This document shows positions 1 to 64,000 of a DNA stretch of 64,000 nucleotides, piece by piece. Positions within the stretch are counted from its first letter, which is position 1, and each line of letters opens with the position of its first letter. Origin of the DNA: Squalus acanthias (lineage: Eukaryota); assembly GCA_030390025.1 (NCBI GenBank), contig CM059431.1, positions 97,528,001 to 97,592,000 on the forward strand, written 5' to 3'. The position numbers and the translations under genes are program-made. The notes under the pieces were generated by a model. That model saw only the letters and a list, made by a program, of their open reading frames with translations. It was not told the DNA's origin and made no database searches.

Positions 1-1798
1 ATAAATTCTACTTTCAGCAGCCTAAAGTGCCCAAGTTTTCCAAGTTAACTTGCATTGTGTTTTGGAGGGGGTGGGCTTCAGCTGTTCCATTGCAGAGCTC
101 GAATGAGAGTCTGTAGCTTATCTTCAGAATGAAGCGATTCTTGAATCTGAAGTCTAATATTTTGGAAATGCTGTTTTGCTTTCTGTAAGTGGCAGTTTCC
201 TGGGCTGAGGGTGAACGGGGCGATTTAATACAGAATAAAAGAGAAGGGGCAGGTTGTGTAAATAGGGAGGGTGAAAAACATTACTACTTGATGGTGAATG
301 TATCTGGCCAGACTCTTTCTCCCTTTCTGTGCTTTACTCTAATTCAGAAGGCTGCACACAGCAAGTGCTGTACCACCCACAAGTGGATCTGTTCTACAGG
401 CCCCAGCAGGTATCTATGAAAGGGGCTGAGTTTCATTGTGATGCCATTCTACAGCTCATTCATTGCTAACACATCACTGACCCACCCTGTGAATGAGATG
501 ACTAATTAACAATTCCTAAACACGGTATTGTTACACTATCAATTGTATCACAAACTCAGCAAAACCCAACCCCTAATAATTGAGATCACCATTGAAGCGC
601 GATGCTGGCCATTTGTACAGTTTTATGTATCTTGCACTAATCACTAAAGTCAGATAAAGCAGAAGGTTAATGGTGAGGTCAGAATCTGTCCCTATGTAAA
701 ATCTGATAAGGGCGCAGCACATTATTGTTCTATATTCCTATCTCCTGGTCAAGACTAGGCAGTGGAGCAAGTCAATCTTAGCAGCCTTTGTAATACATCT
801 CCCGGTGTAAAATATAAATGGTTCCTTTCACTGCCTATTCACATTTAAGTAAAGATGTAGTGGGGCCTTAGAATGTCCTGCTACAGCACACAGCTTCGCT
901 TTTGTGCACCTGTCACTCCGAACACCAGATTTACGATGTCCAATTATAACTGTGGCCAGTTCAGCCTCTGCAATTACTCTCCAAGTTCGTTCTGATGGGG
1001 CTTGAATAGGTTATTCACGAGTTTGATTGTATATCTGAAACATTACACAAGCTGGCTGTATTTTTTCTGCTGTCTCCCTTTGTTTCAGGGTCAGTGCTTA
1101 AGATGTGAGTAACTCGCACTGCAACAGCTCACCAGATTGCAAAAAGTTTCCTCTCAAGCAGTTCTCCTGAGATGCTGCTGTTACTCGGGTGACGTTCCTG
1201 GAGGTAATATTACCGCCCAGTTCCATTACTTTGAAGCATTTTCTATAAAGGATTGAACACACAACTCTCAGCCTACTTAATTAATTCATCACTAAAAACA
1301 TTGTCATTCCAATTGTAATTCCTGGTCCTAGGGAACAAGCAGAGGTGGGATGTCCCTATCAGCAGCAGGCAGGGATTGTGTGTGGGTTTATCCCTGGAGT
1401 GATAAATCTGCAATATTAAGAGCTCTGTGATTTCCCCTATCACAGAAAGCCAGTAATGGGTGGGGTGAGGGTGACTATCAGAGCTCCGAGAAAGGAAGCA
1501 TCAGTTGGCAACCCCTGTTGCCCACCTCCTACTCTTTCTGAGCCTGTGCATTAGAGATAAAGCAATAAAAACCTGTCCTGCCCTTACCACTGCCAGAAAG
1601 AGCCAGCTTCCTGTCATACCAGTTGACGGACATGTAGCCCTCCCAAGTGTGGAGTGAGAGTCTCTGCTTCGTATCCCTGTCCGCAATTTCACTAAAAATA
1701 GCAAATGGGCAAAAATAGAACCCAAAAACCCCAATCAGTCAATGCTTACATATTTCAGTATTTTGCTGTTGGCTCAATAGCAGTAAACAGGACTCCAG

Positions 1799-2780
1799 GT
1801 GTCAGCCGTGGCTCAGTGGGTAGTACCCTCACCTCCGAGTTAGGAAAAGCATGGGTTCAAGTCCCACTCCAGAGACTTGAGCACATAATCCAGGCTGACA
1901 CTCCCACTGCAGTACTGAGGGAGCGCCGCACTGTCGGAGGGGCAGTACTGAGGGAGCGCCGCACTGTCTGAGAGGCAGTACTGAGGGCGCGCCGCACTGT
2001 CGGAGGGGCAGTACTGGGAGATCGCCGCACTGTCTGAGAGGCAGTACTGAGGGAGCGCCGCACTGTCGGAGGGGCAGTACTGAGGGAGCGCCGCACTGTC
2101 GGAGGGGCAGTACTGAGGGAGCGCCGCACTGTCTGGGAGGCAGTACTGAGGGAGCACTGCACTGTCGGAGGGGCAGTACTGAGGGAACGCTGCACTGTCG
2201 GAGGGGCAGTACTGAGGGAGCTCTGCACTGTCGGAGGGGCAGTACTGAGGGAGTGCCGCACTGTCGGAGGGGCAGTACTGAGGGAGCGCTGCACTGTCAG
2301 AGGGGCAGTCCTGAGGGAGTGCCGCACTGTCGGAGGGGCAGTACTGAGGGAGCGCCGCACTGTCGGAGGGGCAGTACTGAGGGAGCGCCGCACTGTCGGA
2401 GGGGCAGTACTGAGGGAGCGCCGCACTGTCGGAGGGGCAGTACTGAGGGAGCGCTGCACTGTCGGAGGTGCCGTCGTTTCGGATGAGACATTAAACCAAG
2501 ACCCCATCTGCTCTCTCAGGTCGACATAAAGGATCCCATGGCACTATTTCGAAGAAGAGCAGGGGAGTTCTCCATGGTCTCTTAGCCAATATTTATCCCT
2601 CAACCAACATCACAACATCAGATTACTGGTCATTATATCATTGCTGTTTTGTGGGAGCTTGCTGTGCACAAATTGGCTGGTGCGATTCCTACATTACAAC
2701 AGTGACTACACTTCAAAAATACTTCAATGGCTGCAAAGTGCGTTGGGACGTCCTGAAGTTACGAAAGGCGCTGGAGAAAT
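1799..2780 (+). mobile_element. DeuSINE (SacSINE1/AmnSINE1-like tRNA-SINE with L2-type tail) carrying an internal 33-bp minisatellite
   Basis: tRNA-like head (tggctcagtggg A box, ggttcaagtccc B box), Deu-domain-like ggatgagacattaaacc...gatcccatggcact, tail aaaggcgct. Confidence 0.8.
1909..2468 (+). repeat. 33-bp minisatellite (gcagtactgagggagcgccgcactgtcggaggg)n, ~17 units
   Basis: Direct tandem units; they produce the 11-aa periodic ORFs. Confidence 0.95.
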
Positions 2781-3599
2781 GAATTCCCTCCCCTGCTCAT
2801 CCACTATAACCTCCGCAGAACCCCAGGGAATTGGGTGGGAGAGGAACTCCAGCAGGTTATTGCCCAGGTGGGGAGGATGGAAAGTTGCCCCATCATGTAC
2901 CAATCCCCATGGCCTTTGCCTATAGCTGTACCCATGTTCTTTGATCCTATGTTCATGTGATCCTACAACCCCTCTTATTTCTGCCTGCAAGGTGGAAATG
3001 TGATTTTTAGTGACAGTAGATTAGCCAGCTGGTAAAACTTGCAGTTAATATGTCAGTCCCAGCCCTCTCCAGTTAGTGTCCTTAGTACAGACCGGGTGTG
3101 AACGATAACAAGAGATTACACATTGCTAAAGTAAGCCCGTAATCAGAATATATAATTACAATAATCCAGCAAAATGTATAAACAGATGTTATAAGAAATA
3201 AAAATACCAAACTCTGTGAGGGAGTCAGATTCTGTGGCCCAGGGCCTGAGCAGGAATGGATATCCAGGTATTCTGTGCAGGAGGGTGAAGGATTCTTTTG
3301 AAAGCAACAATTAAGCATGAGCTTTGTGGCTGGGCTTTTATCTGATTTCCCTCTGCAGAAACGCAGCTGTTAGGAACTGAACGGACTGACCAATCATCGA
3401 ACCTTCTTGACAAGTCAAGAGAGGGACTTCTCCTCGCTGGTCCGGGCTAGACTTAAACCTGGGTCTCAAAGGTGAAAGGGCATTGTGTCAGCCCGTCACG
3501 CCACCCAGATCTTTTGTTACTTTCCTCGAAGATCAATTTTTGTTCGATGCCTCTCGTATTTTATTCTTAATTCAGTTTGACCTCTGGGACAGTCAATAT

Positions 3600-4380
3600 A
3601 GGCTGGATATTAACTCGGAGGCGGGGAGGGAGCTGGGGGAGGGGTGAGCTGCTTTGAGGCCGGGACAAGTTTCCCTCAGGTGCTGAGGAATTTAGCGGCA
3701 GGACCTGATTAGCATTTTTTCATCTCTGTTTCCCAGCCACAGCCAACCAGATTGAGAGGCCTTCAGCACCAGGTCACAGCTGGGGAGCAGGGTCGGGGGG
3801 GAGATCGGAGGCCTTAGGTGGGGGGTGGGAGAGACCGGAAGGGTCATGGGGAGATTGGAAGGGTTGGGGGGAGATCGGAAGGGTCGGGGGGGGACCGGAA
3901 GGGTCGAGGAGAGATGGGAAGGGTCGGGGGGGGACCGGAAGGGTCGAGGAGAGATGGGAAGAGTCGGTCAGAGATGGGAAGGGTTGGGGGGAGATCGGAA
4001 GGGTCGGGGGAGATTGAAAGGGTTGGGGGGGTGTCTGATCATGGGGGGGTGGGTGAAGTAGGTAAACTGGATCCAGCAAGAAAGTGGAAAGGCATTTATC
4101 TCCTGGATCCAACAGTCCTCGCCTCCCTTTAGCCGCCGTGTTTCCCAAAGCCTGGGAAATCCCGGCCGGCCAGGGTTAAATTTAAAATGGTGGTTAAATA
4201 TGAGGCTCACAGCCTCAATATAATATTTAAATTGTCTTCTGCGAGCGGGTTTGTTGCCAGCCCCCGTTCCGCCTCTGTTAAAACCGGAAGTGGGTGGGTT
4301 GGGGTCGAGATTCAGATTTTTAACATTTTAACATCCCACCTGACCCAAACCTGCCTGTTTTGGGGGGTTAAAATTTCCCC
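3600..4380. mobile_element. Probable non-autonomous DNA element (Harbinger-MITE-like ends) with an internal G-rich ~20-bp tandem repeat (ggaagggtcggggggagatc) at ~3790-4030
   Basis: Ends ggctggatattaac / gttaaaatttcccc resemble the other GGG..AATT-type termini in the window; TSD unclear. Confidence 0.4.
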
Positions 4381-4554
4381 TATAAGTCTGTTACTACTCA
4401 ATGTCAAATTTGTTTCTGCAAATTTTCACCAGAATGCAGATTTTTCACTATTGCAATTCTCTTAAATTAAGGCAGCTCATAGTTTGTTGAATGTCAATAT
4501 TAAACATTCAAACACAGTCTTCACCTTGTAAAGGATTTCACTGCACTGAAAGCA

Positions 4555-5645
4555 AGGATTTGCAATTATATTGTGCATTTCACAAACTTAGGACATCCCA
4601 AAGCACTTTACAGCCAATTAAGTACTTCTGAATTGTTGCAATGTCGGAAACAAAGCAGCCAATTTGCGCATAGCAAGGTCCCACAAACAACAATGTAATA
4701 ATGACCAGATCATCTGTTTTAGTTGTTGGTTGAAAAATTAATATTGGCCAGGACACTGGGGATAACTCCCCTGCTCTTCTTCAAATAGTGCCGTGGGATC
4801 TTTTACATCCAGCCGCGGTTTAATGTCTCATCTGAATGACGGCACCTCCGACAGTGCAGCACTCCCTCAGTACTGCCCCTCCGACAGTGCGGCACTCCCT
4901 CAGTACTGCCCCTCCGACAGTGCGACGCTCCCTCAGTACTGCCCCTCCGACAGTGCAGCGCTCCCTCAGTACTGCCCCACCGACAGTGCGGTGCTCCCTC
5001 AGTACTGACCCTCCAACAGTGCGGCGCTCCCTCAGTACTGCCCCTCCGACTGTGCGGCGCTCCCTCAGTACTGCCCCTCCGACAGTGCAGCACTCCCTCA
5101 GTACTGCCCCTCCGACAGTGCGGCACTCCCTCAGTACTGCCCCTCCGACAGTGTGACGCTCCCTCAGTACTGCCCCTCCGACAGTGCGGCGCTCCCTCAG
5201 TGCTGCCCCTCCGACAGTGCGGTGCTCCCTCAGTACTGACCCTCCGACAGTGCGGCGCTCCCTCAGTACTGCCCCTCCGACAGTGCGGCGCTCCCTCAGT
5301 ACCGCCCCTCCGACAGTGCGGCACTCCCTCAGTACTGCCCCTCCGACAGTGCGACGCTCCCTCAGTACTGCCCCTCCGACAGTGCTGCGCTCCCTCAGTA
5401 CTGCCCCTCCGACAGTGCGGTGCTCCCTCAGTACTGACCCTCCGACAGTGCAGCGCTCCCTCAGTACTGCCGCTCCAACTGTGCGGCACTCCCTCAGTAC
5501 TGCCCCTCCGACAGTGCGACGCTCCCTCAGTACTGCCCCTCCGACAGTGCGGCGCTCCCTCAGTACTGCATTGGGAGTTATCAGCCTGGATTATGGGATC
5601 AAATCTCTGGACTGGGACTTGAACCTACAACCTTCTGACTCAGAA
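4555..5645 (-). mobile_element. DeuSINE copy with a 33-bp minisatellite (~4845-5570, ~22 units)
   Basis: Reverse complement of the same SINE; head gggacttgaacc at ~5614-5625; array at the same internal position. Confidence 0.8.
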
Positions 5646-7109
5646 GGTTGGACAGTGTGAAGGACAAATGAAGAAATGCGAACAATGAGGGAATCTTATA
5701 CAGACAGCATTCAGTTCTGGCCAGATATTCTAGATATCCAGTCACAGGACCTGCGGTACGTGTGGAACAGCCCTCAGATGAGGCAACACTGATAAAGCAG
5801 CGCTCAATAATTTTGTGGGAGTGTAATAACACACCTTACTTGCCCCATCAACGTCCCTGCTTGTGTTTTGTTGGTACATGTATTCCTGCATTAGACTGGT
5901 ATTTACGAATATCGCAGTTCCTGGGCTCTGTCACATCCAAGGACCTGAGTGACAGCATCATTTATTATTGCATCTTAGACATTGTATAGAGAATGCCCAT
6001 CAAAGTAACAACTGGCCTCAGCTCAGCTCAGAAGGTGCAATGTACTTCTATCAGCTTCCGCCCTGGACCCCCTACAGTTGGGAAAAACACAGCCCTGTTA
6101 GCAGAAGGGCTGGACGAACAATTTACAATGTGATAAAGCAGCAGTTGGGCCCTAACCTTCACCTCACTCTTTCTGTAGGAGAATTACTTTTTAAATTAGG
6201 TTACAGCCATCGGCCTCTTGATGTGTGGTCTGGAATCTCAGCGCCAAACTCCCGCAAGAAGCTCAATTAATGAGGATCTTACCTATAACAAGCGGAGCCA
6301 TGAGACATGGCAGAGTGAGGAGAGACAGGTGGCCATCCACTTGAATAATGGTTTCAGAAAAGCAGGCTTTTAAGCACAGTGTTCCTCACAGCCCAAACAA
6401 TCTCTGTGCCGTATAATTGTGAATAGCGCTGTCACCCGGAGAGAATAGATTCTTATTCAGCAAGTAAAGAAAGACTAAACCGGTGAAAATAACCCATTAC
6501 AGGGCAGCAGCGGGGCATGTGACGTTTGAGCAGCTTGTTAAATTCCAAACACAAGCTGCTGAAAAGAATTCTGCTTTACAAGGGAAGGAGCAGCCATTGG
6601 TAAATCACAAGAGATTTGTTAGAGTTATGGAGAGTGCTGCGTAATAACAACAGATTTTTTTAATTACTTTGGGCAGCGCATCAGGTGCCTTTTTTTATAT
6701 AAAGCTGTTCTTTTCTCCACTTTGTCCTGTTACCACCTCCAGGTGGAAGGCAGGAGCTGGAAGCTGAGTGTTGGCGCTGGATGTCCCCAGGACTCCTGTC
6801 AATGATGCCCCACCATTGGCTGCCACATAATGTTCGGGCTGTGATCCTCATCCCCATGAAGCAGGTAGATTTGAGTGACAGAGCTTGGCAACAATAGCCA
6901 TGTGCTGAGGAGGACTCTCCAACACTTCCCCTGGAGCTGAAACATTCTGGTTCCATCCTATTCGGATCCACGGCTTCAGCATATAAAATAAAACAGCTCA
7001 GAAAGTACAGAATGAGGAAACTCACTCCGAACAGAAAATTCTTCTTCTCTTCTATAAACAGCACCTAAAGCAATCCATTTCTTCCACTGATTTACATCCA
7101 GCAGACTCC

Positions 7110-7590
7110 AGAACATAGCAACATGGGGAGGCCATTCAGCCCCTCGAGCCAGTTCCGCCATTCAATTAGACCAGGGCTGATCTGTATCTTAACTCCATCT
7201 ACCCGCCTTGGTTCCGTAACCCTTAATACCCTTACCCAACAAAAATCTATCAATCTTAGTTTTGAAATTTTCAATTGACCCCCAGCCTCAACAGCTTTTT
7301 GGGGGAGAGTTCCAGATTTCCACTACCCTTTGTGTGAAGAAGTGCTTCCTGACATCACCCCTGAACGGCCTGGCTCTAATTTTAAGGTGATGCCCCCTTG
7401 TTCTGGATCCCCCCCCCCCGCCCACCAGAGGAAATAGTTTCTCTCTATCTACCCCATCAAATCCTTTAATTATCTTAAACACCTCGATTAGATCACCCCT
7501 TAATCTTCTACACTCGAGGGAATACAAGCCTAGTCTGTGCAACCTGTCCTCGTAATTTAACCCGTTTAGCCCCCGGTATCATTCTGGTGT
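7110..7590 (-). mobile_element. CR1 LINE 3' fragment
   Basis: RLGLYSLECRRLRGDLIEVFK...FFTQRVV peptide plus the conserved 3'UTR gaatggcggaactggctcgaggggctgaatggcct. Confidence 0.9.
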
Positions 7591-7874
7591 TCTGGGTTTT
7601 TCCATTGCGTGGCAGGGAGTCTGGCTCAGCTCTCTAACAGGAGAATCACACAGAATCACCATTCTACTCCTCTCAGACTCCAACTTCCCACTGGATGTTA
7701 ACCCAGTATTCAGAGTCTGGAACTGTGCTCTCAACTCACGGGCTCTGTCTGGAGTGGGGCTCGAACCCACAACCTTGTGACTCAGAGGTGGGAAATAATA
7801 CCACTGAGCCTAGACTCACTCCAACAGGCAAGTTGAAATCAGTTTTGGCCAACTTTCACCCATACATTCTGGGG

Positions 7875-8183
7875 GTTGTCGGTGGTGAATTGGCCGTCTG
7901 CCAGCACCTGCCTCCATTGCTGTCCCCGGCCCCCGTGAAGTCCACCTCTTGAGTGCCAGGCTCGTTTGCTGGCACTCCCGATCCCTGGTGGCCCAGCTGG
8001 GCGCCGGGTCACGTTGCGCCAGGCCCCTCCCCTTTAATAAGGGGAGGAAGGCCTGCAGTACCGCGGCGCGACATGGCCTCTCGGGGCGCTACCTGGGAAA
8101 ATCGGCCATGGGGGCACTAAATTTTTCAGGGCGTTAAAATTACTGCCCCAGCGAAGGTAAGGGCGCTACCCAATTTTTACCCC
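7875..8183 (-). mobile_element. Partial GC-rich Harbinger-type MITE, same family as 21537-22309
   Basis: Terminus caatttttacccc followed by TTA; internal similarity to 21537-21970 (CQHLPPLLSPAPVK translates from both). Confidence 0.7.
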
Positions 8184-10440
8184 TTAAGCTTAAACAAAGC
8201 CAATTATGTAGGTATGAGGGGCGAGTTGGCTAAGGTAGATTGGGAAATTAGATTAAAAGGTATGACAGTCGATAAGCAGTGGCAATCATTTAAAGAAATA
8301 TTCCAAAATTCTCAATGAATATACATTCCATTGAGAAATAAAAACTCCACGGGAAAAGTGAGCCATCTGTGGCTAACTAAAGAAGTTAAGCATAGTATTA
8401 GATTAAAAGAAGAGGCTTATAATGTTGCAAAGAATAGTAGTAAGCTTAAGGATTGGGAGAGTTTCAGAAACCAGCAAAGGATGACCAAAAAATTGATACA
8501 AAAGGGAGAAAATAGAATATGAGAGAAAACTAGCAAGAGATCTAAAAACAGATTGTAAGAGCTTCTACAAGTATGTAAAAGGGAAGAGAATAGCAAAAGT
8601 AAGAGTTGGTCCCTTAGAGGCTGAGACAGGAGAAATTATAATGGGGAACAAGGAAACAGCAGAGGCTTTAAACAAATATTTTGTATCTGTCTTCACAGTA
8701 GAAGACACAAAAAGTACACCAAAAATGGTGGGGAACCAAGGGTCTAATGAGGGTGAGGAACTTAACGCAATTAATATAAGTAGAGAAAAAGTACTTGAGA
8801 AACTAATGGGACTAAAAGCCAAAAAATCCCCTGGACCTGATGGCCTACAGCCTAAGGTTCTAAAAGAGGTGGCTGCAGAGATAGTGGATGCACTGGTTGT
8901 GATCTTCCAAAATTCCCTTGGTTCAGGAAAGGTCCCAGCGGATTGAAAGGTAGCAAATGTAACCCCGCTATTCAAGAAAGGAGGGAGAGAGAAAACAGGG
9001 AACTACAGGCCAGTTAGCCTGACATCAGTCATCGGGAAAATGCTGGAATCCATTGTTAAGGAAGTGGTAACAGTGTATGATTAGGCAGAGTCAACATGGT
9101 TTTATGAAAGGTAAATCGTGTGTGACAAATTTATTAGATATTTTTGAGGATGTAACTAGCAGTGTAGATAAAGGGGAACCAGTGGATGTAATATATTTGG
9201 ATTCCCAAAGGGCATTCAATAAGGTGCCACATAAAAGGTTGTTAAGCAAGATAAGGGCTCATGGGGTTAGGGGTTAGTAGCATGGATAAAGAATTGGTTA
9301 ACTGACACAAAACAGAGAGTAGGGATAAACAGGTCATTTTCAGGTTGGCAGGCTGTAACTAGTGGGGTTCCATAAGGATCAGTGCTTGGGCCTCAGCTAT
9401 TTACAATCTATATTAGTGATTTAGATGAAGGGACTGAGTGCAATGTATCCAAGTTTGCTGACGATACAAAGCTAGGTAGAAAAGTAAGATGTGAGGAGGA
9501 CGCAAAGAGCCTGCAAAGGTTAAGTGAGTGGGCAAGAAGATGGCAGATGGAGTATAACATGGGGAAATGTGAGGTTATTCACTTTGGTAGGAAGAATAGA
9601 AAAACAGAATATTTTTTAAATGGTGAGAAATCATTCAATGACAGCAGGTTCCTTCCCTGGAGGACATCAGTGAACCAGTTGGGTTTTTACACCAGTCCAG
9701 CAGCTTCATGGTGACTTCGTGGTGCCAGCTCACAGATTAACAATGGTGTCCTCGTACAAGAAATACAGAGAGCTAGCATGCAGATACAGCAAGCAATAAG
9801 GAAGGCAAATGGCATGTCAGCCTTTATTGCAAGAGGGTTGGAGTACAAGAGTAAGGAAGTCTTGCTACAGTTGTACAGGGCTCTGGTGAGACTACACCTG
9901 GAGTACTGTGCACAGTTTTGGTCTCCTTATCTGAGGGGGTGCAACGAAGGTTCACGAGGTTGATCCCTGGGATGAGAAGGCTGTCCTATGAGGAGAGATT
10001 GAGTAGATTGGGCCTATACTCTCTGGAGTTTAGAAGAATGAGAGGTGATCTCATTGAAACATATAAGATTCTGAAGGGGATTGACAGGGTAGATGCTGAG
10101 AGATTGTTTCCCCTGGCTGGAGAGTCTAGAACTAGGGGGCATAGTCTCAGAATAAGGGGTCGGCCATTTAAGACTGAGATGAGGAAGAATTTCTTCACTC
10201 AGAGGGTTGTGAATCTTTGGAATTCCCTGCCCCAAAGTGCTGTGGATGCTCAGTCATTGAGTATATTCAAGGCTGAGATCGATAGATTTTTGGACTCCAG
10301 AGGAATCAAAGGATATGGGGATTGGGCAGGAAAGTGGAGTTGAGGTCGATGATCAGCCATGATCTTATTGAATGGCGGAGCAGGCTCGAGGGGCCGAATG
10401 GCCGACTCCTGCTCCTAATTCTTATGTTCTTATTTTCTTA
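8184..10440 (+). mobile_element. 5'-truncated CR1 LINE (decayed ORF2 RT, 3'UTR, TTCTTATG tail)
   Basis: KSPGPDG, QHGFMKGKSC, KFADDTK and GDLIETYK motifs in broken frames; tail cttatgttctta. Confidence 0.95.
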
Positions 10441-10480
10441 TTTCCAGAATCCGCAGTATTTTGCTTTTGTATTAGTGTGT

Positions 10481-10835
10481 AACCTATCTCTGTAACCTCT
10501 CTAGCCCCACAACCCTCTCTGCTCTCCTCTAATTCTGCCCTCTTGAGCATCCCTGATTTTAATCGCTCCACCATTGGCGGCCATGCCTTCTGTTGCCGAG
10601 GCCCTAAGCTCTGGAATTCCCTCCCTAAAGCTCTACGCCTCTCTACCTCTCTCTCCTCCTTTAAGACGCTCCTTAAAACCTACCTTTTTGACCAAGCTTT
10701 TGGTCACCTGTCTCTAATATCTCCTTATGTGGCTCCGTGTCAGATTTTTTTTTGTTTTACATTGCTTCTGTGCAGTGTCTTGGGGCGTCTTACTACGTTA
10801 AAGGTGCTATATAAATACAAGTTGTTGTTGTTGTG
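10481..10835 (+). mobile_element. L2 LINE 3' fragment
   Basis: GGHAFCCRGPKLWNSLP...FKTLLKTYLF, then tail aaaggtgctatataaatacaag(ttg)n. Confidence 0.85.
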
Positions 10836-10899
10836 TGAAACTTAATGGTTTGTTATCCACCATTGAGTCAACCACAGAGTGTGGGACTGGAGTCACATG

Positions 10900-11530
10900 T
10901 AGAAACATAGAAGATAGGAGCAGGAGTAGGCCATTCGGCCCCTCGAGCCTGCTCCGCCATTCGATGAGATCATGGCTGATCATCCAAACTCAGTACCCTG
11001 TACCTGCCTTCTCCCCATATCCCTTGATACCTTTAGCTTTAAGAAATATATCTAACTCATTCTTGAATATATTTAATGACTTGGCCTCAACTACCTTCTG
11101 TGGTAGAGAATTCCACAGGTTCACCACTCTCTGGGTGAAGAAATTCTTCCTCATTTCTGTCCTAAATGGCTTACCCCTTATCCTTAGATTATGACCCCTG
11201 GTTCTGGACTCTCCGACCATCGGGAACATTCTTCCTGCATCTAGTTTGTCCAGACCTGTCAGAATTTTATATGTTTCGATGAGATCCCCTCTCATTCTTC
11301 TATACTCCAGCGAGTATAAGCCTAATCGACCCAATCTCTCCTCATATGTCATTCCTGCCATCCCAGGTATCAGCCTTGTGAATCTTCGCTGAACTCCTTC
11401 CATGGCAAGAACATCCTTCCTCAGATAAGGCGACCAAAACTGCACACAATACTCAAGGTGTGGTCTCACCAAGGCCCTGTACAACTGCAGCAGGACATCC
11501 CTGTTCCTATACTCAAACCCTTTCGCTATG
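10900..11530 (-). mobile_element. CR1 LINE 3' fragment
   Basis: ORF 10990-11484 YRALVRPHLEYCVQFW...KGYGEKAG plus CR1 3'UTR. Confidence 0.92.
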
Positions 11531-11665
11531 TAGGCCAGACTGGGTAAGGACAGCAGGTTCCTTCCCTGGAGGACATCAGTGAACCAGTTGGGTTTTTACA
11601 ATAGTCCAGCAGCTTCATGGTCACTTCATGGTACCGGCTCTCAGATTAACAAATTTAGTGAATTC
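11531..11665 (-). mobile_element. Fragment of a second SINE-like repeat; a near-identical piece lies at 9632-9745
   Basis: gccagactgggtaaggacagcaggttccttccctggaggacatcagtgaaccag...; family assignment from recall only. Confidence 0.5.
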
Positions 11666-12734
11666 TACCTCATAGCTATCCATGTCTTCAAAACTGAGAC
11701 TGTCTGGTTTAACCACCTTGCCCACAGCCCGCATCCTGATCCCACAATATGCTGCACCCTCTCCGATATCTCCCCATCATTCACTGCACATTTCTCTATC
11801 AGGCCCATTCCCTTGATCCAATCCTGAACAAGACCCTGAGCAATATATCGGGGGGGTTCTATATTGGAGGTTCTATATCGGCGATGCGCTCTCCTGATTA
11901 CGTTCCATGTGTTGAATCTAAGACGGGTGGTGTTTTTATTCTGGTTTAAAATTGGAACTCTAAAATAGAATGTTGAGTTGTGTCAATGTAAGATCTCATT
12001 CTGCACCCTCTGTGTTTAATTGGCTCCATATAACAGCGCTGGGAATTGAAAAGAAGCTTTTTTATGCTGACGGTCTGATGAACAATACAGGGATTTTTTT
12101 TGTTGAAGAAGTAATTTAAAGAAACATTGAAAAAATGAACAAGTGAAGGTCAGAGTGAGGCCATTATCTTGCTATCGATTAATGCCCTCCCTCTGGTAAT
12201 GCAGTGCGATGGCCATTGTAAAATTACACTAACTAAAATACATTTAGCCAGAGAAATTTAACAATTAGTGTTTCCATTAAGAATCTGCACACAGAATAAA
12301 GGGTAAATGTTACAAGGAGCCACTCCCGGTCAGAGTGCCACCCAACAGGAGAGCACGGAGCAGGGACTGGGAGCGACTCACATCACTCCCAGTCTTCCAG
12401 TAATCAGGAACGCCACCAGCTACAAACCTGCTCCCAATCCTCCGATCCCGCTGCCGCTCCCATAGCGTGAGATCCCATCGCAACATTTACACTTAGAGGA
12501 TAATATTCATAGAATTGGGAAACACTGACAGCTCCAAGAGTTACAGTGAGGGTGGTGCCAGGGCTGAGGGTAATACTGTGCAGGTGGATGTAACTAATCC
12601 CATGGCACTATTCAAAGAAGAGCAGGGGATTTCTCCCCAGTACCCTGCCCAATATTAATCCCTCAACCAACAACTAAAACTGAGGATATTGTTGTTGATC
12701 TCATTGCTGTTTGTGGAACCTTGCCTACAAGGAG

Positions 12735-13875
12735 ATGAATGACCAGTTAAACTGTTTTAGTGAAGTTGGTTGACGGATAAATATTGGACCCAGGACACAG
12801 GACCCAGGACCTGCTCTTCTTCCAATAGTGCCATGGGATTGTTTACATCCACCTGAGAGGACAGACGGGGCCTTGGTTTAACGTCTCATCCGAAAGACGG
12901 CACCTCCGACAGTGCAGCACTCCCTCAGTACTGCCCCTCCAACAGTGCAGCACTCCCTCAGTACTGCCCCTCCGACAGTGCGGCGCACCCTCAGTACTGC
13001 CCTCCGACAGTGCGGCGCTCCCTCAGTACTGCCCCTCCTACAGTGCAGCGCTCCCTCAGTACTGCCCCTCCGACAGTGCGGCGCTCCCTCAGTACTGCCC
13101 CTCCGACAGTGCGGCGCTCCCTCAGTACTGCCCCTCCGACAGTGCGGCGCTCCCTCAGTACAGCCCTCCGACAGTGTGGCGCTCCCTCAGTACTGCCCCT
13201 CCGACAGTGCGGCGCTCCCTCAGTACTGCCCCTCCGACAGTGCGGCGCTCCCTCAGTACTGCTCCTCCGACAGTACTGCTCCTCTGACAGTGCAGCACTC
13301 CCTCAGTACTGCCCCTCCGACAGTGCGGTGCTCCCTCAGTACGGCCCCTCCGACAGTGCGGTGCTCCCTCAGTACTGCCCCTCCGACAGTGCAGCGCTCC
13401 CTCAGTACTGCCCCTCCGACAGTGCGGCGCTCCCTCAGTACTGCCCCTCCGACAGTGCTGCGCTCCCTCAGTACGGCCCCTCCAACAGTGCGGCGCTCCC
13501 TCAGTACTGACCCTCCGACAGTGCGGCGCTCCCTCAGTACGGCCCCTCCGACAGTGCGGCGCTCCCTCAGTACGGCCCCTCCGACAGTGCGGCGCTCCCT
13601 CAGTACTGCCCCTCCGACAGTGCAGCGCTCCCTCAGTACGGCCCCTCCGACAGTGCGGCGCTCCCTCAGTACTGCCCCTCCGACAGTGCTGCGCTCCCTC
13701 AGTACAGCCCCTCCGACAGTGCGGCGCTCCCTCAGCACTGCCCCTCCGACAGTGCGGCGCTCCCTCAGTACGGCACTGGGAGTGTCAGCCTAGATTTTGT
13801 GCTCAAGTCTCTGGAGTGGGACTTGAACCCATGACCTCCTGACTCACAGGTGAGAGTGCTACACACTGAGCCGTT
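12735..13875 (-). mobile_element. DeuSINE copy with a 33-bp minisatellite (~12903-13775, ~26 units); a short + strand DeuSINE piece precedes it at ~12590-12725
   Basis: Same SINE body and head (gggacttgaaccc...cactgagcc); array at the same site. Confidence 0.8.
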
Positions 13876-14120
13876 ACTGACACTAACTCAGCCTTGACAT
13901 TTAAGACACAGCAGACACGGCAAAAGATACTGGCAGAAAATTGTGGTGAGTGTGAGCCTGATCTCCTGATACGCTGTCTCAGCAGTAGTGCGATGTTAGG
14001 GTCACTGCCAGGCACGTGGGGTCACTGGGGGTCACTGCAGACCTTCCCTCCACCAACCTCCAGTTAAAATCAGGCGTGAATTTCTGCAGAAGCTGAGCTG
14101 ATGTTTCATTGTCTGGGAAA

Positions 14121-14137
14121 CAGCGCCACCAAGTGGC
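14121..14137 (-). promoter_or_regulatory. CTCF-like motif GCCACTTGGTGGCGCTG
   Basis: One mismatch to the CCASYAGRKGGCRS consensus, in non-repeat DNA. Confidence 0.4.
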
Positions 14138-14316
14138 ATCACAGGCACAACTGCAACAGGCGCCCAGGGCAGAATCTGGCTGTAAAATATCGGACACCAC
14201 GCAACACTCATTTCAGTTTTGTGAAGGCCAGTGGAACGATTTGAAGGAACCAGTTGCCCATAAATATTGTTACTTCTGTAAGTGCCATGTTTGGAAAAAA
14301 AAGGTGTACAATTCGT

Positions 14317-14650
14317 TACCCTATCTCTGTAACCTCCTCCAGCCCCACAACCCTCCGAGATCTCTGCACTCCTCCAATTCTGCCCTCCTGAGCATCCCCA
14401 GTTTTAATCGCTCCACCATTGGTGGCCGTGCCTTCAGCTGCTTGGGCCCTAAGCTCTGGAATTCCCTCCCAAAACTTCTCTACCTCTCCCTCCTCCTCTA
14501 AGACGCTACTTAAAACCTGCCTCTTTCCCACCTGTCCTAATATCTCCTTCTTTGACTCAGTGTCAAATTTTGTCTGATAATCGCTCCGGTGAAGCACCTT
14601 GTATTGTTTTACTATGTTAAAGGCGCTGTATCAATACGAGTTGTTGTGTT
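14317..14650 (+). mobile_element. L2 LINE 3' fragment
   Basis: IGGRAFSCLGPKLWNSLP and tail aaaggcgctgtatcaatacgagttgttg. Confidence 0.85.
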
Positions 14651-14726
14651 GTTTAGTTTTGTGGCGGCAGCAGTCAGGGCACCACTAACTGGGGGTGTCT
14701 CACGAGTCGCTCCACAGGCTCCATTT

Positions 14727-14960
14727 AAGAACATAAGACATAGGAGCAGGAGTCGGCCATTCGGCCCCTCGAGCCTGCTCCGCCATTCGGCCCCTCGAGC
14801 CTGCTCCGCCATTCAATAAGATCATGGCTGATCTGATCTTGGCCTCAACTCCACTTCCCTGCCCGCTCCCCATAACCCTTGCCTCCCTTATCGTTCAAAA
14901 ATCTGTCTATCTCCACCTTCAATATAATCAATGACCCAGCCTCCACAGCTCTCTGGGGCA
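14727..14960 (-). mobile_element. CR1 3' end with a small tandem duplication (ccattcggcccctcgagcctgctccg x2)
   Basis: aagaacataaga tail and conserved CR1 3'UTR. Confidence 0.85.
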
Positions 14961-15234
14961 AAGAGCTTTCACCAGGGAGACGGTGCCCGCCTTGTGCCAT
15001 CTGTTGCAATCTGACCTGGAGACAACTTCAACCACGGGACGACACTGACGGTAACTGTACACCTGAACTTTTATACCGCAGACCCATTCCAAGTGACCAC
15101 AGAGAGCATCAGCCATCCATAGTGTGCAGATACACCAAGCCGTTTCACGGATGTCTTGTTTGCCAATACAAGTATCTCCATCAGTTTACAATGGAAAACT
15201 AGCAGAAGAATCATAGAATCTTAGAGCACAAATA

Positions 15235-15480
15235 GTAAGGCGTGTTGATAGAGTGACTGGGGAGACTGTTTCCACTGGTTGGGGAATCAGTGATGAGGGG
15301 TCGTTAATTTAAAATGATCACATGAGCGTGAGGAGAGAGGTGAGGAGAGGCTTCTGCACATTGCCCATTGATGGAGCAGCAAATGTGTCACCACAGGGAG
15401 TGGATGAGGCAGCGACCAAAGCATCCTTTCAGGGAAAATTTGAAGCAGAGAAATATACAGGGCTATGGGGAGAGTGCAGG
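15235..15480 (+). mobile_element. Old degenerate CR1 ORF2 C-terminal region running directly into the 49-bp satellite
   Basis: gagactgtttccactggttggggaatc (LFPLVGES), gaggagagaggtgaggagagg (RREVRR), then atacagggctatggggagag (IQGYGE). Confidence 0.7.
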
Positions 15481-18400
15481 GCTCTGGGATTAGATTGGGA
15501 TTGATACTGGGCTATGGGGAGAGAGCGGGGCAGTGGGATTATTTTGGGATTGATACAGGGCTATGGGGAGAGAGCGGGGCAGTGGGATTAGTTTGGGATT
15601 AATACAGGGCTATGGGGAGAGTGCAGGGCACTGGGATTAGATTGGGATTGATACTGGGCTATGGGGAGAGAGCGGGGCAGTGGGATTATTTTGGGATTGA
15701 TACAGGGCTATGGGGAGAGAGCGGGGCAGTGGGATTATTTTGGGATTAATACAGGGCTATGGGGAGGGGGCGTGGCAGTGGGATTAGTTTGGGATTGGTT
15801 CGGGGCTATGGGGAGGGAGCGGGGCAGTGGGATTAGTTTGAGATTGATACAGGGCTATCGGGAGAGCGCGGGGCAGTGGGATTAGTTTGGGATTGATACA
15901 GCGCTCTGGGGAGAAAGTGGGGCATTGGGATTAGTTTGGGATTGATACAGGGCTATGGGGAGAATGGGGAAGGGGGATTAGTTTGGGATTGATATAGGGC
16001 TATGGGGAGAGAGCAGGGCAGTGGGATTAGTTTGGGATAGATACAGGGCTATGGGGAGAGAGCGGGACATTGGGATTAGTTTGGGATTGATTCAGGACTA
16101 TGGGGAGAGCGCGGGGCTGTGGGATTAGTTTGGATTGATACAGGGCTATGGGGAGAGAGCGGGGCAGTGGGATTAGTTTGGGATTGATAAAGGGCTATGG
16201 GGAGAGAGCAGGGCAGTGGGATTAGTTTGGGATTGATACACGGGTCTGGGGAGAGAGTGAGGCAGTGGGATTAGTTTGGGATTGATACAAGGCTCTGGGG
16301 AGAGAGCGGGGCAGTGGGATTAGTTTGGGATTGATACAGGGCTCTGGGGAGAGAGCGAGGCAGTGGGATTAGTTTGGGATTGATACAGGGCTATGGGGAG
16401 AGGGCGGAGCAGTGGGATTAGTTTGGGATTAATACAGGGCTATGGGGAGAGAGCGGGGCAGTGGGATTAATTTGGGATTGATTCAGGACTGTTGGGAGAG
16501 AGTGGGACAGTGGGATTAGTTTAAGATTGATACAGGGCTCTGGGGCGAGAGTGGGACAGTGGGATTAGATTAGGATTGATACAGGTCTATGGGGAGAGAG
16601 CAGTGCAGTGGGATTAGTTTGGGATTGATCCAGGGCTATGGGGAGAGAGCAAGGCAGTGGGATTCATTTGAGATTGAGACAGGGCTATGGGGAGAGAGCG
16701 GGGCAGTGGCATTAGTTTGGGATTGGTACAGGGCTATGGGGAATGAGCGAGGCAGTGGGATTAGTTTGGGTTTGATACAGGGCTATGGGGAATGAGCGGG
16801 GCAGTGGGATTTGTTTGGGTTTGATACAGGGCTATGGGGAATGAGCGGGGCAGTGGCATTAGTTTGGGATTGATTCAGGGCTATGGGCAGAGAGCAGGGA
16901 AGTGGGATTAGTTTGTGATTGCTACAGGGCTATGGGGGGAGAGAGGGGCAGTGGGATTAGTTTGTGATTGATACAGGGCTATGGGGAGAGAGCGGGGCAG
17001 TGGGATTAGTTTGTGATTGATACAGGGCTATGGGGGGAGAGCGGGGCAGTGGGATTAGTTTGGGATTGATACACGGCTCTGGGGAGAGAGTGAGGCAGTG
17101 GGATTAGTTTGGGATTGATACTGGGCTCTGGGAAGAGAGTGGGGCAGTGGGATTAGTTTGGGATTGATAAGGGCTCTGGGAAGAGAGTGGGGCAGTGGGA
17201 TTAGTTTGGGATTGATACAGGGCTCTGAGGAGAGAGCGGGGCAGTGGGATTAGTTTGGGATTGATACAGGGCTCTGGGGAGGGAGCGGGGCAGTGGGATT
17301 AGTATGGGTTTGATACAGGGCTAGGGGAGAGATCGGGGCAGTGGGATTAGTTTGGGATTGATACAGGGTTATGGGGAGAGAGTGGGGCAGTGGGATTAGT
17401 TTGGGGTTGATACAGGGCTATGGGGAGAGAGCGGGGCAGTGGGATTAGTTTGGGATTGATACAGGGCTCTGGGGAGGGAGCGGGGCAGTGGGATTAGTAT
17501 GGGTTTGATACAGGGCTAGGGGAGAGATCGGGGCAGTGGGATTAGTTTGGGATTGATACAGGGCTATGGGGAGAGAGTGGGGCAGTGGGATTAGTTTGGG
17601 GTTGATACAGGGCTATGGGGAGAATGGGGAAGGGGGATTAGTTTGGGATTGATATAGGGCTATGGGGAGAGAGCAGGGCAGTGGGATTAGTTTGGGATAG
17701 ATACAGGGCTATGGGGAGAGAGCGGGACATTGGGATTAGTTTGGGATTGATACAGGGCTATGGGGAGAGCGCGGGTCAGTGGGATTAGTTTGGGATTGAT
17801 TCAGGACTATGGGGAGAGCGCGGGGCTGTGGGATTAGATTGGATTGATACAGGGCTATGGGGAGAGAGCGGGGCAGTGTGATTAGTTTGGGATTGATACA
17901 GGGCTATGGGGAGAGAGCAGGGCAGTGGGATTAGTTTGGGATTGATACACGGGTCTGGGGAGAGAGTGAGGCAGTGGGATTAGTTTGGGATTGATACAAG
18001 GCTCTGGGTAGAGAGCGGGGCAGTGGGATTAGTTTGGGATTCATAAGGGCTCTGCGAAGAGAGTGGGGCAGTGGGATTAGTTTGGGATTGATACAGAGCT
18101 CTGGGGAGAGAGCGGGGCAGTGGGATTAGTTTGGGATTGATACAGGGCTATGGAGAGAGAGCGGGGCAGTGGGATTAGTTTGGGTTTGATACAGGGCTAT
18201 GGAGAGAGCAGGGCAGTGGGATTAGTTTGGGATTGATACAGGGCTATGGGGAGAGGGCGGAGCAGTGGGATTAGTTTGGGATTGATTCAGGACTGTTGGG
18301 AGAGAGTGGGACAGTGGGATTAGTTTAAGTTTGATACAGGGCTCTGGGGCGAGAGTGGGACAGTGGGATTAGATTAGGATTGATACAGGTCTATGGGGAG

Positions 18401-19702
18401 AGAGCAGTGCAGTGGGATTAGTTTGGGATTGATCCAGCGCTATGGGGAGAGAGCGAGGCAGTGGGATTAGTTTGGGATTGATCCAGGGCTATGGGGAGAG
18501 AGCAAGGCAGTGGGATTCATTTGAGATTGAGACAGGGCTATGGGGAGAGAGCGGGGCAGTGGCATTAGTTTGGGATTGGTACAGGGCTATGGGGAATGAG
18601 CGTGGCAGTGGGATTAGTTTGGGTTTGATACAGGGCTATGGGGAATGAGCGGGGCAGTGGCATTAGTTTGGGATTGATTCAGGGCTATGGGCAGAGAGCA
18701 GGGAAGTGGGATTAGTTTGTGATTGCTACAGGGCTATGGGGGGAGAGAGGGGCAGTGGGATTAGTTTGTGATTGATACAGGGCTATGGGGAGAGAGCGGG
18801 GCAGTGGCATTAGTTTGGGATTGGTAAAGGGCTATGGGGAGAGAGCAGGGAAGTGGGATTAGTTTGTGATTGATACAGGGCTATGGGGGGAGAGCGGGGC
18901 AGTGGGATTAGTTTGGGATTGATACACGGCTCTGGGGAGAGAGTGAGGCAGTGGGATTAGTTTGGGATTGATACTGGGCTCTGGGAAGAGAGTGGGGCAG
19001 TGGGATTAGTTTTCGATTGATAAGGGCTCTGGGAAGAGAGTGCGGCAGTGGGATTAGTTTGGGATTGATACTGGGCTCTGGGAAGAGAGTGGGGCAGTGG
19101 GATTAGTTTGGGATTGATAAGGGCTCTGGGAAGAGAGTGCGGCAGTGGGATTAGTTTGGGATTGATACAGGGCTCTGGGGAGAGAGCGGGGCAGTGGGAT
19201 TAGTTTGGGATTGATACAGGGCTCTGGGGAGGGAGCGGGGCAGTGGGATTAGTATGGGTTTGATACAGGGCTATGGAGAAAGTGGGGAAGTGGGATTAGT
19301 TTTGGATTGATACAGGGCTATGGGGAGAGAGCGGGTCAGTGGGAGTAGTTTGGGATTGATTCAGGACTATGGGGAGAGGGCGTGGCAGTGAAATTAGTTT
19401 GGGATTGATACAGGGCTCTGGGGAGGGAGCGGGGCAGTGGGATTAGTTTGGGATTGATACAGGGCTATCGGGAGAGCGCGGGGCAGTGGAATTAGTTTGG
19501 GATTGATGCAGGGCTATCGGGAGAGCACAGGGCAGTGGGATTAGTTTGGGATTGAAACAGCGCTCTGGGGAGAGAGTGGGGCATTGGGATTAGTTTGGGA
19601 TTGATACAGGGCTATGGGGAGAGTGGGGAAGTGGGATTAGTTTGGGTTTAATACAGGGCTATGGGGAGAGAGCAGGGCAGTGGGATTAGTTTGGGATAGA
19701 TA
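15455..19702 (+). repeat. 49-bp G-rich satellite (gggattagtttgggattgatacagggctatggggagagagcggggcagt)n, left block, ~87 units
   Basis: Direct tandem repeats with recurring variant units. Confidence 0.97.
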
Positions 19703-21536
19703 AGAACATAAGAACAGAAGAAACAGGAGCAGGAGTAGGCCAATTGGCCCCTCGAGCCTGCTCCGCCATTCAATAAGATCATGGCTGATCTGATCCTAAA
19801 CGCCAATCTACTATCACAGAACCATCTCCTGAACCTAACAGAATTGGACACATGAAATAGGAGCAGGATCAGGCTACACGGCCCCTGGGCCCGCTGCGCT
19901 ACCCACAGGGCCATGACCGATCCGAACCTAGACTCATGTCCAAATTCCTGCCCGCTCCCCATAACCCTTAATTCCCTTTACTTCTAGGAAACTGTCTATT
20001 TCTGTTTTAAATTTATTTAATGATGTAGCTTCTACAGCTTTTTGGGGCAGCATATTCCATGGACCTACCACCCTCTGAGTGAAGTAGTTCCTTCTCATCT
20101 CAGTTTTGAAAGAGCAGCCCCTTATTCTAAGACTATGTCCCCTTGTTCTAGGTTCACCCATCATCGGGAACATCCTCCCCGCATCCACCCGATCCAACCC
20201 CTTCACAATCTTATATGTTTCAATAAGATCGCCTCTCATTCTTCTGAACTCCAATGAGTAGAGTCCCAATCTACCCAACCTCTTCTCATATGTCCATCCC
20301 CTCATCCCCGGGATTAACCGAGTGAACCTTCTTTGTACTGACTCGAGAGCAAGTATGTCTTTTCTTAAGTATGGACACCAAAACTGTATGCAGTATTCCA
20401 GGTGCGGTCTCACCAATACCCTATACAACTGAAGCAATACCTCCCTATTTTTATATTCTATCCCCCTAACAATGAAAGCCAACATTCCATTGGCCTTCTT
20501 AATCACTTGCTGCACCTGCATACTAACCTTTTGAGTTTCGTGCACCAGGACCCCCAGATCCCTTTGTACTTCAGTACTTTCCAATTTCTTGCCATTAAGA
20601 TAATAACTTGCTCTACTATTTTTCCTGCCAAAGTGCATAACCTCACACTTTCCAGTATTGTATTCCATCTGCCAAATCTCTGCCCACTTACTTAGCCTGT
20701 CTATGTCCCCTTGCAGATTTTTTATGTCCTCCTCACTCACTACTTTCCCTCCCATCTTAGTATCATCTGGAAACTTTGATATGTTACACTCGGTCTCCTC
20801 CTCCAAATCGTTAATATAGATTGTAAAGAGTTGGGGACCCAGCACTGACCCCTGCGGAACACCACTAGTTACTGATTGCCAGTCTGAGAATGAACCATTT
20901 ATCCCAACTCTCTGCCTTCTGTTAGATAGCCAATCCTCTATCCATGCCAGAATATTACCCCCAATCCCGTGATTTTTTATCTTAAGCAATAATCTTTTGT
21001 GTGGCACCTTGTCAAATGCCTTTTGGAAGTCTAAATACACCACATCCACTGGTTCCCCTTTATCCACCCTATATGTTACTTCCTCAAAGAACTCCAGCAA
21101 ATTTGTCAAACATGACTTCCCCTTCATAAAACCATGCTGACTTTGTCCTATTAAATTATGATTATCCAAATGTCCCGTTACTGTGTCCTTAATAATGGAC
21201 TCCAAAATTTTACCTACCACAGATGTTAGGCTAACCGCTCTATAGTTTCCAGCATTCTGTCTACTGCCCTTTTTAAATAAGGGTGTTACATTAGCAGTTT
21301 TCCAGTCTGCCGGGATCTTTGCTGAGTCCAGGGAGTTTTGGAAAATTATTACCAATGCATCCACAATCCCTACCGCCACTTCCCTCAAGACCCTAGGATG
21401 TAAGCCATCAGGTCCAGGTGATTTATCCGCCTTGAGTCCCATTATTTTACCGAGTACCACTTCCTTAGTGATTTTGATCGTGTTTAGTTCCTCCCCCCCT
21501 ATAGCCCTCTGTTTGTCCAGTGTTGGGATATTCTTA

Positions 21537-22309
21537 GGGGTAAAAATTGAGTCGCGCCCCATTTGGGGCGCTAACCTCGCCGGGGCGCGACTTTTAGCGC
21601 CCCAAAAAAATTAGCGGCCCCGCGCCGGAACTTCAGTGGTTGCGCCCCAAGAGGGAAGCGGGGCGCCACTGGAAGCACCCCACATCCCTCTTGGGGCGCT
21701 GCGAGTGAATATCCTGGCGCTACGTGCCGCAGCGCCACGCGCTGCGGCACGTCGCGCCGCGGTATTGCAGGCCTTCCTCCCCTTCTTAAAGGGGAGGGAC
21801 CCTGCGCAGCGCGAACCGGGGCCCAGCTGGGCCCCCAGGGATCGGGAGTGCCGGCAAAAGAGCCCGGCACTCAAGAGAAGTGCCGGGCTCTTGGAGCGCA
21901 GCCGGCACTTCACGGTGGGGGGGCTTCACGGGGGCCGGGGACAGCAACGGGGGCAGGTGCTGGCAGGCGGCCAGCAACAAAAATGGCCGCCTGCCACCTC
22001 CCCTTTAAATATCGCCGCCCCGGCCGCACGTACGCCTCCCTGAACCCGTCGGACATAGCGTCTGGCGGTAAATCAGGGGGCGCGACTGAAGATCACGGCC
22101 GGGGCGCAAGCGGGGTGCTGCGCACGGCGATGACGTCATCGCCGGCGGCGCAGCGCCACAGGGCGCTACCGGCTGCCACCGCCGCTAACCTCCCACTAAA
22201 TTTTTCGGGAGGCGTGGGCGGCGCTGCGCCCGGGCGTTAGCTGCTTTACGCCCCATTAGCGCCCTCTTAAGGCGCTAACGGCAGGCGCAAGCAGCTGAAT
22301 TTTTCCCCC
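21537..22309. mobile_element. PIF/Harbinger-type MITE with TTA target-site duplication
   Basis: TTA-GGGGTAAAAATT...AATTTTTCCCCC-TTA; removing it restores the CR1 peptide VEDTKNIPT. Confidence 0.85.
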
Positions 22310-22609
22310 TTAGTGTCCTCTACTGTAAAGACTGATACAAAATATTCATTCAGTGTATTTGCCATCTCCATATTTCCCACCATTAATTTCCCGGTCTCAT
22401 CCTCTAAGGGACCAACATTTACTTTAGCTACCCTTTTTCTTTTTATATAACTATAAAAACTCTTACTATCTGTTTTTATATTTTTTGCTAATTTACTTTC
22501 ATAATCTATCTTCCCTTTCTTAATCAATCTTTTTGTTATTTTTTGCTGTCTTTTAAAGTTTTCCCAATCCTCTATCCTCCCACTAGATTTGGCTACCTTA
22601 AAAGCCCTT

Positions 22610-23502
22610 GGGGGAGAAATTCAGTATCGCCCCATTTGGGGTGCAATTATCGGCCGGGCGCAAAGATTAGCGCCTGGCGCTAATTATCGCCACCGACTGC
22701 AAACTTGACTTTTATTGACCCTGGAGGTGATTGGAGCGCTAAATCAGGCGCTTCACACCTGTCTTAAGGCGCAAAGGCCGAGGAGCGAGGCGCTACCTCA
22801 GAGCACTGGCGAAGCTCATGTGATGTCAGTCAGCAATGGAACACACACACAATGGCACGGGCCAGTTCTTAAAGGGGATGGATAATCTTGCTTTCCATCC
22901 ACATCCTGCTCATTGCAGCCTTGAATCTCGGCCTGGAGAGACCTGCACATCAAATCTGCTGGAAAGAACAATGGAGAGTACGAGGCAAAGAGCTCAGAGT
23001 GCAGCCCCCACAGTCTCTTCTAAATCGATACAAGGAATGGCAAATCAAAATGAACCTGCAAAGTGCTGCTCAGTACCCAAAATTCCTTCAGACAACGTTG
23101 AATCTCTCCAGAAGTCTCTCTCTCTCTCTCTCAGAATGCGTAGTTCAAAAATGGCACCAACAATAAAAGGCAGGAAGCGGTCACCTTTAAATAGCACTCC
23201 CCCTTTCCCTTCATGACTGCAGAACGCTCCCCTCAACCTGTCGTTGCTAGCATCAGGCGGTAAGGCAGGGGGCGCCACTCAATATCCGCTCCGGGGCGAT
23301 ACCGGGGCGTTGCGCACTCGACTGACGTCACGATCTGCCGGCGCAGGAGATCGTGGTGGTAGTGTTTAGCGCCGCCGCAAAATGTCTAGTTAATTTTGCG
23401 AGCGGCGCAAACTTCGCCGCGCCTGGGCGCTAGATGCTTTGCGCCCCATTAGTGCCCTCTTAAGGCGCTAACGGGAGGCGCAACCAACTGAATTTTTCCC
23501 CC
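22610..23502. mobile_element. PIF/Harbinger-type MITE with a 3-bp CTT duplication
   Basis: CTT-GGGGGAGAAATT...AATTTTTCCCCC-CTT; right end nearly identical to 22240-22309; removal restores RLKTRAFKVA. Confidence 0.8.
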
Positions 23503-24562
23503 CTTGTTTTTAGTCGAATACTATCCTTAATTTCTTTACTTAGCCACGGATGACTGTCTTTTCTTTTACACCCTTTTCTTCTCAGTGGAATATATTTTTT
23601 TTGGAAGTTGTAAAATAACTCCTTAAATGTACACCACTGATCATGTATCGTCTTACCCGTTAATCTATTTTCCCAATCCACTCTACTCAATTCCGCTCGC
23701 ATACCTTCATAGTCTCCTTTATTCAAGCTTAGCACGCTTGTTTGAGATCCAACCTTCCCACCCTCTAATTGAATATGGAATTCAACCATGTTATGGTCAC
23801 TCATTCCAAGGGGATCCTTTACTAGGACATTTTTAATTAATCCTATCTCGTTACACAGGACCAGATCTAAGGTTGCTTGCCCCCTGGTCGGTTCAGTTAC
23901 ATACTGCTCAAGAAACCCATCCCTAATACACTCAATGAACTCATCCTCAAGGCAGCCCTGCCCAATTTGAGTTGTCCAATTAATACGATAGTTAAAATCC
24001 CCCATAATTATAGATGTTCCCTTATTACAAGCCTCAACTATTTCCTGATTGATACTCCGTCCAACAGAGTTGCAACTGTTCGGAGGCCTATAGACTACGC
24101 CCACTAGTGTTTTTTTCCCCTTATTATTCCTTATCTCCACCCAAACTGTTTCATTATCCTGATCTTTTGACCTAATATCATTTCTCTGTATTACAGTGAT
24201 TCCTTCCTTTATTAACATAGCCACCCCACCTCCCCTTCCTTCCTGCCTGTCCTTCCTGATCGTTAAATAACCTGGTATGTTTAATTCCCAGGCATTGTCA
24301 CCCTGCAGCCATGTTTCTGTAATGGCCACAAGATCATACCCATATGTAGTTATTTGTGCCATTAACTCATCTATTTTGTTACGAATGCTACGTGCATTCA
24401 GATAGAGAACTTTCAAATATGTTTTGTGACACTTAGTTCCTGCTTTTGCCCTTTTTATTACTTTACCTTTTACTCCATACCTTCTGCCCCTTCCTGACAC
24501 ACTCTGGTTTTTAATTTCCCCGCTGCTACCTAAGTCTATGACCTTCTCTGTTGTCATTTTTA

Positions 24563-25787
24563 CGACAACCAGTTTTTTACCCAAAAACACGGAACAGCCA
24601 TGGGGACCAAATTCGCACCCCAATACGCCAACATCTTCATGCACAAGTTCGAGCAAGACTTCTTCGCTGCACAGGACCTCCAACCAACGCTGTACACCAG
24701 ATACATCGACAACATCTTCTTCCTTTGGACCCACGGCGAAGGATCACTGAAAGGACTACACGATAACATCAACAGGTTCCATCCCACCATCAAACTCACC
24801 ATGGACTACTCCTCAGAATCGGTTTCATTCTTGGACACACGAATCTCCATCAAAGACGGACACCTCAGGACTTCACTCTACCGCAAGCCCACGGACAACC
24901 TCACGATGCTCCACTTCTCCAGCTTCCACCCTAACCACGTTAAAGAAGCCATCCCCTATGGACAAGCCCTGCGAATACACAGGATCTGCTCAGACGAGGA
25001 GGAACGCGATGGACACCTACGGACGCTGAAAGACGCCCTCGTAAGAACGGGATATGACGCTCGACTCGTCGATCGACAGTTCCGACGGGCCACAGCGAAA
25101 AACCGCATAGACCTCCTCAGAAGGCGAACACGGGACACAACCAACAGAGTACCCTGCGTCGTCCAGTACTTCCCCGGAGCGGAGAAACTACGCCATGTTC
25201 TTCGCAGCCTTCAACATGTCATCGATGACGACGAACACCTTGCTAAGGCCATCCCCACGCCTCCACTACTCGCCTTCAAGCAGCCGCCTAACCTCAAAAG
25301 TACCATCGTTCGCAGCAAATTACCCAGCTGTCAGGAGAACAGCGACCACGACACCACACAACCCTGCCACGGCAACCTCTGCAAGACATGCCAGATCATC
25401 AACACAGATACCATCATCACACGTGAGGACACTACCCACCAGGTACATGGTACATACTCATGTGACTCGGCCAACGTTGTCTACCTCATACGTTGCAGGA
25501 AAGGATGCCCCGGAGCATGGTACATCGGCGAGACCATGCAGACACTGAGACAACGTATGAACGGACACCGCGCAACAATCGCCAGGCAGGATTGTTACCT
25601 CCCAGTCGGGGAACACTTCAGCAGTCAAGGACATTCAGCCTCAGATCTGCGGGTAAGCGTTCTCCAAGGCGGCCTTAGAGACACACGACAACGCAAAATC
25701 ATCGAGCAGAAACTGATAGCCAAGTTCCGCACCCATGAGGACGGCCTCAATAGGGATCTCGGGTTCCTGTCACGCTACAGAACGTGA
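24563..25787 (+). pseudogene. Penelope RT C-terminal half plus GIY-YIG endonuclease; 5'-truncated, YIDD changed to YIDN
   Basis: GTAMGTKFAP, RYIDNIF, YRKPTD, CKTC, VVYLIRC...YIGET...RMNGH, GLNRD. Confidence 0.9.
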
Positions 25788-26061
25788 AGCGACATCATTG
25801 TCTGTCTTTCCAGTTTAAAAAAAAAACACACAAAATTAAAACAACCAAAAAAAAACAACCAAAAAAAAAACTCAAAAAAAAGTTAGGAGCTCAACTGCAG
25901 ATGGCAGCATTTGACACGTTGGACCCCCTGTGACCCACCTCATTGTCTTGGCTGTGCTCTGATGTGTCTTTGATGTCGTGCCTTCCTGATGGATTGTATC
26001 TCTGTAGACAAGTCGCTCTCTGTGTATATATACTGTGTATTAGATTCCCTCACTGTACCTC

Positions 26062-26097
26062 TACCTGACAAAGGAGCAGCAGCTCCGAAAGCTCGTA
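26062..26097 (+). ncRNA. Minimal hammerhead ribozyme-like motif in the Penelope 3' end (core variant CUGACAA)
   Basis: UAC-CUGACAA-A-GGAGC-AGCA-GCUCC-GAA-AGCU-C-GUA: stem I UAC/GUA, stem II GGAGC/GCUCC, palindromic AGCU at stem III. Confidence 0.65.
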
Positions 26098-26185
26098 ATT
26101 TTAAATAAAACTGTTGGACTATAACTTGGTGTTGTGCGACTTGTCATTTTTATTATTTGCTCTCCAGGAACCTCCCCCCCACTAG

Positions 26186-27140
26186 TTAGTTTAAAGCCCT
26201 CTCTACAGCCCTAGTTATGTGATCCGCCAGGACTCTAGTCCCAGCACTGGCCAAGTGAAGCCCGTCCCAACGGAACAGCTCCCTCCTGCCCCAGTACTGG
26301 TGCCAGTGTCCCAGGAAGCAAAACCCATTTCTCCCGCACCAGTCTTTGAGCCACTCATTTAACTCTCTAATTTTATTTGTCCTAGCCAAATTCACTCGTG
26401 GCTCAGGTAATAATCCAGAGATTATTACCCTTGAGGTTCTGTTTTTTAATTTGACCCCTAGCTGCTCATACTCCTTTAACAGAACCGGCTTCCTTGTCCT
26501 ATCTACGTCGTTTGTACCAACATGGACCACGACAATTGGATCCACCCCCTCCCACTGCAAGTTTCTTTCCAGCCCAGAGAAGATGTCCTTAACCCTGGCA
26601 CCGGGCAGGCAACACAGCCTACGGGACTCTCGCTCTCGGCTGCAGAGAACTCTATCTATCCCCCTAATAATACTATCCCCTACCACTACAACATTTCTAT
26701 TTACTTCCCCCCTCTTGAATGGCCCCCCGTTCCACGGTGCTGTGGCCAGGTTGCTCATCCTCCCTGCAGTCCCCGCTCCTGTCCCCACAGGGAGTAAGAA
26801 CCTCAAACCTGTTGGACAAGAGCAAGGGCTGCGGCTCCTCCAACACTACCTCCTGGATCCCCGTACCTGCCTCACTCGTAGTCACACCGTCCTGTCCCTG
26901 ACCATGGGCTACATCTGAATTAATTAACTTCATAGGTGTGACCACCTCCTGAAACACAGAGTCCAGGTCATTCTCCCCCTCCCTGATGTGTCGCAGTGTC
27001 TGAAGCTCAGACTCCAGCTCATCAATACGGAGCTGGAGTTCCTGTAGCAGCAGACACTTGTCACAGATGTAATCACCGTAAGCCTCAATGGGGTCCACCG
27101 GCTCCCACATCTCGCAACAGTAACACATCACCTGCTCCAT
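26186..27140 (-). pseudogene. CR1 ORF1 (zinc finger/leucine zipper plus SGNH/GDSL esterase domain) with one frameshift at the C6 run 26707-26712
   Basis: CxxC..W...CxKC followed by LQLRIDELESELQTL; then, in the adjacent frame, VVVGDSIIR, CCLPGARV, HVGTND, DGLHL. Confidence 0.9.
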
Positions 27141-27352
27141 TCTATGTAATTAATTACATTTTTTATTGTTAGTTATGGACACTCACTGCCCGATTATAGA
27201 TGCTAGTATCCCCTCTAATTAATTGGATTTAAATTAAATCAATCCCTCTAAATTACACCAGTTAAATGGTTTACCAACAGTCACTCTGCACCAGAAAGGC
27301 CTTATTAACTACAACCAACAGAGTTTAAGTTTAAAAGAGAGAAATACTCACC

Positions 27353-30300
27353 AGATACAGGGCTATGGGGAGAGAGCGGGACATTGGGATTAGTTTGGGA
27401 TTGATACACGGCTATGGGGAGAGAGCGGGGCAGTGGGATTAGTTTGGGATTGATACCGGGCTATGGGGAGAGAGCGGGGCAGTGGGATTAGTTTGGGCTT
27501 GATACAGGACCATTGGGAGAGAGCAGAACAGTGGGATTAGTTTCGGATTGATTCAGGTCTATGGGGAGAGAGCGGGGCAGTGGGATTAGTTTGGGATTGA
27601 TTCAGGACTATGGGGAGAGAGCGGGGCAGTGGAATTAGTTTGGGATTGATACAGGGCTCTGGGGAGGGAGCGGGGCAGTGGGATTAGTTTGGGATTGATA
27701 CAGGGCTATCGGGAGAGAGCGGGGCAGTGGGATTAGTTTAAGATTGATACCGGGCTATGGGGAGAGAGCGGGGCAGTGGGATTAGTTTGGGCTTGATACA
27801 GGACCATTGGGAGAGAGCAGGACAGTGGGATTAGTTTCGGATTGATACAGGGCTATATGGAAAGACCGGGGCAGTGGAATTAGTTTGGGATTGATACAGG
27901 GCTCTGGGGAGGGAGCGGGGCAGTGGGATTAGTTTGGGATTGATACAGGGCTATCGGGAGAGCGCGGGGCAGTGGGATTAGTTTGGGGTTGATACAGCGC
28001 TCTGGGGAGAGAGTGGGGCATTGAGATTAGTTTGGGATTGATACAGGGCTATGGGGAGAGTGGGGAAGTGGGGTTAGTTTGGGATTGATATAAGGCTATG
28101 GGGAGAGAGCAGGGCAGTGGGATTAGTTTGGGATAGCTACAGGGCTATGGGGAGAGAGCGGGACATTGGGATTAGTTTGGGATTGATACAGGGCTATGGG
28201 GAGAGAGCGGGGCAGTGGGATTAGTTTGGGATTGATACCAAGCTATGGGAGAGAGCGGGGCAGTGGGATTAGTTTGGGATTGATACAGGGCTATGGGGAG
28301 AGAGCGGGGCAGTGGGATTAGTTTGGGCTTGATACAGGACCATTGGGAGAGAGCAGAACAGTGGGATTAGTTTGGGATTGATACAGGTCTATGAGGAGAG
28401 AGCGGGGCACTGGGATTAGTTTCGGATTGATACCGGGCTATGGGGAAAGCGCGGGGCAGTGGGAATAGTTTGGGATTGATACAGGGCTATGGGGAGAGCG
28501 CGGGGCAGTGGAATTAGTTTGGGATTGATACAGGGCTATGTGGAGAGAGCGGGGCAGTGGGATTAGTTTCGGATTGATACAGGGCTATGTGGAGGGAGCT
28601 GGGCAGTGGAATTAGTTTATGGATTGATACAGGGCTATAGGGAGAGAGCGGGGCATTGGGATTAGTTTCGGATTGATACAGGGCTATGGGGAGAGAGCGG
28701 GGCAGTGGGATTAGTTTTGGATTGATGCAGGGCTATGGGGAGAGAGCGGGACAGTGGGATTAGTTTGGGATCCATACAGGGCTATGGGGAGAGAGCGGGG
28801 CAGTGGGATTAGTTTTGGATTAATGCAGGGCTATCGGGAGAGCGCGGGGCTGTGGGATTAGTTTGGATTGATACAGGGCTATGGGGAGAGAGCAGGGCAG
28901 TGGGATTAGTTTGGGATTGATACAGGGCTCTGGGGAGAAAGCGAGGCACTGGGATTAGTTTGGGATTGATACTGGGCTCTGTGAAGAGAGTGGGGCAGTG
29001 GGATTAGTTTGGGATTGATACAGGGCTCTGGGAAGAGAGTGGGGCAGTGGGATTAGTTTGGGATTGATACAGGGCTCTGGGGAGAGGTTGGGACAGTGGG
29101 ATTAGTATGGGTTTGATACTGGGCTATTGGGAGAGAGCGGGGCAGTGGCATTAGTTTGGGATTTGTACAGGGCTATGGGGAGAGAGTGGAGCAGTGGGAT
29201 TAGTTTGGGATTGATACAGGACTATGGAGTGAGAGCGGGGCAGTGGGATTAGTTTGGGATTGATACAGCGCTATGGGGAGAGGGCGGAGCAGTGGGAATA
29301 GTTTGGGATTAATACAGGGCTATGGGGAGAGAGCGGGGCAGTGGGATTAATTTGGGATTGATTCAGGACGCTGGGGAGGGAGCGGGGCAGCAGGATTGGT
29401 TTGGGATTGATACAGGGCTATCGGGAGAGAGTGGGATGTGGGATTAGTTTGGGATTGATATAGGGCTATGGGGAGAGAGCAGGGCAGTGGGATTAGTTTG
29501 GGATAGCTACAGGGCTATGGGGAGAGAACGGGACATTGGGATTAGTTTGGGATTGATACGGGGCTATGGGAAGAGAGCGGGGCAGTGGGATTAGTTTGGG
29601 ATTGATACCGGGCTATGGGAGAGAGCGGGGCAGTGGGTTTAGTTTGGGATTGATACAGGGTCATTGGGAGAGAGCAGGGCAGTGGGATTAGTTTCGGATT
29701 GATACAGGGCTATGTGGAGAGAGCTGGGCAGTGGGATTAGTCTGGGGATTGATACAGGGCTATAGGGAGAGAGTGGGGCAGTGGGATTAGTTTGGGATTG
29801 ATACAGGTCTATGGGGAGAGAGTGGGGCATTGGGATTAGTTTCGGATTGATGCAGGGCTATGGGGAGAGAGCGGGGCAGTGGGATTAGTTTGGGATCCAT
29901 ACAGGGCTATGGGGGAGTGCGGGGCAGTGGGATTAGTTTGGGGATTGATACAGGGCTATAGGGAGAGAGTGGGGCAGTGGGATTAGTTTGGGATCGATAC
30001 AGGGCTATGGGGAGAGAGCGGGGCTGTGGGATTAGTTTGGATTGATACAGTGCTATGGGGAGAGAGCGGGGCCGTGGGATTAGTTTGGGATTGATACAGG
30101 GCTATGGGGAGAGTGCAGGGCAGTGGGATTAGTTTGGGATTGATACAGGGTTCTGGGAAGAGAGTGGGGCAGTGGGATTAGTTTGGGATTGATACAGGGC
30201 TATGGGGAGAGAGCGGGGCAGTGGGATTAGTTTGGGATTGATACCAAGCTATGGGAGAGAGCGGGGCAGTGGGATTAGTTTGGGATTGATACAGGGCTAT

Positions 30301-33300
30301 GGGGAGAGAGCGGGGCAGTGGGATTAGTTTGGGCTTGATACAGGACCATTGGGAGAGAGCAGAACAGTGGGATTAGTTTGGGATTGATACAGGTCTATGA
30401 GGAGAGAGCGGGGCACTGGGATTAGTTTCGGATTGATACCGGGCTATGGGGAAAGCGCGGGGCAGTGGGAATAGTTTGGGATTGATACAGGGCTATGGGG
30501 AGAGCGCGGGGCAGTGGAATTAGTTTGGGATTGATACAGGGCTATGTGGAGAGAGCGGGGCAGTGGGATTAGTTTCGGATTGATACAGGGCTATGTGGAG
30601 GGAGCTGGGCAGTGGAATTAGTTTATGGATTGATACAGGGCTATAGGGAGAGAGCGGGGCATTGGGATTAGTTTCGGATTGATACAGGGCTATGGGGAGA
30701 GAGCGGGGCAGTGGGATTAGTTTTGGATTGATGCAGGGCTATGGGGAGAGAGCGGGACAGTGGGATTTGTTTGGGATCCATACAGGGCTATGGGGAGAGA
30801 GCGGGGCAGTGGGATTAGTTTTGGATTAATGCAGGGCTATCGGGAGAGCGCGGGGCTGTGGGATTAGTTTGGATTGATACAGGGCTATGGGGAGAGAGCA
30901 GGGCAGTGGGATTAGTTTGGGATTGATACAGGGCTCTGGGGAGAAAGCGAGGCACTGGGATTAGTTTGGGATTGATACTGGGCTCTGTGAAGAGAGTGGG
31001 GCAGTGGGATTAGTTTGGGATTGATACAGGGCTCTGGGAAGAGAGTGGGGCAGTGGGATTAGTTTGGGATTGATACAGGGCTCTGGGGAGAGGTTGGGAC
31101 AGTGGGATTAGTATGGGTTTGATACTGGGCTATTGGGAGAGAGCGGGGCAGTGGCATTAGTTTGGGATTTGTACAGGGCTATGGGGAGAGAGTGGAGCAG
31201 TGGGATTAGTTTGGGATTGATACAGGACTATGGAGTGAGAGCGGGGCAGTGGGATTAGTTTGGGATTGATACAGCGCTATGGGGAGAGGGCGGAGCAGTG
31301 GGAATAGTTTGGGATTAATACAGGGCTATGGGGAGAGAGCGGGGCAGTGGGATTAATTTGGGATTGATTCAGGACGCTGGGGAGGGAGCGGGGCAGCAGG
31401 ATTGGTTTGGGATTGATACAGGGCTATCGGGAGAGAGTGGGATGTGGGATTAGTTTGGGATTGATATAGGGCTATGGGGAGAGAGCAGGGCAGTGGGATT
31501 AGTTTGGGATAGCTACAGGGCTATGGGGAGAGAACGGGACATTGGGATTAGTTTGGGATTGATACGGGGCTATGGGAAGAGAGCGGGGCAGTGGGATTAG
31601 TTTGGGATTGATACCGGGCTATGGGAGAGAGCGGGGCAGTGGGATTAGTTTGGGATTGATACAGGGTCATTGGGAGAGAGCAGGGCAGTGGGATTAGTTT
31701 CGGATTGATACAGGGCTATGTGGAGAGAGCTGGGCAGTGGGATTAGTCTGGGGATTGATACAGGGCTATAGGGAGAGAGTGGGGCAGTGGGATTAGTTTG
31801 GGATTGATACAGGTCTATGGGGAGAGAGTGGGGCATTGGGATTAGTTTCGGATTGATGCAGGGCTATGGGGAGAGAGCGGGGCAGTGGGATTAGTTTGGG
31901 ATCCATACAGGGCTATGGGGGAGTGCGGGGCAGTGGGATTAGTTTGGGGATTGATACAGGGCTATAGGGAGAGAGTGGGGCAGTGGGATTAGTTTGGGAT
32001 CGATACAGGGCTATGGGGAGAGAGCGGGGCTGTGGGATTAGTTTGGATTGATACAGTGCTATGGGGAGAGAGCGGGGCCGTGGGATTAGTTTGGGATTGA
32101 TACAGGGCTATGGGGAGAGTGCAGGGCAGTGGGATTAGTTTGGGATTGATACAGGGTTCTGGGAAGAGAGTGGGGCAGTGGGATTAGTTTGGGATTGATA
32201 CAGGGCTCTGGGGAGAGCAGGGCAGTGGGATTAGTTTGGGATTGATACAGGGCTATGGGGAGAGGGCGGAGCAGTGGGATTAGTTTGGGATTAATACAGG
32301 GCTATGGGGAGAGAGCGGGGCAGTGGGATTAATTTGGGATTGATTCAGGACTGTTGGGAGAGAGTGGGACAGTGGGATTAGTTTAAGATTGATACAGGGC
32401 TCTGGGGCGAGAGTGGGACAGTGGGATTAGATTAGGATTGATACAGGTCTATGGGGAGAGAGCAGTGCAGTGGGATTAGTTTGGGATTGATCCAGGGCTA
32501 TGGGGAGAGAGCAAGGCAGTGGGATTCATTTGAGATTGAGACAGGGCTATGGGGAGAGAGCGGGGCAGTGGCATTAGTTTGGGATTGGTACAGGGCTATG
32601 GGGAATGAGCGTGGCAGTGGGATTAGTTTGGGTTTGATACAGGGCTATGGGGAATGAGCGGGGCAGTGGGATTTGTTTGAGATTGATACAGGGCTAGGGG
32701 AGAGATCGGGGCAGTGGGATTAGTTTGGGATTGATACAGGGCTATGGGCAGAGAGCAGGGAAGTGGGATTAGTTTGTGATTGCTACAGGGCTATGGGGGG
32801 AGAGAGGTGCAGTGGGATTAGTTTGTGATTGATACAGGGCTATGGGGAGAGAGCGGGGCAGTGGCATTAGTTTGGGATTGGTAAAGGGCTATGGGGAGAG
32901 AGCAGGGAAGTGGGATTAGTTTGTGATTGATACAGGGCTATGGGGGGAGAGAGGGGCATTGGGATTAGTTTCGGATTGATACAGGGCTATGGGGAGAGAG
33001 CGGGGCAGTGGGATTAGTTTGGGATCGATACAGGGCTATGGGGAGAGAGCGGGGCTGTGGGATTAGTTTGGATTGATACAGTGCTATGGGGAGAGAGCGG
33101 GGCCGTGGGATTAGTTTGGGATTGATACAGGGCTATGGGGAGAGAGCAGGGCAGTGGGATTAGTTTGGGATTGATACAGGGCTCTGGGGAGAAAGCGAGG
33201 CACCGGGATTAGTTTGGGATTGATACTGGGCTCTGGGAAGAGAGTGGGGCAGTGGGATTAGTTTGGGATTGATACAGGGCTCTGGGAAGAGAGTGGGGCA

Positions 33301-36300
33301 GTGGGATTAGTTTGGGATTGATACAGGGCTCTGGGGAGAGAGCGGGGCAGTGGGATTAGTTTGGGATTGATACAGGGCTCTGGGGAGAAAGCGAGGCACT
33401 GGGATTAGTTTGGGATTCATACTGGGCTCTGGGAAGAGAGTGGGGCAGTGGGATTAGTTTGGGACTGATACAGGGTTCTGGGAAGAGAGTGGGGCAGTGG
33501 GATTAGTTTGGGATTGATACAGGGCTCTGGGGAGAGAGCGGGGCAGCGGGATTAGTTTGGGATTGATACAGGGCTCTGGGGAGAAAGCGAGGCACTGGGA
33601 TTAGTTTGGGATTGATACTGGGCTCTGGGAAGAGAGTGGGGCAGTGGGATTAGTTTGGGACTGATACAGGGCTCTGGGAAGAGAGTGGGCAGTGGGATTA
33701 GTTTGGGATTGATACAGGGCTCTGGGGAGAGAGCGGAACAGTGGGATTAGTTTGGGATTGATACAGGGCTATGGGGAGAGGGCGGAGCAGTGGGAATAGT
33801 TTGGGATTTATACAGGGCTCTGGGGAGAGAGCGGGGCAGTGGGATTAATTTGGGATTGATTCAGGACTATTGGGAGAGAGCGGGACAGTGGGATTAGTTT
33901 GGGATTGATACAGGGCTATGGGGAGAGAGCGGGGCAGTGGGATTAGTTTGGGATCGATGCAGGGCTATGGGGAGAGAGGGGGGCAGTGGGATTAGTTTGA
34001 GGATTGATACAGGGCTATGGGGCGAGAGAGGGGCAGTGGGATTAGTTTGGGATTGATTCAGGACTATTGGGAGAGAGCGGGGCATTGGGATTAGTTTGGG
34101 ATTGATATCAGGCTATGGGGAGAAAGCAGGGCAGTGGGATTAGTTTGAGATTGATACAGGGCTATGGGGATAGAGCGGGGCATTGGGATTAGTTTGGGAT
34201 TGATACAGGGCTATGGGGGAGACAGCGGGGCAGTGGAATTAGTTTGAGGATTGATACAGGGCTATGGGGAGAGAGCAGGGCAGTGGGATTAGTTTGGGAT
34301 TGATACAGGGCTCTGGGGAGAAAGCGAGGCACCGGGATTAGTTTGGGATTGATACTGGGCTCTGTGAAGAGAGTGGGGCAGTGGGATTAGTTTGGGATTG
34401 ATACAGGGCTCTGGGAAGAGAGTGGGGCAGTGGGATTAGTTTGGGATTGATACAGGGCTCTGGGGAGAGCAGGGCAGTGGGATTAGTTTGGGATTGATAC
34501 AGGGCTATGGGGAGAGGGCGGAGCAGTGGGATTAGTTTGGGATTAATACAGGGCTATGGGGAGAGAGCGGGGCAGTGGGATTAATTTGGGATTGATTCAG
34601 GACTGTTGGGAGAGAGTGGGACAGTGGGATTAGTTTAAATTTGATACAGGGCTCTGGGGCGAGAGTGGGACAGTGGGATTAGATTAGGATTGATACAGGT
34701 CTATGGGGAGAGAGCAGTGCAGTGGGATTAGTTTGGGATTGATACAGGGCTATGGGAAATGAGCGGGGCAGTGGGATTTGTTTGTGATTGATACAGGGCT
34801 ATGGGGAGAGAGCGGGGCAGTGGCATTAGTTTGGGATTGGTACAGGGCTATGGGGAATGAGCGTGGCAGTGGGATTAGTTTGGGTTTGATACAGGGCTAT
34901 GGGAAATGAGCGGGGCAGTGGGATTTGTTTGAGATTGATACAGGGCTATGGGGAATGAGCGGGGCAGTGGCATTAGTTTGGGATTGATTCAGGGCTATGG
35001 GCAGAGAGCAGGGAAGTGGGATTAGTTTGTGATTGATACAGGGCTATGGGGGAGAGAGGGGCAGTGGGATTAGTTTGTGATTGATACAGGGCTATGGGGA
35101 GAGAGCGGGGCAGTGGCATTAGTTTGGGATTGTTACAGGGCTATGGGGGGAGAGAGGTGCAGTGGGATTAGTTTGTGATTGATACAGGGCTATGGGGAGA
35201 GAGCGGGGCAGTGGCATTAGTTTGGGTTTGATACAGGGCTATGGGGGGAGAGAGGTGCAGTGGGATTAGTTTGTGATTGATACAGGGCTATGGGGAGAGA
35301 GCGGGGCAGTGGCATTAGTTTGGGATTGTTACAGGGCTATGGGGGGAGAGCAGGGAAGTGGGATTAGTTTGTGATTGATACAGGGCTATGGGGAGAGAGT
35401 GGGGCAGTGGGATTAGTTTGGGATCGATACAGGGCTATGGGGAGAGAGCGGGGCTGTGGGATTAGTTTGGATTGATACAGTGCTATGGGGAGAGAGCGGG
35501 GCCGTGGGATTAGTTTGGGATTGATACAGGGCTATGGGGAGAGAGCAGGGCAGTGGGATTAGTTTGGGATTGATACAGGGCTCTGGGGAGAAAGCGAGGC
35601 ACCGGGATTAGTTTGGGATTGATACTGGGCTCTGGGAAGAGAGTGGGGCAGTGGGATTAGTTTGGGATTGATACAGGGCTCTGGGAAGAGAGTGGGGCAG
35701 TGGGATTAGTTTGGGATTGATACAGGGCTCTGGGGAGAGAGCGTGGCAGTGGGATTAGTTTGGGATTGATACAGGGCTCTGGGGAGAAAGCGAGGCACTG
35801 GGATTAGTTTGGGATTCATACTGGGCTCTGGGAAGAGAGTGGGGCAGTGGGATTAGTTTGGGACTGATACAGGGTTCTGGGAAGAGAGTGGGGCAGTGGG
35901 ATTAGTTTGGGATTGATACAGGGCTCTGGGGAGAGAGCGGGGCAGTGGGATTAGTTTGGGATTGATACAGGGCTCTGGGGAGAAAGCGAGGCACTGGGAT
36001 TAGTTTGGGATTGATACTGGGCTCTGGGAAGAGAGTGGGGCAGTGGGATTAGTTTGGGACTGATACAGGGCTCTGGGGAAGAGAGTGGGCAGTGGGATTA
36101 GTTTGGGATTGATACAGGGCTCTGGGGAGAGAGCGGAACAGTGGGATTAGTTTGGGATTGATACAGGGCTATGGGGAGAGGGCGGAGCAGTGGGAATAGT
36201 TTGGGATTTATACAGGGCTCTGGGGAGAGAGCGGGGCAGTGGGATTAATTTGGGATTGATTCAGGACTATTGGGAGAGAGCGGGACAGTGGGATTAGTTT

Positions 36301-37185
36301 GGGATTGATACAGGGCTATGGGGAGAGAGCGGGGCAGTGGGATTAGTTTGGGATCGATGCAGGGCTATGGGGAGAGAGGGGGGCAGTGGGATTAGTTTGA
36401 GGATTGATACAGGGCTATGGGGTGAGAGAGGGGCAGTGGGATTAGTTTGGGATTGATTCAGGACTATTGGGAGAGAGCGGGGCATTGGGATTAGTTTGGG
36501 ATTGATATCAGGCTATGGGGAGAAAGCAGGGCAGTGGGATTAGTTTGAGATTGATACAGGGCTATGGGGATAGAGCGGGGCATTGGGATTAGTTTGGGAT
36601 TGATACAGGGCTATGGGGGAGACAGCGGGGCAGTGGAATTAGTTTGAGGATTGATACAGGGCTATGGGGGGAGAGCGGGGCCGTGGGATTAGTTTGAGGA
36701 TTGATACTGGGCTATGGGGAGAGAGTGGGGCAGTGGGATTAATTTGGGATTGATTCAGGACTATTGGGAGAGAGCGGGACAGTGGGATTAGTTTGGGATT
36801 GATACAGGGCTATGGGGAGAGAGCGGGGCAGTGGGATTAGTTTGGGATCGATGCAGGGCTATGGGGAGAGAGGGGGGCAGTGGGATTAGTTTGAGGATTG
36901 ATACAGGGCTATGGGGTGAGAGAGGGGCAGTGGGATTAGTTTGGGATTGATTCAGGACTATTGGGAGAGAGCGGGGCATTGGGATTAGTTTGGGATTGAT
37001 ATCAGGCTATGGGGAGAAAGCAGGGCAGTGGGATTAGTTTGAGATTGATACAGGGCTATGGGGATAGAGCGGGGCATTGGGATTAGTTTGGGATTGATAC
37101 AGGGCTATGGGGGAGACAGCGGGGCAGTGGAATTAGTTTGGGATTGATACTGGGCTATGGGGAGAGAGCGGGGCAGTGGGATTAT
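27353..37185 (+). repeat. 49-bp G-rich satellite, right block, ~200 units, with kb-scale higher-order duplications
   Basis: Same unit; identical variant ORFs at 29639/31645 and at 33894/36294/36788. Confidence 0.97.
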
Positions 37186-37250
37186 TGTAGCAAAGAGTTG
37201 TTGCGGACCCGATGGGCTGAATGTTTTCCCGTGCTGTGAATGTCTGTTTT
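37186..37250 (+). mobile_element. Degenerate CR1 3'UTR remnant closing the 49-bp satellite
   Basis: caaagag...gacccgatgggctgaatgttttcccgtgctgtgaatgtct resembles the CR1 3'UTR gatgggccgaatggcctccttctgtgctgt (from recall). Confidence 0.55.
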
Positions 37251-37307
37251 GATGTTCACTTTATCACACTGTGGATTAAACCATTCCGTTTTTATTGTGT
37301 AGACTCA

Positions 37308-38019
37308 GGGGGCAAAATTCGGTTACACCCCTTTTGTGGGCGGTAACTGAAGTAGTGCCTCACATTTAGCACCCGGGTCGTGTGTACCGCCCTGGCCGCT
37401 AAATTGGGCTTACCGGCCGAGCAAGGAAGCAGAGTGCTATCTTGGGTGCTGCACGTCCTCTCGGGGCGGTGTCTGGGGCGCAAAGCGTGGTATCGCCGGA
37501 GCGCTACGCGCCCGCTCCGCATAGCGCTGATGTGTTTCAGCGCCCCGTCCCTGCCGTTGAAGGAGAGGGCCGCTGCGCACTCTGCAGGCCGTTTAACGGC
37601 CTCCACTGGCCCACCAGGGCGGCGTGATGCCTTTACCACACCCCGGCTCCGGGGCACGGTGCCAGATGGTGCGATGGTGGCCACGGTCCACGCCAAGGTC
37701 CGCCAACCTGGAGGTCGGCCAAAATAAAAATTGTCGGCGCGGTGCATAGCCGGAGCACCCCTTTAATCAGCACACGCCAGCAGTGTGCGGCCCGGCTTGC
37801 AACTGCGGCGCTGGTGGTGACATCGCCCACGGCAGCCTCGTGGGGCACAGCCGAATTCCGTCCGCTGGGCACTAAGGGGTCGCATCGCTCGCCGATGATG
37901 TCATCGCCGGCGGTGCACTACCGGCTCGCGCCTCAGTAGCGCCCCGCTGAATTTCTCGGCAGGCGCTGTTAACCCCCCCCGCCCGGTCAATAAGCCCTTT
38001 GCGCCCTGTTAGCGTCCCC
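37308..38019. mobile_element. GC-rich Harbinger-type MITE related to 21537-22309; right TIR shortened
   Basis: TCA-GGGGGCAAAATT...gcgccctgttagcgtcccc-TCA; shares gatgaygtcatcgccggcg with 22129-22147. Confidence 0.65.
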
Positions 38020-38093
38020 TCAGTCTATTCATAAACTTTATGATATAAACCATAGGCTCCAATCGAAAAATGAACATTAAATACTGTGTCTCT

Positions 38094-38158
38094 CCACTCG
38101 GGGGCAGTGCCGAGCCTACGCTCACTGACAGCATCCAGTGTTAACCAGCAGGTGGCGA
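38094..38158 (+). promoter_or_regulatory. Two tandem CTCF-like motifs: CCACTCGGGGGCAG (38094-38107) and CCAGCAGGTGGCGA (38145-38158)
   Basis: Close matches to the CTCF core consensus in a short unique island between the two satellites. Confidence 0.45.
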
Positions 38159-38538
38159 TCTCTGCAGCGTCCAAATCCTCAAACCGTCCCCCACAGCCAC
38201 TGAGATTTCCCCAGAGTTCAGGCACTCGGCATTATTTCATCGCATTGTTTGAATGCACAGCATTCTGGTTTCTCAGATACTCTCAGAAAATGGACAATTT
38301 GTTTTGTTATAATCAGTCACAGCGAGGCCCGAATTTCTGAGATTGCAGATTCCTCGCTCACCAGCAGTGCGGAGCTGGAACATGTTTCCATTGCCCCACC
38401 GTTGGCTGCCGTGCCTTCAGCTACCTGGGCCTCACTATCAGGAATTCCCTCCCCAAACTTCTGCCCCTTAAAACTCTACCATACTGTAGCACACCATACC
38501 GTATCACACTGTACTCTACCGTACCGTATCACACTGCA

Positions 38539-41500
38539 GGGGCCAAAATACATGGGTAAAAATACACAGGCCGAAATACACAGGGTAAAAATACACGGGG
38601 TAAAAATACACAAGTTAAAAATACACGAGGTAAAAATATGCAGGGCAAAATACATGGGGTAAAAGTACGTGGGGGCAAAATACACGTGGTGAAAATAGAC
38701 AGGCCAAAATACACAGGGTAAAAATACATGGGCCAATTAACACGGGCAAAAATACACGGATAAAAATACATGGGCCAATATACACGGGCAAAAATACATG
38801 GGCAAAAATACATGGGGTAAAAATTCACAGGGTAAAAATACACGGGCCAAAATAAAACACATGTGCCAAAATACACAGGGTAAAAATACACGGGCCAACA
38901 AACACGGACCAAAATATATGGGGTGAAAATACACGTGCCAAAATACACAGGGTAAAAATACACGGGCCAACAAACACGGACCAAAATACACGGGGCAAAA
39001 TACACAGGGTAAAAAAACACAGGGTAAAAATAAACAGAGTAAAAATACGCGGGGCAAAATACACGGGGTAAAAATAAATGGGCCAAAATACACGGGGTAA
39101 AAATACGCGGGGCAAAATACACGGGGTAAAAATAAACGGGCCAAAATACACAGGGTAAAAATACACGGGCCAAAATACACGGGGTAAAAATACACGAGGT
39201 AAAAATATGCGGGGCAAAATACACGGGGTAAAAGTACGTGGGGGCAAGATACACATGGTAAAAATACACAGGGTAAAACACACAAGCCAAAATACACAGG
39301 GTAAAAATACACGGACCAATTAACACGGGCAAAAATACACGGATAAAAATACATGGGCCAATATACATGGGCAAAAATACACGGGGTAAAAATTCACAGG
39401 GTAAAAATACACGGGCCAAAATACATGGGGCCAAAATACATGTGCCAAAATACACGGGATAAAAATACATGGGTAAAAATACACGGGCCAAAATACACGG
39501 GTAAAAATACACGGGCCAAAATACACAGGGTAAAAATACACGGGCCAACAAACATGAACCAAAATATACGGGGTAAAAATACATGGGTAAAAATACACTG
39601 GGCCAAAATACACAGGGTAAAAATACACAGGCCAACAAACATGGACCAAAATATATGGGGTAAAAATACACAGGGTAAAAATACACGGGCCATAATACAC
39701 GTCAAAATACAGGGGGTAAAAATACACAGGGTAAAAATACACGGGCCGACAAACACGGACCAAAATACACGGGGTAAAAATACACGGGCCAAAATACACG
39801 TGTCAAAATACAGGGGGTAAAAATACACGGGGTAAAAATACACGGGCCAAAATACACAGGATAAAAATACATGAGGTAAAAATCCACGGGGAAAAATACA
39901 CAGGTTAAAAATACACGGGGCCAAAATCCACGGGGAAAAAACCACAGGTAAAAATACACGGGCAAAAATACACATGTCAAAATACACAGGGTAAAAATAC
40001 AAGAGCCAAAATACACGTGTCAAAATACCCGAGTAAAAATACACGAGGTAAAAATCCACAGGGCAAAATACATGGGTTAAAAATACACAGGGTAAAATAC
40101 ATGGGCCAAAATACACAGGGTAAAAATACACAGGGCCAAAATACACAGGGTAAAAATAAACGAGGTAAAAATACCCAGAGGAAAATACACAGGCCAACAT
40201 ACACGGGGTAAAACACACAAGCCAAAATACGCAGGGTAAAAATACACGGACCAATTAACACGGGCAAAAATACACTGATAAAAATACATGGGCCAATATA
40301 CATGGGCAAAAATACATGGGCAAAAATACACGGGGTAAAAATTCACAGGGTAAAAATACACGGGCCAAAATACATGGGGCCAAAATACATGTGCCAAAAT
40401 ACACGGGGTAAAAATACATGGGTAAAAATACACGGGCCAAAATACACAGGGTAAAAATACACGGGCCAACAAACTCGAACCAAAATATACGGGGTAAAAT
40501 ACACTGGGCCAAAATACACATGCCAAAGTACACAGGGTAAAAATACACGGGCCAACAAACATGGACCAAAATATACGGGGTAAAAATACACGGGCCAAAA
40601 TACACATGTCAAAATACAGGGGGTAAAAATACACGGGGTAAAAATACATGGGCCAAAATACACAGGGTAAAAATACACTTGTCAAAATACACAGGGTAAA
40701 AATACATGGGCCAAAATACACAGGCCAAAATACACGGGGTAAAAATACATGGGGTAAAAATACACGGGGCAAAATACACGTGCCAAAATACATGGGGTAA
40801 AAATACAAGGGCCAAAATACACGTGTCAAAATACCCGGGTAAAAATCCACGAGGTAAAAATCCACGGGGCAAAATACATGGGTTAAAAATCCACAGGCCA
40901 AAATACATGGGCCAAAATACACAGGTCAAAATACACAGGCCAAAATACACGGGGTAAAAATACACTCGTTAAAAATCCACGGGGCAAAATACACGGGTTA
41001 AAAATACAGAGGCCAAAATACACAGGCCAAAATACACGGGCTAAAAATACACAGGGCCAAAATACACGGGCCAAAATACATGGGGTTAAATACACAGGCC
41101 AAAATACACGGGTCAAATAACAGTGTAAAATACACGGGCCAAAATACATGGAGTAAAATACACGGGTCAAAATACACAGGCCAAAATACATGGGGTAAAA
41201 ATATACTGCCCAAAATACACGTGTCAAAATACACAGGGTAAAAATACATGGGCCAAAATACACGTGTCAAAATACATGGGGTAAAATACATTGGCCAAAA
41301 TACACAGGGTAAAAATACATGGCCGAAATTACACAGGGTAAAAATACATGGGCCAAAATCCACAGGGTAAATATACACGAGGTAAAAATACGTGGGGCAA
41401 AATACACGGGGTAAAAACACACATGCCAAAATACACGGGCCAAAATACACGGGGCCAAAATACACGGGGCCAAAATACACGGGGCCAAAATACACGGGCC

Positions 41501-43548
41501 AAAATACACGGGGCCAAAATACACAGGCCAAAATACATAGGGTAAAAATACACGGGCCAAAATATATAGGGTAAAAATACACGGGCCAAAATACACAGGT
41601 CAAATACAGTGTAAAATACACGGGCCAAAATACATGGGGTAAAAATACACGGGCCAAAATACACAGGGTAAAAATACATGAGCCAAAATACACAGGCTAA
41701 ATATACATGGGGTAAAAATACAGGGGCCAAAATACGCAGGGTAAAAATACATGGGCCAAATTACACAGGGTAAAAATACATGGGCCAAAATACACAGGGT
41801 AAAAATACACGTGTCAAAACACACAGGGTAAAAATACATGGGCCAAAATACACAGGGTAAAAATACACGTGTCAAAACACACAGGGTAAAAATACATGGC
41901 CCAAATTACACAGGGTAAAAATACATGGACCAAAATACGCAGGGTAAAAATACACTTGTCAAAATACACAGGGTAAAAATACATGGGCCAAAATACACAG
42001 GCTAAATATACACGGGGTAAAAATACATGGGCCAAATACACAGGGTAAAAATACACTTGTCAAAATACACAGGGTAAAAATACATGGGCCAAATACACAG
42101 GCCAAACTACACGGGGTAAAAATACACGGTGTAAAAATACACAGGCCAAAATACACGGGGTAAAAATACACAGGGCCAAAATACACGGGGTAAAAATACA
42201 CAGGCAAAAATACACAGGGTAAAAATACACAGGCCAAAATACACGGGTAAAAATACACGGGGTAAAAATACACGGGGTCAAAATACACTGGTAAAATTAC
42301 GTGGGGCCAAAATACACATGCCAAAATACATGGGTCAAATTACACGGGGTAAAATGCACGGGCCAAAATACACGGGGTAAAATACACATGTCAAAATACA
42401 TGGGCCAAAATACACGGGGTAAAATACATGGGCCAAAATTTACGGGATAAAATACATGGGGTAAAAATACAAGGGCCAAAATACACGTCAAAATACACGG
42501 GGTAAAAATACAAGGGCCAAAATACATGTGTCAAAATACACGGGCCAAAATACATGGGGTAAAATACACAGGCCAAAATTTATGGGATAAAATACACGGG
42601 GTAAAAATTACAAAGGCCAAAATATTCGTGCCAAAATACACGGGCCAAATTACACGTGTTAAACATACACGGGTAAAAATACATGGGGCCAAAATACACA
42701 GGGTAAAATACACGGGCAAAAATACACAGGCCAAAATACACGGGTAAAAATACAAGGGCCAATTTACACGAGCAAAAATACACGGGTAAAAATACACGGG
42801 CCAATATACACGGGCAAAAATACATGGGGTAAAAATTCACGGGTAAAAATACACGGGCGAAAATACACTGGGTAAATATATACAGGATAAAAATACACGG
42901 GCCAAAATACACAGGTAAAAATACACGGGCCAATATGCACGGGCAAAAATACACGGGCCAATATACACGGGCAAAATAAATGGGGTTAAAATTCACAGGG
43001 TAAAAATACATGGGCCAAAATGCACAGGGTAAAATACATATGCCAAAATACACGGGGTAAAAATACACGGGTAAAAATAAACGGGCCAAAATACACAGGG
43101 TAAAATACATGGGCCAAAATACACGGGGTAAAAATACACGTGTCAAAATACATGGGCCAAAATACATGGGGTAAAATGCATGGGCCAAAATACATGGGCC
43201 AAAATACATGGGGTAAAATGCATGGGCCAAAATACATGGGCCAAAATACACGGGGTAAAATACACGGGGTAAAATACATGGTCCAAAATACACGGACCAA
43301 AATACACAGACCAAAATACATGGGTTAAAAATACACGGGCCAAAATACACGGGCAAAAAGACACGAGCCAATATACACAGGGTAAAATTCATGGGTAAAA
43401 ATACACAAGCCAACATGCATGGGGTAAAAATACACGGCGTAAAAATACACAGGGTTGAAATGCATGGGCCAAAATACACGGGGTAAAAATACACGTGCCA
43501 AAATACACGGGGTAAAAATACACGGGCCAAAATACACGGGGTAAAAAT
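38539..43548 (+). repeat. ~5-kb satellite of alternating 14/15-bp units (cacgggccaaaata / cacggggtaaaaata)
   Basis: Direct tandem units; the marker ccaattaacacgggcaaaaatacac recurs at ~38733, ~39316 and ~40251. Confidence 0.95.
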
Positions 43549-43701
43549 AGGCGGCTCCCAGCGGGGGTCGGGTACCCGCCTCCTGGGAAGATAGCACGGA
43601 GGCGGGTTGGGGGCGGGATAGGTACCCGCCCCCAGATTCTGCCATTTTCCCGGCAGTCCCGCCTCCATACCCAGCTCCCCAGGGCTGGCAAAATCACCCC
43701 C
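43538..43701. mobile_element. Short Harbinger-like MITE whose left end coincides with the last satellite unit
   Basis: CAC-GGGGTAAAAAT...AAAATCACCCCC-CAT, GC-rich interior. Confidence 0.5.
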
Positions 43702-44859
43702 CATGAATCAGCGTGGATTCATACACCACGCACTCAATTGTTGTACCTTTAAAGTGCCGTACTGCTTTGGTCGGTCTCGGCTCCTGCTTTGTACATTGTA
43801 AATCCACAGAACTCCAAACCCAGGCTCAGTTTTTCAATAATTGCTTTACTCTATGAGCCTCCTCTTCAATTCAAGTGTCAGTTTATAAACAACATTAAGT
43901 TTGAGCAGGCAAAAAATGTACATTCCCTGGTCTTTGCCCTGGGTCATCTGTGAAACGCCTCTGGGCCAACTCAGTTCGGATTTCCAGCATCTGCAGTATT
44001 TTGCTATCGTATCAGTCAGTCAGTCAGGAGCTGTGAGTGGAGACTGGCTGAAACCACAGAGTCCTTCAATCACAATGAGCCCGAAGGGATGAGGAGCAGG
44101 GCTGATGCGCCAATATCAGTCTGTCACACTCAGCTCGGAGAGCGAGCCACAATCAACTCACCACTCGGTGCCGGGAGAAGCTCGACAAGTCAATAATCAT
44201 CATATCCCGACAAAAGTGCATCAGCCAAGGAATGGACGGTAGAAAGTTACCGTTGTTACTTTCTGCCTCTCTAATTCTTACTGTACGACAGAGTCTGTTG
44301 GGGAAGAGCTTGAATACATTATCAAGGCCGACACAAAGGAGCTTATTGGCCTTTAATGGCTTTCCCAGCAGCAAAAACTAAAACTCAATTTCATTTCATC
44401 TCAAATTTGATTACAAGATGAAGAACACGTCGCTGGACCAAGTCCCAGAGGATTGTATTCAGCCCATTGAAGACTAAAACACAGACAGTAATTATTACAG
44501 TGCCGCTTAGCAGAAGAGGGGGATTGAATCTGCTCTCATCACTCACTGTTGTGTAGAGTGTGGAGGCTGGAAATTAATGGCAGGCCGTGGAGACCAGTAC
44601 TGAACGCTCACAATAGGTGTCAAGTTTAAACAATCACAACAGTTTGAACAGATGTGGAGGCTGCAGCTGATTGATTCGGAGATTTCAAAAGCAGGACAGT
44701 TTGATCAGAGCTTCAAAGAATATTGCTCCACAGGTTACCAGGAGTTATCATTTAAATGAATCTATGGCCAAATCTCATCAGTAAAATGACAGTTTGGAAA
44801 TGGAATAAAGCATGATTTGCCAAACTCAGCATTTCTAAACCTTGAAGTAACCAAATAAA

Positions 44860-45135
44860 TAGATCATCCCAACAGATGAGACGTTAAACCGAAGGAGAGC
44901 AGGGGAGTTCTCCCCGGTGTCCTGGGGCCAATATTTATCCCTCAACCAACATCACTAAAAAGATTATCTGGTCATTTATCTCATTCCTGTTTGTGGGATC
45001 TTGCTGTGCGCAAATTGGCCGCCACGTTTCCTACATTACAACAGTGACTGTACTGCGAAAATACTTCATTGGCTGTAAAGCACTTTGGGACGTCCTGAGG
45101 TGGTGAAAGGCGCTATAGAAATGCAAGTCTTTATT
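44860..45135 (+). mobile_element. DeuSINE 3' part
   Basis: gatgagacgttaaaccg...gtgaaaggcgctatagaaatgcaagt. Confidence 0.8.
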
Positions 45136-45235
45136 TATTTCACTGCCAACAGTATAATTAGAGGTGAAAGTGCACAAAATAAAACGATGGCATATTTCCT
45201 TTTCCAAAGATTATTAACTATGAGCAAATAATAAC

Positions 45236-46530
45236 GGGCTGAATTTTCCTCGTCAGTACCAGACTATGGCCGGAATTTCCCGGGGGGTCAGCAGGGCGCG
45301 ATCGGTGGCGGGTCGGGTGGGAAAGTGGTTTTTTTTGACAGCAGTTCGGGACCCCGCTGTCAACCCGCCGCAACGCGCCTTTCCCAATGCCGGGTCTGTC
45401 AGCGCTGAGCAGACCCGACAGGCAGCGACGGGCGACCCAACAAACATTATAATGTACTTAACAGACCCTTAACAGGCTTTTAACTTTAACATGGCCAGGT
45501 TTACTTCACTTGATGCTGTATGTACACCCTGGCTGCCACATGATGCGCCAAGTTGGCACCACCCCACACCAACACCATAAAGCATCCCTACAATGTCCAA
45601 GCCATTCCTTTCACATTCACCACCATAGGAGGGGTACCGTTATGTCTCACCATTTACTGCAACTCACTAAGCCACTGCCAAAGGTGCACACAAATCTGTC
45701 CAAGAACGTAAAGTGTTGAAAATAAAGGTTTCAGTGTTTGACACCATATTAACAAAAACTTTACATGAACATTGGATAAAACACCCAAGTGGCTACCCTT
45801 GTGTGTTGTTAGTTGGTATGATTGCACTAGGATGAGGGTAAGTGTGAGGGGTGGCTAGTGAGATGGGGATGTGATAATGTAGATAGAAAGAGGGATGGGT
45901 GGATGTGCAAGGTAAGTTGGTGTGAGTAAGGATGTGCAGGAGTAGGGTAGGGAAGGCAGAGTGATGGGGATGTGATGAGAGGCACAGCAGGATGCAGTTG
46001 AGTGTGGCTTTGTACGAACGTTTCCTGATCTACTGAGATCATTGAAACGTTTGCACCACTGCAGCCTGGTCCTCCTGACAACATCCCTGCTTGTTCCCTC
46101 CTCTGCAATGTGCAACCAGGCTGTGTTGGTCTCCTGAAGAGGTCTCTTCCGACCATGGAAAGGGAAGAGGACCTCCCTGCGTGCTGTGACTCCCTCCATA
46201 AGCATATGTAGGGAGAACCTGGGTGCAGCCCTGCACCTCTGTGCAGTGATTGTCAGTGTTTGCAGCACCTCAATGCTGTAGAACACTGACAGCACAAACG
46301 TTAAAAGTAAGGTGGCCATGGTTCTTTTAAGGAAACTGGCTGGTGACGCATCATGAATGACATCACCAGGCCCGCTTCCTCTAATTGGACCAGGAAACGT
46401 GCTGGGCGGGCTTAACAAGCCTTATCAATGTAAATTCATTTTAGGAGGGGGGATGGAGCCAGTAGCGGGGCCGTGACCCGCCACCGACATTGCCCGCCAT
46501 GGACCTGCCAAGGTGAGCAAAATCCCAGAC
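45236..46530 (-). mobile_element. Harbinger-derived element with a Myb/SANT-like DNA-binding gene remnant (~46020-46235)
   Basis: APRFS...EGVTARREVLFP..GRKRP...AWLHIAEE...RTRLQWCKRFNDL; ends gggctgaatttt / aaaatcccagac. Confidence 0.7.
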
Positions 46531-46726
46531 TATGAGTTTGATAGGATGGAAACGCACTGCAAAATGGATAGAGGGAAAATCGTCGGCAGCTAGTGCCCGA
46601 TTTTGTGATAAGGACAAACCCCTCGGCACTGACGAGGGAATCTATATCCTCAGGACGCTTCACAACCAGAGTGGAGCATCGTGTGGATGTGACAAGCGCT
46701 ACATAAATGCAAGTTCTTTCCTTCTA

Positions 46727-46915
46727 AAAGATCCCACAGCCACTATTTCAAAGAAGAACAGGGGAGTTCTCCCTGGTGTCCTGGGCCAATATTTATCCCT
46801 AGAACAGATTATCTGGTCATTATCTCAGTGCTGTTTGTGGGAGCTTGCTGTGCACAAGTTGGCTGTCGCGTTTCCCACATTACAACAGTGACTACACTTC
46901 AAAAGTACTTCATTG
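46727..46915 (+). mobile_element. Internal DeuSINE piece joined directly to the downstream L2
   Basis: aaagatccca...caaaagtacttcattg, then L2 coding sequence. Confidence 0.75.
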
Positions 46916-46917
46916 TA

Positions 46918-48248
46918 CACGCCCTTGCCACAGTACTGAAACGGCTCTCATCAAAATCACAAATGACATCCTTTGTGACTGTGACAAAGGTAAACTATCC
47001 CTCCTCGTCCTTCTTGACTTGTCTGCAGTCTTTGACACGGTTGACTACTCCATCCTTCTCCAACACCTCTCCACCGTCGTCCAGCTGGGTGGGACTGCAC
47101 TCGCCTGGTTCCAAACTTATCTATCTAATCGTAGCCAGAGAATCACCGGCAATGGCCTATCTTCCCACTCCCGCATCGTTACCTCTGGTGTCCCCCAAGG
47201 ATCTATCCTTGGTCCCCTCCTATTTCTCATCTACATGTTGCCCCTTGGCGACATCATCCGAAAACACAGCGTCAGTTTCCACATGTACGCTGATGACACC
47301 CAGCTCTACCTCACCACCACCTCTCTCGACCCCTCCACGGTCTCTAAATTGTCAGACTGCTTGTCCGACATCCAGTTCTGGATGAGCAGAAATTTTCTCC
47401 AATTAAATATTGGAAGATCAAAGCCATTGTTTTCGGTCCCCGCCACAAACTCCGTTCACTAGCCACTGACTCCATCCCTCTCACTAACATCTGTCTGAGG
47501 CTGAACCACACTGTTCGCAACCTTGGTGTCAGATTTGACCCTGAAATGAGCTCCGACCACATATCGCAGCATAACAAAGACCGCCTACTTCCACCTCTGT
47601 AACATTGCCTGTCTCCGCCCTTGCCTCAGTTCATCCGCTGCTGAAACCCTCATCCATGCCTTTGTTACCTCTAGACTTGACTATTCCAACGCATTCCTGG
47701 CTGGTATCCCACATTCTACCCTACGTAAACTTGAGGTCATCCAAAACTCGGCTGCCCGTGTCCTAAGTCGCACCAAGTCCCGCTCGCCCATCACCCCTGT
47801 GCTCGCTGACCTGCATTGGCTCCCGGTTAAGCAGCGCCTCGATTTCAAAATTCTCATCCTTGTTTTCAAATCCCTCCATGTCCTCGCCCTCTCCCTATCT
47901 CTGTAATCTCCTTCAGCTCCACAAACCCCCGAGATATCTGCGCTCCTCTAATTCTGCCCTCTTGAGCATCCCTGATTATAATCGCTCCACCATTGGTGGC
48001 CGTGCCTTCTGTTGCCTAGGCCCTAAGCTCTGGAATTCCCTGCCTAAACCTCACCGCCTCGCTACCTCTCTCTCCTCCTTTAAGACCCTCCTTAAAACCT
48101 ACCTCTTTGACCAAGCTTTTGGTCACCTGCCCTAATTTATCCTTATGTGGATCGGTGTCAAATGTTTTGTCTTAAAATACTCCTGTGAAGCGCCTTGGGA
48201 CGTTTTACTACATTAAAGGCGCTATATAAATGCAAGTTCTTTCTTTCT
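46918..48248 (+). mobile_element. 5'-truncated L2 LINE (RT fragment plus tail)
   Basis: HSTETAL, LLDLSAVFDTV, GVPQGSILGP, YADDTQLY, LHWLPV; tail aaaggcgctatataaatgcaagttctttc. Confidence 0.93.
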
Positions 48249-48892
48249 AAATGTATGTGCTTTTTTGGGGTTTATTTTGTGGTGACTCATTCTTAATCTG
48301 CAAGAATAGTATCTGTACTATCCTGACCCCAGCTTTAGCCAAGTGTGAACCGCTCCCTATTTTAAGTATTGCATTAGACATTCATTTTTGTCTTTTGCCA
48401 TCCCTTTGTATTTATGCAGGAATATTTAACCACGCACAATAGGTGACTTTATTCATTATTCATCTTGAACCAGGCTCGTGTGGCAATTTGAAAAGTGCGA
48501 CATTTCAGCGTTCTGCTAACACTGGTAAAATTACATCCTTTGCTTTGTGAATCAATGAAGTAGAATCAGTGCGAACAAAGGGGTCAAATTGCCTTGTCAC
48601 TTTAATAAGACCACCTTGGCATCAGGTCCTCTGGTGTCTCAGTCGTGTTTCCAATTAATCGAACATCTACTCACCATCCTTCACTTTCTCCCAGATAGAT
48701 GACCCATGGCAGTGTGTCACAGGCAAAGCATCTTATAAACAGTGTACACACATCAACACAAATCACCTCACACTGTGTCCCAGAACCACGGAAACACACT
48801 TCACAATGGCCAAATTTAGCAACAACAGTCTTCCACATGTGGGGAGTTGTATAATACTGTCTGTGCAACCTGGCCAGCAGTTAAAGTCTGTT

Positions 48893-49213
48893 AGAAAAAC
48901 AGAAAATGCTGGAAATACTCAGCAGGTCAGGCAGCATCTGTGGAGAGAGAAACAGAGTTAACGTTTCAGGTCGATGACCCTTCGTTAGAACTGGAAAAAG
49001 TTGGAGATGGAACAGGTTTTTAAGCAAGTGCAGGGGCAGGGAAAGGGGGGAGGGGAGGAAAGAACAAAAGGGAAGGTCTGTGATAGGGTGGAAGGCAGGA
49101 GAGATTAAGAGATGGTGCAAGGCAAAACGAGATGCTGCCTGACCTGCTGAGTATTTCCAGCATTTTCTGTTTATATTTCAGATTTCCAGCATCCGCAGTA
49201 TTTTGCTTTTGAA
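48893..49213. mobile_element. Short Penelope-type insertion with inverted structure and a 12-bp TSD
   Basis: TTAAAGTCTGTT at 48881-48892 and 49214-49225; minus-strand PLE tail 48893-49125 followed by a plus-strand copy of the same tail (49130-49210). Confidence 0.8.
48957..48992 (-). ncRNA. Degenerate minimal hammerhead-like motif from a second Penelope family; a more decayed + strand copy lies at ~49272-49307
   Basis: AGUU-CUAACGA-A-GGGUC-AUC-GACCU-GAA-ACGU-U-AACU; core CUGA changed to CUAA. Confidence 0.5.
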
Positions 49214-50319
49214 TTAAAGTCTGTTGTCAGCAAGTTATCTTTTGATTAAAAGCATAACCCAGTAACAACCTATTCTGGCAAAAGGTCATCGAGCTGAAAC
49301 GTTAACTCTGTTTCTCTCCCCACAGATGCTGCCTGACCCGCTGAGTATTTCCACATTTTCTGTTTTTAACGCAATAATAGCTGTTCAGACTCGAGAGCAG
49401 AGAGTGAAATATGGTGAAAAACCATTTATTGCCAGTGCCTGTAAATTATAGAACCTCGGTCTTATAGCGAAACATGTAGAGATTTATTTAGCCAAAGACC
49501 ACTGCCCACGAACAGCTCCTTGCCAAAGAGTTACTTGCACTGGGCAATATTTTCCTCTTTATTGCAAACAAAAGGTTAAATATTCTTATTCCGCAGATTC
49601 CAAGGTGGTGGATGCGTGCAATTCTACCATCTGAGAGTTAGTGTAACAAGGTATTGTTAGCAGGAACGACAAACACCCAATCACAAAGCATCTGTAAGAA
49701 TGATCCCATCAGCGGGTTTAACCATTCATTGAATAGATGGAAACAAAGGATTCCAGAAAGCGCATTGATGGGCTGGGTTTTAGAATTACTTGTAGGGTAG
49801 ACTTGGAATATTTGTCACCATAAGAATGCTGGCGGGTATTCAGATATGAGGGCCACCTTCTTCAGCACAAAGCTGAACAAATCACACGGCATGTTTGTAT
49901 TTGAATTGAATGGCTTGACTCCTTCCTCAAGCAAAATGCCCAACAAACTGAGCCATCATTGCAACAATATATTATGTTAAACTGGGACATTATTTCTGTG
50001 CGGGAAGATAGCTTTAACCCCTAATGTACTGACAGAATTAAAGACTGTGCGCACATCAACTTGTCGGGCGGATTTGAACTCCTAACCTCTGGGTTTGCTA
50101 GTCCAGTACCATAACCACTAGACTACCTTACCTAGCTAGGATGTGAACTGGGTACGAGTGATGTAAATTGTGGCAAGTCTTTCTGATGAAGAATTTCAGT
50201 AGGTCGTCCTCATGATTCCACCTCTGAACTGTCTCTGATCCTGGACATGAATCACTGCTCCAGCTGTGGGGTGGGGCTCGCTAGATACAGACGGAGGAGT
50301 GAATACCATACTGACCCCA

Positions 50320-50735
50320 TCATAGGAAAAGGAGGAGGCCATTGAGCCTGTTCCGCCATCCAATGAGATCATGGCTGATCTGCGACCTGCCTTTGGCCCA
50401 TATACCTTAATAACTTTGGTCAACAAAAATCTATTAATCTCAGATTTAAAATTAACAATTGATCTAGCATCAATTGCCATTTGCGGAAGAGAGTTCCAAA
50501 CTTCTACCACCCTTTGCGTGTAGAAATGTTTCCTAATTTCACTCCTGAAAGGCCTGGCTCTAATTTTTAGACTATGCCCCCTAGTCCTAGACTCCCCAAC
50601 CAGCGGAAATAGTTTCTCTCTATCTACGCTATTAGTTCCCTTTAATATCCTGAAAACTTCGATCAGATCACCCCTTAACCTTCTAAATTCTAGGGAATAC
50701 AACCCTAATTTGTGGAATCTCTCCTCGTAATTTAA
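50320..50735 (-). mobile_element. CR1 3' fragment
   Basis: YSLEFRRLRGDLIEVFRIL...FYTQRVV. Confidence 0.9.
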
Positions 50736-51116
50736 TCTGTAATTTCATCAAACTGTGCTGCCACCTCATGAGTGTCAGTGAGAGCAGTGTGGTCGCCCAC
50801 TGATCCAATGCCTAGATTGGAACCAGTGGCAAATTCAGGGATTCCCTTAGGAACGCGAATCAAAGAAACATGCGTGGAGTCCAACACGATGGTGGGAAAA
50901 CCGGGAACACCGTGAACTAGGCAATTTCAGGTGAGATCAGCGAGGACGCCCCACAATGACCAGGTACCACGGTATACAAATGACCAGCTTGTGATTTACA
51001 TCTTGTACACAAGTTCTATTGATAAATCTACACACCAGTTAGCTTGAGTGGAAGTATATGGGATGTAAACAGAAACAATTCAGTCAGGATAAGGAATTCT
51101 GCTTTCAGTTAATAAT

Positions 51117-51122
51117 TTTATT
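51117..51122 (-). promoter_or_regulatory. Candidate polyadenylation signal (AATAAA) for the PIX gene, which would give a ~3.8-kb 3'UTR; another candidate lies at 54375-54380
   Basis: TTTATT on +; minus-strand context tgtaaatagatctAATAAAattatt is AU-rich. No transcript evidence. Confidence 0.3.
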
Positions 51123-51651
51123 AGATCTATTTACACGGAAAATCCTGAATTACAAATAGCAGTCGACCACAGAAATCTTATTACATCAGGAAATATGTTT
51201 AATCCTCATATTACACCTCTCACAAATGGGGAAATGCTGAGACACATTGCGGCAGGTTTCTATAAAACAGACATTTCAGATTGTCTGCCCGTTATAAAAC
51301 CCGCTCAATGATCACGAGATATTTCACAGAGTCCCTATAATCACAACTCAGTGACTCGAGGAGACGGGACTGGAGAACCAGGACTGCCAGCCTGATCTTA
51401 CCAGACAGCAAGCTGATGAAAAAAGAAATATTCAAAAAGGGACGTCGTAATTAATCAAAACCGTCATTCAAAAACAGATCCAGCACCTCATCACCATTAA
51501 CTATAGGAATGTAGAGGACTGGAAATGAGAGCTTCACTCAACAAGTCCCAGGAAATATCACAGCCCACAATACCCTTGTATTATATTAACTAGGAATGGA
51601 TCATTAATGGTGGTTAAAGACTTGAGCAAAAGCAATGTCCTAGTTAGAAAG

Positions 51652-51747
51652 TCCTCACTTCACCTGAGGAAGGAGCAATCGATAGCTCCGAAAGCTTGTG
51701 ATTTCAAATAAAACTGTTGGACTATAACCTGGTGTTGTGCGACCTCT
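51652..51747 (+). mobile_element. 96-bp Penelope 3'-end insertion (hammerhead plus terminal sequence) with a 12-bp TSD
   Basis: CTAGTTAGAAAG at 51640-51651 and 51748-51759; interior matches 26062-26140. Confidence 0.88.
51660..51701 (+). ncRNA. Minimal hammerhead ribozyme motif with intact CUGANGA and GAAA core
   Basis: UCAC-CUGAGGA-A-GGAGC-AAUCGAUA-GCUCC-GAA-AGCU-U-GUGA. Confidence 0.72.
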
Positions 51748-51805
51748 CTAGTTAGAAAGAGCATGAGCTGTTAGTCCTTCATCCTTTATCTGATGCATTA
51801 GCAGA

Positions 51806-52430
51806 TCATAAGAGAACATAAGAAATAGGAGCAGGAGTCGGCCATTCGGCCCCTCGAGCCTGCTCCGCCATTCAATAAGATCATGGCTGATCTTCTACCT
51901 CAACTCCACTTTCCTGCACTATCCCCATATCCCTTGATTTCCTTAATATCCAACAATCTATCGATCTCTGTCTTAAATATACTCAACGACTGAGCCTCCA
52001 CAGCCCTCTGGGAGTCGAGAACTCCAAAGATTCACCACCCTCTGAGTGAAGAAATTTCTCCTCATCTCAGTCCTAAATGGCCGCCCCTTATTCTGAGACT
52101 GTGACCCCTGGTTCTAGACTCTCCAGCCAGGGAAACATCCTCCCTGCATCTACCCTGTCAAGCCCTGTAAGAATTTTGTATGTTTCAATGAGATCACCTC
52201 ATTCTTCTAAACTCTAGAAAATATAGGCCTAGTCTACTCAATCTCTCCTCATAGGACAATCCCCCCATCTCAGGAATCAGTCTGGTGAACCTTTGTTGCA
52301 CTCTCTCTACAGCAAGTATATCCTTCCTTAGGTAAGGAGACCAAAACTGTACACAATACTCCAGGTGTGGTCTCGCCAGGGCCCTCTATAATTGCAGTCT
52401 TTACTCTTATACTCAAATCCTCTTGTAATA
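51806..52430 (-). mobile_element. CR1 3' fragment
   Basis: agaacataagaaataggagcaggag tail and reverse complement of the RT C-terminal coding sequence. Confidence 0.9.
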
Positions 52431-54911
52431 GATCAAACCCCCTCGCTAATGGAGACTGGCAGTCTCACACAGGATCAAATATAGTTAGAGGCAGTAGAGA
52501 AGGGAGAAACAGACCAATGAGATTATTCAGCTATTGGCGGGTCTGGAAGCTGAGGTCAGAGGCTGGACAACTTCTTCCACCTCCCCTGCTCCCAAGATTT
52601 AGATCCAGTGATCACTGCACGGCAAGCAAAACAGCCAGTGCAGTCGCACCCTGCACACAACAGACAGCGTTAGCAGAGCAGCCCTGGGAACCCACACCAC
52701 ACAGCCAAGGCTTCCGTCATTCTTACCGTAACTTATCCCCACTTTGCTGCACTATTTATCTCTGTCGAAGCCGACGACAGATTTCAGAACCAATTTATCC
52801 ATGACAAAGATTATTCATGACCAGCGCTCTGTCTCAAACGCCAGTCCATACAGGGGCGACTGTACGAAACCGCGCTCCAGACTGGGAGCACAGAACCGAA
52901 AGTTGCCTGTGTGTCTCCTCATCCCGATTTTGTGCACGCGGGAATATACCTGTGATTTCCTGCTGTAGGCTCCCTGTGTGTGAGGGAGCGTGACCTCATG
53001 GAATCGCCCATTATACTTGGACGTATGTCTGTGGCGAGAGAGAGAGACCGACTTTTAATGGTGCCTTGTGACAGATAGAAGCTGCTGTACTTCCCAAACT
53101 TGCTGGAGTTTTTAAGCAGCCAAAACTCTGACAAACAACCAGAACCAAAATTTAAAAGAAACTTTTTTTCCAGTTTTGCTTTACGCCTTGGTGTAGATTA
53201 TTACCCAGTGCAAGTTACAACAACAGCTAATGTCCTGGCCATTTCAAGGAATATTGCAGGATTGGACCTGCACCATGCAAAGCCATGTCAGAGTTAACTT
53301 AGGGAACTGCCGGTTTAATCACTGAAAATATCTGTGTACAGATTGAAAGGTACATTTTATAAAACACACCCCGAGCACCAGTTGAGTGAAGTCTCCCTCA
53401 TGCTGTTCTCAATTATCTGTCCAAATTGAAAGGAAAATTCCCAGTGGGCAGAAAATGGGAAAATTTAGCCACAAACTTATTTTCTTGCCCAAAGCAATGG
53501 TTTTAACTAAAGAGGCTAGGTTGTAAATGCAACACTTTAACTGTGTTTTTATGGTGGGCAGTGTGTGTGTGGTCAGAAATCTCGACCCCGTCCCACCAGT
53601 TACTGGCTCTGTGATGGACAAGGATTGGTGGGAGAGAATGGGACCAATGACCTTTCTCATTGGGTGGGGCCTCAGTAACTTTAATCATCAGATGCTATGT
53701 ACCGAATGGAAAACTTTTAAACATTGTACCAGAATCGGCGCATGGGTCACAAGTGAATACAGTCCAAGCTCACAGCCACTTGTGTTCAATGTCCTGTGAT
53801 CCATCAATACAATCTTATAAAGGGCCGTTTCTACACAGTAAAACTCCCAGTGTGATGGGGGTGTGGATCGCGGGTTAAAGGTCGGTCTGCCTGAGTCACG
53901 GTGCCCCACATTTTGTGATCCTGAATGTTTAAAGTTGGGAGTGCTCTCTGTGCCTGATTCTCAGATCCAGGTCTCCATCCAGGGAAGCTCCTCATACCAG
54001 CAGAGACTCTCAAAACATTTCCATGGTGAAGTAAGAGTTGGGTTAAGTTACAGATCCGGAGTAACGCAGCTCAGTGACGAGACCTGTAATAAAAAGATGC
54101 ATCTGCAACCCTACACCTCAATACGATAAAGCACTGAGTGAGCACCACATCCAAAATATATCATTCCCGATGCAGAGGTTTACAGATATTGCCTTCGCTG
54201 AGTGCCAGATATAGAAGGAATTCCTAATCAAGCACCGTACAATTACCAAACTGAGTTAATTTAAAAGATTGACTGGTAAGAGCAGAACGCAGTCACTGAA
54301 ACTGTCCAGATTCCCTTCAATGGTTTCAGATCTGAAATGCAATCCCAAGTGTTCAGTTCAAATGCTGCTCTGCTTTTATTTGGGGTGTGACCTCAAATCA
54401 CTGATATTAATCGAAAGACGCACCAAACTCCCTGAAGATTAGTTTCCTATTAGTTGCAATTGCGGAGGCAGTCACTGCGAGAAGTTTCACACTCACAGTG
54501 CTGGGCTCCGTGTGACTGGCAATTCCACTGCAGAAGGCCACACGCCCGATTTTCAGGACATTAATGGACGGGAAAACCGGGCAGGGAGCGATTCAGTTGG
54601 GCTGGATTCTGCAGCCTCCCTCTGGGGGAGCTCTGCACTGGGAGCACAACTCTGACACTGCGCAATAGAACATGCTGGAGGTTACCGCCCACGACACTCG
54701 CAGCTTAACACTTTTACACAGCAATCCCCAGTCTGCTATTTTAATGAATGCTCGACCTCTTTAAAATACACCAGTCAAAGTCTGTGTTTAAATAGTGGAC
54801 AGGCCAATGGCAGAGGAACATATTAAGTGCTTGTTCGCTAATTATCAGCAGCAATCATTCCCAGGCTGGCGTGCTGATCTTCCGTCTGCTGTAGCACATG
54901 ATACAAGCTCA

Positions 54912-55034
54912 CTAGAAATTGGTTTCATCCCAAGAGAGATCATTCATATTCTTTAGAACTTTTCTAACCAGTTTCTCTAACTCCTTGCGAGCTCTCTGCT
55001 CCTCTTCCAGCGAACGCCTCATCTTCTTGTTTTC
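54912..55034 (-). CDS. ARHGEF7: PIX-family RhoGEF last coding exon: ENKKMRRSLEEEQRARKELEKLVRKVLKNMNDLSWDETNF*
   Basis: ttgtgttccAG| acceptor; 123 nt ending in TAG. Matches the beta-PIX C-terminus (...SLEEEQRARKDLEKLVRKVLKNMNDPAWDETNL) rather than the mammalian alpha-PIX tail. Confidence 0.9.
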   Translation of the reverse strand, partial: ENKKMRRSLEEEQRARKELEKLVRKVLKNMNDLSWDETNF

Positions 55035-55192
55035 CTGGAACACAAAATTCAGAATGAAAACTGAATCAAGGCGTTTGCAGGACACGCCCTCAGATATGGG
55101 CCTTTTCCTGGTGAGGGTTTTACACTCCCACGGATCATCTGGCACAGAACATGCAGCCATGGGCTGGGGAGCTGGGCAGGAGTCCAGACAGT

Positions 55193-55660
55193 GTCAGCCG
55201 TGGCTCAGTGGGTAGCACACTCGCCTCTGAGTCAGAAGGTTGTGGGTTCAAGTCCCACTCCAGGGACTTGAGCACAAAAAGCTAGGCTGACACTCCCAGT
55301 GCAGTGTTGAGGGAGTGCAGCACTGTCAGAGGTGCCGTCTTTCGGATGAGACGTTAAACCGAGGTCCCGTCTGCACTTTCAGGTGGATGTAAAATATCCC
55401 ATGGCACTATTTCGAAGAAGAGTAGGGGAGTTCTCCCCGGTGCCCTGGCTAATATTTCTCCCGCAACCAACATAACCAAAAACAGATTATCTAGTCATTA
55501 TCACATTGCTGTTAGTGGGATCTTGCTGTGCGCAAATTGGCTGCTGCATTTCCTACATTACAACAGCGACTACACTTCAAAAAGTACTTCATTGACTGTA
55601 AAGCGCTTTGAGACGTCCGGTGGTCGTGAAAGGCGCTGTAGATATGCCAGTCTTTCTTTC
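55193..55660 (+). mobile_element. Full-length DeuSINE without minisatellite expansion, in the last PIX intron
   Basis: A box 55201-55212, B box ~55245-55256, a single seed unit at ~55298-55335, L2-type tail. Confidence 0.85.
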
Positions 55661-55754
55661 ATTCTATTTCACCAGTCTCCTCTGGTTAATTTCCTGGTGG
55701 CCATCATAGGAACTTATCTTTAGCCTCCGACACAAAGAATTGCTAAAATGGGTA

Positions 55755-56830
55755 TTTCACGACCTCAGGACGTCCCAAAGCGCTTTACAGCCAATGTAGT
55801 ACTTTTAAAGTGTAGTCACTGATGTAACGTAGGAAACGCGGAAGCCAATTTGCGCACAGCAAGATCACACAAATAACAATGTGATAATGACCAGATCATC
55901 TGTTTTAGTGATGTTGGTTGAGGGATAAATTATGGCCCCAGGACAGAGGAGAACTCTCCTGCTCTTCTTCCAATAGTGTCATGGGTTCTTTTACATCCAC
56001 CTGAGGGAAGACGGTGCCCCGGTTTAACGTCTCATCGGAAAGACGGCACCTCCAACAGTGCAGCACACCCTCAGTACTGCTCCTCTGACAGTGCAGCGCT
56101 CCCTAAGTAATGCCCCTCCAACAGTGCAGCACTCCCTCAGTACTGCCCCTCCGACAGTGCAGCACTCCCTCAGTACTGCCCTTCTGACAGTGCAGCAGGC
56201 CCTCAGTACTGCCCCTCCGACAGTGCAACTCTCCCCCAGTACTGCCCCATGACAGTACAGCGCTTCCTCAGTACTGCCCCTCCGACAGTGCCGCACTCCC
56301 TCAGTACTGCCCCTCCGACAGTGCAGCACTCCCTCAGTACTGCCCCTCCGACAGTGCAGCGCTCCCTCAGTACTGCCCCTGCGACAGTGCAGCACTCCCT
56401 CAGTACTGCCCCTTCGACAGTGCAGCGCTCCCTCAGTACTGCCCCTTCGACAGTGCAGCGCTCCCTCAGTGCTGCCCCTCCGACAGTGCAGCTCTCCCTC
56501 AGTACTGCCCCTCCGACAGTGCAGCGCTCCCTCAGTACCGCCCCTCCGACAGTGCAGCGCTCCCTCAGTACCGCCCCTCCGACAGTGCAGCGCTCCCTCA
56601 GTACCGCCCCTCCGACAGTGCAGCACTCCCTCAGTACTGCCCCTCCGACAGTGCAGCACTCCCTCAGTACTGCCCCTCCGACAGTGCAGCGCTCCCTCAG
56701 TACTGCCCCTCCGACAGTGCAGTGCTCCCTCAGTACTGCCCCTCCGACAGTGCAGCACTCCCTCAGTACTGCCCCTCCGACAGTGCAGCACTCCCTCAGT
56801 ACTGCCCTCCGACAGTGCAGCGCTCCCTCC
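55755..56830 (-). mobile_element. Head-less DeuSINE with a 33-bp minisatellite (~56050-56830, ~23 units)
   Basis: Reverse-complement SINE body followed by the array. Confidence 0.82.
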
Positions 56831-56928
56831 GGACCCTCCCAATTCGTAGCTTCAGTCCACAGAGGAAAAAAATGCTCTATGAATCTAGCCCAACATCTGT
56901 GAGTTCCCAGTACAGGTGACATACTCAC

Positions 56929-56983
56929 CTGCTTTAGTTCACGCACCTCATCCTTTAATGCATAAACGGTGTCCACAAGGCTC
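56929..56983 (-). CDS. ARHGEF7: PIX-family RhoGEF penultimate exon: (R)SLVDTVYALKDEVRELKQ, start of the C-terminal coiled coil
   Basis: ttttcctcttcaaacAG| acceptor and |GTgagt donor; 55 nt; SLVDTVYALKDEV is the conserved PIX motif. Confidence 0.9.
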
Positions 56984-57104
56984 CTGTTTGAAGAGGAAAA
57001 CACAGAGACATCGGAATAGATAGAAATGGCATTTTGTTTGTCCAGGTAATTATTAATGAAATAGAATAGAGAGATTTGAGTGATCGCTTGCAGAACACCT
57101 CTGT

Positions 57105-57532
57105 TCAATCCGCAAACGTGACCCCGAGCTTCCGGTCGCTTGCCATTTTAATTCTCCGCTCTACTCCCACTCTGTCCTCGGCCTCCTACACTGTTCCAAT
57201 GAAGCTCAACGGAAGCTCGTGGAACAGCACCTCATCTTTCGATTAGGCACTTTACAACCTTCCAGACTCAACATCGAGTTCAACAATTTCAGATCATAAC
57301 CACTGCTCCCTTTCTTTCGGACGGCAGCTGTTGGTAATGATGCTGCTATTCCCATTTACACCTCCTCTAGACCCATCTTTTGTTTCTTTACTTGTCCCAT
57401 TATCATCCTCTTTTGCCTTGTCCCATCATCACCCTATCACAGACATTCCCTTTGGTTCTTTCCTCTCCTCCCCTCTTTCCCTGTCTCTGTATTTGCTAAA
57501 AAACCTGTTACATCTCTAACTTTTTCCAGTTC
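57105..57532 (+). mobile_element. Penelope fragment: GIY-YIG C-terminus plus 3'UTR
   Basis: LPVACHFNS...RKLVEQHLIFRLGTLQPSRLNIEFNNF*; the 3'UTR matches 48990-49120 on the minus strand. Confidence 0.8.
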
Positions 57533-58249
57533 ATTGAATAAATCCTATATCAGTGCACCAGGATCTGTTAGTATTAATGTGAGATATCTGCACATTAACA
57601 GGAACATGGATTTAAACTTTAAAGGGCAGAGATTATACGGTTCCAGCTCTGACGAGCAGCCTCCGTGAACGAGCGCACGGGAGAGGTGGGACAGGCCTGT
57701 TCTGCACCCTACATGTTGTATATAGCTGGGCTCCAAGCCCTGGTAGTCACAGAAACTCCTCCATATGCAGCCATGCATCCCATCAAAGCAAAAAGCTGAG
57801 GCACTGCTGTGCAATTGTGTTACAATCTACGGGATTGCACTAATCCAGATGTTGCAAATTCTTCAGCCAAGGTCTGCTGCAAACCCGCCCATTTCCTGCG
57901 TTTTCTGACGCTGTGTATCTGCCCAGAATTGAAGTATCTCTGTGGTGATGTCAGGTGTCTGAAACACAGAGAACTATCGGCAGATTTCAGAATCTGGAAA
58001 ACCCGCGCTCTCCCCAGAGGGGCATGTTTCCCACGCAGCTAAATCCAGGTTGGCAGAAATAAGGCTTAGGACCCAGAGGCGGGCCTGGGCTCTGCTGCTG
58101 TTCAAGCAGCGAAAGGCTCAGAGTTTACCCGCGCACAATCCCACTCCTTGTCCAGCTGGGACCAGCTGCCCACTGCTTGTTGTCTTGGGTTAATTCGCAC
58201 CATACGTTGCAACGAACAGGCCGTCGAATCACTGGCAGTGTTCTCTTAC

Positions 58250-58349
58250 CTTTCTTCGATGATAGTTTGCCCATTGCTGTTGGTTTCTTCTACAATCATT
58301 TTTTCTTCTTCTGGTAGTAAAACCTGAGGAGCAGATTCTTTACGATATG
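58250..58349 (-). CDS. ARHGEF7: PIX-family RhoGEF (best match beta-PIX), third-last coding exon: (x)[32 protein letters not shown](R)
   Basis: Acceptor ttgcAG|, donor |GTaaga; 100 nt, phase compatible with the next exon. Peptide matches the recalled beta-[35 protein letters not shown]. The paralog ARHGEF6 is not fully excluded. Confidence 0.88.
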
Positions 58350-58464
58350 CTGCAACACAGAGTTCAGAGGTTGAAATCACTGTCCCAGGACACCAGTGAA
58401 CAGGGCCACTGCACACAAAGATCAGGCAGTTTAAGGGCGAAGTTTCGATATAATTACTACCATG

Positions 58465-58965
58465 CCGTGCGTGTGTGTCGCTCTGTGCGTGTGTCAGTCT
58501 GTGTGTGTTTGAGTGTGTCAATCAGTGGGTGCGCGCGTCCGTCGATCAGTGTGCGTTTATGCGCGTGCACGTCAGTCCGTGTATGTATGCATGTTGGTGA
58601 GTGTTTGTGTGTGTATCAGTCCGTGTGTGTATGTATGCATGTCGGTCTGTGTGTTTATGCATGTCGGTCCGGCGTGTCAGTCCCGGTGTGTTTGTGTGTG
58701 TCGGTCCATGTGTGTTTATGCATGTGTATCAGTCCATGTGTGTATGTATGCATGTCGGTCCGTGTGTTTGTCGGTCCGTGTGCGTTTATGCGTGTCAGTC
58801 CGTGTGTGTATGTATGCATGTCGGTCTGCGTGTTTGTGCGTTTATGCGTGTCAGGTCAGTGTGTTTGTGTGTCGGTCCACGTGTTTATGTGTGTCAGTCT
58901 GTGTATGCTTATGCGTGTTGGACAGTGTGTGTATGTATGCATGTCGGTCCGTGTGTTTGTGCGGA
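58465..58965. repeat. Degenerate (GT)-rich repeat with recurring gtatgtatgcatgtcggtc units
   Basis: Direct inspection. Confidence 0.85.
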
Positions 58966-59487
58966 CTGGCCCCATGTGATTTTTCCGTTGACTGTAATAA
59001 CCTGGAGCTGCTGCAGGAAAGTTTAGTCTTTAGTTGTCCTTATCTTTCTGCTTTTTCTGCCAGGTGTGCTGATGGGAAATTTTATCCCATTTGCCTATTT
59101 TCCTCCTTAAACGGGGTCGTCCGTTCCACAGGAAAACCGATGGGATAAATGTTACTGGAATGTCCAACTCAGAGTCCTTGGCCCAGATCCGCCCCACTTT
59201 CATGCCAAGTGTGATTATTTTAGCTGACATTTTGAAATTGCCAAAAACGAGGCCCAGCTTCATTTAAATATTTGAATACATTACAATGAGACCGCACGCG
59301 GTTTCTGCATCAGTGGGATCAGGCTGCAACAGGCAGAAGAACAACCACGCGTGACAGAGTCCAAAAGACTCCTGGGTTTCTCAGCCAGGTTTGGATTCCA
59401 GTTTTACCACATATTTGGTTTGCAATTTGTTTTTTTAGAATTTTTTTCTACCAACCCTGTTTATCAGGAACCCAAACCATACGATGA

Positions 59488-59790
59488 ACTTGCATTTATA
59501 TAGCGCCTTTCACGACCTCAGGACTTCCAAAAACACTTTACAGCCAAATAATTACCTTTTGAAGTGTAGTCACTGTTGTAATGTAGAGAAACGCAGCCAA
59601 TTTGCGCACAGCAAGATCCCACAAACAGCAACATGATAAATGACCAGATCATGTTTTTTTAGTGATGTTGGTTGAGGGTTAAATATTGGCCCAAGGACAC
59701 TGGGGGAGAACTCCCCTGCTCTTTTAATAGAGCCGTGGGAACTTTTATGCCCACCTAAGAGAGCAGACGGGGCCTCAGTTTAACGTCTCA
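59488..59790 (-). mobile_element. DeuSINE 3' part
   Basis: cttgcatttatatagcgcctttcac...taacgtctca. Confidence 0.82.
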
Positions 59791-59899
59791 CCTTTGAGCA
59801 AGAAGAGGAGGCTGCTGAAGATCTAGTTAGAACAAAGGGTGAAGATAATGAGAAAATGGTTGCTGCATTGGACAGATGTGGAAGTCAGAAGCAGGTCTC

Positions 59900-60190
59900 C
59901 TATATAACAATTGCATGAATGTTTGTTGCAGCCAACAACAGGTTGTCCATGTCCTCTTCAGACTGCTCCTCTGGATGAAGTCCCTGATGTCCTTGGCTGC
60001 CATCTTCCTCCAAGGCCTCCCTGATGTAGCCCCTTTGTAAGGCAAAGTTGTGCAGCAGGCAATACCAAGCCACGAACCTCGAGACCTTAGCCTGACTATA
60101 TTGATAGACTACAGATTGCTCCAAGCACCCAAAGCGCATCTTCAACAGGTCAATGGTGGCTACTTGGCACCCTGTGTACCACTGCTCAGC
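59900..60190 (-). pseudogene. Harbinger (HARBI1-like DDE) transposase C-terminal remnant
   Basis: KMRFGCL...YQYSQAKVSRFVAWYCLLHNFALQRG fits the K.RF..L...Y...K...C.LHN pattern. Confidence 0.65.
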
Positions 60191-60584
60191 TCAGCTCCTG
60201 CAACGAGGCACAGGGGTCATCAGCACAGGACAGCCTTGTACTCCAGGAGCTGCCCTCTGACTTGCCTTCCTGGCCCTAGGAGTGCTGGCACACACTGGCT
60301 TAAACTGACATTGGATATTCTGTTGTCAGGAATGGGTCACCAGTAGGTGGGGATCCATGAGCCTCTGGCGCTGCTTGGCCAGACTGCCACCCCTCCAATG
60401 CTCCTTCCCCTGGTCCAAAAAGGAAAAATACAGAGGAATTCCCAATGGGAAACCCACTATGCTCCGTACGAAATGGGGGAGGGGAAATATCAACCCCACA
60501 GCAAATGGCAGAAAGGCAGATAGGAAAGTAGTTAACACCACCCAAAAAAACATCAAATTAGAAATAAGATATGTGCAACTAGAG

Positions 60585-63500
60585 TCTTAAACTTAAACAA
60601 AACCAATTACGTATTTATGGGGGGCGAGTTGACTAAGGTAGATTGGGAAATTATATTAAAAGGTATGACAGTAGATAAGCAGTGGCAATCATTTAAAGAA
60701 ATATTCCAAAATTCTCAACAAATATACATTCCATTAATAAAAACTCCACGGGAAAAGTGAGCCACCCATGGCTACCTAAAGAAGTTAAGGATAGTATTAG
60801 ATTAAAATAAGAGGCTTATAATGTTGCAAAGAATAGTAGAAAGCCTGAGGATTGGGAGAGCTTCAGAAACCAGCAAAGGATGACCAAAAAATTGATACAA
60901 AAGGGAGAAAATAGAATGAGAATAAATCAGCAAAAAATATAAAAACAGATTGTAAGAGCTTCTACAAGTATTGGACTGGAAAAATAAATTAAATAAATTA
61001 AAGGGTAAGACAGTTGAAATGCAGTGGCGGACATTTAAGGGGATATTTCATAGCTCTCAACAAAAATATATTCCAGTGAGAAAGAAAGATTTTAAGAGAA
61101 GGGAGCACCATCCATGGCTAACTAAGGAAGTAAAGGATGGTATCAAATTGAAAACGAAGGCATACAATGTTGCCAAGATTGGTGGGAGGCCAGAGGATTG
61201 GGAAATTTTTAAAAACCAGCAAAGGATGACTAAAAAAGAGAGAAAGATGAATTATGAGAGTAAACTGGCAAGAAATATTAAAAGATAGTAAGAGCTTCTA
61301 CAGGTATATAAAAGAAGAGAGTACCTAAAGTAAACGTTGGTCCCTTAGAGGATGAGACTGGGGAATTAATAATGGGGAACGGGGAAATGGCAGAGATTCT
61401 GAACAAATATTTTGTATCTGTCTTCACGGTAGAAGACACCAACAACATCCCAATAATGGATAATCAAGGGGCCACAGGGAGGGGGGAACTAAAGACAATC
61501 ACTATCACTAAGGAAATAGTACTTGGTAAAATAATGGGACTAAAAGACAACAAGTCCCCTAGACCAGATGGCCTGCATCCCAGGGTCGTAAAAGAAGTGG
61601 CACCTTATCGAATGCCTTCTGGAAATTAATAAGGTGCCACATAAAAGGTTACTGCATAAGATAAGAGCTCACGGAGTTGGGGGTAATATATTAGCATGGA
61701 TAGAGAGTTGGCTAACTAACAGAAAGCAGAGAGTCAGGATAAATGGGTCATTTTCTGGTTGGCAAACGGTAACTAGTGGGGTGCCACAAGGATCGGTGCT
61801 GGGGCCCCAACTATTTACAATCTACATTAATGACTTGGATGAAGGGACTGAGTGTAATGTAGCCAAGTTTGTGGATGATACAAAGATGGGTGGGAAAGCA
61901 AGTTGTGCAGAGGACTCAAAGAATCTGCAAAGGGATATAGACAGGCTAGGTGAGTGGGCAAACATTTGGCAGATGGAGTATAATGTGGGAAAGTGTGAGG
62001 TTATCCACTTTGGCAGGAAAAATAAAAAAGCAAACTATTATTTAAATGGAGAGAGATTACAAAATGCTACAGTTCAGAGGGACCTGGGGGTCCTTGTGCA
62101 TGAAACACAAAAAGTTAGCATGCAGGTACAGCAAGTAATCAAAAAGGCAAATGGAATGTTGGCCTTTATTTCAAGGGGGTTGGAGTATAAAAGCAGGGAA
62201 GTCCTGCTACAACTGTACAAGGTATTGGTGAGACCACACCTTGAGTACTGCGTACAGTTTTGGTCTCCTTATTTAAGGAAGGATATACTTGTATTGGAGG
62301 CAGTTCAGAGACGATTCACTAGGTTAATTCCAGAGATGAGGTGTTTGACTTATGAGGAAAGGTTGAGCAGGCTGGGCCTGTACTCATTGGAATTTAGAAG
62401 AATAAGAGGTGATCTTATCGAAACATAAGATACTGAGGGGACTCGACAGGGTAGATGCAGAGAGGATGTTTCCCCTCATGGGGAAATCTAGAACTCGGGG
62501 GCACAGTCTCAGAATAAATGGTCACCCTTTTAGAACTGAGATGAGGAGGAATTTCTTCTCTCAGAGGGTCATAAATCTGTGGAATTCTCTGCCCCAGAGA
62601 GCCATGGAGGCTGGGTCATTAAATACATTTAAGGTGGAGATAGACAGATTTTTGCAAGATAAGGGAGTGAAGGGTTATGGGGAGCGGGCTGGGAAGTGAC
62701 TTTTGAGCCCAAGATCAGCCATGATCTTACTTGAATGGCGGAGCAGGCTCGAGGGGCCAAGTGGCCTATTCCTGCTGCTATTTCTTATGTAAAAAGGAAG
62801 AGAGTAGCAAAAGGAAGCATTGGTCCTTTAGAGGCTGAGATAGGAGAAATTATAATGGGGAACAAGGAAATGGCAGAGACTTTAAACAAATATTTTGTAT
62901 CTGGCTTCACAGTAGAAGACACAAAATGTATACGAAAAATAGTGGGGAACCAAGGGGCTAATGAGAGCGAGGAACTTAAAGTAATTAATATCAGTAGAGA
63001 AAAAGTACTTGAGAAACTAATGGGACTAAAAGCCGACAAATCCCCTGGACCTGATGGCCTACAGCCTAGGGTTCTAAAAGAGGTGGCTGCATAGATAGTG
63101 GATGTATTTGTTGTGATCTTCCAAAATTCCCTAGATTCAGGAACGGCCCCAGCGGATTGGAAGGTAGCAAATGTAACCTCGCTATTCAAGAAAGGAGGGA
63201 AGAGAGAAAACAGGGAACTACAGGCCAGTTAGCCTGACATCAGTCGCCACGAAAATGCTGGAATCCATTATTAAAGAAGTGGTAACAGGGTACTTAGAAA
63301 ATCATAATATGATTAGGCGGAATCAACATGGTTTTATGAAAAGGAAATAGTGTTTAACAAATTTATTAGAGTTTTTTTAGGATGTAACTAGTAGGGTCGA
63401 TAAAGGGGAATTAGTGGATGTACTATATGTGGATTTCCAAAAGGCATTTGATAAGGTGCCACATAAAAGGTTGTTAAGCAAGATAAGGGCACATGGGGTT

Positions 63501-64000
63501 GGGGGGTAAGGTATTAGCATGGATAAAGGATTGGTTAACAGACAGAAAAGAGAGAGTGGGGATAAACGGGTCATTTTCAGATTGACAGGCTATAACTAGT
63601 GGGGGGCCTCAGCTATTTACAATCTATATTAATGACTTAGATGAAGGGACCGAGTGCAATGTATCCATGTTTGCTGATGATACACAGCTAGGTGGAAAAG
63701 TAAGATGTGAGGATGCAAAGAGCCTGCAAAGAGATATAGGCAGGTTCAGTGAGTGGGCAATAAGGTGGCAGATGGAGTACAATGTGGGGAAATGTGAGGT
63801 TATCGACTTTGGTAGGAAGAATAGAAAAACAGAATATTTTTTAAATGGTGAGAAACTATTAAATGTTGGTGTTCAGAGAGATTTAGGTGTCCTAGTGCAA
63901 GAAACAGAGTTAGCATGTAGGTACAGCAAGCAATTAGGAAGGCAAATGGCATGTTGGCCTTTATTACAAGAGAGTTGGAGTACAAGAATAAGGAAGTCTT
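60585..64000 (+). mobile_element. CR1 ORF2 fragment (closely similar to 8184-10440) interrupted by a second CR1; runs off the window
   Basis: gagcttctacaagta|...|tgtaaaaagg junction matches the uninterrupted sequence at 8559-8582. Confidence 0.9.
60972..62785 (+). mobile_element. 5'-truncated CR1 nested in another CR1, with an internal deletion/inversion
   Basis: RT ORF 61634-62428, 3'UTR and tail tttcttatg; TAT present at both junctions. Confidence 0.88.

What the first reader, a model, noticed from the sequence alone, without database searches (positions are those of the whole stretch)
15235..37250. A ~14-kb 49-bp satellite born inside the ORF2 stop/3'UTR of a CR1 LINE
Seen: a decayed CR1 ORF2 end (LFPLVGES, RREVRR) runs straight into the array, and each unit encodes IQGYGERAGQWD*. 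That parallels the termini of other CR1 copies here (KGYGERAGIWT* at 19934, KGYGERAGK* at 62699). A CR1-3'UTR-like remnant resumes right after the last unit (37186-37250). Inference: one CR1 insertion was stretched apart by tandem amplification of the 49 bp spanning its stop codon, so the parent element still brackets the satellite.
Basis: partly seen in the sequence, partly recalled or inferred. Interest (0 to 1): 0.8.

Follow-up and report, generated by a model that had tools for sequence, protein, structure and literature searches.

The report
CR1-derived 49-bp satellite array
A 14-kb tandem array whose 49-bp unit is a copy of the last codons and stop codon of a CR1 jumping gene sits inside a decayed CR1 fragment, but the repeat is a very abundant satellite across this genome and its relatives, so it is one more example of a transposon-derived satellite.

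Summary
There are 288 units of 49 bp (14,080 bp) in two blocks, 15454-19702 and 27354-37184. A 7,650-bp CR1-like LINE on the minus strand inserted later and splits them, with a 5-bp AGATA target duplication and the repeat phase kept. The consensus unit reads IQGYGERAGQWD*. It matches the stop-codon region of a profile built from 8 CR1 3' ends in the window. The left flank is a decayed CR1 ORF2 end that runs collinearly into unit 1 (nhmmer E 2e-10). The right flank matches the CR1 3'UTR core only weakly, though 0 of 2000 shuffles reach its score. The joined flanks align collinearly with single CR1 copies.

The "born here" inference is only partly supported. Public contigs give the unit about 2-4 x 10^5 times single-copy depth in this species, and millions of summed depth in three related species. 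So this is one array of a major multi-species satellite. My best reading is that a CR1 lineage carried the repeat in its 3'UTR and that this copy then expanded locally by block duplication. CR1- and LINE-derived satellites are already known, so this is a new member of a known kind.

The parts
15235..15453 (+). Left flank: a 5'-truncated, decayed CR1-like ORF2 3' end, readable only across three frames and with stops. It runs directly into the first unit.
   Evidence: nhmmer with a profile of 8 in-window CR1 3' ends hits 15246-15492 at model positions 6-266, E 2e-10, 33.9 bits. Three-frame translation shows QIVRRVDRV / LFPLVGES / RREVRR / ...NIQGYGE.
15454..19702 (+). Array block A: 87 units of 49 bp.
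   Evidence: Units 1-3 resemble units 4-6, seen by eye.
19698..19702 (.). Left copy of the AGATA target-site duplication of the interrupting LINE.
   Evidence: One search prints both junctions. AGATA recurs at 27353-27357. The A before GATA is a non-consensus letter shared by both copies.
19703..27352 (-). A 7,650-bp CR1-like LINE inserted into the pre-existing array. It carries later nested insertions.
   Evidence: One search lists the ORFs. Pfam: RVT_1 (19937-21610, E 9.7e-30), Exo_endo_phos (23463-24743, E 2.3e-13) and GDSL esterase in ORF1 (26189-26845, E 5.3e-11). Its 3' tail at 19703 matches the other CR1 tails. The array phase continues across it.
27353..27357 (.). Right copy of the AGATA target-site duplication.
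27354..37184 (+). Array block B: 201 units, the last ending ...GGGATTA. It contains a 41-unit (2,006-bp) tandem duplication, 28185-30190 and 30191-32196, with 2 mismatches.
37185..37258 (+). Right flank: a short CR1-3'UTR-like remnant. Its core GCGGACCCGATGGGCTGAATG lies at 37203-37223.
   Evidence: nhmmer on the flank alone hits model positions 304-324 at -0.7 bits; 0 of 2000 shuffles reach this. In pairwise tests the best local hit starts at flank position 19 and maps to the 3'UTR core in 5 of 8 copies, with z of 1.5-3.0. The end coordinate was judged by eye.

Best explanation
The 49-bp repeat is a LINE-derived satellite. Its monomer is a contiguous piece of a CR1-like element covering the last ~12 codons of ORF2 (..GI.GYGERAG.W.), the stop codon and a few bases of 3'UTR. 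The family is very abundant across this genome and in related species. The array in this window is one member. It lies inside a 5'-truncated, decayed CR1 copy, with about 210 bp of ORF2 end on the left and about 70 bp of 3'UTR on the right. The most likely history has four steps. (1, inferred) In a CR1 lineage the stop-codon segment was tandemly duplicated. Because the segment includes the stop codon, ORF2 still ends at the first unit and the extra units simply lengthen the 3'UTR, so the element could stay mobile. (2, inferred) Retrotransposition scattered repeat-bearing, mostly 5'-truncated copies, and this locus is one of them. (3, shown) The local array grew by unequal exchange or replication slippage of multi-unit blocks. 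(4, shown) A full-length CR1 later inserted into the array.
For: Unit to CR1 homology: four CR1 copies hit the unit at their GYGERAG/stop region by blastn. 118 units hit model positions 228-234 to 260-270, all on the + strand. The consensus unit has 27 of 36 identities at model 230-265, and 0 of 2000 shuffles reach its score. Bracket: left flank E 2e-10; right flank 0 of 2000 shuffles. The joined flanks are collinear with single CR1 copies in 3 of 8 pairwise alignments, z of 4.1-9.7. Read in the register that starts at GTTTGGGATT, the array is a whole number of units between the CR1 upstream and downstream sequence (by eye). Genome-wide family: in run X1 the summed contig depth on units 2-3 is 1.8-4.0 million, against 9.06 on the single-copy flank 15042-15177. 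The unit bins reach 3.0-19.0 million in X6, X9 and X14. At 15542, in the spacer that common CR1 copies lack, 2.02 of 2.15 million depth carries the satellite consensus letter, so this depth comes from the satellite and not from CR1 copies. X14 has its own dominant variant, 15560 G>A, at 10.3 of 14.0 million (all). With so many copies, a randomly met array is unlikely to be the single birthplace, whereas a carrier element predicts a bracket at every array (inference). Local growth: 272 of 288 units have a partner with 2 or fewer mismatches, mostly at lags of 41 and 49 units. There are only 154 distinct unit sequences, and a 2,006-bp block is repeated with 2 mismatches. Plausibility: CR1 tails here do duplicate, with a 26-bp x 2.3 repeat at 14756-14814 and a tail duplicated about 130 bp apart in the copy at 19703. 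A different element with an internal 33-bp array occurs four times in the window with homologous flanks.
Against: No second bracketed array and no repeat-bearing CR1 copy was seen. 0 of the 8 other CR1 3' ends in the window carry more than one unit. Depth on the left flank falls to 12.8 (single copy is 9.06) at 15348-15381, so no paralogue shares the whole left flank at 85% likeness or more. Old copies that differ by more than 15% would escape that threshold. The right-flank match is weak. No target-site duplication was found around the putative parent. The tool warns that summed contig depth is not a copy number, so the abundance figure is an order of magnitude only.
Confidence: 0.5

Rival explanations
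1. Birthplace. The first 49-bp duplication and the amplification happened in this very CR1 insertion. All other arrays in this and related genomes descend from it by non-LINE routes such as segmental duplication, circular DNA or unequal exchange between chromosomes.
For: The array is a whole number of units directly between collinear CR1 parts. The units are old and diverged, with a mean of 8.05 mismatches per 49 between pairs. The flank is heavily decayed. The region is rich in transposons.
Against: The family has roughly 10^5 copy equivalents and is present in three other species. The chance that the one array in this window is the founder is therefore small unless arrays are few. Nothing at the locus separates a founder from a carried-in copy.
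Confidence: 0.12
2. Homology-driven seeding. A pre-existing satellite entered an ordinary CR1 copy by recombination, gene conversion or template switching through the ~38-45 bp it shares with the CR1 stop region. That would give collinear junctions on both sides.
For: The junctions lie at the edges of the unit-CR1 homology. Multi-unit runs are shared across the LINE insertion, for example 9 units at 16382 and 32244 with 3 mismatches. This fits ongoing exchange between separated blocks, but it equally fits duplication before the LINE inserted.
Against: The shared homology is short and only about 75% identical (27 of 36), which is a poor substrate for recombination. Both flanks come from an atypical, diverged CR1 and not from the abundant families in the window. 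No direct trace of such an event was found.
Confidence: 0.12
3. Only the left side is CR1. The right flank's similarity is chance or comes from an unrelated element, and the array merely abuts or truncated a CR1 fragment.
For: The right flank scores -0.7 bits. Pairwise z is 3.0 or less, and for 2 of the 8 copies it is at or below 0. Rfam finds nothing there.
Against: 0 of 2000 shuffles reach the profile score, and the hit is on the right strand and downstream of the unit in the model. The 18-mer core recurs within 3 mismatches only at another CR1 tail, 7133-7150; chance expectation is 0.03 matches. The left junction sits exactly at the homologous position.
Confidence: 0.1

Closest known systems
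Chicken HinfI (SCR1) tandem repeat containing a CR1 fragment (Li & Leung 2006). I saw this only as cited in passages and tables of the reviews PMC9659126 and PMC6947457. The original paper was not read.
   Same: It is a tandem repeat related to a CR1 LINE. The review table gives the source region as the 3'UTR plus a partial coding region of ORF2, the same end of the element as here.
   Different: The review's citation title says the CR1 element is embedded in the repeat. Here the whole 49-bp monomer is a short stop-codon-spanning piece, the array lies inside a CR1 copy, and the host is a different vertebrate lineage. Unit sizes and abundance were not compared.
PisTR-A satellite from the hypervariable 3'UTR of Ogre LTR retrotransposons in pea (Macas et al. 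2009, as cited in PMC9659126; passage seen).
   Same: This is the model I favour: tandem repeats carried in a retroelement's 3'UTR are spread with the element and amplified into satellite arrays.
   Different: That case involves an LTR retrotransposon in a plant. Here, carriage by mobile CR1 copies is inferred and not shown.
Common cetacean satellite related to the 3' end of L1 (cited in PMC9659126; passage and table seen), and the chicken Cen satellites from CR1-C (table in PMC6947457).
   Same: These are abundant satellites whose monomers derive from the 3' part of a LINE.
   Different: They involve different LINE clades and longer monomers (recalled, not checked). No parent bracket was mentioned in the passages I saw.
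Haber & Louis (1998) minisatellite birth by slippage between short flanking repeats (as described in PMC6947457; passage seen).
   Same: It offers a possible first step. A TTTG/TTG motif stands at the left edge (15438-15441) and at the start of the right flank (37185-37187), seen by eye.
   Different: The microhomology is only 3-4 bases and the alignment there is uncertain. This was not tested statistically.

Membership tests
Satellite DNA | Head-to-tail tandem monomers forming kb-scale arrays | tested here: met
   288 units, 14,080 bp, 88% matches.
Satellite DNA | High copy number in the genome beyond a single locus | tested here: met
   Summed contig depth is 1.8-4.0 million on units against 9.06 on single-copy flank in X1, and millions in X6, X9 and X14. 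This is an order of magnitude only; the tool warns that depth is not a copy number.
Satellite DNA | Non-coding | tested here: met
   The longest stop-free stretch is 80 aa (block A) and 72 aa (block B) over six frames. 49 is not a multiple of 3.
Satellite DNA | Species-specific homogenised variants (concerted evolution) | tested here: inconclusive
   15560 G>A accounts for 10.3 of 14.0 million depth in X14 but 0.07 of 3.72 million in X1. This rests on one position and on contig depth only.
Transposon-derived satellite (LINE 3'-end type) | Monomer homologous to a defined segment of the element | tested here: met
   model positions 230-265, 27 of 36 identical, 0 of 2000 shuffles. The peptide GYGERAG.W.* is shared with CR1 ORF2 ends.
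Transposon-derived satellite (LINE 3'-end type) | Array-element junctions collinear with the element | tested here: met
   The left junction is strong (E 2e-10). The right junction is weak but in place. The joined flanks are collinear with single copies. This was tested at this one locus only.
Transposon-derived satellite (LINE 3'-end type) | Mobile copies of the element carrying short versions of the array | not testable with these tools
   No genome is held. 0 of 8 other CR1 tails in the window carry more than one unit.
CR1-clade LINE (flanks and interrupting element) | ORF2 with apurinic-type endonuclease plus reverse transcriptase | tested here: met
   Shown for the interrupting element: Exo_endo_phos E 2.3e-13 and RVT_1 E 9.7e-30. 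The left flank holds only the last ~70 codons.
CR1-clade LINE (flanks and interrupting element) | 3' end without poly(A), ending in short 8-nt-type repeats (the definition is recalled, not from a call) | tested here: met
   The tails end ...CTCCTATTTCTTATGTTCTTAT with no A-run. For the right flank of the array this is inconclusive.
CR1-clade LINE (flanks and interrupting element) | RT phylogeny places it in CR1 and not in L2 or Rex1 | not tested
No tree was built.

The most novel reading that the evidence does not exclude
A still-coding CR1 lineage acquired a tandem repeat that begins in its last codons and includes its stop codon. ORF2 therefore stayed intact while the 3'UTR became a growing 49-bp array. 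Retrotransposition of that lineage then seeded a G-quadruplex-prone satellite of about 10^5 copies shared by several related species. This window would preserve one such carrier copy caught between seeding and expansion.
Probability: 0.4. Interest if true: 0.55.

Novelty: new member of a known kind. Interest (0 to 1): 0.38.

Why it matters
Origins of satellites are rarely caught with the parent element still on both sides of the array. This locus gives a clean, base-level link between a major satellite and a 45-49 bp piece of a LINE. It also suggests a concrete, testable route of spread: carriage in the LINE's 3'UTR. The family appears to be one of the abundant satellites of this genome and its relatives, so knowing its origin helps repeat annotation and any later work on where these arrays sit on the chromosomes. 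The principle itself, satellites born from transposon ends including CR1, is already in the literature.

Tried and rejected

Earlier findings of the scan: nothing was found by sequence, place or words.

Exact 33-mer of the unit in metagenome, viral and prokaryote contig collections: 0 matches in each.

Rfam: 0 matches at gathering score over the window, and 0 at E of 1 or less on 37100-37400.

Higher-order repeat: none. Mean unit-to-unit mismatch stays flat at 7.5-8.4 for lags 1-15.

Target-site duplication around the putative parent CR1: no shared 6-mer or longer between 15181-15260 and 37226-37330.

Plain blastn of the flanks against the window: only one weak left-flank hit (50648-50518, 62.9%) and none for the right flank. 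tblastn with one ORF2 gave E 0.022 for the left flank. The profile search was needed to see the homology.

Orthologous site in relatives: runs X6, X9 and X14 gave no cover on the single-copy flank 15042-15177, so presence or absence of the array at this site in other species remains open.

Expression: no RNA holder was listed.

Literature: no paper on shark or elasmobranch satellites described this unit. The searches were 'CR1 / satellite DNA / shark' (listing only), 'satellitome / shark' (listing only) and 'elasmobranch / satellite DNA / tandem'. In the one hit of the last search, PMC11406177, I read passages; they give a different 46-bp Y-linked unit. Its supplements were not opened.

Exact mapping of the 10-nt spacer of the unit, either to CR1 codons upstream or to the bases after the stop: both alignments are possible and I left it open.
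Full report
WHAT IS THERE. Tandem Repeats Finder reports a 49-bp repeat at 15455-19702 (87.1 copies) and 27354-37184 (200.8 copies), both at 88% matches. My own segmentation gives 87 + 201 = 288 units and 14,080 bp. Both blocks have an identical consensus. Units differ from it by a mean of 4.5 of 49 positions and from each other by a mean of 8.05. There is no higher-order period. The + strand is strongly G-rich, with GC skew of about 0.65. The consensus unit reads IQGYGERAGQWD*; 29 of 288 units keep it exactly and 110 of 288 keep GYGE. The array is non-coding: the longest stop-free stretch is 80 aa.

THE INTERRUPTION. The two blocks are one array split by a 7,650-bp insertion at 19703-27352. 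It is a CR1-type LINE on the minus strand. Pfam finds RVT_1 (E 9.7e-30), Exo_endo_phos (E 2.3e-13) and a GDSL-esterase ORF1 (E 5.3e-11). Its 3' tail at 19703 matches the other CR1 tails in the window. AGATA stands on both sides, at 19698-19702 and 27353-27357, and the 49-bp phase continues across the insertion. The array therefore existed before this LINE arrived.

THE UNIT IS A PIECE OF CR1. I aligned eight CR1 3' ends from the window and built an nhmmer profile from them. 118 array units hit it, all on the + strand and all at model positions 228-234 to 260-270. That segment encodes ..GYGERAG.W. plus the stop codon. The consensus unit has 27 of 36 identities at model 230-265, and 0 of 2000 dinucleotide shuffles reach its score, although the margin is small at 1.5 against 1.0 bits. 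blastn independently matched the unit to the same place in four CR1 copies. Pairwise alignments suggest that nearly all 49 bp can be laid on a contiguous CR1 segment. Whether the 10-nt spacer corresponds to codons upstream or to the bases after the stop is unresolved.

THE FLANKS. The left flank 15246-15492 matches the profile at positions 6-266 with E 2e-10. The match runs without a break into unit 1 at the homologous position. It can be read only across three frames and contains stops, so it is an old, 5'-truncated copy. Contig depth shows that the sequence just upstream, 15042-15177, is single copy.

The right flank is weaker. Taken alone, 37185-37284 hits model positions 304-324, the most conserved 3'UTR core, with 16 of 21 identical at -0.7 bits. 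Still, 0 of 2000 shuffles reach that score, and the hit is on the right strand and downstream of the unit in the model. Its 18-base core recurs within 3 mismatches only at another CR1 tail, 7133-7150, where 0.03 matches are expected by chance.

I joined the flanks through one unit, inside a script. The joined sequence gives a single collinear local alignment to 3 of 8 CR1 copies, with z of 4.1, 4.5 and 9.7. For the other five copies the best local alignment covers only a part. The best alignment has 178 of 258 identical and runs from the ORF2 end through the unit to the 3'UTR core. No target-site duplication was found around this putative parent.

THE SATELLITE IS NOT PRIVATE TO THIS LOCUS. 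No genome is held, so I laid public contigs on 14600-15600 at 85% likeness or more. In run X1, from the same organism as the window by its code, the single-copy flank has depth 9.06. Units 2 and 3 have summed depths of 1.8 and 4.0 million, which is 2-4 x 10^5 single-copy equivalents. The same bins reach 4.2-11.1 million in X6, 3.0-8.1 million in X9 and 3.7-19.0 million in X14, three differently coded organisms.

This depth comes from the satellite and not from CR1 copies. At 15542, in the spacer, 2.02 of 2.15 million depth carries the satellite consensus letter. No CR1-type letter is among the listed differences inside unit 3. Many contigs show 47-50 and 98-99-base 'goes back' joints, and loose ends continue the array. 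X14 has its own dominant variant, 15560 G>A, at 10.3 of 14.0 million against 0.07 of 3.72 million in X1. The tool warns that summed contig depth is not a copy number, so I use it as an order of magnitude only.

Depth on the left flank is 126-2,314 at 15212-15347. It falls to 12.8 at 15348-15381 and rises again toward the array. So no paralogue shares the whole flank at 85% or more. Old copies would escape that threshold.

LOCAL GROWTH. 272 of 288 units have a partner with 2 or fewer mismatches elsewhere in the array, mostly at lags of 41 and 49 units. Only 154 unit sequences are distinct. A 41-unit, 2,006-bp block is repeated in tandem with 2 mismatches. A 9-unit run is shared across the LINE insertion with 3 mismatches. 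About half of the 14 kb therefore arose here, recently, by duplication of multi-unit blocks made of already diverged units.

READING. Three things are shown: the unit is CR1-derived; this array lies collinearly inside a decayed CR1 3' end; and it expanded locally and was later hit by another CR1. What is inferred is where the first duplication happened.

With around 10^5 copies in at least four organisms, the chance that the one array in this window is the founder is small. A CR1 lineage carrying the repeat in its 3'UTR would explain a bracket at any array. Such a lineage is plausible because the repeated segment includes the stop codon, so ORF2 is untouched. In this same window, CR1 tails show small tandem duplications. 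Another element with an internal 33-bp array occurs four times with homologous flanks.

I put the carrier model at about 0.5, the birthplace model at about 0.12, homology-driven seeding of a CR1 copy at about 0.12, and 'the right flank is not CR1' at about 0.1.

COMPARISON WITH WHAT IS KNOWN. Reviews list a chicken tandem repeat (HinfI/SCR1) related to the CR1 3'UTR plus partial ORF2, chicken centromeric satellites from CR1-C, the cetacean satellite from the L1 3' end, and PisTR-A from the Ogre 3'UTR (passages and tables in PMC9659126, and PMC6947457). The kind is therefore known. My library searches found no description of this unit in sharks or other elasmobranchs. I rate this as a new member of a known kind, with moderate interest as a clear example and as a lead to the origin of a major satellite.

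Noticed in passing
window 1909-2468 (+), 4845-5569 (-), 12903-13771 (-), 56049-56829 (-): Four arrays of a 33-bp unit, 17-26 copies each at 92-94% matches. They share homologous flanks of 54-108 bp upstream (three of the four arrays) and 119-321 bp downstream (all four), at 74-89% identity. This looks like a dispersed element carrying an internal minisatellite. The element itself was not identified.
   Followed up: partly
window 38540-43549: A 5-kb A-rich array of a degenerate 14-bp unit (GGGTCAAAATACAC, also scored at periods 29, 43 and 72) begins 1.35 kb downstream of the 49-bp array. AT skew there is 0.39-0.54.
   Followed up: no
window 14756-14814 and 19703-19933: Two CR1 3' tails carry their own small tandem duplications: 26 bp x 2.3 at 100% identity, and a tail segment present twice about 130 bp apart in the interrupting LINE. 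CR1 3' ends seem prone to tandem duplication in this genome.
   Followed up: partly
array units, + strand: 113 of 288 units, and the consensus, contain a canonical G-quadruplex motif (four runs of G3 or longer with loops of 7 or fewer). The remaining 49.9 kb of the window has 8 on the + strand and 3 on the - strand. In the CR1 copies aligned, the corresponding segment appears by eye to have only three such G runs.
   Followed up: partly
window 24534-25787 (+), nested in the interrupting LINE: A 417-aa stop-free frame on the opposite strand has no Pfam hit at E of 0.001 or less. By eye it contains a ...YIGET... stretch reminiscent of the GIY-YIG nuclease of Penelope-like elements; that motif is recalled, not tested. 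A G+C-rich stretch at about 21611-22240 also interrupts the LINE.
   Followed up: no
window 14736-14837: In contigs of all four runs, the CR1 3' tail core reaches summed depths of 8-33 million against about 9 for single copy in X1. This tail, probably shared with other elements, is among the most abundant sequences in these genomes.
   Followed up: no
window 15560 (phase 9 of the unit): Run X14 carries G>A at this position in 10.3 of 14.0 million depth, whereas X1 has it in 0.07 of 3.72 million. In the window's array, 24 of 288 units have A there. This suggests a species-specific homogenised variant.
   Followed up: partly
window 3827-4030 and 58473-58960: There are further short tandem arrays: a 20/60-bp G-rich unit with about 10 copies, and degenerate GT-rich repeats of 22-66 bp.
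   Followed up: no

What the first reader, a model, noticed from the sequence alone, without database searches (positions are those of the whole stretch)
51640..51759. 96-bp mobile unit that is essentially a hammerhead ribozyme plus the Penelope 3' end
Seen: a perfect 12-bp TSD (CTAGTTAGAAAG) brackets 96 bp containing CUGAGGA, stem II GGAGC/GCUCC, GAAA, palindromic AGCU and closing stem UCAC/GUGA, followed by the same terminus as the Penelope at 26100-26140. Known: Penelope-like elements carry minimal hammerheads with a very short palindromic stem III, proposed to cleave as dimers. Inference: either an extreme 5' truncation or a non-autonomous ribozyme mini-element mobilised by the PLE. It lies antisense within the putative PIX 3'UTR.
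Basis: partly seen in the sequence, partly recalled or inferred. Interest (0 to 1): 0.75.

Follow-up and report, generated by a model that had tools for sequence, protein, structure and literature searches.

The report
Truncated Penelope-like element tail with hammerhead
This 96-base insert is an ordinary, dead-on-arrival tail-end copy of a very abundant Penelope-like jumping gene that happens to keep the element's small hammerhead ribozyme motif; it is not a new kind of mini-element.

Summary
A perfect 12-bp duplication (51640-51651 and 51748-51759) brackets 96 bp. The insert carries every sequence mark of the minimal, dimer-type hammerhead known from Penelope-like elements (PLEs), followed by the PLE 3' end.

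The insert is the last ~90 nt of a young PLE family of about 3.1 kb that encodes a reverse transcriptase and a GIY-YIG endonuclease. A 39-mer from its 3' end occurs 20,041 times exactly in this 3.7-Gb genome.

In an unbiased sample of 100 copies, 5' ends are spread from the last 50 nt to full length. There is only a broad hump (about 30%) around the 5' edge of the hammerhead. The window's own 5' end (a non-native TCCTCA stub plus unit position 7) occurs 14 times genome-wide: 11 in inverted dimers and 3 solo.

Short head-to-tail arrays are almost absent (14 matches). So this is an extreme 5' truncation, not a discrete mini-family or a retrozyme.

The family also shows the published PLE hallmarks: inverted head-to-head pairs (32 pairs in the sample), a ~40-nt tail on exactly one arm of each pair (32 of 32), and variable target duplications.

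Self-cleavage and expression could not be tested.

The parts
51640..51651 (.). left copy of the 12-bp target-site duplication CTAGTTAGAAAG
51652..51747 (+). 96-bp insert: a 5'-truncated 3' end of a Penelope-like element
   Evidence: identical over 96 bp at 14 places, the window's own included; the same sequence ends ORF-bearing elements.
51652..51657 (+). TCCTCA stub, an inverted copy of 51665-51670. It is not native to this subfamily, whose native sequence here is AATTTA.
   Evidence: 2,950 native copies against 14 stub-bearing copies. Of the 14, 11 are centres of inverted dimers and 3 are solo.
51660..51701 (+). minimal hammerhead motif: helix I, the CUGAGGA box, an extra A, helix II, GAAA, palindromic AGCU and U17, with the expected cut after 51697
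   Evidence: direct reading; 98.8% of cells paired against at most 43.5% when slid, with compensatory changes; helices I and II are the minimum-energy fold of 51657-51707.
51702..51747 (+). 3'-terminal region of the element up to the proximal reverse-transcription start (...GTGCGACCTCT); contains the 39-mer 51706-51744
   Evidence: 20,041 exact copies of the 39-mer; the short 3' ends lie 0-13 nt past ...CGACCTCT, and the window copy ends at 0.
51748..51759 (.). right copy of the target-site duplication
24600..26140 (+). second, longer 5'-truncated copy of a related PLE subfamily in the same window. The ORF remnant (24600-25787) is 94% identical over 328 aa to the ORF of locus L061. The hammerhead-like stretch at 26060-26099 has box CUGACAA, and the 3' end is 26103-26140.

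Best explanation
The insert is a dead-on-arrival, extremely 5'-truncated copy of a young, very abundant endonuclease-bearing Penelope-like element (PLE).

Inferred mechanism, by analogy with the Anolis PLE studied in vitro:
1. The element's GIY-YIG endonuclease made staggered nicks, which explains the 12-bp duplication.
2. Reverse transcription started at the family's proximal internal start site (...CGACCTCT).
3. It copied only the last ~90 nt of the RNA: the tail region plus the minimal hammerhead.
4. It ended at unit position 7, just 5' of helix I.
5. A 6-nt snap-back copy (TCCTCA) was added before the far end was joined.

The hammerhead is present only because it lies within the last 100 nt of every copy. 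Nothing suggests that this copy is transcribed, cleaves or moves again.

Shown: the insert's identity with the element's 3' end, the family's architecture, and the spread of 5' ends. Inferred: the order of steps, the snap-back, and inactivity.
For: Identity with the element:
- The 96 bp are identical at 14 places, the window's own included. They equal the 3' end of elements with a reverse-transcriptase ORF (RVT_1 E 2e-9) and a GIY-YIG domain (E 7e-5, 23.5 bits against a cut-off of 22.6). These elements repeat every 3,136-3,138 bp.
- The 39-mer from the 3' end occurs 20,041 times exactly; the reversed control gave 0.

Unbiased sample, the first 100 places on contig 1. 5' ends by unit position, with by-eye corrections in brackets:
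- -4..+16: 30 (32).
- 17..49: 14 (11).
- -5..-83: 14 (15).
- Beyond -120: 42.

Exact counts for the window's subfamily:
- Positions 21-54: 4,028.
- Positions 7-38: 3,516.
- Native positions 1-32: 2,950.
About 73% of copies therefore run on upstream of the window copy's start.

Rarity of this form:
- The window-type 5' end occurs 14 times in the genome, 3 of them solo.
- Short head-to-tail arrangements: 14 matches.

Published PLE hallmarks seen here:
- 64 of 100 arms lie in 32 inverted pairs.
- 32 of 32 pairs have one short 3' end and one 38-47-nt tail.
- Target duplications of about 7-24 bp, read by eye.

Published background: truncation, inverted copies and a one-sided tail (Craig 2021, passages); nicking and extension of both strands, with two internal start sites (Frangieh 2024, main text); single min-hammerheads as truncated PLEs, and pairs on opposite strands 100-700 bp apart (Cervera and de la Pena 2014).
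Against: - 5' ends are not uniform. About 30% of arms end within a 21-nt zone at the hammerhead's 5' edge, so something beyond random truncation acts there.
- Three solo copies (the window's, L005, L007) share the same non-native stub and identical sequence. This could also mean copying from a stub-bearing template.
- No empty site was found, because the left flank is unique in the genome. The insertion event rests on the duplication and on family membership.
- No RNA data could be read for starts or ends.
- The snap-back step is inferred from junction sequences only.
Confidence: 0.85

Rival explanations
1. The ~96-bp unit is a discrete non-autonomous mini-element (retrozyme-like or SINE-like). 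Its own short hammerhead RNA would be made repeatedly and mobilised in trans by the PLE protein.
For: - There is a hump of 5' ends at unit positions -4..+16: 30 of 100 arms.
- Three identical solo copies share the same stub.
- Three head-to-tail mini-dimers exist in which a unit plus tail is followed directly by a unit starting at position 4-7.
- Non-LTR retrozymes are reported to derive from PLE pseudo-LTRs (Li et al. 2026 preprint, abstract and results).
Against: - Only 3 solo copies out of about 20,000 3' ends have this 5' end.
- The hump is broad, covering positions 1 to 16, not one start.
- Short head-to-tail arrangements gave only 14 matches genome-wide.
- The sequence is identical to the autonomous element's own 3' end, with no diagnostic changes.
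- About 73% of subfamily copies extend further upstream.
Confidence: 0.08
2. The 5' end is an RNA 5' end, not a failure of the enzyme. The pseudo-LTR would hold a TATA box and initiator that start transcription at about unit position 6. Short read-out transcripts from any copy would then be copied to their full length, giving inserts of about 90-140 bp. The first cDNA strand would sometimes fold back on itself at that end.
For: - Read by eye: CTATATATGC lies about 33 nt upstream of position 7, and TTACTTC at positions 4-10 fits the initiator pattern (recalled consensus YYANWYY). Both are kept in subfamilies a, b and c.
- 9 of 100 arms start at positions 5-7.
- The same junction (one arm ending at position 14, the other starting at 7) recurs 36 times genome-wide with different flanks.
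- The three mini-tandems restart at positions 4-7.
Against: - Of 20 units that precede an ORF start, 14 continue natively for at least 60 nt upstream and only 1 starts near position -8. The RNAs that give ORF-bearing copies therefore do not start at position 6.
- The hump reaches to position 16 and to -4.
- The only studied PLE promoter (D. virilis) is TATA-less and internal (Schostak 2008, passages).
- There is no RNA evidence. The runs found are contigs guessed to be RNA, and their depth profile looks like DNA copy number.
Confidence: 0.2
3. The insert is the remnant of a head-to-head inverted dimer that later lost its left arm by deletion.
For: The TCCTCA stub is exactly the first 6 nt of the other arm in the 36 canonical dimers.
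Against: The perfect 12-bp duplication abuts the stub directly. A later deletion would have had to end exactly at the duplication boundary, and would have had to do so in three independent loci (the window, L005, L007).
Confidence: 0.02

Closest known systems
Single minimal hammerheads as truncated PLE copies (Cervera and de la Pena 2014, Mol Biol Evol, PMC4209133; text read)
   Same: - The CUGANGA and GAAA boxes.
- An unpaired nucleotide between A9 and 10.1.
- The G10.1-C11.1 pair.
- A short helix I and a palindromic 15.2-16.2.
- The motifs sit in the PLE terminal repeat.
- Most occur as single genome-wide elements 'probably related to truncated PLEs'.
- Pairs occur on opposite strands 100-700 bp apart.
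   Different: Nothing in kind. Here the family is unusually uniform and numerous (20,041 identical 39-mers), helix II is 5 bp, and 13 of 74 sampled copies carry CCGACGA instead of CUGANGA.
Canonical insertion unit of endonuclease-bearing PLEs (Craig et al. 2021, PMC8557442, passages; Frangieh et al. 2024, PMC11167929, main text)
   Same: - Heavy 5' truncation.
- Partial tandems.
- An adjacent inverted 5'-truncated copy.
- A 30-40-bp tail at one end only.
- Two internal start sites for reverse transcription.
- Extension of both DNA strands.
   Different: The window's copy is the minimal case: one arm, the short 3' end, and about 90 nt copied. In this genome the one-sided tail holds in 32 of 32 sampled pairs. 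I did not see such a count in the passages I read.
Non-LTR retrozymes of animals (Cervera and de la Pena 2020, listing only; Li, Clavereau and Pollet 2026 preprint, abstract and results)
   Same: Short non-coding hammerhead-bearing DNA related to PLE pseudo-LTRs; monomer copies exist.
   Different: Retrozymes are head-to-tail arrays whose units are processed to circular RNA. Here the copy is solo, is identical to the autonomous element's end, and short tandems are nearly absent.
5'-truncated and 5'-inverted LINE-1 insertions (recalled, no call)
   Same: Dead-on-arrival short 3' fragments flanked by target duplications; inverted structures arise when both DNA ends prime.
   Different: In the PLE pairs both arms start from the 3' region of the template and carry different start sites. 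The enzyme is a GIY-YIG/telomerase-like fusion, and there is no poly(A).

Membership tests
Minimal dimer-type hammerhead of metazoan PLEs | Catalytic boxes CUGANGA and GAAA in the right order and spacing | tested here: met
   CUGAGGA at 51664-51670 and GAAA at 51690-51693. In the sample, 61 of 74 arms fit CUGANGA and 13 carry CCGACGA; GAAAGCTTGTGA is intact in 93 of 100.
Minimal dimer-type hammerhead of metazoan PLEs | Extra unpaired nucleotide between A9 and 10.1, and a G10.1-C11.1 pair | tested here: met
   A at 51671, and G 51672 pairs with C 51689. In one search this pair is G-C in 22 of 23 sequences and G-U in 1.
Minimal dimer-type hammerhead of metazoan PLEs | Helices I and II kept by base pairing across variants | tested here: met
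   98.8% of 253 cells are paired, against 27.7-43.5% with the partner slid. The closing pair of helix II is C-G in 14 sequences and U-A in 8. One compensatory change lies in helix I. The sequences are close relatives, so this is modest evidence.
Minimal dimer-type hammerhead of metazoan PLEs | Very short palindromic helix III (15.1-16.1 AGCU) that can pair only between two molecules | tested here: met
   AGCU at 51693-51696, invariant in 23 of 23 sequences. A simple two-strand fold paired the strands through loop II instead, so the dimer form itself is not shown.
Minimal dimer-type hammerhead of metazoan PLEs | Self-cleavage after H17 | not testable with these tools
   No assay was possible. 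5' ends near the cut site (positions 43-49) number 5 of 100 and only 1 is exactly at 47, so there is no clear footprint.
Rfam hammerhead families | Match to a curated covariance model | tested here: not met
   (gathering score, whole window) gave 0 matches. One search (E<=10, 201 nt) gave only two weak microRNA matches.
Endonuclease-bearing Penelope-like element (source family) | [quoted passage not shown] | tested here: met
   Locus L061 ORF: RVT_1 E 2e-9; GIY-YIG E 7e-5, 23.5 bits against a cut-off of 22.6. The window's own 96 bp holds no ORF.
Endonuclease-bearing Penelope-like element (source family) | Partial tandems (pseudo-LTRs), inverted 5'-truncated partner, and a 30-40-bp tail at one end | tested here: met
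   Spacing of 3,136-3,138 bp. 32 inverted pairs among 100 arms, all 32 with one short end and one long end.
Non-LTR retrozyme | Head-to-tail arrays of short hammerhead units | tested here: not met
   The window copy is solo. Genome-wide there are 14 matches for a 3' end followed within 150 nt by a hammerhead start on the same strand.
Non-LTR retrozyme | Circular RNA from the unit | not testable with these tools
   Only assembled contigs of runs guessed to be RNA were available.
Discrete SINE-like mini-element | A common, sharp 5' end and private diagnostic sequence | tested here: not met
   14 copies have this 5' end, 3 of them solo. 5' ends are spread. The sequence equals the autonomous element's end.

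The most novel reading that the evidence does not exclude
The pseudo-LTR of this family starts transcription at about unit position 6, so the hammerhead sits at the extreme 5' end of every transcript. Each of the roughly 20,000 scattered tails could then emit a hammerhead RNA of about 90-140 nt that still carries the reverse-transcription start sites. Inserts like this one would be full-length copies of that RNA, sometimes folded back into hairpin dimers. That would make them the simplest possible self-renewing parasite of a PLE, and a natural route from pseudo-LTR to retrozyme.
Probability: 0.15. Interest if true: 0.5.

Novelty: already known. Interest (0 to 1): 0.15.

Why it matters
In itself it matters little. 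It is one more truncated copy of a kind described in 2014 and 2021.

The family around it may be useful material for the still unsolved PLE insertion mechanism. It is young, uniform and huge, and its junctions can be read at single-base resolution. Three features stand out:
- Every sampled inverted pair combines the proximal and the distal start site (32 of 32).
- One arm-to-arm junction recurs 36 times.
- 5' ends pile up at the hammerhead's 5' edge.

About 18% of sampled copies have C instead of U at core position 4 yet share the identical 3' end. That U4 is otherwise invariant is recalled, not tested here. This fits the published in vitro result that cleavage is not needed for insertion.

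Tried and rejected
- **Rfam:** no hammerhead model matches. This is expected for a motif without an intramolecular helix III, so it was not used against the motif.
- **RNA evidence:** all 24 runs listed are kept as assembled contigs. 22 are not on record as RNA, and the other two held only 0.04 of the words. I laid four runs (X1, X2, X3, X6). Depth rises 10- to 40-fold over the last ~100 nt, as DNA copy number would, and no starts or ends can be read. This says nothing on expression, transcription start or cleavage.
- **Paralogous empty site:** the 172-nt left flank is unique in the genome, so none was found.
- **Two-strand fold of the hammerhead domain:** the minimum-energy dimer pairs through the loop II palindrome and swapped helix II, not through helix III. 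This neither supports nor refutes the catalytic dimer.
- **Thermodynamic stability:** z-scores of -1.1 to -1.6 are not distinctive.
- **Start of ORF-bearing copies:** I asked whether they begin at the putative transcription start. 14 of 20 continue upstream natively, so that prediction failed for long copies.
- **Footprint of hammerhead cleavage in 5' ends:** 5 of 100 ends lie at positions 43-49 and only one lies exactly at the cut. This is too weak to claim.
- **Automated 5'-end mapping:** it misplaced three arms of a subfamily without a long reference (listed at 33). By eye they end near -2, 3-6 and -33. I give both counts.
- **Earlier scan notes:** nothing was found by place or by sequence.

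Full report
**Observation**

The sequence is as described. CTAGTTAGAAAG stands at 51640-51651 and again at 51748-51759, with 96 bp between. It is the only direct repeat of 10 nt or more in 51300-52100. The 12-mer has no other copy in the window at up to one mismatch.

Within the 96 bp, reading:
- Helix I: UCAC (51660-51663) with GUGA (51698-51701).
- CUGAGGA: 51664-51670.
- One extra A: 51671.
- Helix II: GGAGC (51672-51676) with GCUCC (51685-51689).
- GAAA: 51690-51693.
- Palindromic AGCU: 51693-51696.
- U: 51697, after which a hammerhead would cut.

The 3' part (51706-51743) matches 26103-26140 at 37 of 38 positions. No Rfam model recognises the motif.

**What it belongs to**

The window is part of a 3.7-Gb assembly. 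The 96 bp recur with 100% identity at 14 places, the window's own included. A 39-mer from its 3' end occurs 20,041 times exactly; the reversed control gave 0.

In locus L061 the same unit stands twice on one strand, 3,136 bp apart, around an ORF. The ORF has a reverse-transcriptase domain (RVT_1, E 2e-9). Near its C-terminus it has a GIY-YIG domain (E 7e-5, 23.5 bits against a cut-off of 22.6). Arrays with 3,138-bp spacing are seen elsewhere.

The ORF start lies about 45 nt after the unit. The unit is therefore the end of the 3' UTR and, in tandem copies, part of the pseudo-LTR.

The ORF remnant at window 24600-25787 is 94% identical over 328 aa to that protein.

**Is the 96-bp form a discrete family?**

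To avoid the bias of a full-length query, I took the first 100 places of the 39-mer on contig 1 and fetched them all. I mapped each arm's 5' end against long copies and read the short ones by eye.

5' ends by unit position, with by-eye corrections for three misplaced arms in brackets:
- -4 to +16: 30 arms (32).
- 17 to 49: 14 arms (11).
- -5 to -83: 14 arms (15).
- Beyond -120: 42 arms.

So 5' ends are continuously spread, with a steep decay and a broad hump at the hammerhead's 5' edge. There is no sharp peak.

Exact genome-wide counts for the window's own subfamily agree:
- Positions 21-54: 4,028 copies.
- Positions 7-38: 3,516 copies.
- Native upstream sequence (positions 1-32): 2,950 copies.

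The window copy's own start is rare. TCCTCA followed by the subfamily's hammerhead occurs 14 times in the genome. Eleven of these are centres of inverted dimers and three are solo (the window, L005 and L007).

TCCTCA is not native here, since the native bases are AATTTA. It is the reverse complement of the TGAGGA eight bases further on, and the same junction forms the centre of 36 inverted dimers with different flanks.

Short head-to-tail arrangements, the hallmark of retrozymes, give only 14 matches genome-wide. Three of these are a unit plus tail followed directly by a unit starting at position 4-7.

**Family architecture**

- 64 of the 100 arms lie in 32 head-to-head pairs with the 3' ends pointing outward, 89 to 5,252 bp apart.
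- In all 32 pairs, one arm ends 0-13 nt past ...CGACCTCT and the other carries a further tail of 38-47 nt that stops at the ORF start.
- Of the 36 single arms, 28 have the short end and 8 the long one. At least two singles are hidden pairs by eye.
- Target duplications of about 7-24 bp flank singles and whole pairs, often with a few bases of identity to the element's end.
- Several targets recur at the same sites of other repeats.

These are the published PLE features:
- Heavy 5' truncation, an adjacent inverted truncated copy, and a 30-40-bp tail at only one end (Craig et al. 2021, passages).
- A protein that nicks and extends both strands and starts reverse transcription at two internal sites that bound the tail (Frangieh et al. 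2024, main text).

**The hammerhead**

The motif meets every sequence criterion that Cervera and de la Pena (2014; read) give for PLE minimal hammerheads:
- The catalytic boxes.
- The extra base between A9 and 10.1.
- The G10.1-C11.1 pair.
- A short helix I.
- A palindromic 15.2-16.2.

On 23 distinct variants, 98.8% of cells pair, against at most 43.5% when the partner is slid. The closing pair of helix II is C-G in 14 sequences and U-A in 8, and helix I has one compensatory change in the window's older copy. The variants are close relatives, so this is modest support.

Helices I and II are the minimum-energy fold of 51657-51707, but the z-score is only -1.5. In the full 96-nt window copy the stub pairs with the core box instead.

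Conservation of the core is incomplete. Of 74 sampled arms with a recognisable first box:
- 59 read CUGAGGA.
- 2 read CUGACGA.
- 13 read CCGACGA.

The window's older copy reads CUGACAA.

Cleavage was not testable. The 5' ends show no clear footprint of the cut site (5 of 100 at positions 43-49, one exactly at 47).

**Why the hump at the hammerhead's edge?**

I considered a transcription start. A TATA-like CTATATATGC lies about 33 nt upstream of position 7, and TTACTTC at 4-10 fits the initiator pattern. This is read by eye, and the consensus is recalled.

For this reading:
- 9 of 100 arms start at positions 5-7.
- The 36 recurrent junctions start at 7.
- The three mini-tandems restart at 4-7.

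Against it:
- Of 20 units that precede an ORF start, 14 continue natively upstream and only one starts near -8.
- The only PLE promoter studied is TATA-less (Schostak et al. 2008, passages).
- The public runs available gave no usable RNA information.

I keep it as a minority reading.

**Context**

An ARHGEF7 (beta-PIX)-like last exon ends at 54915 on the minus strand (E 1.5e-17 to PDB 3l4f). The insert lies 3.2 kb downstream of that gene's stop codon, on the opposite strand. Whether that is still 3' UTR is not shown.

**Verdict**

The finding is real and correctly described, but ordinary. It is an extreme 5'-truncated, dead-on-arrival copy of a known kind of element carrying a known kind of ribozyme motif. 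The discrete mini-element idea fails its own test.

My conclusion rests on the calls above.

Noticed in passing
genome-wide sample: loci L031-L107 (contig 1): In all 32 sampled inverted PLE pairs, one arm uses the proximal 3' end (0-13 nt past ...CGACCTCT) and the other the distal one (a 38-47-nt tail ending at the ORF start). No pair has two alike. The one-sided tail is known, but such a clean count may help to model the insertion mechanism.
   Followed up: partly
loci L001-L014 and 36 places listed: One exact arm-to-arm junction (one arm ending at unit position 14, a 7-nt spacer CTTCACC, the other arm running on from position 7) recurs 36 times with different flanks. In 11 of 12 dimers read, the arm that owns the spacer in sense orientation is the one with the long tail. 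This looks like a directed fold-back or template switch.
   Followed up: partly
loci L044, L046, L056, L070, L076, L089, L105 and others: 13 of 74 sampled hammerheads read CCGACGA, that is C instead of U at core position 4 (recalled to be invariant in hammerheads), while sharing the identical 39-nt 3' end. Whole subfamilies seem to spread with a core that should be poorly active.
   Followed up: partly
loci L011, L043, L044, L050; L033, L036, L040, L053; L017, L023, L055: Independent PLE insertions share the same target sequences inside other repeats, such as a LINE-like reading frame. Often a few bases are identical to the element's 3' end. This is either target preference or microhomology at priming.
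   Followed up: no
window 24600-26140 (+): A 5'-truncated copy (about 1.5 kb) of a sister PLE subfamily with a long GIY-YIG-bearing ORF remnant. Its hammerhead-like stretch has CUGACAA in place of CUGANGA and a compensated helix I.
   Followed up: partly
window 19934-21562 (-) and 23460-24734 (-): LINE-type ORFs (RVT_1 E 9e-30; Exo_endo_phos E 2e-13) lie next to the PLE copy.
   Followed up: no
window 54915-55049 (-): Last coding exon of an ARHGEF7 (beta-PIX)-like gene: the coiled coil and the C-terminal ...WDETNF.
   Followed up: partly
window 56024-56902: A long tandem array that is open in several frames on both strands (repeated ...STEGVLHCRRG... units), a minisatellite-like stretch.
   Followed up: no
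runs of organisms A, B, I, J, K: Runs labelled with several different organisms hold 36-75% of the sampled words of this PLE's 3' UTR and tail. Near-identical copies of the family may therefore occur in more than one species; I did not look further.
   Followed up: no
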